Positions 1 through 64,000 of a DNA stretch of 64,000 nucleotides are shown one piece after another; positions within the stretch are counted from its first letter, which is position 1; each line of letters starts with the position of its first letter. Source of the DNA: Chiloscyllium plagiosum. Its lineage: Eukaryota. The stretch spans positions 15,466,710 to 15,530,709 of the forward strand of contig NC_057736.1 of NCBI RefSeq assembly GCF_004010195.1. Direction: 5' to 3'. Below the pieces are notes generated by a model that was not told where the DNA came from, ran no database searches, and worked only from the letters and a program-made list of their open reading frames with translations. The translations under genes and the position numbers were made by a program.

Positions 1-2034
1 CGCCCAACCTGCTCCCAACCCCATGCAACGCCACCCCCTGCCCCCAATCCCATCCAACACCACCCCCCCCAACCCCATAGGCACTTGTCCCATCTCCGGG
101 GAAACTGGACTGGACACCAACAACAGGACTGCTGCAGTAGCCTTTGTGGGGTAAGTCTCCAAATAGCACACACACACAACATTTTACTGCAACGTTTTGA
201 CTGGTTCCACCTCTGCCCTGTAAAGGACAATGTTGGAGAGATTATCTGGGAAGGGAGGTGGGGTAGAACTCCAGGGAAAGTGTGGGGGGAGAGAGAGGCC
301 AGGAGGTCAGTCATTTGGAGACGGTGCCTATTTAATTATTGTAAACAAAAGATGCGATCATTGTTGGAAACACGTCTTTGATGTAATGTTTCCATCGGGA
401 CCTCAAGATCTCCTTTGGATAACCAATTTTCAGATAATTGGTATTCGGATAAGTGAGTTTCCTCTGAATTTACTTTCTCCCACTCTAATGGGACCATCCT
501 TGAATCAATGTTTTGGAAAATTAAAACAATGCACCAACTATTACACTAGCCACTTCTTTAAAGACTCTGAGATGATGTCCATCTGGACCTGGGTACTTGT
601 CGGCCCATAGCTCCAACAATTTACTCAACTCCACTTCTCTAGTAGTTGAGATTTTCTTGAGCTCCTGGCTCCCTTCAATTTCCAGGTTTGTTGCTGCTTC
701 TGGGATGTTAATTGATCATCTGTAGTGAAGACAAATGCAAAATACCTGCTCAATTCATTTGTCATTTACTTTCTTTCCATTATTAATTCTCCAGTCTCAT
801 TTCCTATAGGATCAGAGCTCACTTTTTAAAAAGTCTTATATTTCTATAATATTTAAGAAGCTCTTACTGTCTGATTTTATATTACTGACAAGCTTTATCT
901 CATATTCTAATATTTCCCTTCTTATGAATTTTTTTTATCACTGCTTGCTGTTTTTTGTTCTCTGATCAATTTTCTGACCTGCCACTTGTCTTAGCACAAA
1001 TACATGTCTTTTAAGTTTGATTTTATCTTTGTGTTTTCTTGTTAACCACAGATGATTAATCTAATCTGCTTCATTCTTTCATGATTTTGAACAAAACATC
1101 AAAACTCAATTCAATTATCTCTTCACTAAAGACAGCATTTCAAGTTCTCTAAACCATCCACATAAAAAGTACCCTCATCACTGAAACCACTCTCATAAAC
1201 CTTTTGTGTACCCTCTATTACCTTCTCATCCTTCCTAAAATGCAACACTCAGAATTGGACAAAATGCTCCAGCTGAGGCTTAACCACTGAATTAGAAAAC
1301 CTCATTGCAACTTCCTTCTGTTGTACTCGATGTGTTAACTTTTTAACTGCCTTTTCCACCTGCTGTGCCTTTCAACAATTTGTGCACATACGCCCCTCTT
1401 GATCTCTCTGTTCCTGCACCCTTTTTGGAATTGCATCCTTTAATTTATATTATCTCTCCTCATGCTGCATATCAAAACATATCACTTTGCACTTCACTGC
1501 ATTCTCATTAGCCACTTGTCCGCTCACATCAACATCTCCTTGAAGTCCATCAGTCTCCTCCTCACAGATCACAATACGTGCAAGTTTTGAGTCATCTGTA
1601 AATTGTGGCAATACAATACACACAAGCCTTTGCCATTTACATTTGTCAACAAAATCAGTGAGTTCAACACAAAGCCGTCAGGGGTCTCATCGTACAGCTT
1701 CCTCCAGCCTGAAAAAATATTTGTTCAGCGTTATCCTCTGGTTCCCATCTTTCAGATAACTTTATATCCATGCTGTCACTGTTCCTTTTACTCAATTCAT
1801 TTTGACATTGCTGACAAGTCCTTTACGTGGAACTTTATTAAAATGTCTTTTGGAAGTCAATGTACATGATATCAGCCACATCACCATCATTAACATCTCA
1901 GATAGCTCATCAAAAACTCACTCAAATTAATCGAACATGATGTGTATTTAACAAATCTGTACTGTTTCCCCCTTGAACTCCACTCATATTTTTTTTAATG
2001 TCCACACTGCCTTAACAGGATTTGCTTGTTAATA

Positions 2035-2171
2035 GGCCTGTGCCTATTGAAGAAGGGCCTGTGCCCGAAACGTCGAATCTCCTGTTCCCTGGATGCTGCC
2101 TGACCTGCTGTGCTGTTCCAGCAATAAAGTTTCAACTTTGATCTCCAGCATCTGCAGACCTCACTTTCTCC
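2035..2171 (+). mobile_element. Short PLE-derived repeat with hammerhead-like core
   Basis: tgaaga-a-gggc-ctgt-gccc-gaaacgtc core; 13-bp direct repeat ttgcttgttaata at 2022-2034 and 2172-2184 (TSD). Confidence 0.7.
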
Positions 2172-3885
2172 TTGCTTGTTAATACGCTTGGCCATATCGG
2201 TGTTTTCCAGGTGGTGGCAAACATATATATATATATATATATAGTCTCGACACACAAGTATATTTTTTCTTCTTGCTATATATTAAAACAAATATGATAT
2301 ATATTATATACATATGTACATGAAACCATGGATGATTTGTGGGAAAAGAAAGAAAACAAAGGGCACTATTGTGACTTAAAAAGGGAGAAAGAAACTAAAG
2401 CAGGGCCCTTGGGGTAGTGTCCCCACTCCTGGACTAGGAGACCTGGATTCAAGTTCCACCTGCTCCAAAAAAAAGAAATGATTCACAAAGGTCTTGTGGT
2501 GCACTGGTAGTGCCCCTATCCCCGGACCAGGAAGCTGGAGTCCAAATCGCACCTGCTCCAGAGGTGTGTGATGGCATTGCTGATTAGAAAAATAAGTTCA
2601 ATTAAAATAAATTAAGAAACTAACCAAATATCTGTTCTGGCTGAATAAACCCACAATGTTTATTTGGCCCAAGGTTATCATTTCTAAAGGTTTTTGCACC
2701 ACCAATATTCAAATGAGTAGCCTGTAGCAGGGGGAGGGACAGGAATCACAGGACCTAGTCCTGCTCCTGGCCTGGACTTCCAGCCCTGGGCCCTGACCTT
2801 CAGATTCTGGAGCTATCCTGACACCTTTTTTGTATAACAAGTATGCAAGATTTGCAGTACTCCAGTCCTCTGACACCACCTACTGTATCTAAAAAGAAAT
2901 GGAAGATTATGGCCCTTCCTCCACAATTGCCACCTTAGTTCCCTCATTCAATCTGCTCCTTTGAACTTATAGATATTTTAATTAACCTCTTCAAAAAATG
3001 TCATGACATATCCCTGGAGCAGGTAGAACTTGGACCTAGATCTTCTGGTTCACGGGTAAGGACACTACCACTGTGCCACAAATTTCCACCACCACCTCTC
3101 TCCCGACCCCTTACTTTCTGACTTGGAGGCTGCAACTATAATCAGCCTTCACATATCTCACCGTGATCAATATTTAACTTGCCTGGCATCTCAACAACAT
3201 TTTCATTCACTGTGACCTGCAGCAGCTGCTCAATAAGGTATTGTGCAGCGTCCTCAAAAAGCACTAAGAGGTATTTTAATTGTCAATCTGTTTTTTACTG
3301 AGCCTCCAGGTATCCTTTGCAATATTCTAACTCCTTTATCAACATGGAGATTTACATTACGTTGGTACTTCTGCTTGTGCCTCCTTGCAAAATCTTTAAT
3401 GTCAGTGAAAATCACTAACCTTATGCCTTTAAGTCTGAGGCACATCACCCAAGCATCTCGTGTTTGATGATTATTTTGTAGTGTGGTTATTTATATGAGT
3501 CCGTTTCAGTGCCTTTAAACCTGGCTAACAGGTGACCAGAGCAGCCGTGAGAGGAACGAACAGTTAACCTGGTGGTTTGGTGGTGTTGGTTGAGGAGAAA
3601 TGTTGACCAGGACATTGGGAGATTTTCCTGCTTTTCCCAGAGTGGCATGAAATATTTGGACATGAACTTCTGACCTATTGAATGCCAGGCACTCCTGGAG
3701 CATCATTTACAGCAATGCAGCACCTCCTTCCGTACTGCACTAGTGTTCTTGGTTAGGTAATATCGCATCCTAAATTATGCAAGTTTTTGATTTGTGTACA
3801 CTTATAAGTCTATACTCATAAATCTACCATGGGCCTATGGAGCCAACTTACTGCTGACTTATGATAAGATCTACAATAAGCTAAT

Positions 3886-4440
3886 GATCACAGAATTAAG
3901 CAGAAGGAGGCCATTTGGCCAATCTGCTTGCACTAGCTCTTCAAGTGAGCTTCAATGCCTATTGCCAGTTTCCTGCTTTCTTCCTATACCCTTGTACACC
4001 AAATCTATCCAAACAATCATCCAAAGTTCTCAACTGAACCTGCCCCCACCACACTTTCAAGCAATGCATTCCATATCCTAACTACTTGCTGTATGAAAAT
4101 GTTTGTTCCCATATCACCCTTGCTCCTTTTGTACATCACTTAAAATCTTTGCCCTCTTCTTCTTGTTTCTTTTGCAAGCAGGAACAGCTTCTTCCTATCT
4201 ATTCTTTCCAGCTGGATTATGATTTTGAAAATGTCCATCAAATCTCCTCTCAGCCTTCTTCTCTTCAAGGTGAACAACGCTAACTTCTTCAATTTATCCT
4301 CAAAGCTGAGGTTTCTCATTCCTGGAACCATTCTTGTAAATTGCTCCCACACTCTCTCCAATATATTCACATTGTTGCTGTATTGTGGAACCCTCAGGAA
4401 TACACAATACTCCAGCTGAGATCTAAGAAATGTGTTACTG
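3886..4440 (-). mobile_element. CR1-type LINE 3' fragment
   Basis: ORF 4140-4451 (LEYCV..LERV..FTRMVPGM..L..RRLRGDL) matches the CR1 ORF2 C-terminus. Confidence 0.8.
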
Positions 4441-4544
4441 TCATTGACCATCGAAAATATTGGTTATAGAGACTGAGTACATCATTGACTCTAGCCTTAT
4501 TCCCAGACTTCAAAAGTTTAAGTTGCTCTGATTTTCCATTGCAG

Positions 4545-5339
4545 GTCAGCTTTGGTGCCTCAAGTGATGAGCTGAGTGACAAAGTGCAATATCCATCATT
4601 TTTCCGGACTATTCCAAGTGATTTGAAACAAGCAGAAGCAATGGTTCTATTGATCCAGAGGTTTGGCTGGAACTGGATCTCAGTTATTGCAAGTGACAAT
4701 CAATATGGACAGAATGGAAAACGGAGGGTGGTAGAGTTAGCTTCTGAGAGACAGATCTGTGTGGCTTTCCAGGGCTTAATCCACGATCCAGGATTAAAGC
4801 AAGAAATCATCAACATGATCACGTACATGAGTCTCAGTGAAGCCAACGTGATCATCCTGTTTGCTAGTCAACTTTATGCCAGAGCATTCTTTCAAGCAGC
4901 AGTTGAGGTAAATGTCACAGGGAAAATCTGGATTTTAAGCGAGTCATCTTTTGGAAATATAACAGCATCAGATATACTGAAAGCTAAAACAACTGGCACA
5001 TTCCTGAGCATTGGTGTCAAGCCGGGTCAAATGCCAGGTTTTGGAGAATTTCTAATTAAATCAATGGCTACCCAAAGTCCAGCAATCAATCAGAAACATT
5101 TAATCTCAGTGAAGGAAACAGAAAACAGTAAAGTGAACAGGCAAGAGAACTGTGCCCAGCTATGCAGTGAGTGTCAATATTTCACTTCTGCCACTGTTCA
5201 GGCCTTGCTAGGATCTTCAGTATGGAGCATCTCGTTTAATGTCTATGCTGCCATGTATGCTGTGGCTCATGCTCTGCATCAAGTCCTGAATTGCCACTCA
5301 GGATCCTGTGACAAGCCTAGAGCATTCTTACAATCTCAG
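4545..5339 (+). CDS. tas1r1: TAS1R-family taste receptor, exon 3 (Venus flytrap domain)
   Basis: Acceptor ttgcag|GTC at 4545, donor CAG|gttagt at 5340; 795 nt, phase 0/0. Translation VSFGASS..YPSFFRTIPSD..FGWNWI..NQYG..ICVAF..KIWILSES..VYAAMYAVAHALHQVLNC is typical of class C/T1R receptors. The symbol means TAS1R1-like; orthology is unproven. Confidence 0.93.
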
Positions 5340-6914
5340 GTTAGTATTTTATGTTAACTAAGTTAAATTACTGTTGAAAAAAAATCCCAGCTCTCTCTGT
5401 CTTTCTCCGTTCACTCATAGAAAGCTCACATCCTGGCTCGGATTTTCATTCTGAGGAATTGTCAACCTCTGTGGCTTCTTTTAAAAAAATCATTATCTTT
5501 ATCTGGGCATCACTTGCAAGACTGGCATTTTATTGTCCATCTCTGATTGTCCTTGAGAAGTTCACGATGCGCCAAATCTTGAATCACTACAATGCTTATG
5601 GTGAAGGTATTCCCATAGTACTATTAGGAAGGAAAATGAATCAAGAGCGAACCTTTCTCCACTATTTGATAATGTGATTAAGAATCGATCATAAGTTTTT
5701 GGGACTAGATTACATATAAACTGAGATCAGATAAGAAAGGAAGATTTCCTTCTTAAAAGTGTATTCGTTGAGCTGTTTATTATTTTGATCAGTCTGATAG
5801 TAGCACAGTCACTTTCACTGATACCAAAGCTTTACTTTCTGATTTTAAAGTTGAATTGCAATTCATATATTGAAGGTTGGATTTAAACTATCAAATAAAA
5901 GCAAAATATTGCAGATGCAGGAAATCTAAAATAAAAATGCTGAAGAAACTTAACAGGTCTGGCAGCACTTACAGACAGCGAAAAAGAATTAATATTTCAT
6001 GTCCAATTTGACTCTTCTTCAGAATACCTGAGATATGGGATTTGAACTCATGTGCTCTAGATTATTAGTTCAGGGGCATAGCCACTACACTCTCAAGTGT
6101 CAGACTGTGAGTCTGAAAAGTGTGTGTCAACAGGATGTCTTCTAATGGAGCCAGTTATGAAATCATACTCACTCCAACTGGAATCACTGGTCAGTAATCG
6201 CTTGCTCAACTCTGTTTGGATTGGTGAACACAAATCAGTTACTAACATTAAAATTTTGTCATGCAAGTCACTATTTTCAAAATTAAATCACCAATTGTGA
6301 AAGAGATTTGGGCTCTAGACACACAAACGTGTGTATGACTGAAGACACAGATATACATCAGCACATTTCTGTCTAGGCATGACACATACAGACATATATA
6401 TGTGTTTGAGCACACAGTGAGACACATGGATGTTTGCACATGGACATAAAGACATTTTCACATACATAGACAGATATATGTGTACAAACATGCACAGGCC
6501 GGCAACCAATCGCATATGCTGTGATAATATTCTTATTATCTCTTTCTTGCCCCTCTTTTTCTTTGCTTCTCCAAAGAGTTTAAAATGACTGGGGAGGAAT
6601 GCATGGTAAGGGTGAAAGTGGAATGAAAAAGTATTTAGCTCTGATGATATAATAAGTGTGGGATAGGGCTTGATGGAATAACTGCTTGTTTCCTGCCTAT
6701 TAATTTTGTACTTTTGCATGTAAGTACTCATGTAGACACATAACGTGTACACAGACACATCAGTACAGGTGGATATACATAAGCTGCCATCCATTCACAC
6801 ACACACACACATGGATTCAGCAGAGTCCTGGAGATAATCCTCTACTCATTAGTTGGTGCCTGGCTGGTGGAGAGGATGAGGTTTGTCTCACTAACAATTC
6901 CACTTTTCTTTCAG

Positions 6915-7127
6915 TTGCTGGAGGGATTGAAAAAAGTAAATTTCACTCTGCACAATAACCTGATATATTTTGATGAAAACGGAAACCCTCCAATGGGCTA
7001 TGAAATCATTGCGTGGGACACACAAAATGAAAGCAGCCCCATGAAAGTGATTGGATCCTACAGACCCAACCCAGGTCGACTGATCATCAATGAATCTCTA
7101 ATCAAATGGAATTCTCCAACAGGTTTG
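6915..7127 (+). CDS. tas1r1: TAS1R-family taste receptor, exon 4
   Basis: Acceptor ttctttcag|TTG, donor TTG|gtaaag; 213 nt. Encodes LLEGLKKVNFTL..IYFDENGNPPMGYEIIAWD..VIGSY..LIINESLIKW. Confidence 0.92.
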
Positions 7128-8335
7128 GTAAAGTATCCCTTTAGTTATGGAGTTCTTAAAATTTAGAGAGCATAATCTTTCATCTCTAACCCCAAAACAT
7201 AAGCATGGATTCTGCAGTTCACAAATATTAACTTCAGTTTACATTTTTTTTCTTATTGCCAATTATCAGTCCAGTCTCTATTTGCTTCTCTTCCCGTACA
7301 GTAATGGGTAACGATGCTTCTCCTCCAACTCCGATATCGCAGTATCTATCTATCCAGGCTCATTAATGTAATAAAAACTTCGTAGCAACATTCAGAGCGG
7401 GTAATAAACATCAATCAGGAAATGGGAGAACTGCTCCTCAAGGCCAGATAATGTTGAACAAACTGTTGTGGGCAGAAAGCTGTCACAGTAAATGCTGAAG
7501 AGGATGGAGAGAACATCATAAACACAAGCCAGAAGAGAAACTGGGGGTTGCAGGGAATGAGAGGACTGAAGGGGACTGTTGAGGGGATTAGTGAGCATTA
7601 TGGTTTGAAGATTAATCTTCAAGGCTTTTCTGCAATCATCCCTGAAGGAAATCCATGGTAACAAAAAAACTTTACGTGTAATTTGTTTTCTTTTTATTTG
7701 GCCATTTTTGCTTATTCATTACAAAAACATGTGGCTGGGTAAAATGTCTGACAATCAAGAATCTTTCAAATGGGTAATGAACAGAACAAACCAGTACAGG
7801 CCCTTTGACCCTTGATGTTGTGCTGACCTTTTATCCTACTCTAAGATCAAACTAACCTACATACCCTACATTTTGCTATCATTAGTAGTGATGTGTGTTT
7901 TTTTTTGTTTACTTTGTTCATTGGTTGTGGGCATCACTCCAAGGTCAGAATTAATTGCCCATCTCTAAATGTCCATGAAGAGGTGGTGGTAACCCACCTT
8001 CTTGAACCATTGTGCTCTATAGGATGTACGATTTTACTTCTTGTTGTGAGGATGAACATGTGGGATGGCCAGTACTGTGAGTCCTGGGCCAGTGCTTTTG
8101 ACAGCAAGGAGATCATCTGATAAAGCCTCCAGGAAAACGACCAGCCAGAGTAGGCCAGACAGCAAATCGTCAGCTGGCAGAGTGCATACTGTATCCTTCC
8201 TCCTCAATTGGTGTTAAAAACAAATTGGCAGTGAATGAAGGAATAAGCATTGAACTGAATCCTAACTTCTTGTGAGGTGATGGTGAAATAAGACAGATTG
8301 CCAAGCTATGTATATCTGTTAATTTGTTTACACAG

Positions 8336-8456
8336 GTCCCGATGTCAAATTGCTCCAGGGAATGTGATCCAGGCCAGTGGAAAAAACGGGACACCTTTCA
8401 CAGTTGCTGCTTTGTCTGCATAGATTGTCCTGCAGGAACCTTTGAAATCAATGATG
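8336..8456 (+). CDS. tas1r1: TAS1R-family taste receptor, exon 5 (cysteine-rich domain)
   Basis: Acceptor acacag|GTC, donor G|gtgagt; 121 nt, ending in phase 1. Encodes VPMSNCSRECDPGQ..HSCCFVCIDCPAGTF. Confidence 0.93.
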
Positions 8457-9309
8457 GTGAGTCCAACTCCACAATTCTACTGAGACCTGCAGAAGCTTTA
8501 GAAAAGGGCATGCCTTCATGAAGTAACAGTGCAATGGTAAAATGTATTAGAGGTGCAGAGCTAAAAGGAAGAACCACAGCAGTCACTTGTGGTGACTCTA
8601 CAAAGTTGGCTGAATCAGTTTGGCTCTGCTGAGATACTCTCACTTTAGTCAGAAAATCGTAACACAGAAAAGATGAATAGCTGTGCTGTCAGAGATACCT
8701 CTTCCTAGTGAGATGTTAAACCATCCAATTAATCCTAACATTTGGGTGACTGTTAAAGATCCAAAGGCATTTTTTAAAGAAAAACAGAATTCCCCATATT
8801 ATGGCAACATACCAGGAAGATCCCAAGATTTATTCCCAAGCTTTGCTGAGTGGCTGATTTCAGATATTTGGCAGCACTGTTGATGGTGTAATGCTGTTTG
8901 GGGGAGTATGTGTCCTGACTCCTGGTTGCCGCCCACTAACCCTCAATGGGAATATAACCTTATGTGGGCTGGTAAGAGTTGACTTCCTTTACCCAGTCTC
9001 AACATTATGTTCATGTCAAAGAATCGCCAACCAAATTTGTTACTGGAGACTGCATCCCAACACAAGTCGTACTCTAGGGTTCTACCTGAACTTGCCTTTG
9101 TTGTAGGGCTACACTCCAACAGGGGTCGCTACGGTAAGGCTCCATCAAAAACGTATCCGTGTATTAGGGCTGCATCCACAAAGTCCTCATACTTTAGGGC
9201 TGTATCCCAACATGTGTCCAGGATGGACAATGTGGACAGGCTGTGGAAAAACAGAAAAACAGCAGAAATAATGAAAACACGCCATCAATCAATCCCATAT
9301 TTGCAGTCT

Positions 9310-10090
9310 GTGTAATAGTTTTTGAAGAATCTTTAGATTTTGGAAAAGTCCCAGAAGATTAAAAAAACTACCAATCTAATACCCTTGCTCAAAATGTGAG
9401 AGTGACACAAAAAGGGGCAACTGGTTAGCTTAACGTCTGTCATTGGGAAAACATTTGAGTCTATTATGTTCTGCTGGTGCCCTTTTGTCTATCCTGTTTA
9501 TTAGCTCCTCAAAGAATTTTGGTAAACTTGTCAGGGACAATTTCCCCTTCCTGAAGCCATGCTGGCCCTGCCTGATTATGTTATGTATTTTTAAATGCTT
9601 TGCTCTTACATCGTTTATAATAGACTCTAACATTTTCCCGGTAACAGATGTTAAGCTAACTGCCCTGTTTTTTTGTCCCTTTCCCTTTTTAAATAATTGT
9701 GTTACATTGGCTAAGACAGATTTTTAGTCGCTAAAGGACTTGAAGGTTATGGAGTAAAGGCAGAAAGGTAGAGTTGAGAATGATAAGATCAGTCATGATT
9801 GAATGGTGGAGCAGTCTTAGTTAGCTGAATGACCTACTTCTGCTTCTATGCCTCCTAAAGCGTGTGGTCTTATCAAAGGGTGGGGCACCTATGGAATTCT
9901 CTACCACAGAAGGCTGTGAAGGCAAAGTCACGAATATGTTTCAGAAAGAAATGGATAGACTTCCAGTAAGTACATGTGTCAAGGAGTATGGGAGAATGTG
10001 GGAGTATGGCGTTGCGATAGAGGATCAGCCATGATCTTGTTGAATGGTAGTGCAGGCTTGATGGGCCGAATGGCCTACTTCTCCTTTCTA
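9310..10090. mobile_element. CR1 LINE fragments, partly inverted
   Basis: RT motif MLESII..QHGFRKGK.LT.L..FFEE (9430-9633, -) plus CR1 3' ends on the + strand. Confidence 0.7.
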
Positions 10091-11395
10091 TGCTGCTGTT
10101 TGTTTTATGAGACACCTGCCTGCTCTGCATAACTCCCCCTCCTGGTTGATACTTGTGTTTGTGCTATCATTGAAACCCAAGGCTTCCCCAAGTGGGGTTC
10201 AGGTCACAAGGTAAAATGCTGGGGTCATGAGTCTGAGGTAGCAATTGCTGCCATGGAGTTTTGATACAGTTGTGCCCCTGCTCTAATAGACCTCCATTTT
10301 CACAGCTGCCTCCTCACGATCATTGAGGGATGGCTACAACTTACATGCCTTAAAATGGAGTCTCAGTCAGAAAAGATTTGGCAAGCACAGTTGTATGTCA
10401 TCTGGTATGATTTATGTCAAAGATGTTGGTGTGTATGCCATGGATAGCCTAGGAAATTTGAGTGCCCTTGCAACAGCTGAAGAAATGGGATCAACCAATT
10501 ACAACTTCTCCCATGTGAATGAAATCAAAGGTGCTTGGGAATTCAGACATTTACCCAGACTAATACTCCTTGGTGTTGCATAAGGAAGTTAAGATCCAAA
10601 AGAGTTAACTGATATGATATTAAGCTCCACCCATTAGCAAATAAAGGAGTGTTTCTGGCAGTAACTAACCAGTGTTCACATTGTTCAGTTGTATAGTAGA
10701 ATATTTCAGTAGTAGTAGGGTACATATTCTTAGGTATAGCCTGGGGTCTTAGAAAGGACTGTTATTTTCTCAGATGTAATGTCCTCACTACTAAATACTA
10801 TATAATAAACCTGTTCTGTTTATCAAGATAGAGCCTGCCTCCTGCTGAAGATTGTGTTTGGGCACTCTTCCTCACTTTTTTTAAAATTCATCCACAGGGC
10901 ATGGGTATTGTTGGCCAGACCAGCATTTATTACCTTATTCTAGGTGCCCTTGAAAAGGTGGTGGTGGGCTGTCCTCTTGAACTGCTTGGCATTAGTAATT
11001 CAGCCAAATGCCAATAAGAAGGTTTGGTGGCAGTGAATCCATTCAAGGCATTCCCAGATGATTCCAGCGACATGAGCACAACATACCCCATGCTGACAGA
11101 GGTGGTATCTGAAAACAGCACCTGGGGCAGTCAGTGAACAGCTTACAGTTCAGAAACTACTCAGGCACATGTGATGTTCTGCAAAGTGTGTTTGAAATGA
11201 AATTATATCATTTGAAATAATGACTAATAGCTATATGAAGAAATTAAAGAGACAGATCTGGAAAGTAACTAGCTGCTGGTGCAATGATGGCATTAATTCT
11301 TCTTTCATAAAGCAAGCTTTTATTAAATGTGGTTTATTTCACAGGGAGGGGGCAGCCACTAGTGGACACTCTAACCAGTTGTTGTTGTTTTACAG

Positions 11396-12318
11396 AATGT
11401 GTTAACTGTTCCTTGCAGCAGTGGTCACCAGAGAAGAGTTTGACTTGCTACGATCGGGCTGTGGTTTATCTGCAGTGGGGTAGCAATATTTCCATTGCAT
11501 TGTCAGTGATGGCCAGTGCTGGATTTTTAACAATGGTCGGCATTACTCTTGTCTTTGTCATTCACCTCAACACTCCGGTTGTCAAGGCAGCAGGAGGGAG
11601 GCTATGTTTCCTAATGCTTTTCACCTTGGCTTCTGGTTGCTGCAGTGTGTTCCTCTTCATTGGAAAGCCAAACAATTTCATTTGCAGAGTGAGGTGGCCC
11701 CTCTTTACTGTGAGCTTCACAGTCTGTCTGGCATGTATTTTTGTCAGATCCTTCCAAATAGTCTGTATATTTAAAATGGCCACCAAGTTGCCTAAAGCCT
11801 ATGATTACTGGGTTAAATATAATGGACTGTATGTGTTTGTGTTTGCAAGTACATCCATTTCAGCTATCAACTGTTCTGTATGGATGGTCCAAGAACCAAT
11901 AGTGACAGTGTCTAATTATAACCTTTCTCAAAAGGAAATATTTCTACTCTGCACTACTGACAACGATCTCTCAATTTTCCTGTCGGGCTTTCTGTACAAT
12001 GGGCTGCTGGGTTGCCTCTGTTTTGTCTTTGCTTTCTTGGGAAAAGATTTGCCAAAGAATTACAATGAAGCAAAGTGTATTTCCTTCAGCATGGTACTGT
12101 ACATTGCCTCCTGGTCTTGCTGCATTCTCGTCATTGCCTCTGGCTTCAGGCAGTATCTCCCCTTGGCCCAGGCTCTGGCTGCTCTGCTCAGCTTGTTTGG
12201 AATCCTGGTTGCTTATTTCCTCCCTAAGTGTTACATTATTCTGTTCAAACCTCAGTGCAACACAACTGTATTCTTCCAAAGTTGTATCCAGGATTACACC
12301 AAAAACAGAGCGGCTTAA
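11396..12318 (+). CDS. tas1r1: TAS1R-family taste receptor, exon 6 (end of CRD, 7TM domain, C-tail)
   Basis: Acceptor ttttacag|AA joins exon 5 in frame (G+AA = Glu). Seven hydrophobic segments with HLNTPVVKAAGGRLCFLML, VRSFQIVCIF, GKDLPKNYNEAKCISFS and YFLPKCYIIL..N.T..FQ..IQDYT, which are TAS1R1-like. Stop TAA at 12316-12318. Confidence 0.95.
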
Positions 12319-12876
12319 CAAGACAATGCTGTGGCTTTAAGAGGTGTGTTCTGTTCTTTTTGAAAGAGATTGGAAAACGGGTGTGTCTTGGGTGGTTTTT
12401 TTTAAGTTGGAACAATTGAAGCAGCCTGAGTGGGTGTGGTCAAGCTCTCACAGATCAAGAAGTTTTAGTAAGCTTTCAGCAGTTGTTGTTGTATGCTTGA
12501 AGAAGTGGAAGCTATTTTTCTCCCGCTTGATAAAGGGCCAAAAGCTGAGGGTTCCCTTCCTAGGCTGCTGGATTGCATGTGAATTTGCCTTTTTGCCACA
12601 GGGTGTATTTATGGGATGTCACTATTATGGAAATGGATATTGTATCTATCATTCTGTTAAGTTTTCCAATAAAGATGGTAATCTAAACTCTTCTTTCTTT
12701 GATTGTATTTTAACCATAGTGTTTGAATAAATTGTGTTTTGCTTAACCTGGAGTAGTTTGACAAGTCGAATTGTGTCTGGAACATAGCACTTCATATTTG
12801 CCTTTATAACAAGAAAAAGATAGGGTCAAGGCTACCTTCTTAAAATAATTTGAGGGTGTCTGGCCTGTCCATAACA
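12319..12876 (+). mobile_element. Probable solo LTR immediately after the TAS1R stop codon
   Basis: About 560 nt ending ...GTCCATAACA (LTR-type CA end), with internal AATAAA at 12668 and 12726. No clear 5' TG terminus. Confidence 0.4.
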
Positions 12877-14402
12877 CTAATAATTAAATAGTATCATGGT
12901 TATAGATGGTGAGTGGTGATCTGATTGAGGTTGGGGTGTGGGATAGTGGCTTTTAATTTGAATTAATATTCAGACGATTATTTTCTTAACTCTCCAGTAC
13001 TTTTCCCACTGCTCCTAAAGATACAATTCTAAATACCTTGGCTCTGACTAGATTCCAGTTTCTTCAGTCTCTCTTCCTGGCCATTATTTTCTCTCTCTCA
13101 GCTCTCACTTTCTCTTTTTCTCATTATTCCTTTAAATTCTTTCATTCCCTCAGTCACTGTCTTTCCCTGTAATGTTCTCCTTCTCTATTTCCAGTGAGCA
13201 CAAAGCATGTGAATAATTTCCCCTTTTCTCCACTAAGCACTTTCAGTTACTACTGGGGATGTTACAGGAAGCGATTACAGTGTCTCCCTAGGCCCTTCAG
13301 TCTCTGTCTACCTCAATTACTTCGCCGATCTGAAACTGTCAGTGCCAACTGAATAAGCTATTTGGGAACAGAACTGATGGCATCATTAGAAAATGATTCA
13401 GTAGCAGACTGGGAGACTCTGGAATCAGTTTAGCAGAACATATATATTGATGGGCTTAAAAAGATCAAGAGCCATCTTTGGGGCTTTAGTCAAACACTAG
13501 CTTTTGAATGTTAAAACATACTTTATAGTCCTTCATGTCATTTTGTTTTTTAGAAATTTAACAAACGTTTTACTTGTGTTGTATAGTCCGATCATTAATT
13601 GTCAGATTGAGTTTCTCATTTAATTAACATTCAGGCTTTGGTTGAACTTCTGCACTTCCACCTTTTGGTTTGTAGTTTAATCTGAATGCTTTAGTCTTAA
13701 ATCAAAGTGTCTTCAGTCAGTGCTGGCTGAGAAGCAGCCCTGCACAAACAGGATACCCTGCAGCTTTTGAACGGGTACATGTTACAGAAAGCCTTAAGGC
13801 TGCAACTATAGCAACTCGTTATGGTTCTGGAGGCACCTTCTACAAGACTTAATACTAAACCTAACGGTGGAGAAGTGGCAAAATGTGTTTCACTCAACCG
13901 CGTTTGGATGTGATATACTATCCTGCCACAAGGTGGTGCTGGACAGCCACATTTCAATTTTAGGTTTTATGGAGCTGATTTCGGTTTTCTTTTGTAACTG
14001 ATTCTCTGACCGGTTGGGATGTAATTCTCTGGTGACTCTCCTGTACCTCTCCCAACCCAATGGATTATCTTCACCCGTCAGTCCTAGGTACTTGCTTTAT
14101 GGCTGTAAACAGCATCATAGCTGATTGCTGTTTGCACTTCCAATGCACGCAGCTTGCCATTTAATTCCGTGATTGTATAAAATGGGTTCTAGTGAATCGG
14201 TAACCAGTTTCAGATCACTCTTCATTTGCAGTTCTACTGACCCCTACTTCATTCATTCTGCAACAGGAATCATGGGCAACATCTAAAGGTTGGGAACTGT
14301 GGCTAATTTTCTATTGTTCCAGTTCAGGCTAAGTATTACCCTTACTTCCAGTTTACATTTAAACAGTTTAACAAATCCTAAAGACACATATGTGATAAAA
14401 AC

Positions 14403-14464
14403 TTTAATTTTCAAAATTAGTTCAATCTTAATAAATAAAAAAACTAATACATTTAAAGTTTAAT
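14403..14464 (-). terminator. Candidate Ripply polyadenylation signals (ATTAAA x2)
   Basis: ATTAAA on the - strand at 14459-14464 and 14403-14408, in an AU-rich tract 135-200 nt past the stop codon. Confidence 0.4.
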
Positions 14465-14599
14465 TATAAATTAATATGTAAATATACAGAATAGAGATCA
14501 ATAACTCTCAGCTGATAAGACCCTATATGTATTGCATCAACTACATATCCACAATTGCAGTAAACATTAGTGTGCTTGCACAATGGATCCTGTCTCAGA

Positions 14600-14738
14600 T
14601 TAACTCTCATCTTCATTCTCTGATTCGCTATCACTCTCCTGATAAAATGAGATTGTTGCCTGCACCGGGAAATTCGCCAAGAGATGAGCTGCATCTTCGT
14701 ATAAATAATCAAACTGTTTAGATTTTGGCCACAGAAGT
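14600..14738 (-). CDS. ripply2: Ripply coding exon 4 (Ripply/Bowline homology domain, acidic tail)
   Basis: Acceptor ctttttcacag|A; encodes LLWPKSKQFDYLYEDAAHLLANFPVQATISFYQESDSESENEDES*. The four exons total 378 nt = 125 aa plus stop, with consistent phases. Confidence 0.95.
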
Positions 14739-16578
14739 CTGTGAAAAAGAAGGGAGAATAGTGTTTCAGTGTTCCACACTCTCTGATCTGGCCACATTTT
14801 CATTTCTGATGATAGGAGCTGGTAAACCAGGAGAGGTTCCTCATTAGTTGTTCTCTGTTCCATACCCTCAGACACTTTCAAGTTAAAACTCTCATCCTCA
14901 TACACACTCTCTCTTTACTGCTTCCCAGCTGCACTGAAATCCTGAGCTTCTCTGATACTGGTCCCTTGCACATTTCTCCATCTCTTCCCCCTCCCCACCT
15001 GCTATCTCCTTCTTTGTCCCACCCCAACCTTCACTCTCATGTTGCTCCTTTGTCCTTCCCTCCATCTCAGCTTTCCCTTCTCCCTGCGTCCTTCCTTCCC
15101 TCTCCCTTTTTCCCTCATTATTTCTCCCTCTGTTATATTGTTACACTATTCATAAAGAAATAGGAACAAATTGCTATGAAAATGGGCATGGAGGGTGGCA
15201 CATTTACTGTTGAACTGCGATCACGTGCTGATTAACAACTGATTAGCCTCTCAGCTGCTTGGAGAGTTGAAAGAAATATACTCAATGATGCTTTGGCATT
15301 TTGAGCCCAGAGTGTGACAGAACATATAACATTCTCTATCTGTCCCTCCTGCCTTCCCAGAATCCTTCCTTACTTCCCACCTTCCTATCTTCACTTCTTC
15401 TTGTCTAACCTTCTCTCTTTCTCACTCTCTTCCCCATCTTCCTCCATCCCTTCAACCACCTTTAGTGGCTATGATCACGTGCTCAGGAATTTCCTCACCA
15501 GATCCTTCTGTCTGTTCCTCTTACATTGTAATTCTCCTTAAAACCAGCTCTCAGATCAAACATTTGATCACCTGACCAAAGATCAGGTTTGCTGCTGTCT
15601 CTTTTGTCTCTCATTAAAGTCATTGTTCATGTTAAAAGTGCTTCTGAAATGCAGGTTACTTTTGAAAAGTGAAGGGCTGCAGATGCAGATGACTGTCACC
15701 CTTGTATGCATTTGTTTTGTCCTGAAGAAGATGAAGTGGCAGGGAAATGTTCATTTTCCACTTCAGGCTCTTATTGTCAAACTGCGCACTTTGAGTACAA
15801 CAAACTTTAAAAATATTTGCATTTAAATAGCACTTTTCACAACTTTGAGATGTCTCAAAGTGTTTATTTACATTTTTAGAGTGTGTAGCCATTGTTGCAT
15901 TGGCAGAAACATGGCAACCTGTTTATGCATTGCAAGATTTCACAAACAACAATGTAATTATAAATACAGAAAAAAGCTTCCCTCTCCCCACACTCCCAAA
16001 CTCAGAAATAACAGTCCTACTGCAGAAATTGCCCATTACAAACTGACTTGAGGATTGTTGGAATGATATTTCCAAAATATGCGTCTTGACAAAATCTTGA
16101 TCCTTCACCACATGTTTCAATTGACATTGCAAGTCAGTTCACTTGGGATGGGGCAGTTTAAACATGCCCCCATCCCTCTCCCACCAAAGCCATAGGATCG
16201 GTGGGTTTGCCCCTGACCAATACTGAAACCTTGCTGTAGTCAATCATTGAGGTCACAGCTAGATCTAACATTGCAGTTCTACTAGGATGGGCCTCACCAA
16301 GTTGATACTCAAAGCCTCAGTGTCTTAGGTCAGGCAGGAAGGGCGACTGATTGGATGAGGTACAGAGGATCAGCGTGTGTAGGCCTCATGTCCCAGTGAG
16401 AGTGTTATTCTGGTGCGGAAAGAGAGAATGTAAGGGTTTGGAATAACAAGGTCCCCTGGTCACCGAAGCCCATCATGTTTAAACTGGACACCAAATACAT
16501 GCTCATCAGATATTTATTGCTCACAGTTCCCTCCTCCTGAAAATCAGCAACACAATTAAATTCCCATGGTGTACTTAC

Positions 16579-16655
16579 TTGACCGGATGTCGAAATGCTG
16601 GGACTTTATCTCCGCTAAGTGTATGCTGAGTTCGCTCGCTCTCGGAGACATTCAG
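16579..16655 (-). CDS. ripply2: Ripply coding exon 3
   Basis: Acceptor ttctgttgcag|CTG, donor AA|gtaagt; 77 nt. Encodes LNVSESERTQHTLSGDKVPAFRHPV(K), the start of the Ripply homology domain. Confidence 0.92.
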
Positions 16656-17003
16656 CTGCAACAGAAAGGTGAGGATTTTGGGGCTGGAATAAATACCACA
16701 TTCTTTACACTAAAAACAATAAGTGCTGGAAACACTCAGCAAATCTGGCAGCATCTGTGAGGACAGAAACAGTGACTCTTTAAGGCGAATATGGTTCTTT
16801 TTCAGAACCACATTCTTCGTCTTCACTTCATAGTCTTAGAGACACCTAAGGTTCTAATACAGTGAAGATATCAATCTGGGGCAAGATACAAGTTATTGCA
16901 CACTCACACAGGGCATCACATACCCATACTGAGCAGCACACAGCCATTCTCCCTGAGTTTATGAGCTGTGTTATAAGGAGATGCCCACATGAGAGTTCCT
17001 GTT

Positions 17004-17316
17004 GGGCGGCACGGTGGCACAGTGGTTAGCACTGCTGCCTCACAGCGCCAGAGACCCGGGTTCAATTCCCGACTCAGGCGACTGACTGTGTGGAGTTTGC
17101 ACATTCTCCCCGTGTCTGCGTGGGTTTCCTCCAGGTGCTCCGGTTTCCTCCCACAGTCCAAAGATGTGCAGGTCAGGTGAATTGGCCATGCTAAATTGCC
17201 CGTAGTGTTAGGTAAAAGGGGTAAATGTAGGGGAATGGGTGGGTTGCGCTTCGGCGGGTCGGTGTGGACTTGTTGGGCCGAAGGGCCTGTTTCCACACTG
17301 TAAGTAATCTAATCTA
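17004..17316 (+). mobile_element. HE1-type tRNA-derived V-SINE (Ripply intron 2)
   Basis: A box TGGCACAGTGG, B box GGTTCAATTCC, V-domain tgtgtggagtttgcacattctccccgtgtctgcgtgggtttcctcc, (aatct)n tail. Confidence 0.88.
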
Positions 17317-17644
17317 AAAACTCATGTGTGTTTGGGATTTGAGTAGAGCTAGCAATGGGTATTGAAGGAGGAAAGAGTACCTTTCTCACAGCCACTACCT
17401 ACTGCGTAGCAGCATAGCCAGGGCTTCTAGTTAGTGCTGGTCACTGTGAACTGCAGTGTGAACAACATGAGGACTCCCACTCTTCATCACCAGGCCCATC
17501 AGCTGACAGCAGAGTCTGACTCAGCCGTGAGACCCTTTCTGGCCAAGAATCCACCAATGTTCACTATTCATTATGAAGAATTATCACTGGAGGGTGAGGC
17601 ATTTGAGGGTTGGAAGTTGTAATTGAACAACAAACAGAAAGGAA

Positions 17645-17850
17645 AATGTGTTGCTGGAACAGCATAGCAGGTCAGGCAGCATCCAGGGAACAGGAGAATC
17701 GACGTTTCGGGCATAAGCCCTTCTTCAGGAAACCCATTCCTGAAGAAGGGCTTATGCCTGAAACGTCGATTCTCCTGTTCCCTGGATGCTGCCTGACTCC
17801 AGCAACACATTTTCAGCTCTGATCTCCAGCATCTGCAGACCTCACTTTCT
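17645..17850. mobile_element. Head-to-head inverted pair of PLE-derived repeats with two hammerhead cores
   Basis: Core CTGAAGA-a-GGGC-ttat-GCCY-GAAACGTC on - (17701-17728) and on + (17740-17767); the arms are reverse complements. Confidence 0.8.
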
Positions 17851-17959
17851 CAACAAACAAAAAGACAAAACATTGGAAGAGGCCAGTGTTAAACCCAGAG
17901 TTGTGACAGCAACACACTGGTTAATGGAGAGAGAGAGAGAATTGTTGAACCAAACTTAC

Positions 17960-18035
17960 TGTTATCATCTGTCTTTGTTGTTCCCTTGCAATATCTTTGG
18001 GTGTGACTAACCATGGTCTCCAAACACTGCCGGCA
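17960..18035 (-). CDS. ripply2: Ripply coding exon 2 (WRPW Groucho/TLE-binding motif)
   Basis: Acceptor ctattaacag|T, donor ACA|gtaagt; 76 nt. Encodes (S)AGSVWRPWLVTPKDIAREQQRQMIT, with WRPW at 18011-18022. Confidence 0.9.
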
Positions 18036-18827
18036 CTGTTAATAGAAACACAACCAACTGGGTTAAGGAAGCAGGGACAGCAAGTTTGGAGAAATCAGGA
18101 CAATCAGAAGCTTGTAAACTCTACTTCAGTGTTGTCTTCCTTATTACCTCTTTATGCTCTCACGGGATGTGGGGCTTCATTGGCAATACTGGCATTTGTT
18201 TCCTGTCCCAATTTGTTCTTGAACTAAAGGGCTTGCTCAGGTATTTCAAAGGGCAGTTAAGAGTCAACCACATTTTGGTAGGTCCAGAGTCATATATAAG
18301 AGGGAGGATGGCAGACTGCCTAATGGACATTAGTGAAATGGGTGGGTTTTAAACAACAATCAATTAAATCTGTCCTTATCAATATCATGAGACAAACTTT
18401 ATAATTGCAAATTTATTAACTGAAATGAAATTCCACCATCTGCCGTGTTGGGAATTGAACCTAGCACCACCATCTTCCCCTTCAACTATCTGTTAGAGAA
18501 AGCTTGCGTGGCTGGGCTCCTAAATTATCAACACGTTCTGAGTCTGAGCTACCCCTAACCTTTGTCTGTCGCTCAGTGGGTTGCACTCTAGCCTTTGACT
18601 TGAACTCATAGGTTCAAGTCTATAACCCAGTCTGGCTCACCAAGTGGGAAGATTAAGGGAAGTCTATGCAGAGGTGCTGTTGTTTAGGTGAGATGTTATC
18701 ATTTTGCAAAGAAGCTGGAGAGTTCTTCCTGGTGTCCTGAATATTAACCAACAACACAGAGACTGAATATCTCTTCATTCTCACATTCCTGTGTCTGGAG
18801 CACGCCGTGCTTAATTTAATCTCCTAC

Positions 18828-19701
18828 AAAGTTTGTGAGAAGATTTGTAGCTCGGGTGCTCGTTGTTGTGGTTCTGTTCGCCGAGTTGGGAATTTGTGTT
18901 GCAGACGTTTCGTCCCCTGTCTAGGTGAAATCCTCAGTGTTTGGAAGCCTCCTGTGAAGCGCTTCTGTGATGTTTCCTCCTGCATTTATAGTGGTTTGTC
19001 TCTGCCGCTTCCGGTTGTCAGTTCCAGCTGTCCGTTGCAGTAGTCGGTATATTGGGTCCAGATCGATGTGCTTATTGATTGAATCTGTGGATGAGTGCCA
19101 TGCCTCTAGGAATTCCCTGGCTGTTCTCTGTTTGGCTTGTCCTATAATAGTAGTGTTGTCCCAGTTGAACTCATGTTGCTTGTCATCTGCGTGTGTGGCT
19201 ACTCAGGGTAGCTGGTCGTGTCGTTTCATGGCTAGTTGGTGTTCATGGATGCGGATCGTTAGCTGTCTTCCTGTTTGTCCTATGTAGTGTTTTGTGCAGT
19301 CCTTGCATGGGAATTTGTACAAACAGGACAAACAGGAAGACAGCTAATGATCCGCATCCATGAACACCAACTAGCCACGAGATGACACGACCAGCTATCC
19401 TTAGTAGCCACACACGCAGATGACAAGCAACATGAATTCGACTGGGACAACACTACTATTATAGGACAAGCCAAACAGAGAACAGCCAGGGAATTCCTAG
19501 AGGCATGGCACTCATCTGCAGATTCAATCAATAAGCACATCGACCTGAACCCAATATACCGACCACTGCAACGGACAGCTGGAACTGACAACCGGAAGCG
19601 GCAGAGACAAACCACTATAAATGCCGGAGGAAACATCACAGAAGCGTTCCCAAGCACTGAGGATGTCACCTAGACAGGGGACGAAACGTCTGCAACACAA
19701 A
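18828..19701. mobile_element. Penelope-like retroelement 3' remnant (GIY-YIG endonuclease) in fold-back arrangement
   Basis: The - strand encodes YKFPCKDCTKHYIGQTGRQLTIRIHEH..REFLEAW..INK. Arms 18891-19281 and 19325-19703 are inverted. 12-bp TSD ttaatctcctac at 18816-18827 and 19702-19713. Inserted in a Deu-SINE. Confidence 0.88.
19654..19693 (+). ncRNA. Minimal type I hammerhead ribozyme motif of the PLE
   Basis: gca-CTGAGGA-t-gtcacct-agac-aggggac-GAAACGTC-tgc: stem I gca/tgc, stem II, palindromic ACGU, GUC cleavage triplet. A mirror copy lies on - at 18901-18939. Confidence 0.7.
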
Positions 19702-21288
19702 TTAATCTCCTACGTTACAGAAATGAAATGATTGCATGCCAACACTACTTCTTTGGATGTAAATTGCTTTAAGTCATCCTCAGGTTTGAGAAGGCTATAG
19801 ACTACATTGACTATTCCCTTCATATCCATAAGTTGCACACATCAACAGGGCAGGCGCAATGCTTCCTCCCAGGAAGCTGTTGCTGTACACAGACACCAGC
19901 TGGAGATTGGCTCCTCATGTAAACAATGGTTTGTTGCTGATCCCCAATGAGCATAACTCTGTCTATTGGGGCTGTAACACGTCACTGGTATAGCAAACAG
20001 CATTTGTCCCATGACAGACTATTCTCTATCATATCACCAGAGTCAAACTGCTTTGTAACTTCAGTTCACTGATGGTTCAGTTGGTAAGAGCTGAGGTAAC
20101 CAGAGTAGTTAATAGGGGTTTCATGGCTTAAATCTCTGTCTGGAGTTGGAATGTTTTCCATTTGGAAGTGCTAGCACTGGATTTAGTACTCAAGAGGGAA
20201 ATCAGCCAGCTTTCCTGTTTGTTATTCTTAATTGATTCCCGCTGGATATGTCTCTGCATGTACCTTGGGTAATGACACTTACAGGAGAGATAAACATTAG
20301 TAGGCCACTGAGCCCATAGAGACTATTCTCTCACTCAGATAGTTTGTCACTATTCTGCACCTCAGCTCCATTTACCTGGTCTTGCTCCATATCCTTTGAT
20401 ACCATCCCCACAGAAACTCCAGTGGACCTCTCCCCCCAACTTTTTGAGAGTGAGGATTCCAGACAGTCCTTTTTGATTTCCCTCCTGAATAACAACTCTG
20501 GTTTTAAGATTGTTCTGGACTCCCATAGTGGTTCACATTTTGTAAAATCCTTTGATCGGGTCACCCTTCAACCGCATTAAGCTAAGGAAAATACGACGCA
20601 AGGCTATGAAACCTGACCTCTCAACGTAACCCAGGAAAGCCTGGCGTAATTCTGGTGAATTTGGATAAACTCTTTCAAGGGCAACTGAGCTGCTACCCCC
20701 ACGACTCGGAATGGGTCCCTGCAGCATCACTTGCCCCCTTTTGTACATCATCCTCTTGAGATAAGGATCATCTTTATTACTTTTGATTACTTTCTGTACC
20801 AGTGCTCGAGTTTACAGTAATGTGTAACACGCCCAACCCTCTCTGCTCCTCCAATGGTCTCTAGCCATTAAAGAAAATACCTGATTTGTTGTTATTTTAT
20901 GCTTCCATACACTGAACGCCGCCTGCCATTTTTTTTAAATTCTGCTCACTGTCTCTCTCAGGGCGCCCTGTCAACTTGGTGTCATCAGAAACTTGGACAC
21001 GAAACTCTCTTGAGTGAGGACTCCGGGAAGACGTGGGGATCCCGAGTAATTATTACATCTCACTGAACAGACTGTGTCTATATGTGTATATATACAATGT
21101 ATATATAGCACTGCTCCCAGACACCACCCACAGCTCAGAGAGAGGAACAGGAAGCTTGCAGTGGGTAACTTTGGGTTAGAGTGTTAAACTCAGCGCTGAG
21201 CCCCCATTTCATCTGCAGTTCGCTCGATGCTAGCACCCCGAAACTAAAACGCTCCCGGTTTCCCTGTCGGTGGCGCTGGGAATCCTAC

Positions 21289-21374
21289 CTCAGCCCTCCT
21301 GGCTGCTGAGCACTGGGATCGTGCAGGCAGCAGCACAGCCGGCTCCGGGCTCCTGACACTGTATTCCCCTCCAT
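21289..21374 (-). CDS. ripply2: Ripply transcriptional co-repressor, coding exon 1
   Basis: ATG at 21374; MEGNTVSGARSRLCCCLHDPSAQQPGGL plus AG|gtagga donor (phase 2) joins the WRPW exon in frame; lies in a GC/CpG-rich region. The paralog is uncertain (ripply1/2-like). Confidence 0.72.
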
Positions 21375-21960
21375 CTGGGATTGATGCCTGGGATCAATGC
21401 TGGATGTGGTGCTGATTTCCCCAGCCGCTACCGCTGCTGCTGCTCCTTTCCTGGGATCAGGTGGGAATCGGAATGACCCTGTCTGCTTCCCTGTCCTTTT
21501 TATCCAGAGCCTGGCCTCCCCGCAGACTCACTGTGGAAAGGGATAGGCTGCCAGCTGGGTGTCTTGCCCCTGCGATAAAGTCAGTGGTTGTGTCAACATT
21601 GTGGGGAGGGGGCCAAATGCTGGCCTTGGGTCGCAGCTCCAGGCCCCCCCCCCCCCCCACCCCTGCAGGAAGCAGCAGGGACAGTGTCAGGCAAAACAGA
21701 GTGCAGTCAGCAGAGAGAGAGGGGGCTGGCTCCAGTCTGTCACCCTCCTGGCATACTTTCCCACCCCGTCCATCATTAACAGGCAGCAATGAGAAGCTGT
21801 TAATCTCCCAACACCTCACAACCAGCGGGGCTGCTGCCTGCCCCCTCCCAGGCTCAGGGAGACTAGGCTGGGCACTGAGCAGTCTGAGGGTTAGCAGGAG
21901 CTGGCCTCTGTCAGGCTTTTTTGGGGCTTGGGGAAGGGTGGGGGGTATGGGGAATCAAAG
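21375..21960 (-). promoter_or_regulatory. Putative Ripply 5'UTR and promoter
   Basis: GC-rich. TATA-like GGATAAAAAGG (21495-21505, -) about 125 nt upstream of the ATG; E-boxes at 21458-21463 and 21552-21557; RBPJ-type GTGGGAA/TTCCCAC at 21461-21467 and 21758-21764; T-box half-site AGGTGTTG (21809-21816, -). Confidence 0.5.
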
Positions 21961-22135
21961 CTGGGCTCTATCCAAAGCTCCCAAAGTCACAAACATGAAA
22001 TCTTCATGAAAAGTACTATGGATGCTGTAAATCAGAAACAAAAACAGAAATTGCTGGAAAAGCTCAGTGTGTTGAAGATGAAGTTTTCAATGAACAGTGG
22101 GATTGTCTGATACATTGCTGCTTTATTGTGTTCCA

Positions 22136-22594
22136 GACTCACAGAGATGTACAGCACAGAAACAGACCCTTTGGTCCAACTCGTCCATGCTGACCAGATA
22201 TCCTAAGTAAATCTAGTCCCATTTGCCAGCATTTGGCCCATATCCCTCTAAACTCTTCCTATTCATATACCCATCCAAATGCCTTTTAAATGCTGCAATT
22301 GTACCAGCCTCCACCACTTTCTCTGGCAGCTCATTCCATACACGTACCACCCTCTGTGTGAAGAAGTTGTCTCTTAGATCCCTTTAAATCTTACCCCATT
22401 CATCTTAAACCTACATATTCTAATTTTGGACTACCCCATCCTGGGGAAATGACCTTGTCTATTCACTCTATCCATGCCCCTCATGATTTTATAAACCTGA
22501 ATAATGTCACCCTTCAGCATCTGATGCTCCAGGGAAAGTATGTCTAGCCTATTCAGCCTCTCCCTATAGCTCAAACCCTCTATCCTGGGCAACA
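22136..22594 (-). mobile_element. HER1/CR1 LINE 3' end
   Basis: Same 3' sequence and (ctatgact)-type tail as the copies at 28073, 45359 and 55285. Confidence 0.85.
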
Positions 22595-23136
22595 ACTCTA
22601 TGTTCTCTCATTCTCGTTCCTCATACAAGCAGAAACAGCTTTACTCTATCTACACTGTCCAGCCTGATCTCCTCTCTTCTGATCACGGAGAACAATCCCA
22701 CTATTCTCATATTGAAGCTTCTCATTCCTGGAACCATTCCTGTAATTCACCCTCTCCATTCACATCTCTCCTATAATGCGGTGCCTACAACTGTACACAG
22801 CACTTCAGCTGAGGTCTAGCAAGTGTCTTTTACATATTTGGCATCACAAGACACTGAGGCTCCTGATGTGAAAAAAGGACAGCCTTGCATTTATGCATGA
22901 GTTACTGGGATGTCCAATACAGCCCATTGTTACTGAAGGACTTTTTGAAGTGGAGTCCCTGTTATAATGTAGGAAACCTGACAATTGATTTCTGCACAGA
23001 AAGAGGAAAGCAATAATGATCAAATCATCTTCTTTTGTCATAGATGGTAGTGAAACAATAAGATTCTGACAATTTACTTGAATTACTTTATTCGGGTTCT
23101 TGATAAAACTCAGACTTGACAGATTTATGCAACACA

Positions 23137-23484
23137 GTGTGGCATGGTGGCTCAGTGGTTAGCACTGCTGCCTCACAGCGCCAGGGTCCTGGGTTTGATT
23201 CCAACCTCGAGCAACTGTCTGTGTGGAGTTTGCACATTCTTGGCATGTCTGTGTGGGTTTCCTCTGGATGCTCCACTTTCCTGCCGCAATCCAAAGATAT
23301 GCAGGTTAGGTGAATTGGTCACACTAACTTGTTCCATAGTGTTCAGGGATGTGTGGGTTAGGTGCATTAGTTAGGAGTAAATGTGGAGTAGTAGGGGAAT
23401 GGATCTGGGTGGGTTACTCTCTGGAGAGTTGGTGTGGACTTGTTGGGCCGAATGGCCTGTTTCCACACTGGAGGGAATCTATGA
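23137..23484 (+). mobile_element. HE1-type SINE
   Basis: Homologous to 17004-17316. Confidence 0.85.
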
Positions 23485-23624
23485 TTTAAAAACAAATTAA
23501 GGGAAGGTTTCAGTAACAGAATTATGCTTATAACCATCTGATAGGATATGAAGGACGTGTAGCTTTTATTGCCTGGAGCCACTATTCTGGTCTGTCCTGA
23601 TTCTTTTGTATTCTGTAAAACTTA

Positions 23625-24660
23625 ATGAATGAATGAATGAATGCCTTATTGTCACTTGTACTCTACAATGAACAACTTGGTAAATTAAAGTGAAATGCTT
23701 CAACTGTTATCACAATCTGGTGCCATTTGAATATTTTAAGAATAAAAGGAATGAAAATATAAAGCTGAAAGAGTCCATTATTGTTCTGCCATCCCCACCA
23801 TGAGTACTGAGCCCTGGGCCGGCCAACACCGGTGCTGTCTCCTCTCTGTCCCCTACGCCCAGACCCAGCAACGTCGGAGTCACCACTCTTTAGGCGCTAT
23901 CTTTTCATCACTGGGCTCACCTCACCAACAGGCTACCAGTGCAGGGTCCTGTGCTAGACCCACATGTGCCCTACAAACAGGAGGCCTAGGCTCTGCTGCT
24001 TTGCTGATAACCAGGAGACCCCCAGCTCTGGGCATACCACAACCAGGAGGTGCTGTCACCACCACACTGATAACCAGGAGTCCTTGCTCTGGGCCTACCC
24101 CAACCAGGAGCTGCCACCACAACACCGGTAACCAGGAGTCCCTGCTCTGGGCCTACCGCAACCAGCAGCTGCTGCCAGCACCAACCGATAACCAGGAGAC
24201 CCTGGCTCTGGGCCTACCACTACCAAGAGTCCCCTGCTCTGTTGCCAGGCTGTTGCCTCACCCAGAATCCCACATCATCAGCTCTCCTTTACGGTGGTGT
24301 GGAGGTGCTGCCGTTGGACTGGCATGGACAGGGTCAGAAGTCACACAACACCAGGTTATAGTCCGACAGGTTTATTTGAAATCACAAGCTTTTGGAGCGC
24401 TGCTCCTTCGTCAGGTGCAAGGGGCTGCACTCGGAAAGCTTGTGATTTCAAATAAACCTGTTGGACTATCACCTGGTGTCGTGTGACTTCTGACCCTGTC
24501 CTTTGTGATATCACCTTGTCCACTGCTGCCGACAGGGAAATGAAGAAGAAGGAAAAGAAAGTAGACAAAAATGGTAAGGAATGAAGGGAGGAATCGGTCT
24601 GAACCAGACAGGCCCAGGAGTCTGAATGATGCCTCTGTCAACTGGACTTTTCAGAGAACT
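23625..24660 (-). mobile_element. Non-autonomous LINE-tail element (Rex-Babar-like tail) with internal minisatellite
   Basis: gtgacaataa+(cattc)n tail at 23625-23660, similar to the tail of 43718-43951; ~60-nt tandem units at 24004-24232. Confidence 0.4.
24313..24501. mobile_element. Fold-back PLE-derived repeat (second family)
   Basis: Long inverted arms; - strand core cac-CTGACGA-a-ggagcagcgctcc-aAAAGCTT-gtg. Related copies at 30586-30718 and 48615-48715. Confidence 0.7.
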
Positions 24661-24789
24661 GTTTTGTAATCCCTGTTTAGCTCCCAGATCCACGATTTCT
24701 CCTACCATATTTGGCAAAGGTAATTCATTTTAAATCTCACTGTTTACACCATAATTCCTACAATCAGTACAAAGACCTCTACAAGTCAA

Positions 24790-27240
24790 TAAAAATTCTA
24801 CTGAGCGACACAACTGTTCCCACCACACTCCCATAACTGCAGTGGGACCTGGATTGTGTAAACCATGCTATATAAGAGCGCTCGAGAAATCCTATCAGCA
24901 ATGCATCCACCCCATCTTCCAGATTCAGTGGAAGGGCATTAATCAAATGCTGGAATCCTTCATGAAGTCAGGTCTACAAGCAATCAGGTTAAATTTAATG
25001 CTTGTAGAACCAACCACAATGGAATGGGTTCTGTGTCCAGGTGACATAAAGCATCTTCCTGCCAGGTCTTGTGTTCTCATTCTCACATGGCCAGTGTTTC
25101 AGGGTGGGGGAGGGGGTGGGGAAGCAACGAAAACATTTTGAGGACACTCGAACAATCTCTTTGAAGCACAGCAGCATTAAAATTAATGACTTCAAGAAGC
25201 TTGATACTGATTGATCAAAATGGCAAAATCGTGTTCTGAGTCCAAACACCAAACACCAAGCACCCCAGATTGTTCAACCTGGCGGGATATCCTGTCCCAA
25301 GATCTGCAGATAGGAATCAGCCTGTTTAGTAATACAAAGATTGATGACAGAAGCTCACAATCCTGAATAGAGGTCATTCCTTAAGTCAAGGGACAGTCAA
25401 TGATGATAACATTAAATGTACTCAACAAGAGAAACCTGTCTGATTTGTGGTAGCTGCAAAGGAATCACCTTGATGAGAAAATTGTTGCAAGGAATCCCCT
25501 CAACCATCACCCAGCAGTGGCTGAGGAACTCTTCTGGGATCACATGACAATAAAGGGACATTACAATAAAGGAACACCAAAATCAAGGTAATTGTAAGGA
25601 GTAGCATCTACAACTGTACATGGCCTTTGTTGAACTTACAAAGGCCTTTGACTCTGACCACCTTGAAGGCTGCTGGAGTATCCTCCTGAAATGTGGCTGC
25701 CCGCAGAAATTTGTCACTATCCTCCACCGAGGCTGGTACAATTGCAACATTTAAGAGGCATTTGGATGGGTTTATGAATAGGAAGGGTTTGGAGGGATAT
25801 GGGCCGGGTGCTGGCAGGTGGGACTAGATTGGGTTGGGATGGACGGGTTGGACCGAAGGGTCTGTTTCTGTGCTGTACATCTCTATGACTCTATGACTAC
25901 TCCATATTGGCATGCAAATTGTGATCGTCCCTAATGGAACTGACACAGACCCGAGCTCAGTAACATCCGAGGTCAATGTTTGTCATTGCACTAACAGTTC
26001 TTCATTCTCCTTGCTGCAAAACTGCACCTCTCTTCCAGCAAATTACCCAGAGTAGCAGAGAGACATAGGTGTCACATATCACTATAAACTCAGGCATAGG
26101 TACAGAGACTAATCCAAAATCCCAGTCCACAGAATAGATGGAAAACTGTTCAACCAATCCTGCCTCCAATCCATAACCAAATCCCTCCTCTCTCAGATCA
26201 ATTTCTGTATTTTTTGCCTCTCAACAAAGGTAGACATGATGATAAAATTCATCATCGGCTCCAATGTGCCAGCTCAACCTTTGAGCAACACCCCAAACCC
26301 AAGACTAAGGTCATGGTTAACTGGGAAGCAATGAGTTTCTACCTTCTTTGGAGACTTGGGAAACCTACAGCAGCATCTAAAATCATTGGAGAATTACCAC
26401 CTGCAGTGCCTTTACAAGACTTTCCAGTTCTAGTGGCAAGAAAGAGGCCTCACACAGGGTACTCTACCAAGCCAATTTGCCCAATGCCAAGAAACTAATC
26501 ACTCAAAACCAGCCCTGGGTGGGTGGGTCATTGGTATATCTGACACTAGCCTGCTGAAGTAACTGAAATATACACAGATAATGCTGGAGAAATTCAGCTA
26601 CATTCCTGAAGAAGAGTCATACTGGACTTGAAACTTTAACTCAATTTCTTTCTCCAGATGTGACCAGACCTGCTGAGTTTCTCCAGCATTCTATGTGCTT
26701 GTTTCAGATTTCCAGCATCTGCAGTATTTTTCTTTTGTTTTTCAGAGCTCAGTCACAACAGGAAACTCTGAGGAGTTAAGCAGAGAAAAATGCCCATATA
26801 GTATCTCTAAAGAGGTCAGACATAACCATCGATTCATGAGCGAGCCTGGTCTGTAACTGATCAAAATGGAAGATAAAAACCAAAAAAACTGTGGATGCTC
26901 TAAATCAGAAACAAAACCAGAATTTGCTGGAAAAGCTTAGCAGAATCTGTGAAGAGAAATCATAGTTAACGTTTTGGGTCCGATGAACCTTCCTCAAAAT
27001 GGAGGATGTTCATTTCAGAAGAAGTGAAACACACTGAGAGACTTCATCAGGATCATACAGAGGTGCAATTGAGATGCAGGGGAATTGAACATCCTAATCT
27101 TCCCAACCCCTTCAAGCTCCACTTAGCACATGTGGAAGAATCTAGTCTGCAGATTACATGCCGGACTTGGAAATCACTGAACTGGAGTTGAAGCAAGTCA
27201 TCTTCGACTCTGCAGGGTTGCCAAAGAATAAAGAACAAGA
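24790..27240 (+). mobile_element. Decayed RTE-clade LINE interrupted by CR1 and PLE fragments
   Basis: LYMAFVELTKAFDS..WSILLKCGCPQKFV (about 25610-25725) and RALEKSYQQCI..I.W motifs; a CR1 3' end is inserted at 25729-25897. Confidence 0.7.
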
Positions 27241-28072
27241 ATACAATCAATAACTCATTTACTGTTGCATCAGAGATCTATTATAGTAACGGTGAACATA
27301 TCCTGAACTGCAATAGATGAAGTTAAGCCATGAGAGTGACTTAATAGGCCTATGTTTTATTTTATGTTTAAAGGTATTTTTAATACAATCAAAAATATTT
27401 AAAGTATATGAAGAGATCTAATCATTTTGAATGGTCTTTTTTCTGTGGGATGTATGGTTAAATAATAAGATACAGGAAAAGGACAATTCAAAGTGATTTG
27501 ATATTTCACATTTTTGATTGTATTGATAAATGTTGATGGTAATTGAATTGCCAAAAGTGTGACCAAGAATAATTTAGGCTTTCAATTGGTCTGCATACCT
27601 TAGACTTTGTTAATTATAATTCAGGATGTAACTATTGATTGTGTATTGATGGTCTGTTGATGTAACTGTGAATGATGTATAGAGAATGTATTGATCTAAG
27701 TGTGAATGGTGTATTGACCACATTAACTGTATTACGAATGGCTTTCTCTGGAAGTGTCCAATACATAGTCGTACAGTTTCAGAGAATAACAAAGATGGAA
27801 GAAAGAAGTCAGACCACTCCTTAACGAACATTGACCTATGTCCAAGCTGCTCCAGAGCATAATGGCATGTGGACAAAACAATTGCCTGGTTGTTAAGTAT
27901 TTCTTTAAATATGAATAAATCCTCTTAATCTGTTACACCAAAAATACTGACTGCCAACTTTGTGGCTTGTCAAAAACCCAAATAAATGTGAAAGTAATTC
28001 ACATGAAATAGGAAAGGGCAAGGGTTTGATACTCAAAACATCAACTGCTCTCACCAAACAACAATTTACATT

Positions 28073-29960
28073 TAGAGTCATAGAGATGTACAGCATGGAA
28101 ACAGACCCTTTAGTCCAACCCATCCATGCCGACCAGATATCCCAACCCAGTCTAGACCCACCTGCCAGCATCTGGCCCATATCCCTCCAAACCCTTCCTA
28201 TGCATATACCCATCCAAAGGCCTTTTAAATGTTGCAATTGTACCAGCCTCCACCACTTCCTCTGACAGCTCATTCAAATCACTTTGAATTGTCCTTTTCC
28301 TGTATCTTATTATTTAACCATACATCCCATAAAAAAAGACAATTCAAAATGATTAGATCTCTTCATATATTTTCAATATTTTCTGATTGTATTAAAAACA
28401 CTTTAAACATAAAATAAAATGTAGGCCTATTAAGTCACTCCCATGGTTTAACTTCATCTATTGGCAGTTCAGGATATGTTCACTGTTACTATAATAGATC
28501 TCTGATGTAACAGTAAATGAGTTATTGATTGTATTCTTGTCCTTTATTCTTTGGCAACCCTCTGTGTGAGAAAATTGCCCCTTAGGTCTCTTTTATTTCT
28601 TTCCCCTCTCACCCTAAACCTATGCCCTCTAGTTCTGGACTCCATGACCCCAAGGAAAAGACTTTGTCTGTTTATCCTATCCACGCCTCACATAATTTTG
28701 TAAACCTCTATATGGTCACCCCTCAGCCTCTGACGCTCCAGGGAAAACAGCTCCAGCCTGTTTAGCCTCTCCCTATAGCTCAAATCCTCAAACCCTGGCA
28801 ACATCCTTGTAAATCTTTTTTGAATCCTTTCAAGTTTCACAACATCCTTCTAATAGGAAGGAGACCAGAATTGCACACAATATTCCAACAGTGGCTGAAC
28901 CAATGTCCTGTACAGCCGCAACATGACCTCCCAACTCCTGTACTCAATACTCTGACCAGTGAAAGAAAGCATCCCAAACGCCTTCTTTACTATCCTATCT
29001 ACCTGCGACTCCACCTTCAAGGAGCTATGAACCTGCACTCCAAGGTCTCTTTGTTCAGCAACACACCCTAGACCTTACCATTAAGTGTATAAGTCTGCTA
29101 AGATTTGCTATTCCAAAATGCAGCACCTCGCATTTATCTGAATTAAACTCCATCTGCCACTTCTCAGCCCATTGGCCCATCTGGTCAAGATCCTGTTCTA
29201 ATCTGAGGTAACTTCTTTGCTGTCCACTACACCTCCAATTTTGGTGTCATTTGCAAACTTACTAACTGTACCTCTGATGCTCGCATCCAAATCATTTACA
29301 CAAATGACAAAAAGTAGAGGACCCAGCACTGATCCTTGCGGCACTCCACTGGTCACAGGCCTGCAGACTGGAAAACAACCCTCCATCAACCTCTGTCTTC
29401 TACCTTTGAGCCAGTTCTGTATCCAAATGGCTAGTTCTCCCTGTATTCCATGAGATCTAACCTTGCTAACCAGTCTCCCATGGGAAACCTTGTTGAACAC
29501 CTTACTGAAGTCCATATAGATCACATTTACCGCTCTGCCCTCATCAATCCTCTGTTACTTCTTCAAAAATCTCAACCAAGTCTGTGAGACATGATTTCCC
29601 ACGCACAAAGCCATGTTGACTATCCCTAATTAGTCCTTGCCTTTCCAAATACATGTACATCCTATCCCTTAGGATTCACTCCAACAACTTGCCCACCACC
29701 GAGGTCAGGCTCACTGGTCTGTAGTTCCCTGGCTTGTCCTTACTATCCTTCTTAAACAGTGGCACCACGTTTGCCAACCTCCAGTCTTCTGGCACCTCAC
29801 CTGTGACTATTGATGATACAAATATCTCAGCAAGAGGCCCAACAATCACTTCTCTAGTTTCCCACAGAGTTATAGGGTGCACCTGATCAGGTCCTGGGGA
29901 TTTATCCACCTTTATGCGTTTCAAGTCATCTAGCACTTCTTCCTCTGTAATATAGACATT
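28073..29960 (-). mobile_element. HER1/CR1 LINE, 5'-truncated
   Basis: RT motifs: [64 protein letters not shown]. Confidence 0.92.
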
Positions 29961-32631
29961 TGGAAGTTGATTAAAACCTTCAATGTAATGAAACATTCCA
30001 AGTTGTTTCACAGGGGAATTACAAATCAAAGTGTGACACCAAGGCATGTGTGGAAATAAACAGAATTGGTAAGTCTGATGACAAAAAGCTTGGTCAATAA
30101 ATTCAGTTTTATTGAATGTCTTAAGTGGGAGGGGAGGGAGATAGAAAGATGCAGAAGTGTAGGAAGGCGAATCCAGGTGGTGATGGACATACTGCGCTTC
30201 CTCAGAACTTTCCTTCCGGTTTTGCCCGATGACCTTGAGATTCATAAGATCAAGAGCCATAGGAACACAGGTAGGTTATTCAAACCATCGTTAGTCTGTT
30301 CCACTATTGAATGAGATCGTGGCTGATTTGATCATTCTCAACTCCATTTTCCTGCTTTTCCCCACAACCCTTGATCCCGCACAAATTAAAAATCTATCTT
30401 TCTGAATATTCTTAATGCCCCAGCCTTGATAGCCCCCTGTGGTAAAGAATTCTGCAGATTCATTATCCTATCACAGAAAAGATTCCTTCTCATCTTGGTC
30501 TTAAATGGGTGACTCCTTTTTCTAAGATTATACCTTCTTCTCCTAGACTGATCAACAAGGGGAAACAATGTCCCAACATCCACCCTATTTGGAAGCACTA
30601 GCTTTTGGAGCACTGGTCCTTCATTACAACCACCTGATGAAGGAGCAGCGCTCCAAAAGCTAGTGCTCCCAATTAAACCTGATGGACTATAACCTGGTGT
30701 TGTGTGATTTTTAACTTTACATTTACACAGTGTCATTAACATGGGAAATATCATAAGGTATTTAATCAAAGTGTTAGGCCTAACCAAAGAAAGAGGTGTT
30801 AGAAAGGCGATCTTCTGGTCCAGCGACGTCTCCATTTTAAACCTCTTATCCTTGTCTTCAAACCCTTCCATCAACCCATTCCTGAGGACTTCTGCCAGCT
30901 CTTCCAGCCTTACAACCCTTTCCCTCTCCAGTTCTGGTCTTCTGCACATCTTGGGTTTAATCAGCCAAACATTATGACCAGGCCCTTCCCTGCTTAATTT
31001 CCATCCTCTGGAATATCCTCTTCCTCAACCTCTCCCTCTTCTTATCAATTGTCCTTTAAAACTAACGTCTTGGATAATGCTTTTGGGTATTAGTCCTGAA
31101 ACTTCTGCAAGGGGTTAAGTGTCAGATTTTGTTTGATTGCCCTGAGGACATCAGGGATGTTACATAAACATGTGTTATTGTATGATGCTGAGCAGAAAGG
31201 TGTGGTGCAATCTGTCAGATTCTCAGACGGGCAGCTCACAGCAACACATAAAATCACAGGATTAAAGAGGAGCCCTTCAAGCATGCTGCACCATTTAGTA
31301 AGATTATGGTTGGGGTCTTAGCTCCACTGTCCTGTCTACATGTACCCCTCTCCCCTACTCTGTATTCCCTTGACTGTAAAAAGCTATCTAACTCCGCCTT
31401 GAATAATTGTGATGACCCAGCTTCAACCACTCTCCCAGAATTCACACTCACCCGCTCAGAGAAAAATAATCTCCTGTTCGCCAGTTTAAAAAAGAAACCC
31501 CTTAATTATAAACTGTGTTTCCCAGTTCTAGTCACCCCCCAAAAAAGGCCACATCCTTCCTGTACATACTCTGTCCAGTCTACCCCCTCCCCCCTCCACC
31601 ATCTCATGGAGTTCAATCACAGTCTTCTAAACTCGAATAGGTATCAATCCTTTAGAGGGAGATAGATTGGGGAATGTCAGTGAAGAACTATCTCTCTCAC
31701 TGACACACTGGGTAGGACAAGCCCGTTTGGGGAGGGACACAAGCTGGGGAAGTGTCATATTTGACAGTCAGTCCCACATACTCTCTGACACCTTGCTCAA
31801 CAATTTGGCTGCCAACAGACACGTGTTTATGTGCTAATATATCTCAGCCAGTTAGGAATGTGTTTGTTTTCAAATCTCCTCTCTACACCTACACAGACAC
31901 ACATACACACACACACACAGAAAGTTATGAACAGAGTGAACGGTTTCCCTGATATTCCCGATGCTTGGATCTGGTCAGACTCCTGGGCTACTCTAGAGAA
32001 GGGAACTGGAGACATCACCCAGATTGTTTCAGTCGGAGGTGTGTGTGCTATCTCCATGTCTCGTGTCACTACTCGGGACTGTTGCAAGGAATAGGGTGAT
32101 TACCATACAGCAAGTGTTAGAATCGAGAGAAAATCCAGTCCTTGATAGCCTCACCCTCAGAGAGAGAGAGACACATACACCCTGTCCGTTAAGCTGCTTA
32201 GCCACCCTCCGCAAATATTCTGTTGGATAGTTGTTCCATTTACGTAAATATTTTTTTCCGGCGAATAGCCAATGCTTTCACTGGTTTTGTCTGCACTCAT
32301 TATTTACAAACGCGAATTGAAGCCTGTGCATTAACCGGAGTCTCAGGAGGAGGGAGAGGAAACTTTTGGAAACCGTTTGCCCCCCCCCCCCTCCAATCCC
32401 ACTGCAGGGGGATTGATCATTGGGTGCTTTTGAAAATCTGTGACCCTTCCAGCCTGTGCAGCCACATCCCCATCAAACATTCCCCGAGCCAGGTACAACA
32501 TAGGTCGAATACACAGCAAAGCTCTCTATCCTGTCTCACCCAATACTCCAAGCAACAATGTGCTGTAGGACCTGCACTCGGTGCAGTTAGAGAAGCAGTG
32601 TTTTGGATGAGTTGATGTTTACAAAAACGGG

Positions 32632-32921
32632 TTAGATTAGGTCTGGAAACAGGCCCTTCGGCCCAACCAGTCCACACCGACCCTCCAAAGAGTAACCCAC
32701 CCAGACCCATTCCCCTCCCCTATATTTACCCCTGACTAACACTTTGGGTAATTTAGCACGGCCAATCCACCCTAACCCACACATATTTGGACTGTGGGAG
32801 GAAACTCAGGCAGACAAGGGGAGAATGTGCAAACTCCACACAGTCACCCGAGGTGGGACTCGAACCCAGGTCCCTGGTGCTGTGAGGCAGCAGTGCTAGC
32901 CACTGAGCCACTGTGCCGCCC
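32632..32921 (-). mobile_element. HE1-type SINE
   Basis: Reverse complement of the 17004 family. Confidence 0.85.
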
Positions 32922-34194
32922 ATTGAGGGTGAGAGCTGTTGGGGGTGGGGGGTTGCAACTGGGAGGGAGAACATTGGGAGAACAATAGATTTGAGTGGAA
33001 ATGTGCAGCAGGTAATCACGCTGGGGTTAAGTGGTTTCCATGGAGACGGATATGACACCATATTATTGCCAACCCTCAGGTTCTGGTTTTCAAAATTGCC
33101 AGGGAGAGGTATGGAGTTCATAGTTGGGGGACAGGGTTTATGATGGGACTGAAAGCAACGGATTTGGTTCTGGGAGAAATCTCTGATCACCCAACACTGG
33201 TTGGCAGTAGGCAGTGCAACATGTTAAAAGATCTGGAAAGGTAATGATGAGAGAAAACTCAGTGTTAGCAGTATTTCAGGTGAAATTGCCCATGGACAAC
33301 TGGTAGGGGAACACCAGATGGGGCTGGTGGATAGATCCAAAGATAATGGAACAAATACAGAGAAGAAGCTAAGGCTGGTGATTCTCTGGCTACAAGTGGA
33401 TAGATGAAAATGGAACTAGTCAAGGTCAAACCCATCTTAACTGAACTTTGGAGGGGAAGCTTTGGAGAGTGTTTTGTGGTCAACCATATTAATGGCTGCA
33501 AACAGGTTGAAAAGAATGATGAAGGATAAGTTGGGAATGTGATGGAATCTTCTTCAGTTGCCTAAGTGCAGTTCCAGCAACTAGAATGCTGATATCATCC
33601 AGTACAAAGCAACCCAATGGACTGACACCCTCCTTAAAAATGTACTCCTCTTCTCAAATGCAGTGTGCACCATCTATAGTAACTGACCTAACTCATTTGA
33701 CAGGATCTCCCAAACCCATGAGCTCTACCACATAAATGTACAAAGAAGCGTAACTTATGGAAGTACATCTTTAAGCTATGCACAGTCTTGACTCTGGAAC
33801 TCTCCCTTTAACAGTACAGTACTGTCGGGGCACCTTCATCACATGGGCTGCAGGGTTCAAAGAGCAGTTTACCACCATCACCTCCTCAAGGGCATTAACA
33901 AGTGGGCAACAAATGATGGCAACATTCCTTAAAATGAGGAATACATCTTGCACAGTTGCATGAGGAAAGGCTGTGACTTTGATACGGATTGGTTCAATAA
34001 GAGGGTGAAACACTGATCAGAGGAGTTTCAAAATGAAATTGCAGAAAGGTTGGACATTGAGTTTTGAGGTAACAACACGCTCAAGGACTTTGAAAAGGAA
34101 AAGCCTGGCAGAGGTAATCTGGCTACGTTGTGGAACTTTGTTGTGGACAATTGTTGTGATTGCTACTCAGGAGTGGTTGACTGCATGTGAAATG

Positions 34195-34346
34195 GAAGAG
34201 CACAGCAGTTCAGGCAGCATCCTGATGAAGGGCTTTTGCCCGAAACGTTGATTTTACTGCTTCTCTGATGCTGCCTGAACTGCTGTGCTCTTCCAGCACC
34301 ACTAATCCAGAATCTGATTTCGAGCATCTGCAGTCATTGTTTTTAC
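34195..34346 (+). mobile_element. PLE-derived fold-back repeat with intact hammerhead core
   Basis: CTGATGA-a-GGGC-tttt-GCCC-GAAACGTT at 34222-34249 between ~27-nt inverted arms; 14-bp TSD ctgcatgtgaaatg at 34181-34194 and 34347-34360. Confidence 0.8.
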
Positions 34347-35177
34347 CTGCATGTGAAATGTCCAAAGGTAGGATAACACTCTATGGAAATATAAAATCTT
34401 TCGTTGTGTATCTTTCTTTGCTCTTTCCAACAACCAATTGTCTATAAATCACTCTGATATTTCTACAGGGGTAAGGGACAGGAAGTGTTTGGAGATGAAC
34501 AGCAAAATATTGGATCCAGCTTGCATTATTAATTAGATCAGATTTCCCTCTTGGAGTGAAATCTTATCTTTAAACCAGAATGTACACACAACGGAATTGT
34601 CTAGGAATTGGCTGTGTGCTGAGAAATCTTTATATGAATCAGGATTAATCAGGTCTAATTCAGTATAAATTTATCTGAAGCCAGTGATCAATGGTCTCTA
34701 GATGTGCTGTTGGCTCCAGCAAACTAACAATCAGAGTTAATTCTACAAGTAATATTTGACTCGAAACATTAACTCTATTTCTCTTTCCACAAATGCTGTT
34801 GGACTTGCTGAGTTTCTCCAACCTTTCTCTAAACCTCAGTATCTCTACTTCTTTATCTAAGGAGCTCTGTAAAATATGTCTCTCTGACCATGAATGTGGC
34901 CACCTGTCCTAACTTTTTTTAACACATGGTTCAACGTCAAATGTTCTTTGATAACCTTGCTGCCTTATTTCCCTGAATATATCCTGTGATACCTTTAAGT
35001 ATTGAGGCAGATTAATTTTGATTTTATTGAATGGTTTTGATCACAGCCTCTGCAGGACCTCTCCGATCATAAAAAGTGCTAACTTGCGTTCTCAATACAA
35101 GGAAAGGACTGGTTGTTGCTCCCACAGTAACCTCTGCTCCTACAGTAACCAGTGACTGGGAGGGGCAAAAGGCCTGG

Positions 35178-35262
35178 TGTCACCTACTGATGGGTTTACA
35201 CCTTCTCCCCACACTTCACCATTACCTAGAGCTTAGACCGAGCCCTTTTCACACCCAGCCAG
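35178..35262. promoter_or_regulatory. Candidate T-box enhancer block, copy 1
   Basis: Four T-half-site-like motifs: tgtcacct, tttacacct, ccacactt, tttcacaccc. Ungapped homologue at 42021-42105. Confidence 0.45.
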
Positions 35263-37485
35263 CCCACAGCCTGCTGTAGGCAGCTTTACTGAGGTCTCAG
35301 AGGGACCTACAACACACAAGCACACACACACCCATGCACACACACACATGGACTGACAAACAACCACATACACATATTCACACACTGTTGTCTTCATGAT
35401 ATTGTATTCATGAGAGGATTGAGTTAAATGGAATGGATTTGTGACTGAAAATTGTGATTTCGAAGAACAGATCCATCTCGGATTTATCCATGATCCATTT
35501 CAGAGTTGGTGATTAAGGAACCACGTGCCAAATTAATGTTATTTACATTGTGATCATGTCAGCTCTGAGTGTTATGCTACATTACGCTGACTGGTAGAGG
35601 GGTTTGAAAATCCCATGTTTGCTTCCTGTGTCAATTCCTGTGTCAATCCTGAGGCAACCAAGAGAGCATTGGTTGATGATTTGGATTGAAATGGAGTGCA
35701 GGGATATAGGGAAAAGGTAAGAGATTAGCATTGTCATCACGCTGGTGCAGTAATGATGTGTCAAATGGCCACTTTCTGCACACTCACACGTCTGTGATTC
35801 TGTGAATGTTGACTGATTTTTCAAGTTAAATTGCATGTATACAAGTTGCATATTGTCTTTCAGTCTTTTATTCTCTAATAACCTCTCTGCCTTTCTCTTG
35901 TGCCTCTGAGACTTTTTAAAATCTCATTGCTTCTCTTTTCTTCTGCACCTCTTTCTTTTCCTCTATTTTTAAATCTGTGTGGTTTTCTTTCTATCTCTTT
36001 AAATATCTCTTGTTCTGTCTTCCTCTGCCTCTGTCTGTCTCATTGTTTATTCTGGGCACATACTCTGATGTGCTATTTTAAACAATGATCCACCACTTCC
36101 TGCCTCTTGCATACTTCCAACACCTACCCAACAATTTGGCTCCAGCACTGAGCAGGAAACTCAGAGCCAGAGACTCAGTAAACACTATTATTTTCATATG
36201 TTTGTCATGTTTAGAACCCATTTGTCTTTTTGTTTTCAGTTAGTGAGAAGATGGATTACATTTTGAATAAAATCAGAGATACCAGTTGCTAGTTAATGTT
36301 GGCTATATTAGTTCTAAGTAAACTACAACAAAATGTGGAGGCCAGCAATCAATTCAGACTTATTGGACTGTGTGGATAGATACATACTAACCCCGGTACC
36401 TCTGATAGTTCAATATTCTCTCAGTACTCACGTCTTCAGATGACAATTGAATCCATTATCTTCAAACTCAGAGGTATGAGTGACCAACTGACACTTAATA
36501 GCTGAGAGCTTTGCTAAAAACAGTCGCAACACAGATGAATGACCAATTGTTCTTTTTTTTAGTTCGGAGAATTACATGCTCTTCTTCAGAGTGATGTACT
36601 TACAATGGTAAAGGAATTGGATAGTGTACATACAGAGAGTGGAACCATATAGGGGCTTGAACAGTGTGGGCTATGATGAGAAATGCAGTAGAGTTGTGTG
36701 AGAAGTGCAGCCAGGCCTATCTCAATGTTAGGAACAACTCATCATGTCTTTTAAATAAGCTGCTGGTGTTGAAGTGAGATTCTCACTAGGCAGTGGAGAG
36801 CTGCCTATTTAGTTAACAACCTTATTTCCTGCAGATCTCACCTTATTCAACTTTCTATTGTAACTTTTGCCACTAGCTTAGAGTTCTCAACGTGGAGGTC
36901 AGAGCAGGTACCTGGTAACTTTAGCTTGCTGCTTGCTCCAAAGGACCTCCATGTTGGACAGTGACATTAATATCTCAGGGCATGCTCCATTAGCAGTGAT
37001 CACATGCTACTCCACTGGCATCTGACATGTGTCAGTCTCTAGGAACTCTCATAGCACTTACAGAACATTTCTACATGAGCAACTGTCATTGTAATGCTGC
37101 GGCAAGAACACTGTGTGCTCAGGGACACACACCATGCTCATGGACTGAATTGGGCCAATATTTGGGCTGTTTGCTTCCTCTCTGACCACACAATCATTAT
37201 GAGCTTACCTGAACACTCACAGTATCCCTCCCTTGCCTTTTTGCTGCCTTGCCCCTCAGCCAGAGATACCAAACACACAGTACTGTTGTATTTCTGTGAT
37301 ATTTAGTGCAGACACAAAGCCAGGAAGCTTGTCACGGTTGTCAGCAGGCTTCAGTTAATTCAAATGGGATAGCGTTCGCTCAGGGGGTCCTGGCTCTGTA
37401 ACACAGGGCAGCCTCTGGTACCAATCCACGGCTTGGACACAGTCAGTCAGCAACTTGAGATGATCAGGGTCTTCTCTTCCATATT

Positions 37486-37696
37486 AGGAGAAAGTGAGGA
37501 CTGCAGATGGTGGAGAGTCAGAGTTGAAAAATGTGACACTGGAAAAGCACAGCAGGTCAGGCAGCATCCTGATGAAGGGCTCATGCCCAAAACATTGACT
37601 GTTCTGCTCCTCGGATTGTGCCTGACTTACTGTGCTTTTCCAGTGCTATGCTTTTCAACTCTGACTCTCCAGCATCTGCGGTCCTCACTTTCTCCT
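37486..37696. mobile_element. PLE-derived fold-back repeat with degenerate hammerhead core
   Basis: Inverted arms aggagaaagtgaggactgcagatg / catctgcggtcctcactttctcct around ctgatgaagggctcatgcccaaaac. Confidence 0.75.
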
Positions 37697-37712
37697 AATA
37701 TGGGAGAGAAGA

Positions 37713-37960
37713 TGTTGGCAGTTACATTGGTGGAGTGGAAAAGGCTGGTGACCTTCTTCCTACAGTGCTGGGCATTCTTCCGGATGGTTGAGACTGCAAT
37801 GACATGGTTGGTTATCTCAGAGGAGGCTGGCACAGTCTGATAGTGTGGCTTCCTGTGCTGGTGCTTGGACAAGAGGGTGTTACAGCTTTGCATCACGTAG
37901 TCCATCAGGACCTCCAAATCCCTGCACCCAATTTTTCCTTCGCTGCCACGGCCAGACTAA
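37713..37960 (-). mobile_element. Decayed Myb/SANT-like ORF, probably from a PIF/Harbinger transposon
   Basis: EVLMDYV..LL..EI..V.AVSTIRKNAQHCRKKVTSL resembles the Harbinger ORF2 trihelix (xQCRKKxxDL). Confidence 0.5.
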
Positions 37961-39039
37961 ATGTCAGGAATCGTGTAGAGCCATTTCAGATTTACCTCTT
38001 AGGATCTGGGTGTACAACAAGCTTTTAGCAATGGCAACAGGCCAGGGTTGCTGGTGCATTCCAGCAGTGGCAAGTTATTGTGGACATAGCAAGGGGTAGA
38101 ATGGGGCTAGAGGGTGTCATAGGGGACTGTTAGATATTTAATGAGGTAGGTTTTTTCAAGACGCATCAAGCCAACTTGTTAGGCCTCGAGGAAACTCTGC
38201 ATGAACTCAACGAAACTGACACTTAGCCAAGAAAAAGGTAAAATTGAATCGAGAGAATTGTCGTATTGTAAGGAAAATCCAGAGCATTAGGCTAAAATCT
38301 AAAATAGAGCCAGGCCATTCTGAGGTGAAATCAGGAACACATCTTCACTGAAAGACAGGCAGAAATCTGCAACTCTGTTGCCCCAAAGACAGTGGACAAT
38401 GGGGGAAGGGGATGAAAAGGGTTAATTGAAGTTTTTTAGTCTGTGAAGGATAAATTTTTGTTGGTTAAGTACATGAATTAATTTGGAACAAAGTTAATAA
38501 CATGTAGTTGTAAAATGGATCAGACTTAATCTAATTTAACAGTTAAAAAAGCTCAGGGGCTAAATTGCTTTCTCCTGTTTCTAATGCCTGATGCTCAAAT
38601 TGACCCTTAAACATTCACTTAAGCCGTAGTGAGAAGGATATAAGTGTTTAGCTAATAACTAGTTGAAAGGATATCACAGTACTTGGCATGACTTTGAGAT
38701 ATCAGATGTGATTATGTTCTCAGGTTTCTTGAGTGAGGTTTGAAAGCCCAATCTTCTAAATCAGAGGCTAAGTGCTAAATCAAGTTGTTTCTATTGAATT
38801 GTGGACTCTTACAGCTCAGAAGGAGGCTATTCAGCCTGTCATGTCTGTGCTGGTTCTCTGCAAGAATAACTTAGGCTGCCCTATTCCCTTGCCTTTTCCT
38901 GTGGCCGTTACATTTTGTTCTCCAGATAATTATCCAACTTTCTTCTGAAGACTTCAATTTAATCTGCTTCCCCCACACTTTCAGGTTGTACATTCTAGAT
39001 CCTAAACATTTCCCGTATAAGAAAACACTTACTGTAAAC

Positions 39040-41860
39040 TCTGGCCTACATGTGACTCCAGACCGACAGTAATGTGGTTGACTCTTAAATGCTTTCTGAA
39101 ATAGGTGAGCAAGCTATTCAATTGCATCAAATTTCTACATAAAAGTCAATCAGGAATAAAGCAACAGACCATCCAGCACTGACTTAGGCACCAGCATTGA
39201 CAACAGCATACATGGCTATCTTAATCCTGCAAAACCCTCCTTATTTACATTTGGGGACTTGTCTTAAAATTAGGAAAGCTGTCCCACAGATTAGCTTGAT
39301 ATAGTCATACACTCAGAATAGTACCTCACAGACAATGTTCTGGATGCCACCATCACCATTTCTGGGTACAACCTGTCCCATTGACAGGACAGACCCATTA
39401 GAAGTAGTGGTACAGAGGTGTTCAGTTGGAATGGTGTTGCCCTGAGAGTCCTCAACATTGATACTGGACCTTATGAAATCTCATGGCATCAGATCAACCA
39501 TGAGCATGGAAACCTCTTGCTGATTGCCACCTGCCACACCACCAACCCAGCTGATGAATCTGTACCCCTTTATGAAGATCACCATTTAGAAGAAGCACTG
39601 AGAGTGAATCCATCACTAGGACCGAGCCGCCTGAGTCCTAAGGGACACAACTGTGAGAATGAGCTTGCAGCAGGTAATGGGGCAACAGCAAGAGGGATAA
39701 ACCCACATCATCTCATGCTCACAAATCTACCAATTACAGATGCACTGGTCTACAACAGTGTTGGCAAGAATGACGACAGCACAGTCCTTGTGGAGACAAA
39801 ATCTTTACTTCATATTGATACGTTCTATCATGTTGCGTGATACTAACACCAGGCTAAATATGACAGACTTTGAAGATTTAACAACTCAGAACTGGGTGTC
39901 TTTGAGATACAGTGGACCATTCAGCAGCAACAGAATTGTAATGAAACACGGTCTGTAACATCATGACCCAACAAATCCCCCACTCATCTGTTTCCACCAA
40001 GCCAGGGGATCAACTCTGATTCAACAAAGAATGCAAGAGAGTATGTCGGGAGCGACACCAGCATTTGCCACAATCTTTAGTCAGAAGTGCCAAGTGAATG
40101 ATCCATCTCAGCAGCCACTGGAGGTGCCCAATATCACAAATGCCAGTCTTCTGTCAATTGGATTCATTCTACGTGATATCAAAGAATGGCTAATGTCATG
40201 AGATTTCACAAAGATGAAGAGCACCCATCATATTCTGACAATGCTCTATTTACTCTTCATTTCTGTGGGATGTGGGTATTACTGGCTGGTCAACATTTAT
40301 TGCCCGTCCCTAGTTGCCCTTAAGAAGGTAGCGGTGAGCTGCTTTCTTGAACGGCTGCAGTCTACCTGCTGTGGATTGACCCACAATGCCATTAGGGGTG
40401 GGATTCTAGGATATTGACCCAGCAACAGTCAAGGAACGGCAATATATTTCCAAGTCAGGGTGGTGAGTGACTTGGAGGGGAACTTGAAGGCAGTGGTATT
40501 CCTATGTATCAAGTGCCCTTGTCCTTCTAGATGGAAGTGGTCATGGGTTTAGAATGTGCTGTCTGAGGATCTTTGGTGAAGTTCTGTAGTGCATGTTGTA
40601 GATGGTACACACCTGCTACTGAGCATCCGTGGTCAAGGGACTGGATACTTGTGGATGTCGTGCCAAACAAATGGGCTGATTTGTCCTGGACTCTGTCAAG
40701 CTTCTTGAGTGTTGTTGGAGCTGCACCCATCCAGGCAAGTGGGAGGTATTCCATCATACTCCTGACTTGTGTCTTGTAGATGATAAACACGTTTTGAGGA
40801 ATCAGGAGGCGAGTTACTCGCCACAGTATTCCTGACCTCTGAACTGCTGTTGTAATCACTGTGTTTATATGGCAAGACCAGTTGAGTTTCTGGTCAATGG
40901 TAATCCCCAGGATATTGACAATGGTGGATTCATTGATGGTAACATTAAATATCTGGTAACATGATTGAATGTCAAGTGATGGTGGTTGGATTGTCTCTTA
41001 TTGGTGATGGCATTTGTATGGCGTGAATATTACTTGGCACTTGTCAGCCCAAGCCTGGATATTGTCCAGTCCATTTGAACATGGACTGCTTCAGTATCTG
41101 AGGAGTTGCAAATGGTGCTGAACATTGTGCAATCATCGACAAACATTCCCACTTTTGACCTTACAATGGAGGGAAGGTAATTGATGAAGCAGCTGAAGAT
41201 GGTTCGGCCTAGGACACTACCCTGAGGAGCTTCTGCAGAGATATCCTAGAGGTGAGATGACTGACCTTCAACAACCACAACCATCTTCTATGTGTCAGGT
41301 ATGACTCCAAACACTGGAGAGTTTTCCCCATTACCCACTGATTTCAGTTTTGTTAAGGGTCCTTGATGCCACACCTGTTTAAATATAGCCTTGATGTCAA
41401 GGGCTATCACTCTCACCTCACCTCTGGACTTCAGCTGTTTTGTCCATGTGCCCCTGGTGGAACCCAAACTGGGTGTCACTGAGCAAGTTATTGATAGCAC
41501 TGTCGATGACATCTTCCATCACTTTACAGGTGCTCAAAAGTAGACTGATGGGATGGTATTTGGCTGGGTTGGATTTGTCCTGCTTTTTATATACAGGACA
41601 TTCCTGGGCAATTTACCACATTGGGCAATAGTAGTGAAGAGTTGAGCTTTAGAACTTGCCATGCTCCTAACTAAGCTGTTCCAGTACAACTACAAGATTG
41701 GCATCTACCTAGCAATGTGAACAATTGCTCAGACAAGTCCTGTCCACAAGAAGTAGTTAAAATTCAATCCAGCCAATAACCAGCCTGTCAGTCTACTCTC
41801 AATCATTAGAAAATGATAGAAGGTTCTATCAACAGTGCTATCAAGTACTATTCTTTAGCA
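39040..41860. mobile_element. Old LINE (CR1/L2 group) on +, with an opposite-strand copy of the same family inserted at about 40250-41630
   Basis: RT motifs VIALDIKAIF..VWH and IYKTQVRS.MEY..LAW on -; endonuclease-region remnants on +; same family at 61540-62290. Confidence 0.65.
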
Positions 41861-42020
41861 GGAAGCTGCTCAGGGTTGAGACTGAGGTAGGTGGACAAGA
41901 TTGATTGTGCAGTTCCAATCTAAGACTATGGGTCAAGGTTTTGTGATTTGCTGACAATGCAGACATGAGTTCTCAGTATACCATCCAGCAACTGGGCATT
42001 AAGAGGTGCAAGAAAGCTTC

Positions 42021-42105
42021 TGTCACCTACTGATTGGTTTACACCTTCTTTCCACACTTCGCCATCATCCAGATTTCAGACCAAGTCTCTTTAACACCTT
42101 GCCAG
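42021..42105. promoter_or_regulatory. Candidate T-box enhancer block, copy 2
   Basis: tgtcacct, tttacacct, ccacactt and tttaacacct, with the same spacing as copy 1. Confidence 0.45.
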
Positions 42106-45020
42106 ATCCCATCCTGATGAGGGGCAGGTATACAAATAAACATTATCACAGGCAGGGATACACAAACACTCTTGTCATAGTCAGGGACATACATGAACTC
42201 ACGTACAGAAATAAGTGAACTCTCACACACCCAGGGCTGTAGAACACATTCACAAACAATAGAGAAATGAAGAAACACAGAAAGAAAGAATGCACACATA
42301 GAAACCAACACTGACACAAGGACACACACATTCACATCAACAGTGAAACATAGCAGTTCTGAAAAAGGATTCAACATTAACTCTGCTTTCTCTCCACTGA
42401 TGCTCCTATACTTGCTGAGTTTCTCAGGAAATTTCAAAATGTTTTTGACACTTATTGGGGCATGTTTTACTGAAACAAGATGGGGTTTTCAGTTGAAGCA
42501 GTTGGTTAGCCCACATTTGTTGCAAGACGTCACTTTGCTAACTTTGCATAGCACCAACTTAGTACTTGTGGTGCATGGACAGAAACATTCACACACACAT
42601 TCAAAATTGTGCTGCATTTGTGGTTTAAATTCACATTTACACTATGGATTCATTCTAATTTCCTTGTGAGGTTTAATAACTGCCAAATGAACGTGATGGT
42701 TGATGTTCCCTGCCCTGTCACCTTGTTGTATTGTTGGTTGCTGGGCATCTTGATAGTGTCAACTTTACCCCAGTTACACTCAGTAGTGGGACCCAATTAG
42801 GCGATCATAGAAACTAGCATGCAGGCAGAATACTGATGATATTGTGCTATATCCTGAGCTACCTGGTACAATGAAGCTTTATTTATCCCTGTTAACAATT
42901 GTAGTGCAGTGGAAGCATTGTTAAGAAATGAATAATGGAATTTTTAAATGATTATCCTACAGACATAATTCCTCTCTGATATGTCATGCCACTGCCTATA
43001 GGATTCCAGCTGAAATATTCCAGTTCAGAGATTTTCCACAGCTTGCCCCACTGATATTAGCTCCATGAGACCAGATTCATGTGAGAATTGAATTAGCTAA
43101 AAAAGGTTTGTGACTGAGAATAGAGAGGGACAGACCTAACCAGAATTTAACTACAATCCAGCCCAGAATCCTTCACTGAGGAGTCACCATGAATACTGCT
43201 GTTGGTCACACTGTGATCACATCAATTTTGAATGTTATTGCATATTGAGCTGACTGATAATGAAAGGACAGTGCACATTTATTGTCCACTATATATATCA
43301 ATTTCTGAGCAACTTCCAAATGAAATGAATTTACACAGTTTACTGTGTTTTTCTATTTCTGTTTATTCTGCTGCTCATCTCAGTCTCTCAGTAATTGACA
43401 TATTCTTCAATGTCTCTATCTTTGTCTCTTATTCTCACTATCTCTTTGTTGCTATCTGTAACTCTATCCGACAGTCTGCCTCTGCATCTCTCTTTCTATC
43501 TTTCATTGTTTATTCTGGACACGAGTTTTGATGTGTCATTTCTAACAGTGACCCTCTCACCTCCTCCCCCCTCACACACTCCAACACTTTCCCAACAATT
43601 TGGCTTCAACAATAGTGTTGGCGTTTGTGTTTCAGATTTGGTTTGGGCTTTTGTTGGGGACAGAACAGATAAAAGTTCCTTGTAAAAATAGTCATAGAAA
43701 TTCTCTGTCTCTTTGCAAGATGGCGCTGGAAATGGTCAACTCCTTGTGAGCTCCTGCATGCAGACCTAAGTTTCCTATTTCCTCCAATCGTTCTACATCC
43801 TTTAAACTTAATAGCATACCTGTGTTATTGTTTTTGCCGCTGTTTACCTATTATTTACTTAACTCTGTGATCTGCCTGTATTGCTCACAAGACAAAGCTT
43901 TTCACTGTGCCTTGATACATGTGACAATAAATTCAATTAAATTCAATTCAAATAGGAGCACTTGGTACTGTCTTTTAATTTTGCTTAATTTGTTTTTCCT
44001 TATGTACAAATCACATTTAGTGATGAAGTGTAAAAACATGCCAATTGCTGGACAAGCCAGCATCAAGACCAGTCCAGTTCACTTTCAGTTTTCATGGCTG
44101 TTGCATGATTCAGTAATCATATCAATCAATCAACCTTCATTAATTAGTCAAGAATGGAAGCAGATAATGGGAGAGGGAAATTTCACAGTGATGGAGATGT
44201 ATGGGAATTATATAGTACCACTCACCACCTCAGGACTTCACAAAGCACTTTGCAACTGGTGAAAGATTTTTTAAAAATGTAGTCACTTTTCTAAAGTAGA
44301 AAACTTTAGAAAATTCAGCAAACGAGTTTCACACAATAAGCTACAGAAACAGCAAATTGATAATGACCGGATTATCTGCTTTCCTTTAGGTTTGCTGAAG
44401 ATAAATATTGTCCAGGACACTGGAGAGAACTCACTCTGTTCTTTGAAAGTGTGCCATGTATCTTTCCCTGAGAGAGCAGTTGGTAGACTCTATTCAATTC
44501 TCAGCCAAAAAGATGGCACATCTGACAGTCCTTTTGGAGAATAGTCATTGTTGTAGGAGATTCAGAATCTTAGTTTGGACTTTTGTAATGATTGACACCA
44601 CACAAAATATCAGCCACAAAACTTAATCAATCCTCCAACAAAAACATTAGTTCACATTATGAGGGAATATTCATTTAAATGTCCTTCATCATTTGCTGAT
44701 TGTGATTGATTCCTGAATCACCACTAAAACCCATTTCCCTCTCTTTTTCCTGGAAACCACTGCTTTTTGATTCTAATTAACAGATTGTTGGTAGTAGTGA
44801 AATCCCAGCAACAATTCACAATGAAGTTACAATGACCTCCACCCCTGCCAGCCATGCTCTCTCAGCATCTAATGAGATAATAAACTGCTATAAAGGTCAA
44901 TGGATTTTTAGCCCCTTTAATAAAGTTTCTCATTTTCACTGACAGAGAAGATAGAGCAGTGATCCGTGTGACAGTGTATTGAATGGACTGTTGCTGAAAA
45001 GGGATTTTACTCAACACATA

Positions 45021-46526
45021 TGGAGAGTGAAGAAGGTTTTCTAAGATTACAGAGATCTTGATCAATTGGGTGAATGGGCTGAGGAGTAGCAAATGGAGTT
45101 TAATTTGGAAAAATGCAAAGTATTGCATTGCAGTAATGTAAAAGAGGACAGGACTTTAAAAATCAATGGTTGGGTCCTGGATAGTGTTGTAGAAATGGGA
45201 GACCTAGGGGTTCCAGTACATACTTCTTTGGAATTTGCATCACAGGTAGACAGGGTGGTTAAATAGGTGTTTAGCACGCTTGCCTTTATTGCTCAGACCT
45301 TTGAGTACAGGAGCTGGGACATCATATTGAGATTGTAAAGGACGTTAGTGAGGCCTCTTAGAGTCATAGACTCAGAGATGTACAGCATGGAAACAGACCC
45401 TTTGGTCCAACTCGTCCATGCCAACTAGATATCCCAACCCAAATTAGTCCCACCTGCCAACATCCGGCCCATATCCTTCCAAACCCTTCCTATTCATATA
45501 CCCATCCAAATGCCTTTTAAATGTTGTAATTGTACCAGCCTCCACCACTTTCTCTGGCAGCTCATTCCATACACACACTACACTCTGTGTGAAAAAGTTG
45601 CCCCTTAGGTCCCTTTTATATTTTTCCCCTCACCATAAACCTATGCCCTCTAGTTCTGGACTCCCCAACCCTAGAGAAAAGACTTTGTCTATTTATCCTA
45701 TCCATGCCCCTCATGATTTTATAAACCTCTATGAGGTGACCCCTCAGCCTCCGACACTCCAGAGAAAACAGCCCCAGCTGATTCAGCCTCTCCCTATAGC
45801 TCAAATCCTCCAAACCTGGTAATATCCTTGTAAATCTTTTCTGAACCTTTTCAAGTTTCACAATATCCTTCTGATGGGAAGGCGACCAGAATTGCACGCA
45901 ATATTCCAAAAGTAGCCTAACCAACGTCCTGTACAGCCACAACATGACCTCCCAACTCCTGTACTCAATGCTCTGACCAATAAAGGAAAGCCTTCTTCAC
46001 TAACCTATCTACCTGTGACTTTAGGAAGGATAATATTAAACTGGAGAGAGTTGAGGAAAAATTTACCAGGATGTTGCTGAGATTGGAGTGTTTGAGATAT
46101 AAAAATAGATTGGAAAGGATGGGACATTCCTCACTGGAACGTCAGAGGTTGAGGGGTGATCTTATTGAGGTTTATAAAATCATGAGGGCCAAAGGTAAGG
46201 TGAATTACAAGAGTCTTTTCCCTCAGGTGAGTGAGTTCAGATGTGGGGCACATGTTTTTAAGGTGAGAGGAGAAAGATTTAAAAAGGACATGAGGGGCAA
46301 CCTTTTTACACAGAGTGGTTTGTGTGTGGAATGAAGCACCAGAGGAAGTGGTGGATGCAGGTACAGGTACAATGTTTAAAAGACATTTGGATAAGTATAT
46401 GAATAGGAAAGGTTTGGAGGGATATGGGCCAAGCACAGGCAGGTGGGACTAGCTTAGTCTGGGAACATGATTGGCATGGACTAGTTGGACCGAAGAGTCT
46501 GTTTCCGTGCTGTATGGTTCTATGAC
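45021..46526 (+). mobile_element. CR1 LINE split by a younger antisense CR1 (45359-46020)
   Basis: Host ORF2 sequence continues on both sides of an inverted HER1-like 3' fragment (ORFs 45616-45945 - and 46071-46334 +). Confidence 0.85.
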
Positions 46527-46554
46527 ATCCTCCGGAAGACAGAATCTTTTTAGA

Positions 46555-46850
46555 AAGAATGACTTACATTTATTTAATTCTTTTCACAGCCAACTGATAG
46601 CTCAAAGCATTTTACAGTTAATGAGCTTTTAGTCACTGTTGTATGGTAGTAAGTGCAGCAGTCAATTCTGTGCTCAACAAACTCCCACAATCAACGACAT
46701 GACAATAACCAGCCAATCTAATATTTACAATATTAATTGAAGGATAAATATTGATCAGGATGTTGGGAATAACTCTCCTGCTATTCTTCAAAAGAGTGCC
46801 ATGTGGATATTTCACTGTTCAGCAGATAGAGAGGATGTCAATTTAACATT
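46555..46850 (-). mobile_element. Deu-domain SINE (SacSINE/AmnSINE-like), representative copy
   Basis: Reverse complement of the Deu-domain (..atcccatggcact..gaagaatagcaggagagtt..). Degenerate copies near 3575-3745, 8670-8830, 18570-18815, 44225-44530, 49740-49990 and 50500-50760. Confidence 0.55.
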
Positions 46851-47717
46851 TTGCCCAAAGACCCCAAAGAAACAGCCCAAAGACTGCAACCAGATGACAG
46901 TTTACCAGCTTCTGTGGGGCAAACAAAAAGTACTTTCTACATCGAGCACCCAGAATGTGACCATGCCCCCTTGCTACCCACTCGGATATGTTTGCCTTCA
47001 CCTCACTACATTCAAATCTCAAAGCAAACATTAATAACAGTATTTAAATATTTTCCCGAGCACACAGAAGCTCAAGAAATGGTGAATTCACCTACTTCAT
47101 CCTCCTGCTGCCTCAACCACTTTCCTCTTCATACCTGTCCAACTCAAATTGTTTGTGTGACTTTTTTGGTCAATGTTAATGTGTTTGTAAGTGTGAGAAT
47201 GTGTACGAGTGTGTAAGTTAGTATGTGTGAGTGGTGTCTAAACATTTGTGAGTGACACTTCACTATAGTGTGTGTCAGTCAGTGTGTGTGATTGAGAATT
47301 AATACATCAGTACAGTTTTGTGAGTGTTTATGTAGTTTGTTGTGTTCACTGCCCATGCATGTTTTCCTCATGCGCTGGTCAGGATATGACAGTGGCCAAG
47401 ATTATACCTCAATTTTGTCTCTGAAATATAGGTGCAGCTTGAATGAATTCCTATGCCTTTGACTTTTAGCATTGCAGAATTGAATCATTAGCCTCTTGTT
47501 TTAAAGAATATTTTGTGTGTTGCTTAATATGACTAGCTTTCCTACATTTAGGAATGCTTAAGTGATGACTGCAAGATAGAAATGTTCATTCATATGTATT
47601 TATTTGAGTATTGTAGGCCAGTATTTCCGCGTGCTTTATACATGGTTATATCTTGCTTTTCAAGGAAAATGTATCAACAGTTTTATTAGCTGTATTGTTG
47701 CAGAGAATCTAATCACA

Positions 47718-48024
47718 GGGTGGCTCGGTGGCTCAGTGGCTCACAGCACCAGGGTCCCAGGTTTGATATCAGCCTCGGGTGACTGTCTGTGTGGAGTTTG
47801 CACATTCTCCCCGTGTCTGTGTGGGTTTCCTCCGGATGCTCTGGTTTTCTCCCACAGTCCAAAGATGTACAGGTCAGGAAATTGGCCATGTTAAATTGTC
47901 AGTGATGTTAGGTGCATTAGTCAGAGGGAGAAGGGTCTGGGTGGGTTACTCTTCATAGGGTTGGTGTGGACTGGTTGGGCCCAAAGGGCCAGTTTCCACA
48001 CTGTAGGGAATCTAATCAAATCTA
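47718..48024 (+). mobile_element. HE1-type SINE
   Basis: V-domain and tail homologous to 17004-17316. Confidence 0.8.
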
Positions 48025-50107
48025 AACTGTAATAAAATAAAGGGACTGCAATTGCTGGAGAAATTCAGCAGTCCTGGCAGCTTCTGTGGTGAGAAATCAG
48101 AGTTAACCTTTCAAATCCATTGACCCTTCTTCTCTCTAACAGATGCTGCCAAATCTGATATAATTGTCCGTGTTGAGTTAGACTCAGGTTGGGTGTCAGC
48201 AGGATTATTACAAATGAGCAACGCTATCTGGAAGGAAAGATGTTGGATTGAAAAGTGCTCCATCCTTCCTTTTGTCTTTGAGAGGTTTGTGATAGTGGGC
48301 AATTGGTCCTTTGATTTGCAGTGTCATCAAACTCGGACACATATTATTAGAATGGTCAAAATCACAAACTCTGTGGCGTACTCCATCCTTCTCCCTGACG
48401 AAAGTCTGTGGCTAAACCAGACTCTTTGCACTTGTTTGGAGCATGTTTGGTTGCATAAAATAAAAGGAACTTTGAAATGTACCTGCTTGGGGAATATTTG
48501 ATGGGATAGTGAAGAGGGAGCTTTACTCCGTATCCAAGCAGTGCTTATCTGATATGGAAGTGTTTGATGTCACATGTGACAGTTCACCACTGAGGCTGCC
48601 ACACTACACATTTAAGTTAAAAAAAATCACACAACACCAGGTTAGAGTTTCTGTTGGACTATGACCTGGTGTTATGTGATTTTTAACTTTGTCCACACCA
48701 GTCCAACACTGGCACATTGTGGCTACCCTAGACATTGAAAACAGTTGTATAATGTGATGGCTCTGAAAGGATTAATGATATAGACTGTGCTAAGCTCTCC
48801 CATGTCTGACAATGTTACATGATTTTGGGTGAAGGAACAGGGGTCTAGCTCGAGATTCTGATGGAGTCAGATGGGTCATCCCTGGCTCCGGATAATCCAA
48901 GTAATCAGCCAGTGTAAGTTGTACCTATTGCTGTCATGTACAAAACTACATGACAAATCTTGTAGCTGAAACAAGTGGTTTTTCTTGGTTCATTCTCCCC
49001 ACACCGGTAACCAAACAGGCTGTTAGACCTTGTATAGAAAGGAGGACACAGGGCTGTGGTGATGCAGAGCTCTCTCTCAGGGACAGGAATCCTTGATTGC
49101 AATCCCACCAACTCCAAAAATATGCCATACCACACCTGAACAGGCTGAGTACAAATATTGACAAGGGACGGTCGGTCTGCACCAATTCTGTTAACCCTTT
49201 GATTTTTGTTTATGTGACAGAGCCCCACCTGAAACGCTCTAACTTGTTCAATGTTTACTTTATAAAGGAGAATTGGTGGCACTCTCCCACAGCTATCACT
49301 TGGAAGTGGTTGGTTCTGCAGCACATGTAACAAAAACTATTCTAATTAACCATCCAATCCAATAACAATCCAATCAATCATAATTTGTTGAATCAAATAA
49401 TTAAATCTGGAAAACAAGATTATGTTGTACATATGATAGAAATCCTTTTGCCACTTTTGAACTAAGGATTTAAATCATTTAATTTGGTGAGGGATGTATC
49501 TCATTTTATTAAGAATCTAAAATCTCAGCTTTAATAAAATGATTGATTGTTTTGTTGTGCACTGTAGAAAGCATTGAAGTAACACTAGAGAGAATATTGG
49601 GTGCAAATTAGACCATAGTGTAGCCCAGGATTGAAGTGCATGAGCTCCACCTAGTGAGCAACTAGAGCCTGCATTACATTGCAGAGTTGCCAATAGCTTC
49701 AGGGGAAGAAATAAGAGCATTATTTGAAACTACAGCTCACTGTATCCCTTCAAAATCTTGAAAAATGCCTTGTGGTCAGTGAAGTTATTGTTTTATATTG
49801 GGAAAGTAACTGATTTGCTCACAGGAAGGTCTCACAGATGGAAATTGATAAATGATTCGACGTTTGTTTTTTCGTGGAATGAGTCAATGTTGAGATGTTG
49901 GCTGAGGTATAATGAGAACAGGTGGGATCTTTTAATGTCTAGTTGAATCATTAGAACAAGTTCATCTGAAGGATAAAACTTCAGACATGCTAGTGTCTGG
50001 TGGAGAAGGTAGTGGAATAGTTCCGGAAAATCCTCATTATTGCAGGGAGTGGTGAGAACATGAAATTCATTGCCAGATGGAGAAGTTAGGCAAATAACAT
50101 GGCTGTA

Positions 50108-50321
50108 TTAGATTAGATTAGATTAGATTAGATTACTTTACTTTACAGTGTGGAAACAGGCCCTTTGGCCCAACAAGTCCACACCGACCCGCCGAAGCGC
50201 AAACCACCCATACCCCTACATTTACCCCTTACCTAACACTACGGACAATTTACATGGCCAATTCACCTGACCTGCACATCTTTGGACTGTGGGAGGAAAC
50301 CGGAGCACCCGGAGGAAACCC
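50108..50321 (-). mobile_element. 5'-truncated HE1-type SINE with (TTAGA)n tail
   Basis: Reverse complement of the SINE 3' half. Confidence 0.8.
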
Positions 50322-50888
50322 GTATTGAAGGAGAAGCTGGTTAAGCAGTGAGGGAGAAAGGAATAGAAAGTTATGCTGATGGATTAGAGTGCAGTGATGG
50401 ACTAATTCAGCGAAATGGCTGATTCTTATGCTTTAAGAAAGCCACAGAAAGGCTTCATTTCAAAAGCAGTGTCCTAAACTTCAGGGTGTCATTTCCTTTT
50501 TGAACTTTACCATTAACAATGTACTTTTGAAATGTTGTGATGCAGGGAATGAAGTAGTCAACATTTTCACAGCAAGCTCCCCCAAACAGCAATGTGATAA
50601 TGACTAGGTAGCCTGTTAAAACGTGTGAGTTGAGGGACAAATATTGACCATGGTGCTGGTCGTCTCCATTCACCCGAGAGAGGAGATGGGTCCTCAGTTT
50701 AGTGCCTCATTCCAGAAGCCACACCACCATCAATGCAGAATTTTCATGGACTCTTGAGACCACGATCTTCTGACCTAAGGTGAAGCTTGTTACCCATTGA
50801 GACTTAGCTAGCTAGCAACTACTGTTGGGTCAAGTTCTCCCAGCTTCCACTGGCAGGTCTAACAGGTCAGTTGATTTCAGACTTTATT

Positions 50889-51111
50889 AAAACAAAGAAC
50901 TGTGGATGATGGAGATCTGAAAGAAAGACAGAAATTGCTGCTGAAGCTCAGCACATCTGTCAGACTCTATGAAGTTAAGGCAGAGTTAACGTTTCGAGAA
51001 TTATCACTCTTCAAAGTTCTGATGAAGAGTCAGTGGACTTGAAACATTAACTCCAGTTTCTCCCCATTGATGTCGCCAGAACTGCTGAGTTTCTCCAGCA
51101 ATTTCTGTTTT
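50889..51111. mobile_element. PLE-derived fold-back repeat (third family)
   Basis: gtt-CTGATGA-agagtcagtggactt-GAAAC-att-aac core at about 51016-51051. Related degenerate copies near 5900-6025, 26575-26735, 26875-26995 and 51985-52100. Confidence 0.65.
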
Positions 51112-52559
51112 TGATTACAGACCCCATCCTGAATTTGTGTGTGATCACTTAACCAGGCATTTGAATATTGAGTTTGCCACAGATGGTTTTGAACTTCCAT
51201 TACCAAACATATCAGAGGATAAGTGGCTTGGAATGAAAGGGCTCACTGTTATTTATTGATGACTTGAAACTTGAACAAACATTCACCCAAATGAGAGGAA
51301 TTATACAAAGCCTGGAAAGAAAAATAATCATTAGACAGCAATTGTAAGAATCAATCACTAATTATTCATCTATATCTGCACCATGGGATGAGCAATGGGC
51401 TATTCACAAAATAATCAATAAACTTATCAATAACCACCTCACTCATTACATTTTCAACACTTCAGCTCTCCAGAGTAATACAGGCAGTGATACCCTTCAA
51501 ATCTTTAAACTAATGAGATGTGTTTCCCTCAAGAGAGTTAGGGGGAAGGGATAGAATCCATTCTACATAGGATCTGAGTCTTTATTACAAGGGGTTTGAG
51601 CACCTCTGGGATTTGGAGGAATAACCAGAGTGACCATAATTAAAGAATTTAGAAAATCCTACCTATCCTTTCAGAGTCCCAGAGTTATACAGCACCAGCC
51701 GGATATTCCAATCCAATCTAGTCCCATTTGCCAGCATTTGGCCCATATCCCTCTAAACCTTTCCTATTCGTATACCCATCCAGATACCTTTTAAATGTTG
51801 TAATTATACCAGCCTCCACCACTTCCTGTGACAGCACATTCCAACATCTTCTTCCCTCTGGGTGAAAAGGTTACCCCTCAGCTCCCTTTTAAACCTTCCC
51901 CATCACCTTACACACATTACCCTCTAGTTTACATCCCAGGCACCCTCACCATCTGTTCCTCCCGCTCTTACTCTCCTTTTGTCTAAAACATAAAACCAGC
52001 ATTTTCCAGCCTTTTCAGTTCTGAACCAGAGTTAGATCAGACTCTGGACATTAACAGTTTCTCTCTCCACACAACTTACCTGATCTGCTCACTTCCTCCA
52101 GCACACACCTGCTTTCCTGTGCTGCCAGTCAGTGGTGGGAAAGCCTGAAGTGTTTATTATTGACAAGATAATAAGTGATAATGTCCTTCAGTAGCACCAT
52201 TGAAGCACACTCCCATCACCTTCAGTACACAGTGGCTACAAGATGTACTATTGTAGAGATGCACTGAAACTATGCACAATAGGTTTTTCAATAGCATCTA
52301 CCAAACATGTGACCTCTACTCACTAGAAGGACAATAGCAGTGCAAAGAGAACCTCCAAACTGCAAGATTCCCTCCAAACCACAGTGGGGTTGTTGCACGC
52401 ATATCTCTTGGGTATTGTTCTGATTATCAATTCCGTTACTTCACACAGAATGTGGGTATAATTATTTGGGTTTGTACTGTGCCAGTATACATACACACAA
52501 ACACAAAATCAATGCATAATTTACTCTTGTATTAATCACTTCAAATCTTGCAGTCCTGA

Positions 52560-53510
52560 GACCACAGTGCAATGGATTACTTTGGTAAGATGGTGGAGCT
52601 ATGTGTGAGGAGATGTGGATGTAAAAGATCTTTAGTCAGCGCTGGAAACAATCCAGACCCATGAAAATGGAAGGTACCATTGGACATATTCTATGGATTG
52701 ATTGACCCTTGACAGTGCATTCAAATAGCACTTCCCAACCTCCAAGAAACACAATCAATTCTGCCTGGTGCTGGTAGACAATTTTACCAAATAGGTGGAG
52801 GCATTCCCATGCAACTCAGCAACTGCACCATGGCCAGCCAAGACTTTCGTGAAAAAATGATCTGTAGCTGGTGATGCCCTAAGGTTGTAAAATTGGATCA
52901 AGGCAGTCAACTCAACGAGAGGTCATGTAGGCCACTCTGAAGTTATTGGGCAGAGAAGAGAAATGACAGGTGGCACTCAACTCACAATCCTCAGGAGATG
53001 GTGAAGAAGATGGATAGGCATTAAAGATAGCCTTTGGAAGAAGCTAAATGAACAGGAAAATGGGATGAGATGCTCTTTTTGATTCTGATGGGAGTAAGGA
53101 GCACCAAATCAAAAGAGTTGGGGTTTTTGCCCATGTGTTGGTAACCGGACAGTGCATTTGTACACTAATACTTTTGCAGATCCCCACCTTTGGCAGAAGA
53201 GAAATCCAAGAGATTACCAAAGAGAAGTTCATGAAAGATCTCTGGGAGACACTGAGAGAATGGGACCTGTAGGCAGCCAACAATACTGTCAAATCTCAAA
53301 GAAAAAGATTGCAATTGGTGCCAAACAAACTGCAGGAATGGACGTGGGTCAGCAAATGATAGTGAGGTGTAAAAATACACAGGAGTAAATGTGTTTGAAC
53401 CCCTGTACAGGCATCCCTAGAGCATCATAGACAAGGCCAATCCCATGGTATATATGATCCAATTGCTCAAAAGGGTTAGGCTGATTCATGTTAACCAGTT
53501 CAAGCTAACA
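52560..53510 (+). mobile_element. Decayed LTR-retroelement integrase (Gypsy/retrovirus-like)
   Basis: FCLVLVDNFTK*VEAFPC..ATA, LDQGSQ, NSQSSG, KWDEMLFLILMGVRST and NPMVYMIQL..IHVNQFKL, with stops and frameshifts. Confidence 0.75.
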
Positions 53511-55284
53511 ATGTTTCAAAACAAGGCATCTCTGCAATGAGTGACTCCTATGAACATGGTGGATCACATTATGCTGATTGTAAAGGATTGTGAAGAACCT
53601 CTACAACTACCATAACAAGAGATGAGGATGATGATGGGGATGATGATGAGGCAAATGCAAATGTAGCTGAACCCTAATAGACAACAAAGCAGATAACTAA
53701 ATAAGAAGGTGAGGACACTGGCAAGTCAGACCACCACAAGGGGTACAGTCACAGCCAAAGTGTTCTGGGTTATCCTCTTCCTCAGAAGTAGGAAGAAAAG
53801 TCCAAGGGAAAGACAGACAGGAAGACTGTCAGAATTTACATATCAACAGACCTTTGCTTATGACCAGATTTGCTCACAGACCAACTCCATTTTGTGTGGT
53901 TCTTTTCTAGATCATGTGGAAGATATTGTTATGTTTCACAAATTTGGCTTGGAATGGAAAATGGAAACCTAGTCTCAGCACTGAATCAGTCACCAGCTGA
54001 ACTGGACCCAGCTCCACCTGGATTGTGGATCATGGTTAGATGCTTAAGGAATTGTGGCATCATAATGGGGAAGTGTCATCCTATTGACACACTGCTAGTG
54101 GACGGATATGACTATGGAGCTGTACCAGCAGGCCAACAGCATAACATTTTTTCCATGCTCAGAAAAACACATCAAATCAACAAAATCTATAACAGGCATG
54201 GTTTGTCACATCTACCCAAAAGCTGTGCTGCGTTTCTGATATCTGCAAAGCATGTGGCTCCAATTGACATTGGGCATTGGTTGCAAAGGCCAAGCCAGAC
54301 CTCAGAACAAAGCATAGGTAATTAATTAGATATTACAACACCCACAACACTGGCAGCATGGCAAGAGTTGAAAACTCACACAAATGCGAACACATCCATC
54401 ACTTTCAGAAACATAAAATGTGACAGCAAGCTTTCAGGTGACGACCATGCTTTCCATATTATAAATCTCACACAGCATGTCGATGCTATAAATCAATCAG
54501 AATATTTTACAACATTCACGGCCATATATCCTTAAAACAGGGTCAATACACCTTAAAAGTAAAAAGTCAGCAAGTGGATTAATACCAACATTTTACAATT
54601 GTGCATCCCTGAAAGACATATTTCAACAAGTAGCCTCTACGGGACAGCCTGCAAAAAAAATTCACATCATAAAATGGATCACAAATTCCAAGCACTGGCA
54701 CAGTCACACAACAGGGCCAATACATAAGATCATCTTGGCTTCCTGAAATCCTGTACATGGTTAAAACCAATGCTGGGTAGGACCAGTATGTACAGACCTT
54801 GATCAAGTCACAATTCATGAGCTTCAAACCCCATCAAGTGTGGTGGACAGAACACAAATGATGCATTCAAATCAATTGAAGTTGTAGACATCCTATTATG
54901 ATGATGGATCATAATCCCAAAGGATTTAGAGGCAGTTTTTACTTTTAATTCCAAAGTATGTTGTTTCTAAAAGGAGGACTGCTCCATAACACAGGCGGGT
55001 TTATATTCAGTGATGTATCAGCTGGTGCTATGTGAAGCCAATAGAATATTACACATGCTGATCCCTTCTCACCCAAGAGCTTAACAGTTTGGGGTATCCC
55101 ATCCAGAACAGTAACAAACTGGGAAGCTCGCCAAGGGTCTGGTTGTAACAAATTGGAGCCCTTGCCACAATTTGAACCCACAGATGAAATGAAGAACTAG
55201 AAGGGGTATTTTGTCAGTTTGAAAACAATTTTTAAGGAAAAAAAACGGCTTTTTGTATTTGAACTGGTACAGTATTGAAATATT

Positions 55285-56761
55285 CACAGGTGAGGTGCCA
55301 GAAGACAGGAGTTGGCTAATGTGGTATCACTATTTAAGAACGGTGGTAAGGACAAGCCAGGGAACTATAGACCGGTGAGCGTGATGTCAGTGGTGGGCAG
55401 GGTGTTGAAGGGAATCCTGAGGGACAGGATGTACATGTATTTGGAAAGGCAAAGACTGATTAGGGATAGTCAACATGGCTTTGTGCGTGGGAAATCATGT
55501 GTCACAAACTTGAGTGAATCTTTTGAAAAAGTAACAAGAGGATTGATGAAGGCAGAGCAGTTGAAGTGATCTATATGGACCTCAGTGAGGTGTATGACTA
55601 GGTTCCCCATGGGAAACTGGCTAGCAAGGTTAGATCTCATGGAATACGTGGAGAACTAGCCGTTTGGATACAGAACTGGCTCAAAGGTAGATGACAGAGG
55701 GTGGTGGTGGAGGGTTGTTTTTCAGACTGGAGGCCTGTGACCAGTGGAGTGCCACAAGGATCAGTGCTGGTTCCAATACTTTTTGTCATTTACATAAATA
55801 ATATGGACATGAATGTAGGAGGTACAGTTAGCAAGTTTGCAGATGACACCAAAATTGGAGGTGTAGTAAACAGCGAAGAAGGTTACCTTGGATTACAATG
55901 GGATCTTGATCAAATGGGCCAATGGGCTGAGGAATGGCAGATGGAGTTTAATTTAGATAAATGTGAGATGCTGCATTTTGGGAAAGCAAATCAGAGTAGG
56001 ACATATACACTTAATGGTAAGGTCCTAGGGAGTGTTGCTGAACAAAGACACCTTGGAGTGCAGGTTCATAGCTCCTTGAAAGTAGAGTTGCAGGTAGATA
56101 AGATAGTGAAGAAGGTGTTTAGTATGCTTTCCTTTATTGGTCAGAGTATTGAGTACAGGAGTTGGGAAGTCATGTTCCAGCTGTACAGGACATTGGTTAG
56201 GCCACTTTTGGAATATTGCATGCAATTCTGGTCTCCTTACTATCAGAAGGATGTTGTGAAACTTGAAAGGGTTCAGAAAAGATTTACAAGGATGTTGCCA
56301 GAGTTGGAGGATTTGAGCTATAGGGAGAGGCTGAACAGGCTGAGGCTGTTTTCCCTGGAGTGTCAGAGGCTGAGGGGTGATGTCATAGAGGTTTATAAAA
56401 TCATGAGGGCCATGGATAAATAAACAGACAAGGTCTTTTCCCTGGGATGGGGGAGTCCAGAACTAGAGGTCATGGGTTTTGGGTGAGAGGGGAAAGATAT
56501 AAAAGGGACCTAAGGGGCAACCTTTTCACACAGAGGGTGGTGCGTGTATGAAATGAGCTGCCAGAGAAAGTGGTGGAGGCTGGTACAATTGCATTATTTA
56601 AAAGACATCTGGATGGGTATTTGAAATGTAAGGGTTTAGAAGGATATGGGCCAAGTGCTGGAAAATGGGATTAGATTAGGTTGGGATATCTGGTCGGCAT
56701 GGATGAGTTGGACTGAATGGTCTGTTTCAGTGCTGTACATCTCTATGACTCTATGGCTCTA
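55285..56761 (+). mobile_element. HER1/CR1 LINE, 5'-truncated
   Basis: ORFs 55312-55569 and 55701-56423 carry [17 protein letters not shown] and KFADDTK; tail ctctatgactctatggctcta. Confidence 0.93.
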
Positions 56762-59700
56762 TTTACCCTTGATGCTAGTAACACGCCGGCAGAATTAAGG
56801 GAGGCATTTTTGAAGCTTTAAATATTCTGTCCATCAAACTGAAAAATTCTGCGAGAGCATTATCAGAATTGTTTTCCGAAAGTCAGGCAACTTGAAATAT
56901 TTGAAATTTTAGAAATGTTAATGGCCAACAAGATGATGAAAGGGATTGGGATGTGGCACAGAGATTAAAATTGGAGAAATTAGAAATCCAAGAAAAAGAG
57001 AGGGCGTGAGATGTAGAGAGAAAGGAAAGAACAAGGTGAAAAGAGAGAGAATTTCTGGAAAAAAAACTATGAGAAAAGGAGTTTGAAATGAGTTAGCTTA
57101 ATCTGTTTCACTCCATGTCAAGTCGCGTATACTTAGTCTGAGACTCCTGGTTATAGACTGGTACATGACATGCAGACCCAGCAGTAGGCACCATCAGATG
57201 GGCCAAGGTAGCCTCAGTGAAGGGTGCAGAGAATGTTTTTTTGGATAGTTTCCGAAAACAGCAGGAGCCTCCCGGAGAGCAGGCGATACTAACAAGCATT
57301 GTGCAATCAGGCAGGATTAATTAATGGAATCATAGTGAAGCCCCCTGCTCGTATTGACCATATCATGATTGAATTCTACATTCAATTTCAGGGAGAGAAA
57401 TTGGGTCTGAGACCACTTTCAATTCCCACTAAGTCCTGCCAACTCTTGCTTTGCTGCTGTCCGCTGTCCAGACCCCAGCCACTGCCACTGCTGCTGCTGC
57501 CTCCATGATTGAGCTCTCTCCAGGAGGTAAGTTTTTAAAAAAGACACAAAAAAGATTTAGAAAGAGAAAAAAAAGAATAGAAGAAGAAAAAAGAAAAGCA
57601 GACAGAATGGATGAGACTGGGACATCTTGCTTATTCTGTGCTCACTGCCTCCTGGGTTGCTTTGACTTTAAAGTTCTCTGATATTGCCATGCACCTTTCT
57701 TGAAGACCAGGTGTGGTTGAGCATTGCTTTCTGAGGCCTCACTAGTGCATCTTCTTAAATTTGCTCCTTGGTCAATTGTTCCATTCCATTTCCTTTTCCT
57801 CCTCTGTACATTCGCCTCACTTTGAAATTAATACTTATCGTACTCTCAGTTTCTTTTTAGTGTGAGCACCTCCTTTCCCTTGGCTGCTGCAAACTGCAAG
57901 GTGTCTTAAAAGATAAGAGAAAGTTACAGAAGGAGAAAGTTTTAGGGAGAGAATTCCAGAGCTTGGGATCTCAGGCAGCGGAAGACATGACACCATAGTG
58001 GGGTGATTAAAGTTGTGAATGCCCAAAAGGCTGTGATTAACAGAATCCAGAGATTTCTGAATGTTGTAGAGCCAGAGGAGTTTTCAAAAATATGGAAGAA
58101 TGAAATCACAGAGAGAAGATTTGACACAAAACTGCACACCATGGTGAACATGCACACCTTTTTAAATTCACCTTGATACGTCCTACACTATTAACTCGAA
58201 CCTTTGGCTTAAGTGTGTCAATCTAAAGAGGAGTTGAGGGAGCACTGATTCCAGGATAGTATTCCCATTATTGACTCCAAGATTGTGTGTTCACGTCGCA
58301 ACTCAGAACGTCCGATGAGCCGAAGTTCGAGTTTAAATCTCTGGGTTGGTACCTAGTGAGGCCTTTGCGTTCAATGTGTTCCATCTAGTCACTTCTCCGG
58401 GTTGGGGGTTTGTGAGTTACGAAACCACCTGCCACTAAAAGAGAGGCTGATATTAAAGAAGTGAGAATGAGCATCATCTTTGGGAAGTAAAAATTTGAGG
58501 AAGAAATTGCCTGCCTCATGTGACACTTGAAGCATGGAATAAAAGAATCCCACCCACATCATCACGAAGCCATAAGCTCTTATATCCCATCATTGACCAC
58601 ACTAACCTATAATCTTGCTGTCAGTGCTTTATTAACATTGTGGAAGAGGATGAGGCTGAATCTGGAGTGGATTGTGTTCCCCATTTCCTAAATCATACTT
58701 ACACAGTTTGGTAATCATTCTGGTTTTTGTCATGCATTTCAACAAGACTTTTGCATTCGAATGTTATGCTGCCCCTTTAAGACACTCACACCTTGGCAGT
58801 GAAATCTCCAGCTCCACATATTTCTATGTGTGTTTCTTCAATCCCATCCCCCTTCCTCTCTATCAATCACTGATGCTTATCATACAACAGCACATCTGCA
58901 GTGCTGTCTGCAGGAGGTCAGTCATATTCAGCACAAACTGACCAGCGCCAATCCAGGTCCCATTTAATCTGTACGCATCTGAGACGCTGGACCTGATTGC
59001 AGCATCTGTATGGTTTGGAGCCTTTTAATGGTCTCACGCTGCAGAATAGGGGAACTGGCTTTACATATCCTTCGCCGTTTCATATTGTACACATATGATC
59101 TAATAACTTCAGCACGCTGCCTTCTGACAGCGTAGATTAAGAGAATCACAGACTCTCATATACTCGGTACAGCTTTCTCCACCTCCCCCAGTACCCCTCC
59201 CAAGTCACACGCACAATTGCAAGGTGCTGGTGTGAAGCTCGCAGCCTTAGTGTCATTCTGAGTGAGTGTGACGATATTACTGACCAGTGCTGACTGCGGA
59301 CGGCCATATTGATTATTCCTAAGCGTCTCACCTCCAAGTGCCGGGGACACTCAGCTGGGATCGGAGGAATCAGCAGTAAGGAATATCTTCCTGATTTTCT
59401 TTTATTTTAGCCTGTTGGTAATTGGAGGTAAAACGAGAGAGTTTTTTTTGTCAGCGAGAGTGCTGGGAGAGCAAACTTGCAAGTCGCCTCTCACTCTCCG
59501 TGCCCAAGGCTGTAATCTTTGATCCTCACTTGCAGCAATCCCTTTCCAGCAGTCAATCTTTTATTTATCAATTATGATCAAAGAATTAATGTGAATGAAG
59601 GCTTGTTTGGTGATCGATCGTTGTATAGAAGTGCAAGTATTGGACGGTGAATGAAAATTAATTATAGGAGGCAACTAAATAGTTGACCCTGATGATGTCT

Positions 59701-60264
59701 TCAGGAAGCAAGGAAGTAAAATGTGGGAATGCATAAGGATAAATAGGGCAATCATCTCTTTTTTCAGGTTTCACCAAATTATGTGATTGCAACTGAAGAC
59801 ACGAAATTAACAACGTCAAAAACACCTCAAGGTGTTATTTTATAACCAGAAATCTTGGATCTTTTAACAGTAAATGATAACCTATTTATAAATATTGTGG
59901 TTTAATGGTGAGGTTAAAGATGAATGAGCAGAGGATGGTGAGAGTGGCTAAAGGAGGGAGGTGGGTGCAGTTCCTAAAAGCTGACCCTACTCCATGTTTA
60001 TTGTCCGTCTTCAGTCATTGCAGTGGTCAGTCGGGTCTGGTCAGAGGCAACAGTTAATGGGGAGTGATCAGTGACGAGTGGTCAGCTGGGAGCAGTCAAA
60101 GGCTTACGTTACTGTGGATTGGTCAGTTGGGATCGTTCAGCAGTCAGTGAACAATGGGCAGTGACTGTGGTTAGTGAGACATGGTCAGTTGTCAGTGGGG
60201 AGTGATCAATGGCTACTGGATTGATTTTATAGACAATGGCTGCAGCCATTGTTAAAGGTACATC

Positions 60265-61390
60265 CTCAGTGACTGTGACAAAGGTAAACTATTCCTCTTC
60301 ATTCTTCACAATCTCTCTGTGGTCTTTGACATGGTTGATCACATGATCATCCTCCATCATGCCTTCTCAGTTGTCCAGCTGGATAGGACTGCACTCACCT
60401 GGATCAATTCCCATCCACCTAATCATAATCATGGGAATCACTCGCAATAGTTTCGCTTGTTGTTCCTGTGGTATTATCTCTAGCATTTTCGAAGGATTTA
60501 TCCTTGGCTCCCTTCTATTTTTAATACACAAATCACTCCTCAGTCATGCTATCCAAAATCATGATAGGTTTCACATATGCATTGGCTGCACGCAGTTCTA
60601 CCTTGTGACCACCTCCTTCAACTCCTCCTCTGTTCTAAATACTGAGATTACTTATCAGACATCCAGAATTCAACAAATACAAACTTCCTCCAATTTAATG
60701 TTGGAAAGACAGGAGCCATTGTTTTTGCTCCCTGCTAAAAGCTATCTACTAACCGAATCCATTCCTTTCCTTGGCAACAGTCCGTTTACAACCTTAGTAT
60801 CGTATTTGACCCTAAGATGGCTGCTGTCAATGTATTCACACCATCACTAGATCTACCTATTTCCACTTCTGTAATATTGCTCAGTTTCCTCACTTCCTTC
60901 GCTTACCTGGTGCTGGAACTCTCATTCATACTATGGTTACCTCTGAACTATTCCATTGCACACCCTATCTGGTCTTCCACATTCTACCCTCTGCAAACAT
61001 GACGTCAACCAAAACCTGCTGCTCACGCAAAATCCCATTCCTCTACTGCATTTTATGCACATTGACTTCCATTGTCTCCCAGTCAAGGAGAGCCTCCAAC
61101 TTAAAATTCTTATCCAAGCTTTCAAATTCCCCAATGGCTTAACCTTCCTCATCTCTATTGTATTTTCCAGCCTCTCAACCCTCCAAGATAGCTATCTAAT
61201 TCCAGCCTCTCAAGCACCTCCAATTTTAATCACACCATCATTGATGGGCATCCCTCAACCATCTGAGTCTTAAGCTCTAAAAATCATTTCTTCCATCTTT
61301 CCACTTCACTACCTCACTTTTCTGCTTTAAGCCATTCCTTAAAGTTTACTTTTTTTAATCAGGTTGAATGCCTGCTTACGAGGCTCAGTA
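60265..61390 (+). mobile_element. Old L2-type LINE fragment
   Basis: DCDKGKLFLFILHNLSVVFDMVDH and G.ILGSLLFLI RT remnants, followed by HWLPV-like DFHCLPV..KILI. Confidence 0.65.
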
Positions 61391-62565
61391 TCATAGGGTG
61401 GAATTTTATAGGGATCTGAGCAGTGTAAGCTGTGGTGTGATTGGTGGCAGAATTGGATGAGAGGGCTGTTAAGGCTGGGCTCAACATTGACAGCATTGAG
61501 GGAATAATATCCTCGACCTCATCCTAAGCAATCGGCCAGCTGCAGATGAATCTGTCCATTAGAGTGTCGGTAAGAGCGACCATTGCACAGTCCTTGTAGA
61601 GATGAAGTATAGCCTTCACATTGAGAATAACCTCCATCACATTTTGTGGCACTAATATCATGCTAAATGGGACAGACATCAAACTGATCTCAAGGCTGGG
61701 CATCCATGAGGTACTGTGGGCCATGAACAGCAGCAGAATTGTACTCCAGCACAATCTGGAACCTCACGGCCCGGTATATCCTCCACTCAACCATTACCAT
61801 CAAGCCAGGAGTTTTCAACCCTGGTTCAATGGAGAGTGCAGGAGAGCATGCCTGGAGCAACACTGGGCCAACCTAAAATTGAGGTGCCGTTCTGCTGAAG
61901 TTAAGAACAAGATTACTTGCAGGCCAAAAAGCATATGCAGCAAGTGACAGGTAAAAATGAGCGATCCAACAGCCAATAGATCAGATCTGAACTCTGCATT
62001 CCTGCCACATCCAGCTGTGAATAATGGTGAACAACTAAACAGCTCACCAGAGGAGGAGCCTCTACAGATATCGCTATCCTCAATTATGGAAGAACACAAC
62101 TAGTGTCAAAGGGAACTGGGAGAAAACTCTCTGATGGTTGGAGTCATATCTGAGACAGAGGAAGATGGTTGTGGTTTTTGGAGGTCAGTCATCTCAGTTC
62201 CAGGGCATCTCTGCGGGGGCTCCCCAGGGTAGTGCACTGGGCCCAACTATCTTCAAATGCTTCATCAATGCCCCTCACTCCATCATGGTCTGGTATTGTG
62301 GCCTCCACTGCCGGTCCTTAGAGAGAAGGAAGATCCCACTGGCACCATTCCGTCCAGCAGAATCTCACACAAAGCGGGTGGCTGGTGTGCCCCTGGATGT
62401 CATGTCCAGTGCAGATGTCAGGAACCATGCAGGGCAGCTCTAGGCTGACTGTGTTTGTCTGGGTGCCTTTTTTTTGGTGTATATCTGCCGGCTGGTGAGT
62501 TGTTCCCAGAGCAGCACGTGCTATTATAGTGATAGAATCGAAGTGGAGTAGGGTAGGTAGTTAAT

Positions 62566-62690
62566 GAGGCAGAAATGGGTACTGCAGATGCTGGAGAGTA
62601 AAGATTAGAGTGGTGCTGGAAAAGCACAGCAGGTCAGGCCACATCCAAGGAGCAGGAAAATCGACGTTTCGGGCAAAAGCCCTTCATCAG
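62566..62690 (-). mobile_element. PLE-derived repeat with intact hammerhead core
   Basis: The - strand reads CTGATGA-a-GGGC-tttt-GCCC-GAAACGTC (62663-62690); direct repeat aggtagttaat at 62555-62565 and 62689-62699. Confidence 0.75.
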
Positions 62691-62912
62691 GTAGTTAATA
62701 AGTTTGGTAAGATACAGGGAGAAAACCCATTGAGCTTCCCAATGTAAGTCCCTCCAAAAAAACTGAGACAATTCGCACTTTGTTAAAGAATGTAAGATTC
62801 AGCCCGCAGTTTGTTTTATGATGCTGCTGTGAAATGCCTTGGAATATTTTATTACGTTAAAGGCACTCTGTAAACATAAGTTATTGCTGTTAATAGCATG
62901 CAAAAACGAGAA

Positions 62913-63135
62913 ACTTTGTCAGCCAGAGAGTGGTGAATCTATGGAATTCATTGCCACAGAAGGCTATGGAGGCCAGGTCATTGAGTACATTTAAGAACGA
63001 GATAGATAGGTTCTTGGGGATCAAAGGTTATAGGGAGAAAGCGGGAGAATGGGGTTGAAAAACTCATCAGCCATGATTGAATGGCAGAGCAGATTTGATG
63101 GGCTGAATGGCCTCATTTCTGCTCCTATGTCTTAT
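62913..63135 (+). mobile_element. CR1 LINE 3' end
   Basis: Homologous to 9870-10090; further CR1 3' ends at 51673-51930 and 63796-63978 (-). Confidence 0.75.
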
Positions 63136-64000
63136 TGTCTAAAAGCTGCAACTTATTGGGGAGAATTGGAAAATGTTCACAAATGGGAGACAATCACTTT
63201 GAAAGAATAATCTCAAATTTTACAAAGAATGGAAAGGAAATGGAAATCTTTGATGAGATTGTCATAGAGCTAGAGTATTACAAAACATTAAATTCCGTGG
63301 CTTTCATTTCAGTTGTGGCCAGAACAGTAAGTCTGAATTAAAATATATCAACTCAGCTCCAAGCTTATCCAGCTCACAGATAAAATCACGTTTCATGTAT
63401 TGTTTACCATAGCGGGCAATGAGATTACCATCTTGGTATTAGACATCTCTCTTTATTAGCTCAGCACTTGTGACCTCAATGTAGATTTTAACAGTTTTGG
63501 AAAGTAGTTGCTTTTTGTAAATTGCCTTTCTCCTTCCCAAAAATACAGTTGATCCACATTTCTGCATTCAGTTGGATCAAGGAATCTGATTCAAAAACAC
63601 AAAACACAGTGATCCAACAGATAGACATTGGTTTCCATTATCTGTACTAAATACAAATCAAATTAACAAGTTAACAGGGTTCAAATGAGAGTCGAAATCA
63701 ATACAGGGAGATAAAATGAATAGGATAGAGACAATGATAAGGTAGAGTGTATGTGGATTTTGCAAGGCCCAATATGAAAAGACTTCCTCATAATTAGAAT
63801 CTTACAGCAGAGAAACGGACTCTTCAGTCCAACATGTCCATGCTAACCACAGATTGGAAATTAATCTAGTCCCATTTGCCAGCATTTGGCCCATATCCCT
63901 CTCAACATTTTCTCTTCATGTACTCATCCAGATGCCTTTAAATGTTTTAATTGTACCTGCCTCCACTACTTCCTCTGACACCTTGTTAAATCCAATAATT

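Follow-up and report, generated by a model that had tools for sequence, protein, structure and literature searches.

Removal of Tbx6 by Ripply proteins fixes somite borders, and RIPPLY2 has been linked to spondylocostal dysostosis. In mouse and zebrafish, two studies report that both the WRPW and the FPVQ/FPIQ motifs are required for Tbx6 binding and removal (PMC5953544, PMC4178057). The described relatives most useful for comparison are bony-vertebrate RIPPLY2 (coelacanth XP_005995116.1, gar XP_006626088.1, caecilian XP_029451360.1 and Xenopus ripply2.2), RIPPLY1 (Heptranchias XP_067852745.1), RIPPLY3/DSCR6 (Heptranchias XP_067849381.1) and frog ripply2.1, or Ledgerline (Pseudophryne XP_063775736.1, Ascaphus MEE6519141.1). 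Differential retention of copies from the two vertebrate genome doublings (2R) has precedent, with 19 ohnologues retained by chondrichthyans and lost in bony fishes according to one study (PMC10115646). As proposed for the gene described here, wnt6b and cspg5 from that study were kept in cartilaginous fishes and are missing from bony vertebrates or mammals, and other differentially kept 2R ohnologues are the Kazald quartet, Nodal/Lefty and nanos1. A literature search found no published Ripply case of this kind.

We analyzed a 64-kb window of the Chiloscyllium plagiosum genome that carries a Ripply gene on its minus strand, with a coding span of 14600-21374, four coding exons as in Xenopus ripply2.1 and 2.2, and a 378-nt open frame encoding 125 aa. 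Coding exon 1 (21289-21374, 86 nt) starts with the ATG at 21374 and encodes a variable N-terminus with a Cys, corresponding to residues 1-28 of the NCBI record XP_043573099.1. Exon 2 (17960-18035, 76 nt) carries the Groucho/TLE-binding motif WRPW at 18022-18011, and the 3′ end of exon 3 (16579-16655, 77 nt) encodes F-x-HPV, where the Ripply homology domain begins. The remainder of that domain, the acidic tail and a TAA stop (14602-14600) are encoded by the coding part of exon 4 (14600-14738, 139 nt). Motif matches place HPV at 16589-16581 and, across the exon 3/4 joint, LLWPKS at 14737-14720, followed by the T-box-binding motif FPVQ (14671-14660) and ATISFY (14659-14642). Two ATTAAA hexamers in the AT-rich 3′ flank (14464-14459 and 14408-14403, minus strand) are candidate polyadenylation signals by motif match. 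Each of the three introns has GT-AG borders, and the two alternative exon 1 donors that we tried both led to stops. Splicing was deduced from the splice sites, the open frame and an identical public record: the spliced product equals XP_043573099.1, annotated "ripply1-like" on C. plagiosum chromosome 27, letter for letter.

Exon 4 alone scored 68.4 bits (E 8e-19) against the Pfam Ripply model PF14998, for which the curated cut-off is 27 bits; exon 2 gave a weak match (E 0.007, model positions 1-20), and the full record carries PF14998. Given the score above cut-off, WRPW, FPVQ, the acidic tail and the small size, the gene is a member of the Ripply family, and its protein looks ordinary. No second Ripply copy was found within the 64-kb window. 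T-box half-sites numbered zero in the 5.6 kb upstream of the gene and six in the whole window, compared with 5.55 by shuffling.

The window gene converges with a plus-strand taste receptor gene, TAS1R6-3. An internal exon of the latter, presumed exon 3 (4545-5339), encodes the ligand-binding domain (Pfam ANF_receptor, E 1e-41). Presumed exon 4 (6915-7127) has an acceptor at either 6915 or 6924, both in frame, presumed exon 5 (8336-8456) encodes the start of the nine-cysteine domain (NCD3G, E 4e-13), and the last exon (11396-12318) encodes the seven-transmembrane domain (7tm_3, E 3e-61), with the stop ending at 12318. The frame is open through all four exons. Compared by eye, the C-terminus is nearly identical to that of Chiloscyllium punctatum T1R6-3 and does not match the T1R6-1, T1R6-2 and T1R4 ends given alongside it (Supplementary Data of PMC10781636). 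The class C GPCR domains and this C-terminal match indicate that the neighbor belongs to the chondrichthyan T1R6-3 subclade. TAS1R6-3 appears to sit off the ancestral TAS1R chromosome. The spacer between the two stop codons (12319-14599) measures 2,281 bp and contains both 3′ ends, with plus-strand AATAAA hexamers at 12668 and 12726. These data bear out the original prediction of a complete Ripply gene about 2.3 kb from a TAS1R stop, and the Ripply motifs it quoted, WRPW and ATISFY among them, were located on the minus strand. Of the span that it gave, 12318-21374, the lower end is the TAS1R stop and the Ripply coding span starts at 14600.

Between 21.4 and 64 kb, a splice-site scan and a Pfam search of open frames of ≥52 aa revealed no host gene; the search covered 196 of the 587 unmasked frames of ≥30 aa, so that short exons would escape it, and its matches were limited to a fragment of a reverse transcriptase and one score below threshold. 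Besides Ripply, the gene content seen in the window is TAS1R6-3, with no paralogous flanking gene.

Orthologues of the window gene occur in 15 shark and ray species. NCBI labels the gene ripply1-like in 10 of them and ripply2-like or ripply2.1-like in four, and the label in C. plagiosum is not the "ripply2-like" that had been anticipated. The source of the automatic label is a resemblance to RIPPLY1, which shares with the window Ripply the family motifs, F before HPV and W in LxWP. Among the best 120 of 1,006 profile matches, 19 rows are chondrichthyan (11 window-type, five RIPPLY1-type and three RIPPLY3-type), and these include no RIPPLY2-type row and no genome with four Ripply genes; no holocephalan Ripply row was seen among the same 120. 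Sharks hold RIPPLY1 and RIPPLY3 as genes separate from the window type. In C. plagiosum a RIPPLY1-type gene (123 aa, P0192) lies on an 81.26-Mb chromosome and the window gene on one of 51.67 Mb, and in Heterodontus ripply3 (P0262) lies on a 126.5-Mb chromosome and the window-type gene on a separate one of 65.1 Mb. We recognized no bony-vertebrate member of the window-type lineage, so that a proposed loss in mammals is too narrow. In the skate tables the one Ripply gene that occurs is Ripply3, in an expression table, and no Tas1r occurs; the text of the catshark paper mentions neither Ripply nor TAS1R.

The phylogeny has the shape (RIPPLY1, RIPPLY3) versus (RIPPLY2, window type). The branch uniting RIPPLY2 with the window type received 84/80 in a 54-row tree and 91/87 in a 27-row tree, neither starred, so that the window Ripply appears to join bony-vertebrate RIPPLY2 with moderate support. 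In both trees the window clade falls in an open fork among the RIPPLY2 rows, and the roughly 90 alignment columns are too few to distinguish orthology to RIPPLY2 from a 2R sister relationship. The 54-row tree lacks the Pristis RIPPLY1 row, which dropped out at trimming because its motif did not match; no single branch sets the outgroup of this tree apart, and its RIPPLY1 rows do not form a clade. Firm grouping with RIPPLY1 or RIPPLY2 in a genome with only three Ripply genes had been named beforehand as evidence against a fourth copy; three types are what we saw in the 19 chondrichthyan rows, and the grouping with RIPPLY2 reached only the values above.

The residues point the same way. Seven places before FPVQ, all 15 window-type rows and 50 of the 52 bony RIPPLY2 rows have alanine, and glycine occupies this position in all 29 RIPPLY1/3 rows. 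The window Ripply further shares WRPW, FPVQ and the acidic tail with bony RIPPLY2, and differs from it in having F rather than Y before HPV and a short C-terminus that stops at the acidic tail. The tyrosine before HPV (46 of 52 bony RIPPLY2 rows, 0 of 15 window-type rows) may have originated in bony fishes only. Outgroup-like rows have F before HPV (9/9) and K after it (7/9), which we take as the ancestral states. The suggestion that the protein mixes features of several paralogs is better read as retention of ancestral residues, and we do not accept it as evidence.

Chromosomal position was assessed in skate. The skate orthologue, XP_055512405.1, lies on a sequence of 32,980,643 bp, exactly the length of Leri_26C (LER26). 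Leri_26C carries Clic4-2, and 16 further rows seen for it (30 of 615 places) list Wdtc1, Srsf4, Sfpq, Kcnq4, Sdc3, Ncdn, Smap2, Utp11 and Pum1, which we take to be human 1p34-36.1 genes, along with Eya4-4, Khdrbs2-1, Serinc1-1, Pdia6-2, Rpl13a and one unnamed gene. SI Table 3 of PMC10115646 labels it "LER26 = KJ_2beta?", the question mark being in the source. Human neighbors of RIPPLY2 are found on LER5 (Cyb5r4, Snap91, Tbx18, Cep162 and Tent5a) and LER8 (Pgm3), Morc4 on the RIPPLY1 side is on LER12, and Morc3 on the RIPPLY3 side is on LER13. By this neighborhood comparison, the skate orthologue is off the SNAP91/CYB5R4/TBX18 chromosome, off LER12 and off LER13, and lies on the fourth paralogous chromosome, on the CLIC4 side of human 1p. 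The same position would hold for the window gene, whose chromosome, judging from the skate orthologue and general shark-skate synteny, is presumably the LER26 homologue. Since LER26 is tentatively K/J 2-beta, this is where a fourth 2R Ripply copy is expected.

We therefore favor, as probable though well short of certain, the view that this intact elasmobranch Ripply represents the fourth copy from 2R, a 2-beta ohnologue that is sister to RIPPLY2. The first doubling would have produced a RIPPLY1/3 ancestor and an ancestor of RIPPLY2 and the window gene, and the second would have given RIPPLY3 (LER13 side), RIPPLY1 (LER12), RIPPLY2 (LER5/8) and the window gene (LER26). The tree has the shape that 2R predicts. 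Grouping with RIPPLY2 is expected of a 2-beta copy, and it also fits a true RIPPLY2 orthologue that moved from an LER5/8-type to an LER26-type chromosome in the shark and ray ancestor, landed on a paralogous chromosome by chance and kept the same molecular job. Several observations count for that move and against the ohnologue: the three Ripply types among the 19 chondrichthyan rows equal the number in bony vertebrates, one event would replace two losses, and coelacanth ripply2 has the WRPW surroundings and HPVKLLWPKSK in common with the window Ripply, as expected of an orthologue. The human RIPPLY2 neighbors are scattered in skate, where the SNAP91-RIPPLY2-CYB5R4 block is broken (Snap91 at 71.2 Mb and Cyb5r4 at 9.2 Mb of LER5), offering a breakpoint, and the adjoining TAS1R6-3, which also looks like an immigrant, suggests that at least one gene has come into this place from elsewhere. 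However, LER26 makes up 33 Mb of a 2.2-Gb genome, and a random move would rarely reach the predicted chromosome; chondrichthyan chromosomes change slowly, according to one study (PMC11406177); and the RIPPLY2-type tyrosine is missing from every window-type row, although it may be a bony-fish novelty. On balance we regard the moved RIPPLY2 as unlikely, yet a serious contender.

Two further readings fare much worse. A duplicate of RIPPLY1 or RIPPLY3 confined to chondrichthyans would agree with the prevailing ripply1-like label, with a sturgeon ripply1 as the best non-shark phmmer match and with a core identity to bony RIPPLY1 (49-52%) no lower than that to bony RIPPLY2 (44-52%, full core). The high identity to slow RIPPLY1 rows is explained by shared ancestral residues, and identity to shark RIPPLY1 is 46-50% (46% for the C. 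plagiosum RIPPLY1-type protein). In the 54-row tree the RIPPLY1 and RIPPLY3 rows of sharks each make up a clade separate from the window type (100/100 and 100/96), and AU tests on 27 of 55 rows, after removal of 28 (outgroups, long branches and near-copies), reject joining the window type to RIPPLY1 (p 0.027) or RIPPLY3 (p 0.043). RIPPLY3 shares the family motifs and an ancestral-looking stretch past WRPW, but has YLP and HFYND where the window Ripply has (L/F)WP and SFYQE, and core identity to it is 38-39%, in agreement with the earlier statement that the protein is not RIPPLY3-like. Together with the alanine/glycine diagnostic, this makes such a duplicate highly improbable. Least credible of all is that Ripply and TAS1R are ancient neighbors on one 1p36-type chromosome, the link itself marking the paralogon. 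The 2,281-bp spacing would suit it, as would the human TAS1R genes on chromosome 1, at 1p36. Against it, the TAS1R study has the ancestral cluster flanked by DVL1 and MXRA8 and describes TAS1R genes as expanding by tandem duplication among jawed vertebrates, with translocations afterwards (PMC10781636), and skate Dvl1 lies on LER30 (chicken 21, CLG-P), not on LER26, the CLIC4 side. Because "1p36" spans two ancestral chromosomes, represented in skate by LER30 and LER26, the TAS1R neighbor is silent on the paralogon; we rejected the linkage as evidence, and TAS1R6-3, most likely unrelated, would have arrived from the chromosome of the DVL1-MXRA8 cluster. The idea of a fourth whole-genome-duplication copy thus draws its support from macrosynteny and loses its TAS1R argument.

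The 2-beta reading comes in two versions: a three-gene history of reciprocal loss, in which sharks and rays lost RIPPLY2 and bony vertebrates lost the window type, has by itself about an even chance among all readings, and one in which an unseen RIPPLY2 persists in sharks is improbable. Reciprocal loss would set Ripply apart from the ohnologues named above, and the gene count would stay at three with the swap hidden. We propose, at slightly less than even confidence, that the gene is a fourth vertebrate Ripply as yet without a name, "RIPPLY4", with somite borders made by RIPPLY1 and RIPPLY4 in sharks and rays and by RIPPLY1 and RIPPLY2 in bony vertebrates, the sisters having been lost reciprocally; every "ripply2-like" shark gene would then be a hidden paralogue. 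Frog ripply2.1 shares F before and K after HPV with the window Ripply, and QE after FY in three of the four frog rows scored. The tree link was weak (89/42) in an earlier tree from which 10 of 100 rows bearing both motifs were dropped, and is open in the 54- and 27-row trees. A position at a scaffold end like that of ripply2.2 is consistent with tandem duplication of RIPPLY2 in place. The common residues being mostly ancestral, we did not place ripply2.1 in the window-type lineage, and that it is a surviving tetrapod RIPPLY4 is very doubtful, though it remains a lead.

Whichever history applies, by analogy with its relatives the window Ripply quite likely acts as an adaptor of Groucho/TLE and T-box proteins at somite borders. 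Its WRPW would bind Groucho/TLE and its FPVQ domain the Tbx6 T-box; in the anterior presomitic mesoderm, the resulting complex would repress the targets of Tbx6 and direct Tbx6 itself to the proteasome, with shark RIPPLY1 acting alongside. As the protein looks ordinary, what is gained concerns orthology and evolution and not new biochemistry. The 2-beta reading, if true, would complete the Ripply quartet on a known paralogon. Use of the other 2R sister by sharks would make Ripply a clean test case for the sorting of alpha and beta copies that followed the second genome doubling, and would mean that studies comparing segmentation between sharks and bony vertebrates have paired paralogues.

We found that the window carries a real Ripply gene, as the original prediction of a complete Ripply near a TAS1R gene had it. 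Four predicted exons on the minus strand (21374-21289, 18035-17960, 16655-16579 and 14738-14600) are separated by GT-AG introns of 3,253, 1,304 and 1,840 bp and join into a single open frame of 125 aa, of which exon 4 matches Pfam Ripply at 68.4 bits (cut-off 27). The product is 100% identical to NCBI XP_043573099.1, a C. plagiosum 'ripply1-like' record on a 51,668,882-bp sequence, which is the length of chr27 of this species in the supplement of PMC7677710. The motifs that had been quoted, WRPW, HPV, FPVQ and ATISFY, were present at the implied positions. A GC-rich stretch directly upstream of the start codon (21400-21950) is a likely promoter, and no T-box half-site was found there with the motifs tried. 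Intron 1 holds an inverted pair of ~400-bp repeat copies (18891-19703), with opposite-strand frames of near-identical translation.

Orthologues were found in 15 elasmobranch species, including the sharks Chiloscyllium plagiosum, C. punctatum, Hemiscyllium, Rhincodon, Stegostoma, Heterodontus, Scyliorhinus torazame, Cetorhinus and Pristiophorus, the remainder being Hemitrygon, two Mobula, Rhinoraja, Leucoraja and Narcine; no holocephalan orthologue was seen among the rows retrieved. Core identity to the Heterodontus, Pristiophorus and skate proteins is 78-82%, and the orthologue rows together form one clade (96/94 in a 54-row tree). Their database labels conflict (10 ripply1-like, 4 ripply2-like or ripply2.1-like and 1 hypothetical). 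The window protein itself is a typical Ripply that databases already annotate, though not under a consistent name. The public models of C. punctatum (older assembly) and Hemiscyllium run into the intron before exon 3 and are probably mis-spliced.

Trees built on ~90 alignment columns separated RIPPLY1 and RIPPLY3 from RIPPLY2 and the window gene, with support of 84/80 in 54 rows (the Pristis RIPPLY1 row left out) and 91/87 in 27 rows, RIPPLY1 not being recovered as a clade. From these sequences, support for placing the window gene with RIPPLY2 is moderate. Assignment to RIPPLY1 or RIPPLY3 was rejected by AU tests (p 0.027 and p 0.043, respectively), run after 28 of 55 rows had been left out as outgroups, long branches or near-copies, and by the presence of both genes separately in sharks: Heptranchias has separate RIPPLY1 and RIPPLY3 genes, in C. 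plagiosum a RIPPLY1-type record maps to an 81.26-Mb chromosome, and Heterodontus carries ripply3 on 126.5 Mb and the window-type gene on 65.1 Mb. The residue seven places before FPVQ agrees with this split, being alanine in 15/15 window-type and 50/52 bony RIPPLY2 rows and glycine in 29/29 RIPPLY1/3 rows and 8/9 outgroup-like rows (unnamed or lamprey; we read the unnamed ones from the tree as invertebrate). The mixed paralog features originally described are present but represent ancestral states, since F precedes HPV in 9/9 outgroup-like rows and K follows it in 7/9. In having F-x-HPVK and, in most cases, YQES, the frog ripply2.1 proteins resemble the shark gene and differ from other tetrapod RIPPLY2. 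In the JGI4.1 assembly, Xenopus ripply2.1 and 2.2 are each found at the end of a scaffold.

We take Wdtc1, Srsf4, Sfpq, Kcnq4, Sdc3, Ncdn, Smap2, Utp11 and Pum1 to be genes of human 1p34-36.1 and chicken chromosome 23, and Cyb5r4, Snap91, Tent5a, Tbx18, Cep162 and Pgm3 to be neighbours of human RIPPLY2. Chromosomes were assigned from the lengths of the sequences on which known records are placed. For the skate orthologue XP_055512405.1 this is a 32,980,643-bp sequence, matching exactly the length of Leri_26C (PMC10115646 SI Table 8). Leri_26C carries Clic4-2 and, among 16 rows listed, all of the genes from Wdtc1 to Pum1 (PMC10115646 tables). This skate chromosome, LER26, is labelled 'KJ_2beta?', and the 2-alpha side is given as LER5 or LER8 (SI Table 3). 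In skate, the genes that surround RIPPLY2 on human 6q14 are dispersed over LER5 (Cyb5r4 at 9.2 Mb, Snap91 at 71.2, Tent5a at 80.4, Tbx18 at 82.7 and Cep162 at 83.0; SI Table 10) and LER8 (Pgm3), while Morc4 maps to LER12 and Morc3 to LER13. With the other family neighbourhoods on LER5/8, LER12 and LER13, the orthologue therefore sits on the sole paralogon member without a human Ripply. A gene labelled Pdia6-2 at 21.96 Mb on LER26 is a possible further 2-beta ohnologue that humans lack.

Convergent with Ripply is a class C GPCR gene (Pfam), the two stop codons being 2,281 bp apart. Four exons (4545-12318, plus strand) join in frame, and the last, compared by eye, matches the T1R6-3 of C. punctatum (PMC10781636 supplement); the first two exons of this TAS1R6-3 could not be located in the opening 4.5 kb of the window and are probably further upstream. 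Its presence had been offered as paralogon evidence, an argument that fails: the ancestral TAS1R cluster was flanked by Dvl1/MXRA8 (PMC10781636), and skate Dvl1 is on LER30 (PMC10115646 tables), which equals chicken GGA21 under ancestral label CLG-P (SI Table 3). Because the Ripply orthologue is on LER26, the TAS1R link joins two ancestral chromosomes, both now in human 1p36. TAS1R6-3 appears to lie on a LER26-type chromosome, off the DVL1-MXRA8 cluster, and is most likely the displaced member of the pair. Upstream of Ripply, no further host gene was recognised in the remaining 42 kb (21375-64000) when open frames of at least 52 aa were compared with Pfam. SINE and LINE fragments fill most of that stretch, and frames resembling reverse transcriptase occur near 41033-41245 and 55279-56761; self-matches cover 21% of the window.

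To count Ripply genes, we searched with a profile built from nine Ripply proteins that evolve slowly (five were RIPPLY2-type) and obtained 1,006 matches. The best 120 include 19 chondrichthyan rows (11 window-type, 5 RIPPLY1-type and 3 RIPPLY3-type; three of the 19 are in the profile) and none of RIPPLY2-type, with turtle, lizard, bird, mammal and sturgeon RIPPLY2 rows plentiful among them; nor was a chondrichthyan RIPPLY2-type protein recognised in the best 150 of 233 representatives, mostly unnamed. Chondrichthyans likely have three Ripply genes, the window gene standing where RIPPLY2 would be counted. The proposal of a fourth Ripply ohnolog keeps the LER26 position of the skate orthologue in its favour but loses the TAS1R argument, and the count is probably three; the observation behind it is confirmed, and its interpretation is supported in part, though on other grounds.

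We consider it somewhat probable that elasmobranchs kept the 2-beta copy, sister to RIPPLY2, and that bony vertebrates lost it, RIPPLY2 (2-alpha) being reciprocally lost or merely unseen. It is rather unlikely that the window gene is RIPPLY2 itself, moved to LER26, even though this needs one event and not two, the 6q14 block is broken in skate, the neighbouring TAS1R6-3 is most likely an immigrant and the window gene resembles coelacanth ripply2 around WRPW. Retention of the 2-beta copy is favoured because LER26 makes up only ~1.5% of the skate assembly, chondrichthyan chromosomes are stable (PMC11406177) and there is a report of 19 ohnologues that only chondrichthyans retained (PMC10115646). 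These likelihoods come from a rough weighing by inference, and sequence alone does not separate the two histories.

In the text of open-licence papers, we found no mention of a fourth Ripply ('ripply4'), and in that literature no study of Ripply synteny in sharks and no vertebrate-wide study of Ripply orthology; Ripply is absent from the main text of PMC10781636. Mouse Ripply2 lacking WRPW or FPIQ neither binds nor degrades Tbx6, its WRPW binds TLE1/2 and the protein pulls down the 26S proteasome (PMC5953544); in zebrafish, the lowering of Tbx6 needs FPVQ (PMC4178057), and amphioxus somites express Ripply (PMC11136973). WRPW and FPVQ are intact in the window protein and in every orthologue row covering that region. 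By analogy, we predict with good confidence that the window Ripply would act as an adaptor in the anterior presomitic mesoderm, bringing both Groucho/TLE and the proteasome to Tbx6.

Follow-up and report, generated by a model that had tools for sequence, protein, structure and literature searches.

Two described modules come closest to the locus analysed here. Mouse Dll1-msd carries four T-box half-sites within 100 bp, some of them imperfect, including two consensus sites, together with required TCF/LEF sites (PMC7473639). The zebrafish deltaC module is bound by Ntla and Tbx16 and contains two exact and two mismatched half-sites, all of which contribute and are partly redundant; it drives expression in tailbud, PSM and somites, as shown by ChIP, EMSA and reporter assays (PMC3460241). 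T-box control of the ripply genes, which the earlier note on this DNA had mentioned, is published as well (PMC10102234, PMC5953544, PMC3791401). Tbx6 activates zebrafish ripply directly, with input to ripply1 and ripply2 (PMC10102234, PMC5953544), the mapped input of zebrafish ripply2 is an 8-kb upstream region whose Tbx6 site is probably proximal (PMC10102234), and Tbx6 input was reported for Xenopus ripply2.1/2.2 (PMC3791401). The direct wiring in zebrafish differs from the Mesp2-dependent one in mouse (PMC5953544). Furthermore, duplication underlies 18.3% of the shadow enhancer sets in fly and 33.9% in mouse (PMC13345019), hence a duplicated enhancer is in itself not unusual. A description of a shark Ripply enhancer was not found in a literature search that reached few subscription papers.

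We analysed a 64-kb stretch of DNA from the shark Chiloscyllium plagiosum, called the window below, which harbors a Ripply gene and, upstream of it, a set of repeated blocks (Table 1). The copies of these blocks are colinear and co-oriented, and their T-box-like sites are kept better than the surrounding bases. Judged from sequence, it is reasonably likely that they represent a locally duplicated candidate enhancer of the Tbx6 type, which would act on Ripply and carries Sox/Fox-like sites in addition.

Like Dll1-msd and the deltaC module, block A clusters four half-sites including mismatched ones, and the eight letters of the Dll1-msd site BS1 are identical to the site in copy 1 of block C and to the proximal site 21809 (PMC7473639). 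Among the eight block A sites only the one at 42092 is a perfect AGGTGTBR (0/4 in copy 1, 1/4 in copy 2), in contrast to two consensus sites in each published module. Unlike Dll1-msd, the shark copies revealed no TCF/LEF site, and they are duplicated, which the accessible part of PMC7473639 does not report for the mouse module. The deltaC module serves another target gene and was characterized experimentally, whereas the shark module is a candidate predicted from sequence. With the zebrafish and Xenopus ripply systems the locus shares the gene family and the proposed feedback loop, but in contrast to zebrafish ripply2 the shark modules are situated 10-22 kb out and are duplicated. The homology of the enhancer bodies of nearby elements and the kept binding-site content resemble shadow enhancers born by duplication (PMC13345019); shadow status requires overlapping activity on one gene, whereas the shark pair displays the duplication signature only.

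Table 1. Positions of the repeated blocks, the Ripply gene and a proximal T-box half-site in the window.
Feature	Position	Strand	Remarks
Block A copy 1	35149..35281	-	four co-oriented T-box-like half-sites: 35178, 35196, 35209, 35249
Block A copy 2	41985..42124	-	four co-oriented T-box-like half-sites: 42021, 42039, 42052, 42092
Block B copy 1	35383..35600		133/209 positions match between the copies; lowest nhmmer tile E-value 4e-15
Block B copy 2	43052..43263		
Block C copy 1	36012..36159		T-box site 36118 (minus); Sox-/Fox-like sites 36041, 36044, 36081, 36130
Block C copy 2	43469..43623		T-box-like site 43582 (minus); Sox/Fox-like sites as in copy 1
C0, third, partial copy of block C	31735..31817		orientation as other copies; perfect T-box site 31786
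Ripply gene, presumed target	14600..21374	-	Pfam Ripply PF14998, E 1e-19
Ripply coding exons	21374-21289, 18035-17960, 16655-16579, 14738-14600	-	
Candidate proximal T-box half-site	21809..21816	-	perfect match, 435 nt upstream of start codon

The Ripply gene and the repeated module

Ripply had been named as the neighbouring gene, which is borne out by the PF14998 match and by the C. plagiosum ripply1-like protein P0002, the exact product of one GT-AG set of four exons. Among 12 protein matches to this gene, seven are named ripply1-like, four ripply2-like and none ripply3, while one is unnamed; the Atlas clusters carry the automatic name ripply2. Further relatives comprise coelacanth ripply2 and one unnamed fragment only, too few for a tree. 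It is conceivable, but doubtful, that the shark gene is a paralogue, on the T1R-linked chromosome, that does not correspond to any of the three Ripply genes of mammals. The two copies of block A are located 13,804 and 20,647 nt from the start codon at 21374, in line with the approximately 14 and 21 kb estimated before. The proximal half-site at 21809 exists as a single copy.

The repeated unit consists of three blocks, A, B and C, with identities of 74, 64 and 77%, which occur within the 64-kb window in two, two and three copies, respectively, all co-oriented. The copies of block A are identical at 99 of 133 positions. Within them, 35178-35262 and 42021-42105 align gap-free with 68/85 identical bases (37/40 over the first three sites), exactly as counted in the earlier note, and a BLASTN E-value of 2e-15 within the window places the pair beyond chance. 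The four motifs are present in both copies and all co-oriented on the minus strand, as described there. Two of the four sites in each copy match the Xbra consensus TVWCACCH exactly (taken from PMC3791401; AGGTGTBR is from PMC7473639). Copy 2 contains an extra T-box site on the opposite strand at 42004, which is absent from copy 1. The site spacings are indeed equal in both copies, but the values of 17, 14 and 38 nt have to be replaced by in-register distances (5' base to 5' base) of 18, 13 and 40 nt, because the low coordinates had been measured on motifs of unequal length. These distances do not fit a Tbx1-type arrangement, which needs directly abutting half-sites (8-nt period); TBX1 gave no shift of a lone half-site (PMC4010391). 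A Brachyury palindromic site, i.e. abutting inverted half-sites, is likewise absent, since the four common block A sites are co-oriented. A weight matrix gives its two highest scores in the window to the block A copies, but as it was written after the sites had been seen, this does not count as independent evidence.

The further colinear homology noticed before is real and slightly longer than claimed, with block B covering 35383-35600 and 43052-43263 and block C 36012-36159 and 43475-43623. Block B is the least conserved of the three and lacks a T-box site common to both copies. The distance from A to B is approximately 0.7 kb greater in copy 2, where the spacer includes a repeat fragment (42350-42448). 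Block C, with 104 of 135 bases identical between copies 1 and 2, contributes a fifth common T-box site as well as the Sox-like and Fox-like sites common to both full copies. This contribution had been overlooked, as had the partial copy C0, which was detected with an nhmmer E-value of 6e-6 versus 0.59 for the best reversed-window control and is identical to the two full copies at 56/88 and 59/89 positions. The T-box site of block C is retained in all three copies, and a 13-nt stretch is invariant across them (31798, 36129, 43593). No TCF/LEF, RBPJ or E-box (Mesp) partner sites common to the copies were found. Remnants of A and B beside C0, or aligned flanks, were not detected above the null. 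The only strong match in this search was between 37531-37696 and 34185-34348, two copies of a repeat unrelated to the blocks. The duplication may be a tandem one, as described before, but the sequences flanking the copies do not align. The possibility that A and C are ancient paralogues of one another was rejected as not significant.

Retention of T-box sites between the copies

The argument for function is carried by the T-box sites rather than by the blocks as such. Within its gap-free stretch, the copies of block A agree at 30 of 32 site bases and at 60 of 90 others (p 0.0015 in a Fisher test, p 0.002 with random placement). This conservation above background holds between paralogous copies within one genome; both substitutions in site 4 exchange T-box-compatible letters. 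If one mismatch is allowed, AGGTGTBR has five sites common to the copies and is the sole top scorer among 4096 motifs of equal shape. Five common sites were reached by none of 1500 column-permuted motifs, 3000 column shuffles or 5000 neutral-decay simulations, and all 16 repeat-pair controls had zero or one common T-box site. By these counts the T-box motif is the one best retained between the copies.

However, several controls weaken the signal. The rank of the motif varies with its shape: over the nine shapes used, the motifs that tie or beat the T-box number 1/4096, 11/4096, 44/4096, 14/4096, 22/1024, 1/256, 49/256, 9/4000 and 53/4000, and some motif with five common sites also exists in one of 16 repeat pairs. 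Four co-oriented sites that deviate from AGGTGTBR by no more than one base lie within 79 nt in each block A copy and nowhere else in the window, a density in keeping with the Tbx6-type presomitic enhancers (Dll1-msd, Mesp2-P/E, the deltaC module), where about four half-sites are gathered in 100-300 bp. However, 43 of 300 simulated windows of 64 kb contain such a cluster, so that its rarity alone is weak evidence. Gap-free runs of at least 79 nt are found in 9/16 repeat pairs of the window, and the identical spacing can therefore not be used as evidence for a site grammar; tests of the longest run were not significant (p 0.2-0.4). Similarly, the statement that these blocks stayed best conserved does not hold. 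With 64-77% identity the blocks are unexceptional among the old repeat pairs of the window, which span 59-88%, hence their survival is no proof of selection. Block A is 74% identical against 77% for block C, and only its 40-nt core stands out (permutation p 0.02 for the best 40 nt, with 0/20 repeat pairs at p <=0.05).

Proposed function

From the earlier proposal of a T-box enhancer pair for Ripply, the gene identity, the best-retained T-box motif and the published T-box control persist, while a spacing grammar and a Tbx1-type arrangement are not supported. We propose an ancient local duplication of a cis-regulatory module of approximately 1 kb (A-B-C) upstream of shark Ripply, with probably two copying events for block C. 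T-box monomers, with Tbx6 in the anterior presomitic mesoderm as the most likely candidate, would bind the block C site and the four half-sites in block A, which would be of moderate affinity, the occupancy being set by site number and not by fixed spacing. Block C may attract HMG-box (Sox-like) and forkhead factors that assist the T-box activation of Ripply, and the Ripply protein would then remove Tbx6, by which the known negative feedback loop would be closed. Both copies would still be under selection and could act additively or redundantly.

A more far-reaching version, in which all three copies are active as an array of segmentation enhancers for Ripply and their divergence from one another footprints a T-box plus Sox/Fox code that has kept no Mesp E-box, Notch or Wnt site, is doubtful. 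If true, a direct, Mesp-independent activation of Ripply by Tbx6, zebrafish-like and unlike mouse, would be the ancestral wiring of jawed vertebrates. Cartilaginous fish are the outgroup for deciding whether the direct wiring of zebrafish or the Mesp2-dependent wiring of mouse is older, and the modules, if active, would offer site-resolved test constructs for the Tbx6-Ripply somite-boundary loop in this group. Moreover, the paralogous copies are a clean example of footprinting inside one genome. Nothing would be overturned by these results, as duplication is an established source of enhancers and Ripply an established target of T-box control.

Alternative explanations

It is unlikely that A-B-C represents an old dispersed repeat missing from the catalogues (such as a decayed LTR pair or a non-autonomous element) inserted two to three times, whose T-box-like sites are cargo and were possibly co-opted later. 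The window is rich in repeats, the identity of A-B-C equals that of the old ones among them, and the homology ends sharply without alignable flanks. Furthermore, copy 1 of block C contains an imperfect inverted repeat (36040-36088), and palindromes are frequent in small transposons. Direct repeats 6.8 kb apart have the geometry of an LTR pair, and mouse LTRs can supply Tbx6 sites (PMC5471307). However, A and B have no additional copy within 64 kb, and the three copies of C share one orientation over 11.9 kb (p ~0.02, random placement), whereas other repeat families here occur on both strands. The interior of an LTR element was not found between the copies: among 103 frames of at least 33 codons, RVT_1 matched three, integrase, protease, RNase H and gag families matched none, and all other matches were sub-threshold and unrelated. 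A tRNA-like head was not found either. The repeat ends are too decayed to place, so that the terminal features of LTRs (TG..CA ends, primer-binding site, polypurine tract) speak neither for nor against this reading; a TATA or plus-strand poly(A) signal common to both repeats was not detected. Finally, neutral decay would not be expected to leave cargo sites better conserved than their flanks.

Improbable, too, is a local duplication that did copy a T-box enhancer but of whose products one or neither still works, the other decaying and the shared sites reflecting constraint in one lineage plus chance. Such a decay would fit with copy 1 of block A, which has no perfect site and scores below copy 2, with the loss of A and B at C0, and with a conservation signal that depends on 32 site bases. 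Nevertheless, neutral change at the observed rates keeps at least five of the six copy-1 sites in only 34 of 5000 simulations, and one neutral lineage by itself would erode sites at close to that simulated rate.

There is very little to recommend the reading that the blocks are exon duplicates from a transcript, whether coding or non-coding, or that block C encodes a structured RNA, for instance a microRNA precursor. A plus-strand stop-free frame spans block A in equal phase in both copies, but the block was rejected as a coding exon, since its mismatches are spread evenly over codon positions (9/12/11), it has no Pfam match and no relative was found among 1.84 billion proteins. None of the blocks matches Pfam or Rfam, and the four folds of block A are no better than shuffles (z -0.13 to 0.45). 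Block C has a minus-strand AATAAA common to its copies. Both of its full copies also retain a hairpin of 14 pairs, in which one compatible change is double-sided and three are one-sided, with a fold z of -2.75 in copy 1. In copy 2, however, the hairpin is weak (z -1.2); it also contains a large internal loop and misses its outer arm in C0, and only one of eight folds is below z -2. At gathering score the window contains no Rfam family, and no tRNA was found; six weak E-value matches to Rfam in 31000-44500 all lie outside blocks A-C.

Enhancers are able to skip the nearest promoter, and short exons would escape frame scans, but it is equally hard to credit that the modules serve a different gene as T-box enhancers, be it one past position 64000 or the T1R gene located behind Ripply. 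The nearest detected promoter is that of Ripply, a known T-box target, and no further protein-coding gene was detected upstream of it within the window: of the 164 long stop-free frames past 22 kb, the 140 scanned gave matches to reverse transcriptase only, and the remaining 24 overlap multi-copy repeats.

Duplicated blocks upstream of the Ripply gene

The gene downstream of the blocks is a Ripply gene (Pfam PF14998 match), and a single set of GT-AG exons reproduces the Chiloscyllium plagiosum ripply1-like with every letter identical. Since the names of the 12 shark orthologues in the database are mixed (seven ripply1-like, four ripply2-like, one unnamed, none ripply3), its assignment to a paralogue is ambiguous. 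Measured from the start codon, the two copies of block A are 13,804 nt and 20,647 nt upstream.

Three colinear blocks, A, B and C, make up the homology between the two full copies, with identities of 99/133, 133/209 and 104/135, respectively; the overall identity falls inside the span of old repeats (59-88%). The spacer between A and B is approximately 0.7 kb longer in copy 2. The flanks outside the blocks gave no alignment beating reversed-sequence nulls; hence, copy 1 of the demonstrable repeated unit measures approximately 1.0 kb and copy 2 approximately 1.6 kb. That the copies are arranged in tandem we infer from their proximity and orientation.

The earlier note had proposed a duplicated shadow T-box enhancer pair for Ripply, with four half-sites at identical spacing. 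We confirm its observation, with minor corrections and an extension: block C, which has a T-box site of its own and a third copy. The gap-free match of the two block-A stretches holds as counted (68/85 identical, 37/40 across the first three sites), and the four sites are present in both copies on the minus strand, but their spacings in register are 18, 13 and 40 nt instead of 17, 14 and 38 nt.

Coordinates of the features in the window
Feature	Position	Strand	Remark
Ripply coding exons	21374-21289, 18035-17960, 16655-16579, 14738-14600	minus	match to C. plagiosum ripply1-like
T1R taste-receptor gene	4470-12315	plus	tail to tail with Ripply
Perfect T-box half-site	21809-21816		435 nt upstream of the Ripply start codon; candidate proximal site
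Block A, copies 1 and 2	35149-35281; 41985-42124		gap-free stretches 35178-35262; 42021-42105
Block A 8-base sites, both copies		minus	AGGTGACA, AGGTGTAA, AAGTGTGG
Block A fourth site		minus	GGGTGTGA in copy 1, AGGTGTTA in copy 2
Block B, copies 1 and 2	35383-35600; 43052-43263
Block C, copies 1 and 2 (C1, C2)	36012-36159; 43469-43623
Block C, third, partial copy (C0)	31735-31817		co-oriented
T-box-like site in C0, C1, C2	31786; 36118; 43582	minus	perfect in C0
Sox-like/forkhead-like overlap in C1, C2	36041/36044; 43504/43507
Inverted repeat in C1, C2	36040-36088; 43503-43551		arms in C1: 36040-36049 with 36079-36088
Fragment pair, Ripply intron 1	18958-19669	opposite	near-identical; probably an inverted retroelement pair
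Minisatellite	24006-24230		61-nt unit, 3.7 copies, 2.6 kb upstream of Ripply
Palindromic multi-copy repeats	34185-34335; 37470-37712; 17640-17850		first two: weak microRNA-family matches, far under gathering scores
LINE-type debris	39385-41900		between the two copies; RVT_1 matches in three frames
Mutually inverted copies	41436-41631; 41705-41902		within the LINE-type debris
Presumed LINE endonuclease	39385-39837		resemblance by eye; no Pfam match
Presumed decayed Gypsy-type coding sequence	52600-54900		resemblance by eye; no Pfam match
T-box sites in 58780-59840	58786, 59830; 59228-59333		two perfect; three weaker

Retention of T-box sites

The argument for the T-box reading that survives is the differential retention of the sites. 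Identical spacing says little, because gap-free runs of at least 79 nt are common in repeat pairs of similar age (9/16). The cluster itself is weak evidence, as four co-oriented one-mismatch sites within 79 nt arise in 43 of 300 order-3 Markov windows; in the real window, four-site clusters of this length occur at the two block-A places only. In the gap-free stretch, 30/32 site bases are identical, compared to 60/90 for the remainder (p 0.0015 in the Fisher test and 0.002 with random placement).

The pattern AGGTGTBR is consistent with the Tbx6 consensus. Taken from PMC7473639, it combines the core AGGTGT with G, C or T at position 7 and with the G or A that the two bound sites of that study have at position 8. 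A count of the sites that the two copies share at matching places in the alignment, taken over all three blocks, gave five for this pattern (four in A, one in C), the sole maximum among 4096 motifs of the same shape, with Sox-like motifs as runners-up. Five shared sites were reached by none of 1500 column-permuted motifs, 3000 column shuffles or 5000 simulations of neutral decay that used random segments of the window, and all 16 repeat-pair controls had 0 or 1 shared T-box site. Neutral decay started from copy 1 kept at least five of its six sites in 34/5000 cases, and one of the 16 repeat pairs had some motif with five shared sites. The rank of the T-box motif is weaker under other motif shapes; over the nine shapes, the motifs tying or beating it were 1/4096, 11/4096, 44/4096, 14/4096, 22/1024, 1/256, 49/256, 9/4000 and 53/4000. 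The 40-nt core is conserved beyond permutation expectation (p 0.02; 0/20 repeat pairs at 0.05 or below), but longest-run statistics were not significant.

Block C and its third copy

Searching the window with a profile built from C1 and C2 detected C0 (E 6e-6; best E in the reversed window 0.59). Profiles of A and of B gave a third copy of neither in the window, and a remnant of neither was found beside C0. The identities are 56/88 between C0 and C1, 59/89 between C0 and C2, and 68/103 between C1 and C2, which suggests an earlier duplication. All three copies keep a T-box-like site 12-13 nt from a Sox-like AACAAT, itself within a 13-nt stretch invariant in all of them. C1 and C2 also have in common a Sox-like site that overlaps a forkhead-like one; both motif names in block C are presumptive.

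The imperfect inverted repeat of block C, whose arms are two of the Sox-like sites, has a predicted 14-pair fold in both full copies with one double-sided change, a kept-pair count that is favoured by the joint use of the two sequences in the prediction. The fold z was -2.75 for copy 1 and -1.2 for copy 2, with one of eight folds below -2. The copy-1 hairpin beats 509/509 GC-matched 62-nt tiles, a comparison biased by the choice of its own window, and the inner stem is visible in C0 too. Palindromic sites, a small transposon or an RNA hairpin are candidates for its origin; we do not treat it as an RNA gene.

A candidate Ripply enhancer and its alternatives

One of the eight block-A sites is a perfect AGGTGTBR and seven have one mismatch; four match exactly the Xbra consensus TVWCACCH (PMC3791401). 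Copy-2 site 4 and both full C copies carry T at position 7, which, according to PMC7473639, is tolerated by Tbx6 and poorly by Brachyury, and therefore leans slightly towards Tbx6. The Brachyury palindrome is absent from the blocks, and a pattern search found no E-box, RBPJ or TCF/LEF motif common to both copies. TBX1 prefers abutting tandem half-sites and left a lone half-site unbound (PMC4010391); the tandem arrangement is absent from the blocks.

Of the enhancer pair proposed for Ripply, duplication, position and site retention stand, and identical spacing as an argument and the Tbx1-type arrangement fall away. The proposal is partly supported, and the blocks are well-motivated candidates for a Tbx6-type enhancer of Ripply in duplicate. 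In published work, zebrafish ripply is activated directly by Tbx6, mouse Ripply2 needs Mesp2 as well, and Ripply removes Tbx6 (PMC5953544, PMC10102234); T-box factors bind near the Xenopus ripply2 genes (PMC3791401), and presomitic expression can be driven by half-sites clustered in fours, some of them mismatched (PMC7473639, PMC3460241). Shark block A resembles these latter modules as such a cluster, here at the level of sequence. We somewhat favour the reading that the modules would act as shark Ripply enhancers of this four-half-site, presomitic type, in which the occupancy of moderate T-box sites would add up, Sox/Fox-type partners would assist and both full copies would be active. No account of a shark Ripply enhancer was found in the literature searched, which covered subscription journals thinly.

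It is unlikely that A-B-C represents an ancient dispersed repeat or a pair of LTRs. The sharp ends of the homology, the repeat-like identity of the copies, the palindrome in block C and a precedent of LTR-borne Tbx6 sites (PMC5471307) would fit such an origin, but the three copies are co-oriented inside 11.9 kb (p about 0.02), LTR-type domains occur in 0/103 frames between the copies, and retention is biased to the sites. Less likely still is one live copy beside a dead one, and that the blocks are a transcript or structured RNA, or act on another target gene, is in either case very improbable.

Neighbourhood and further features

The T1R gene has its top match at 81% (Pristiophorus), and none of the 120 matches listed is a close record from bamboo shark. 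In each of Rhincodon, Hemiscyllium and Hemitrygon, the longest contig has an identical length for Ripply and for a T1R record. The DVL1/MXRA8 neighbourhood is not known to be that of any human RIPPLY gene, so the shark Ripply beside T1R may be a separate Ripply paralogue. That DVL1 and MXRA8 flank the TAS1R cluster is stated in PMC10781636. Upstream of Ripply, from 22 kb of the window onwards, a Pfam scan of 140 of the 164 stop-free frames of at least 65 codons, omitting 24 that overlap multi-copy repeats, gave reverse transcriptase only (three frames); short exons could escape such a scan. The stretch at 58780-59840 has no self-BLAST match and a CpG ratio that no other part of the window exceeds (0.52, measured over 59001-60000), and is a candidate for a further regulatory region.
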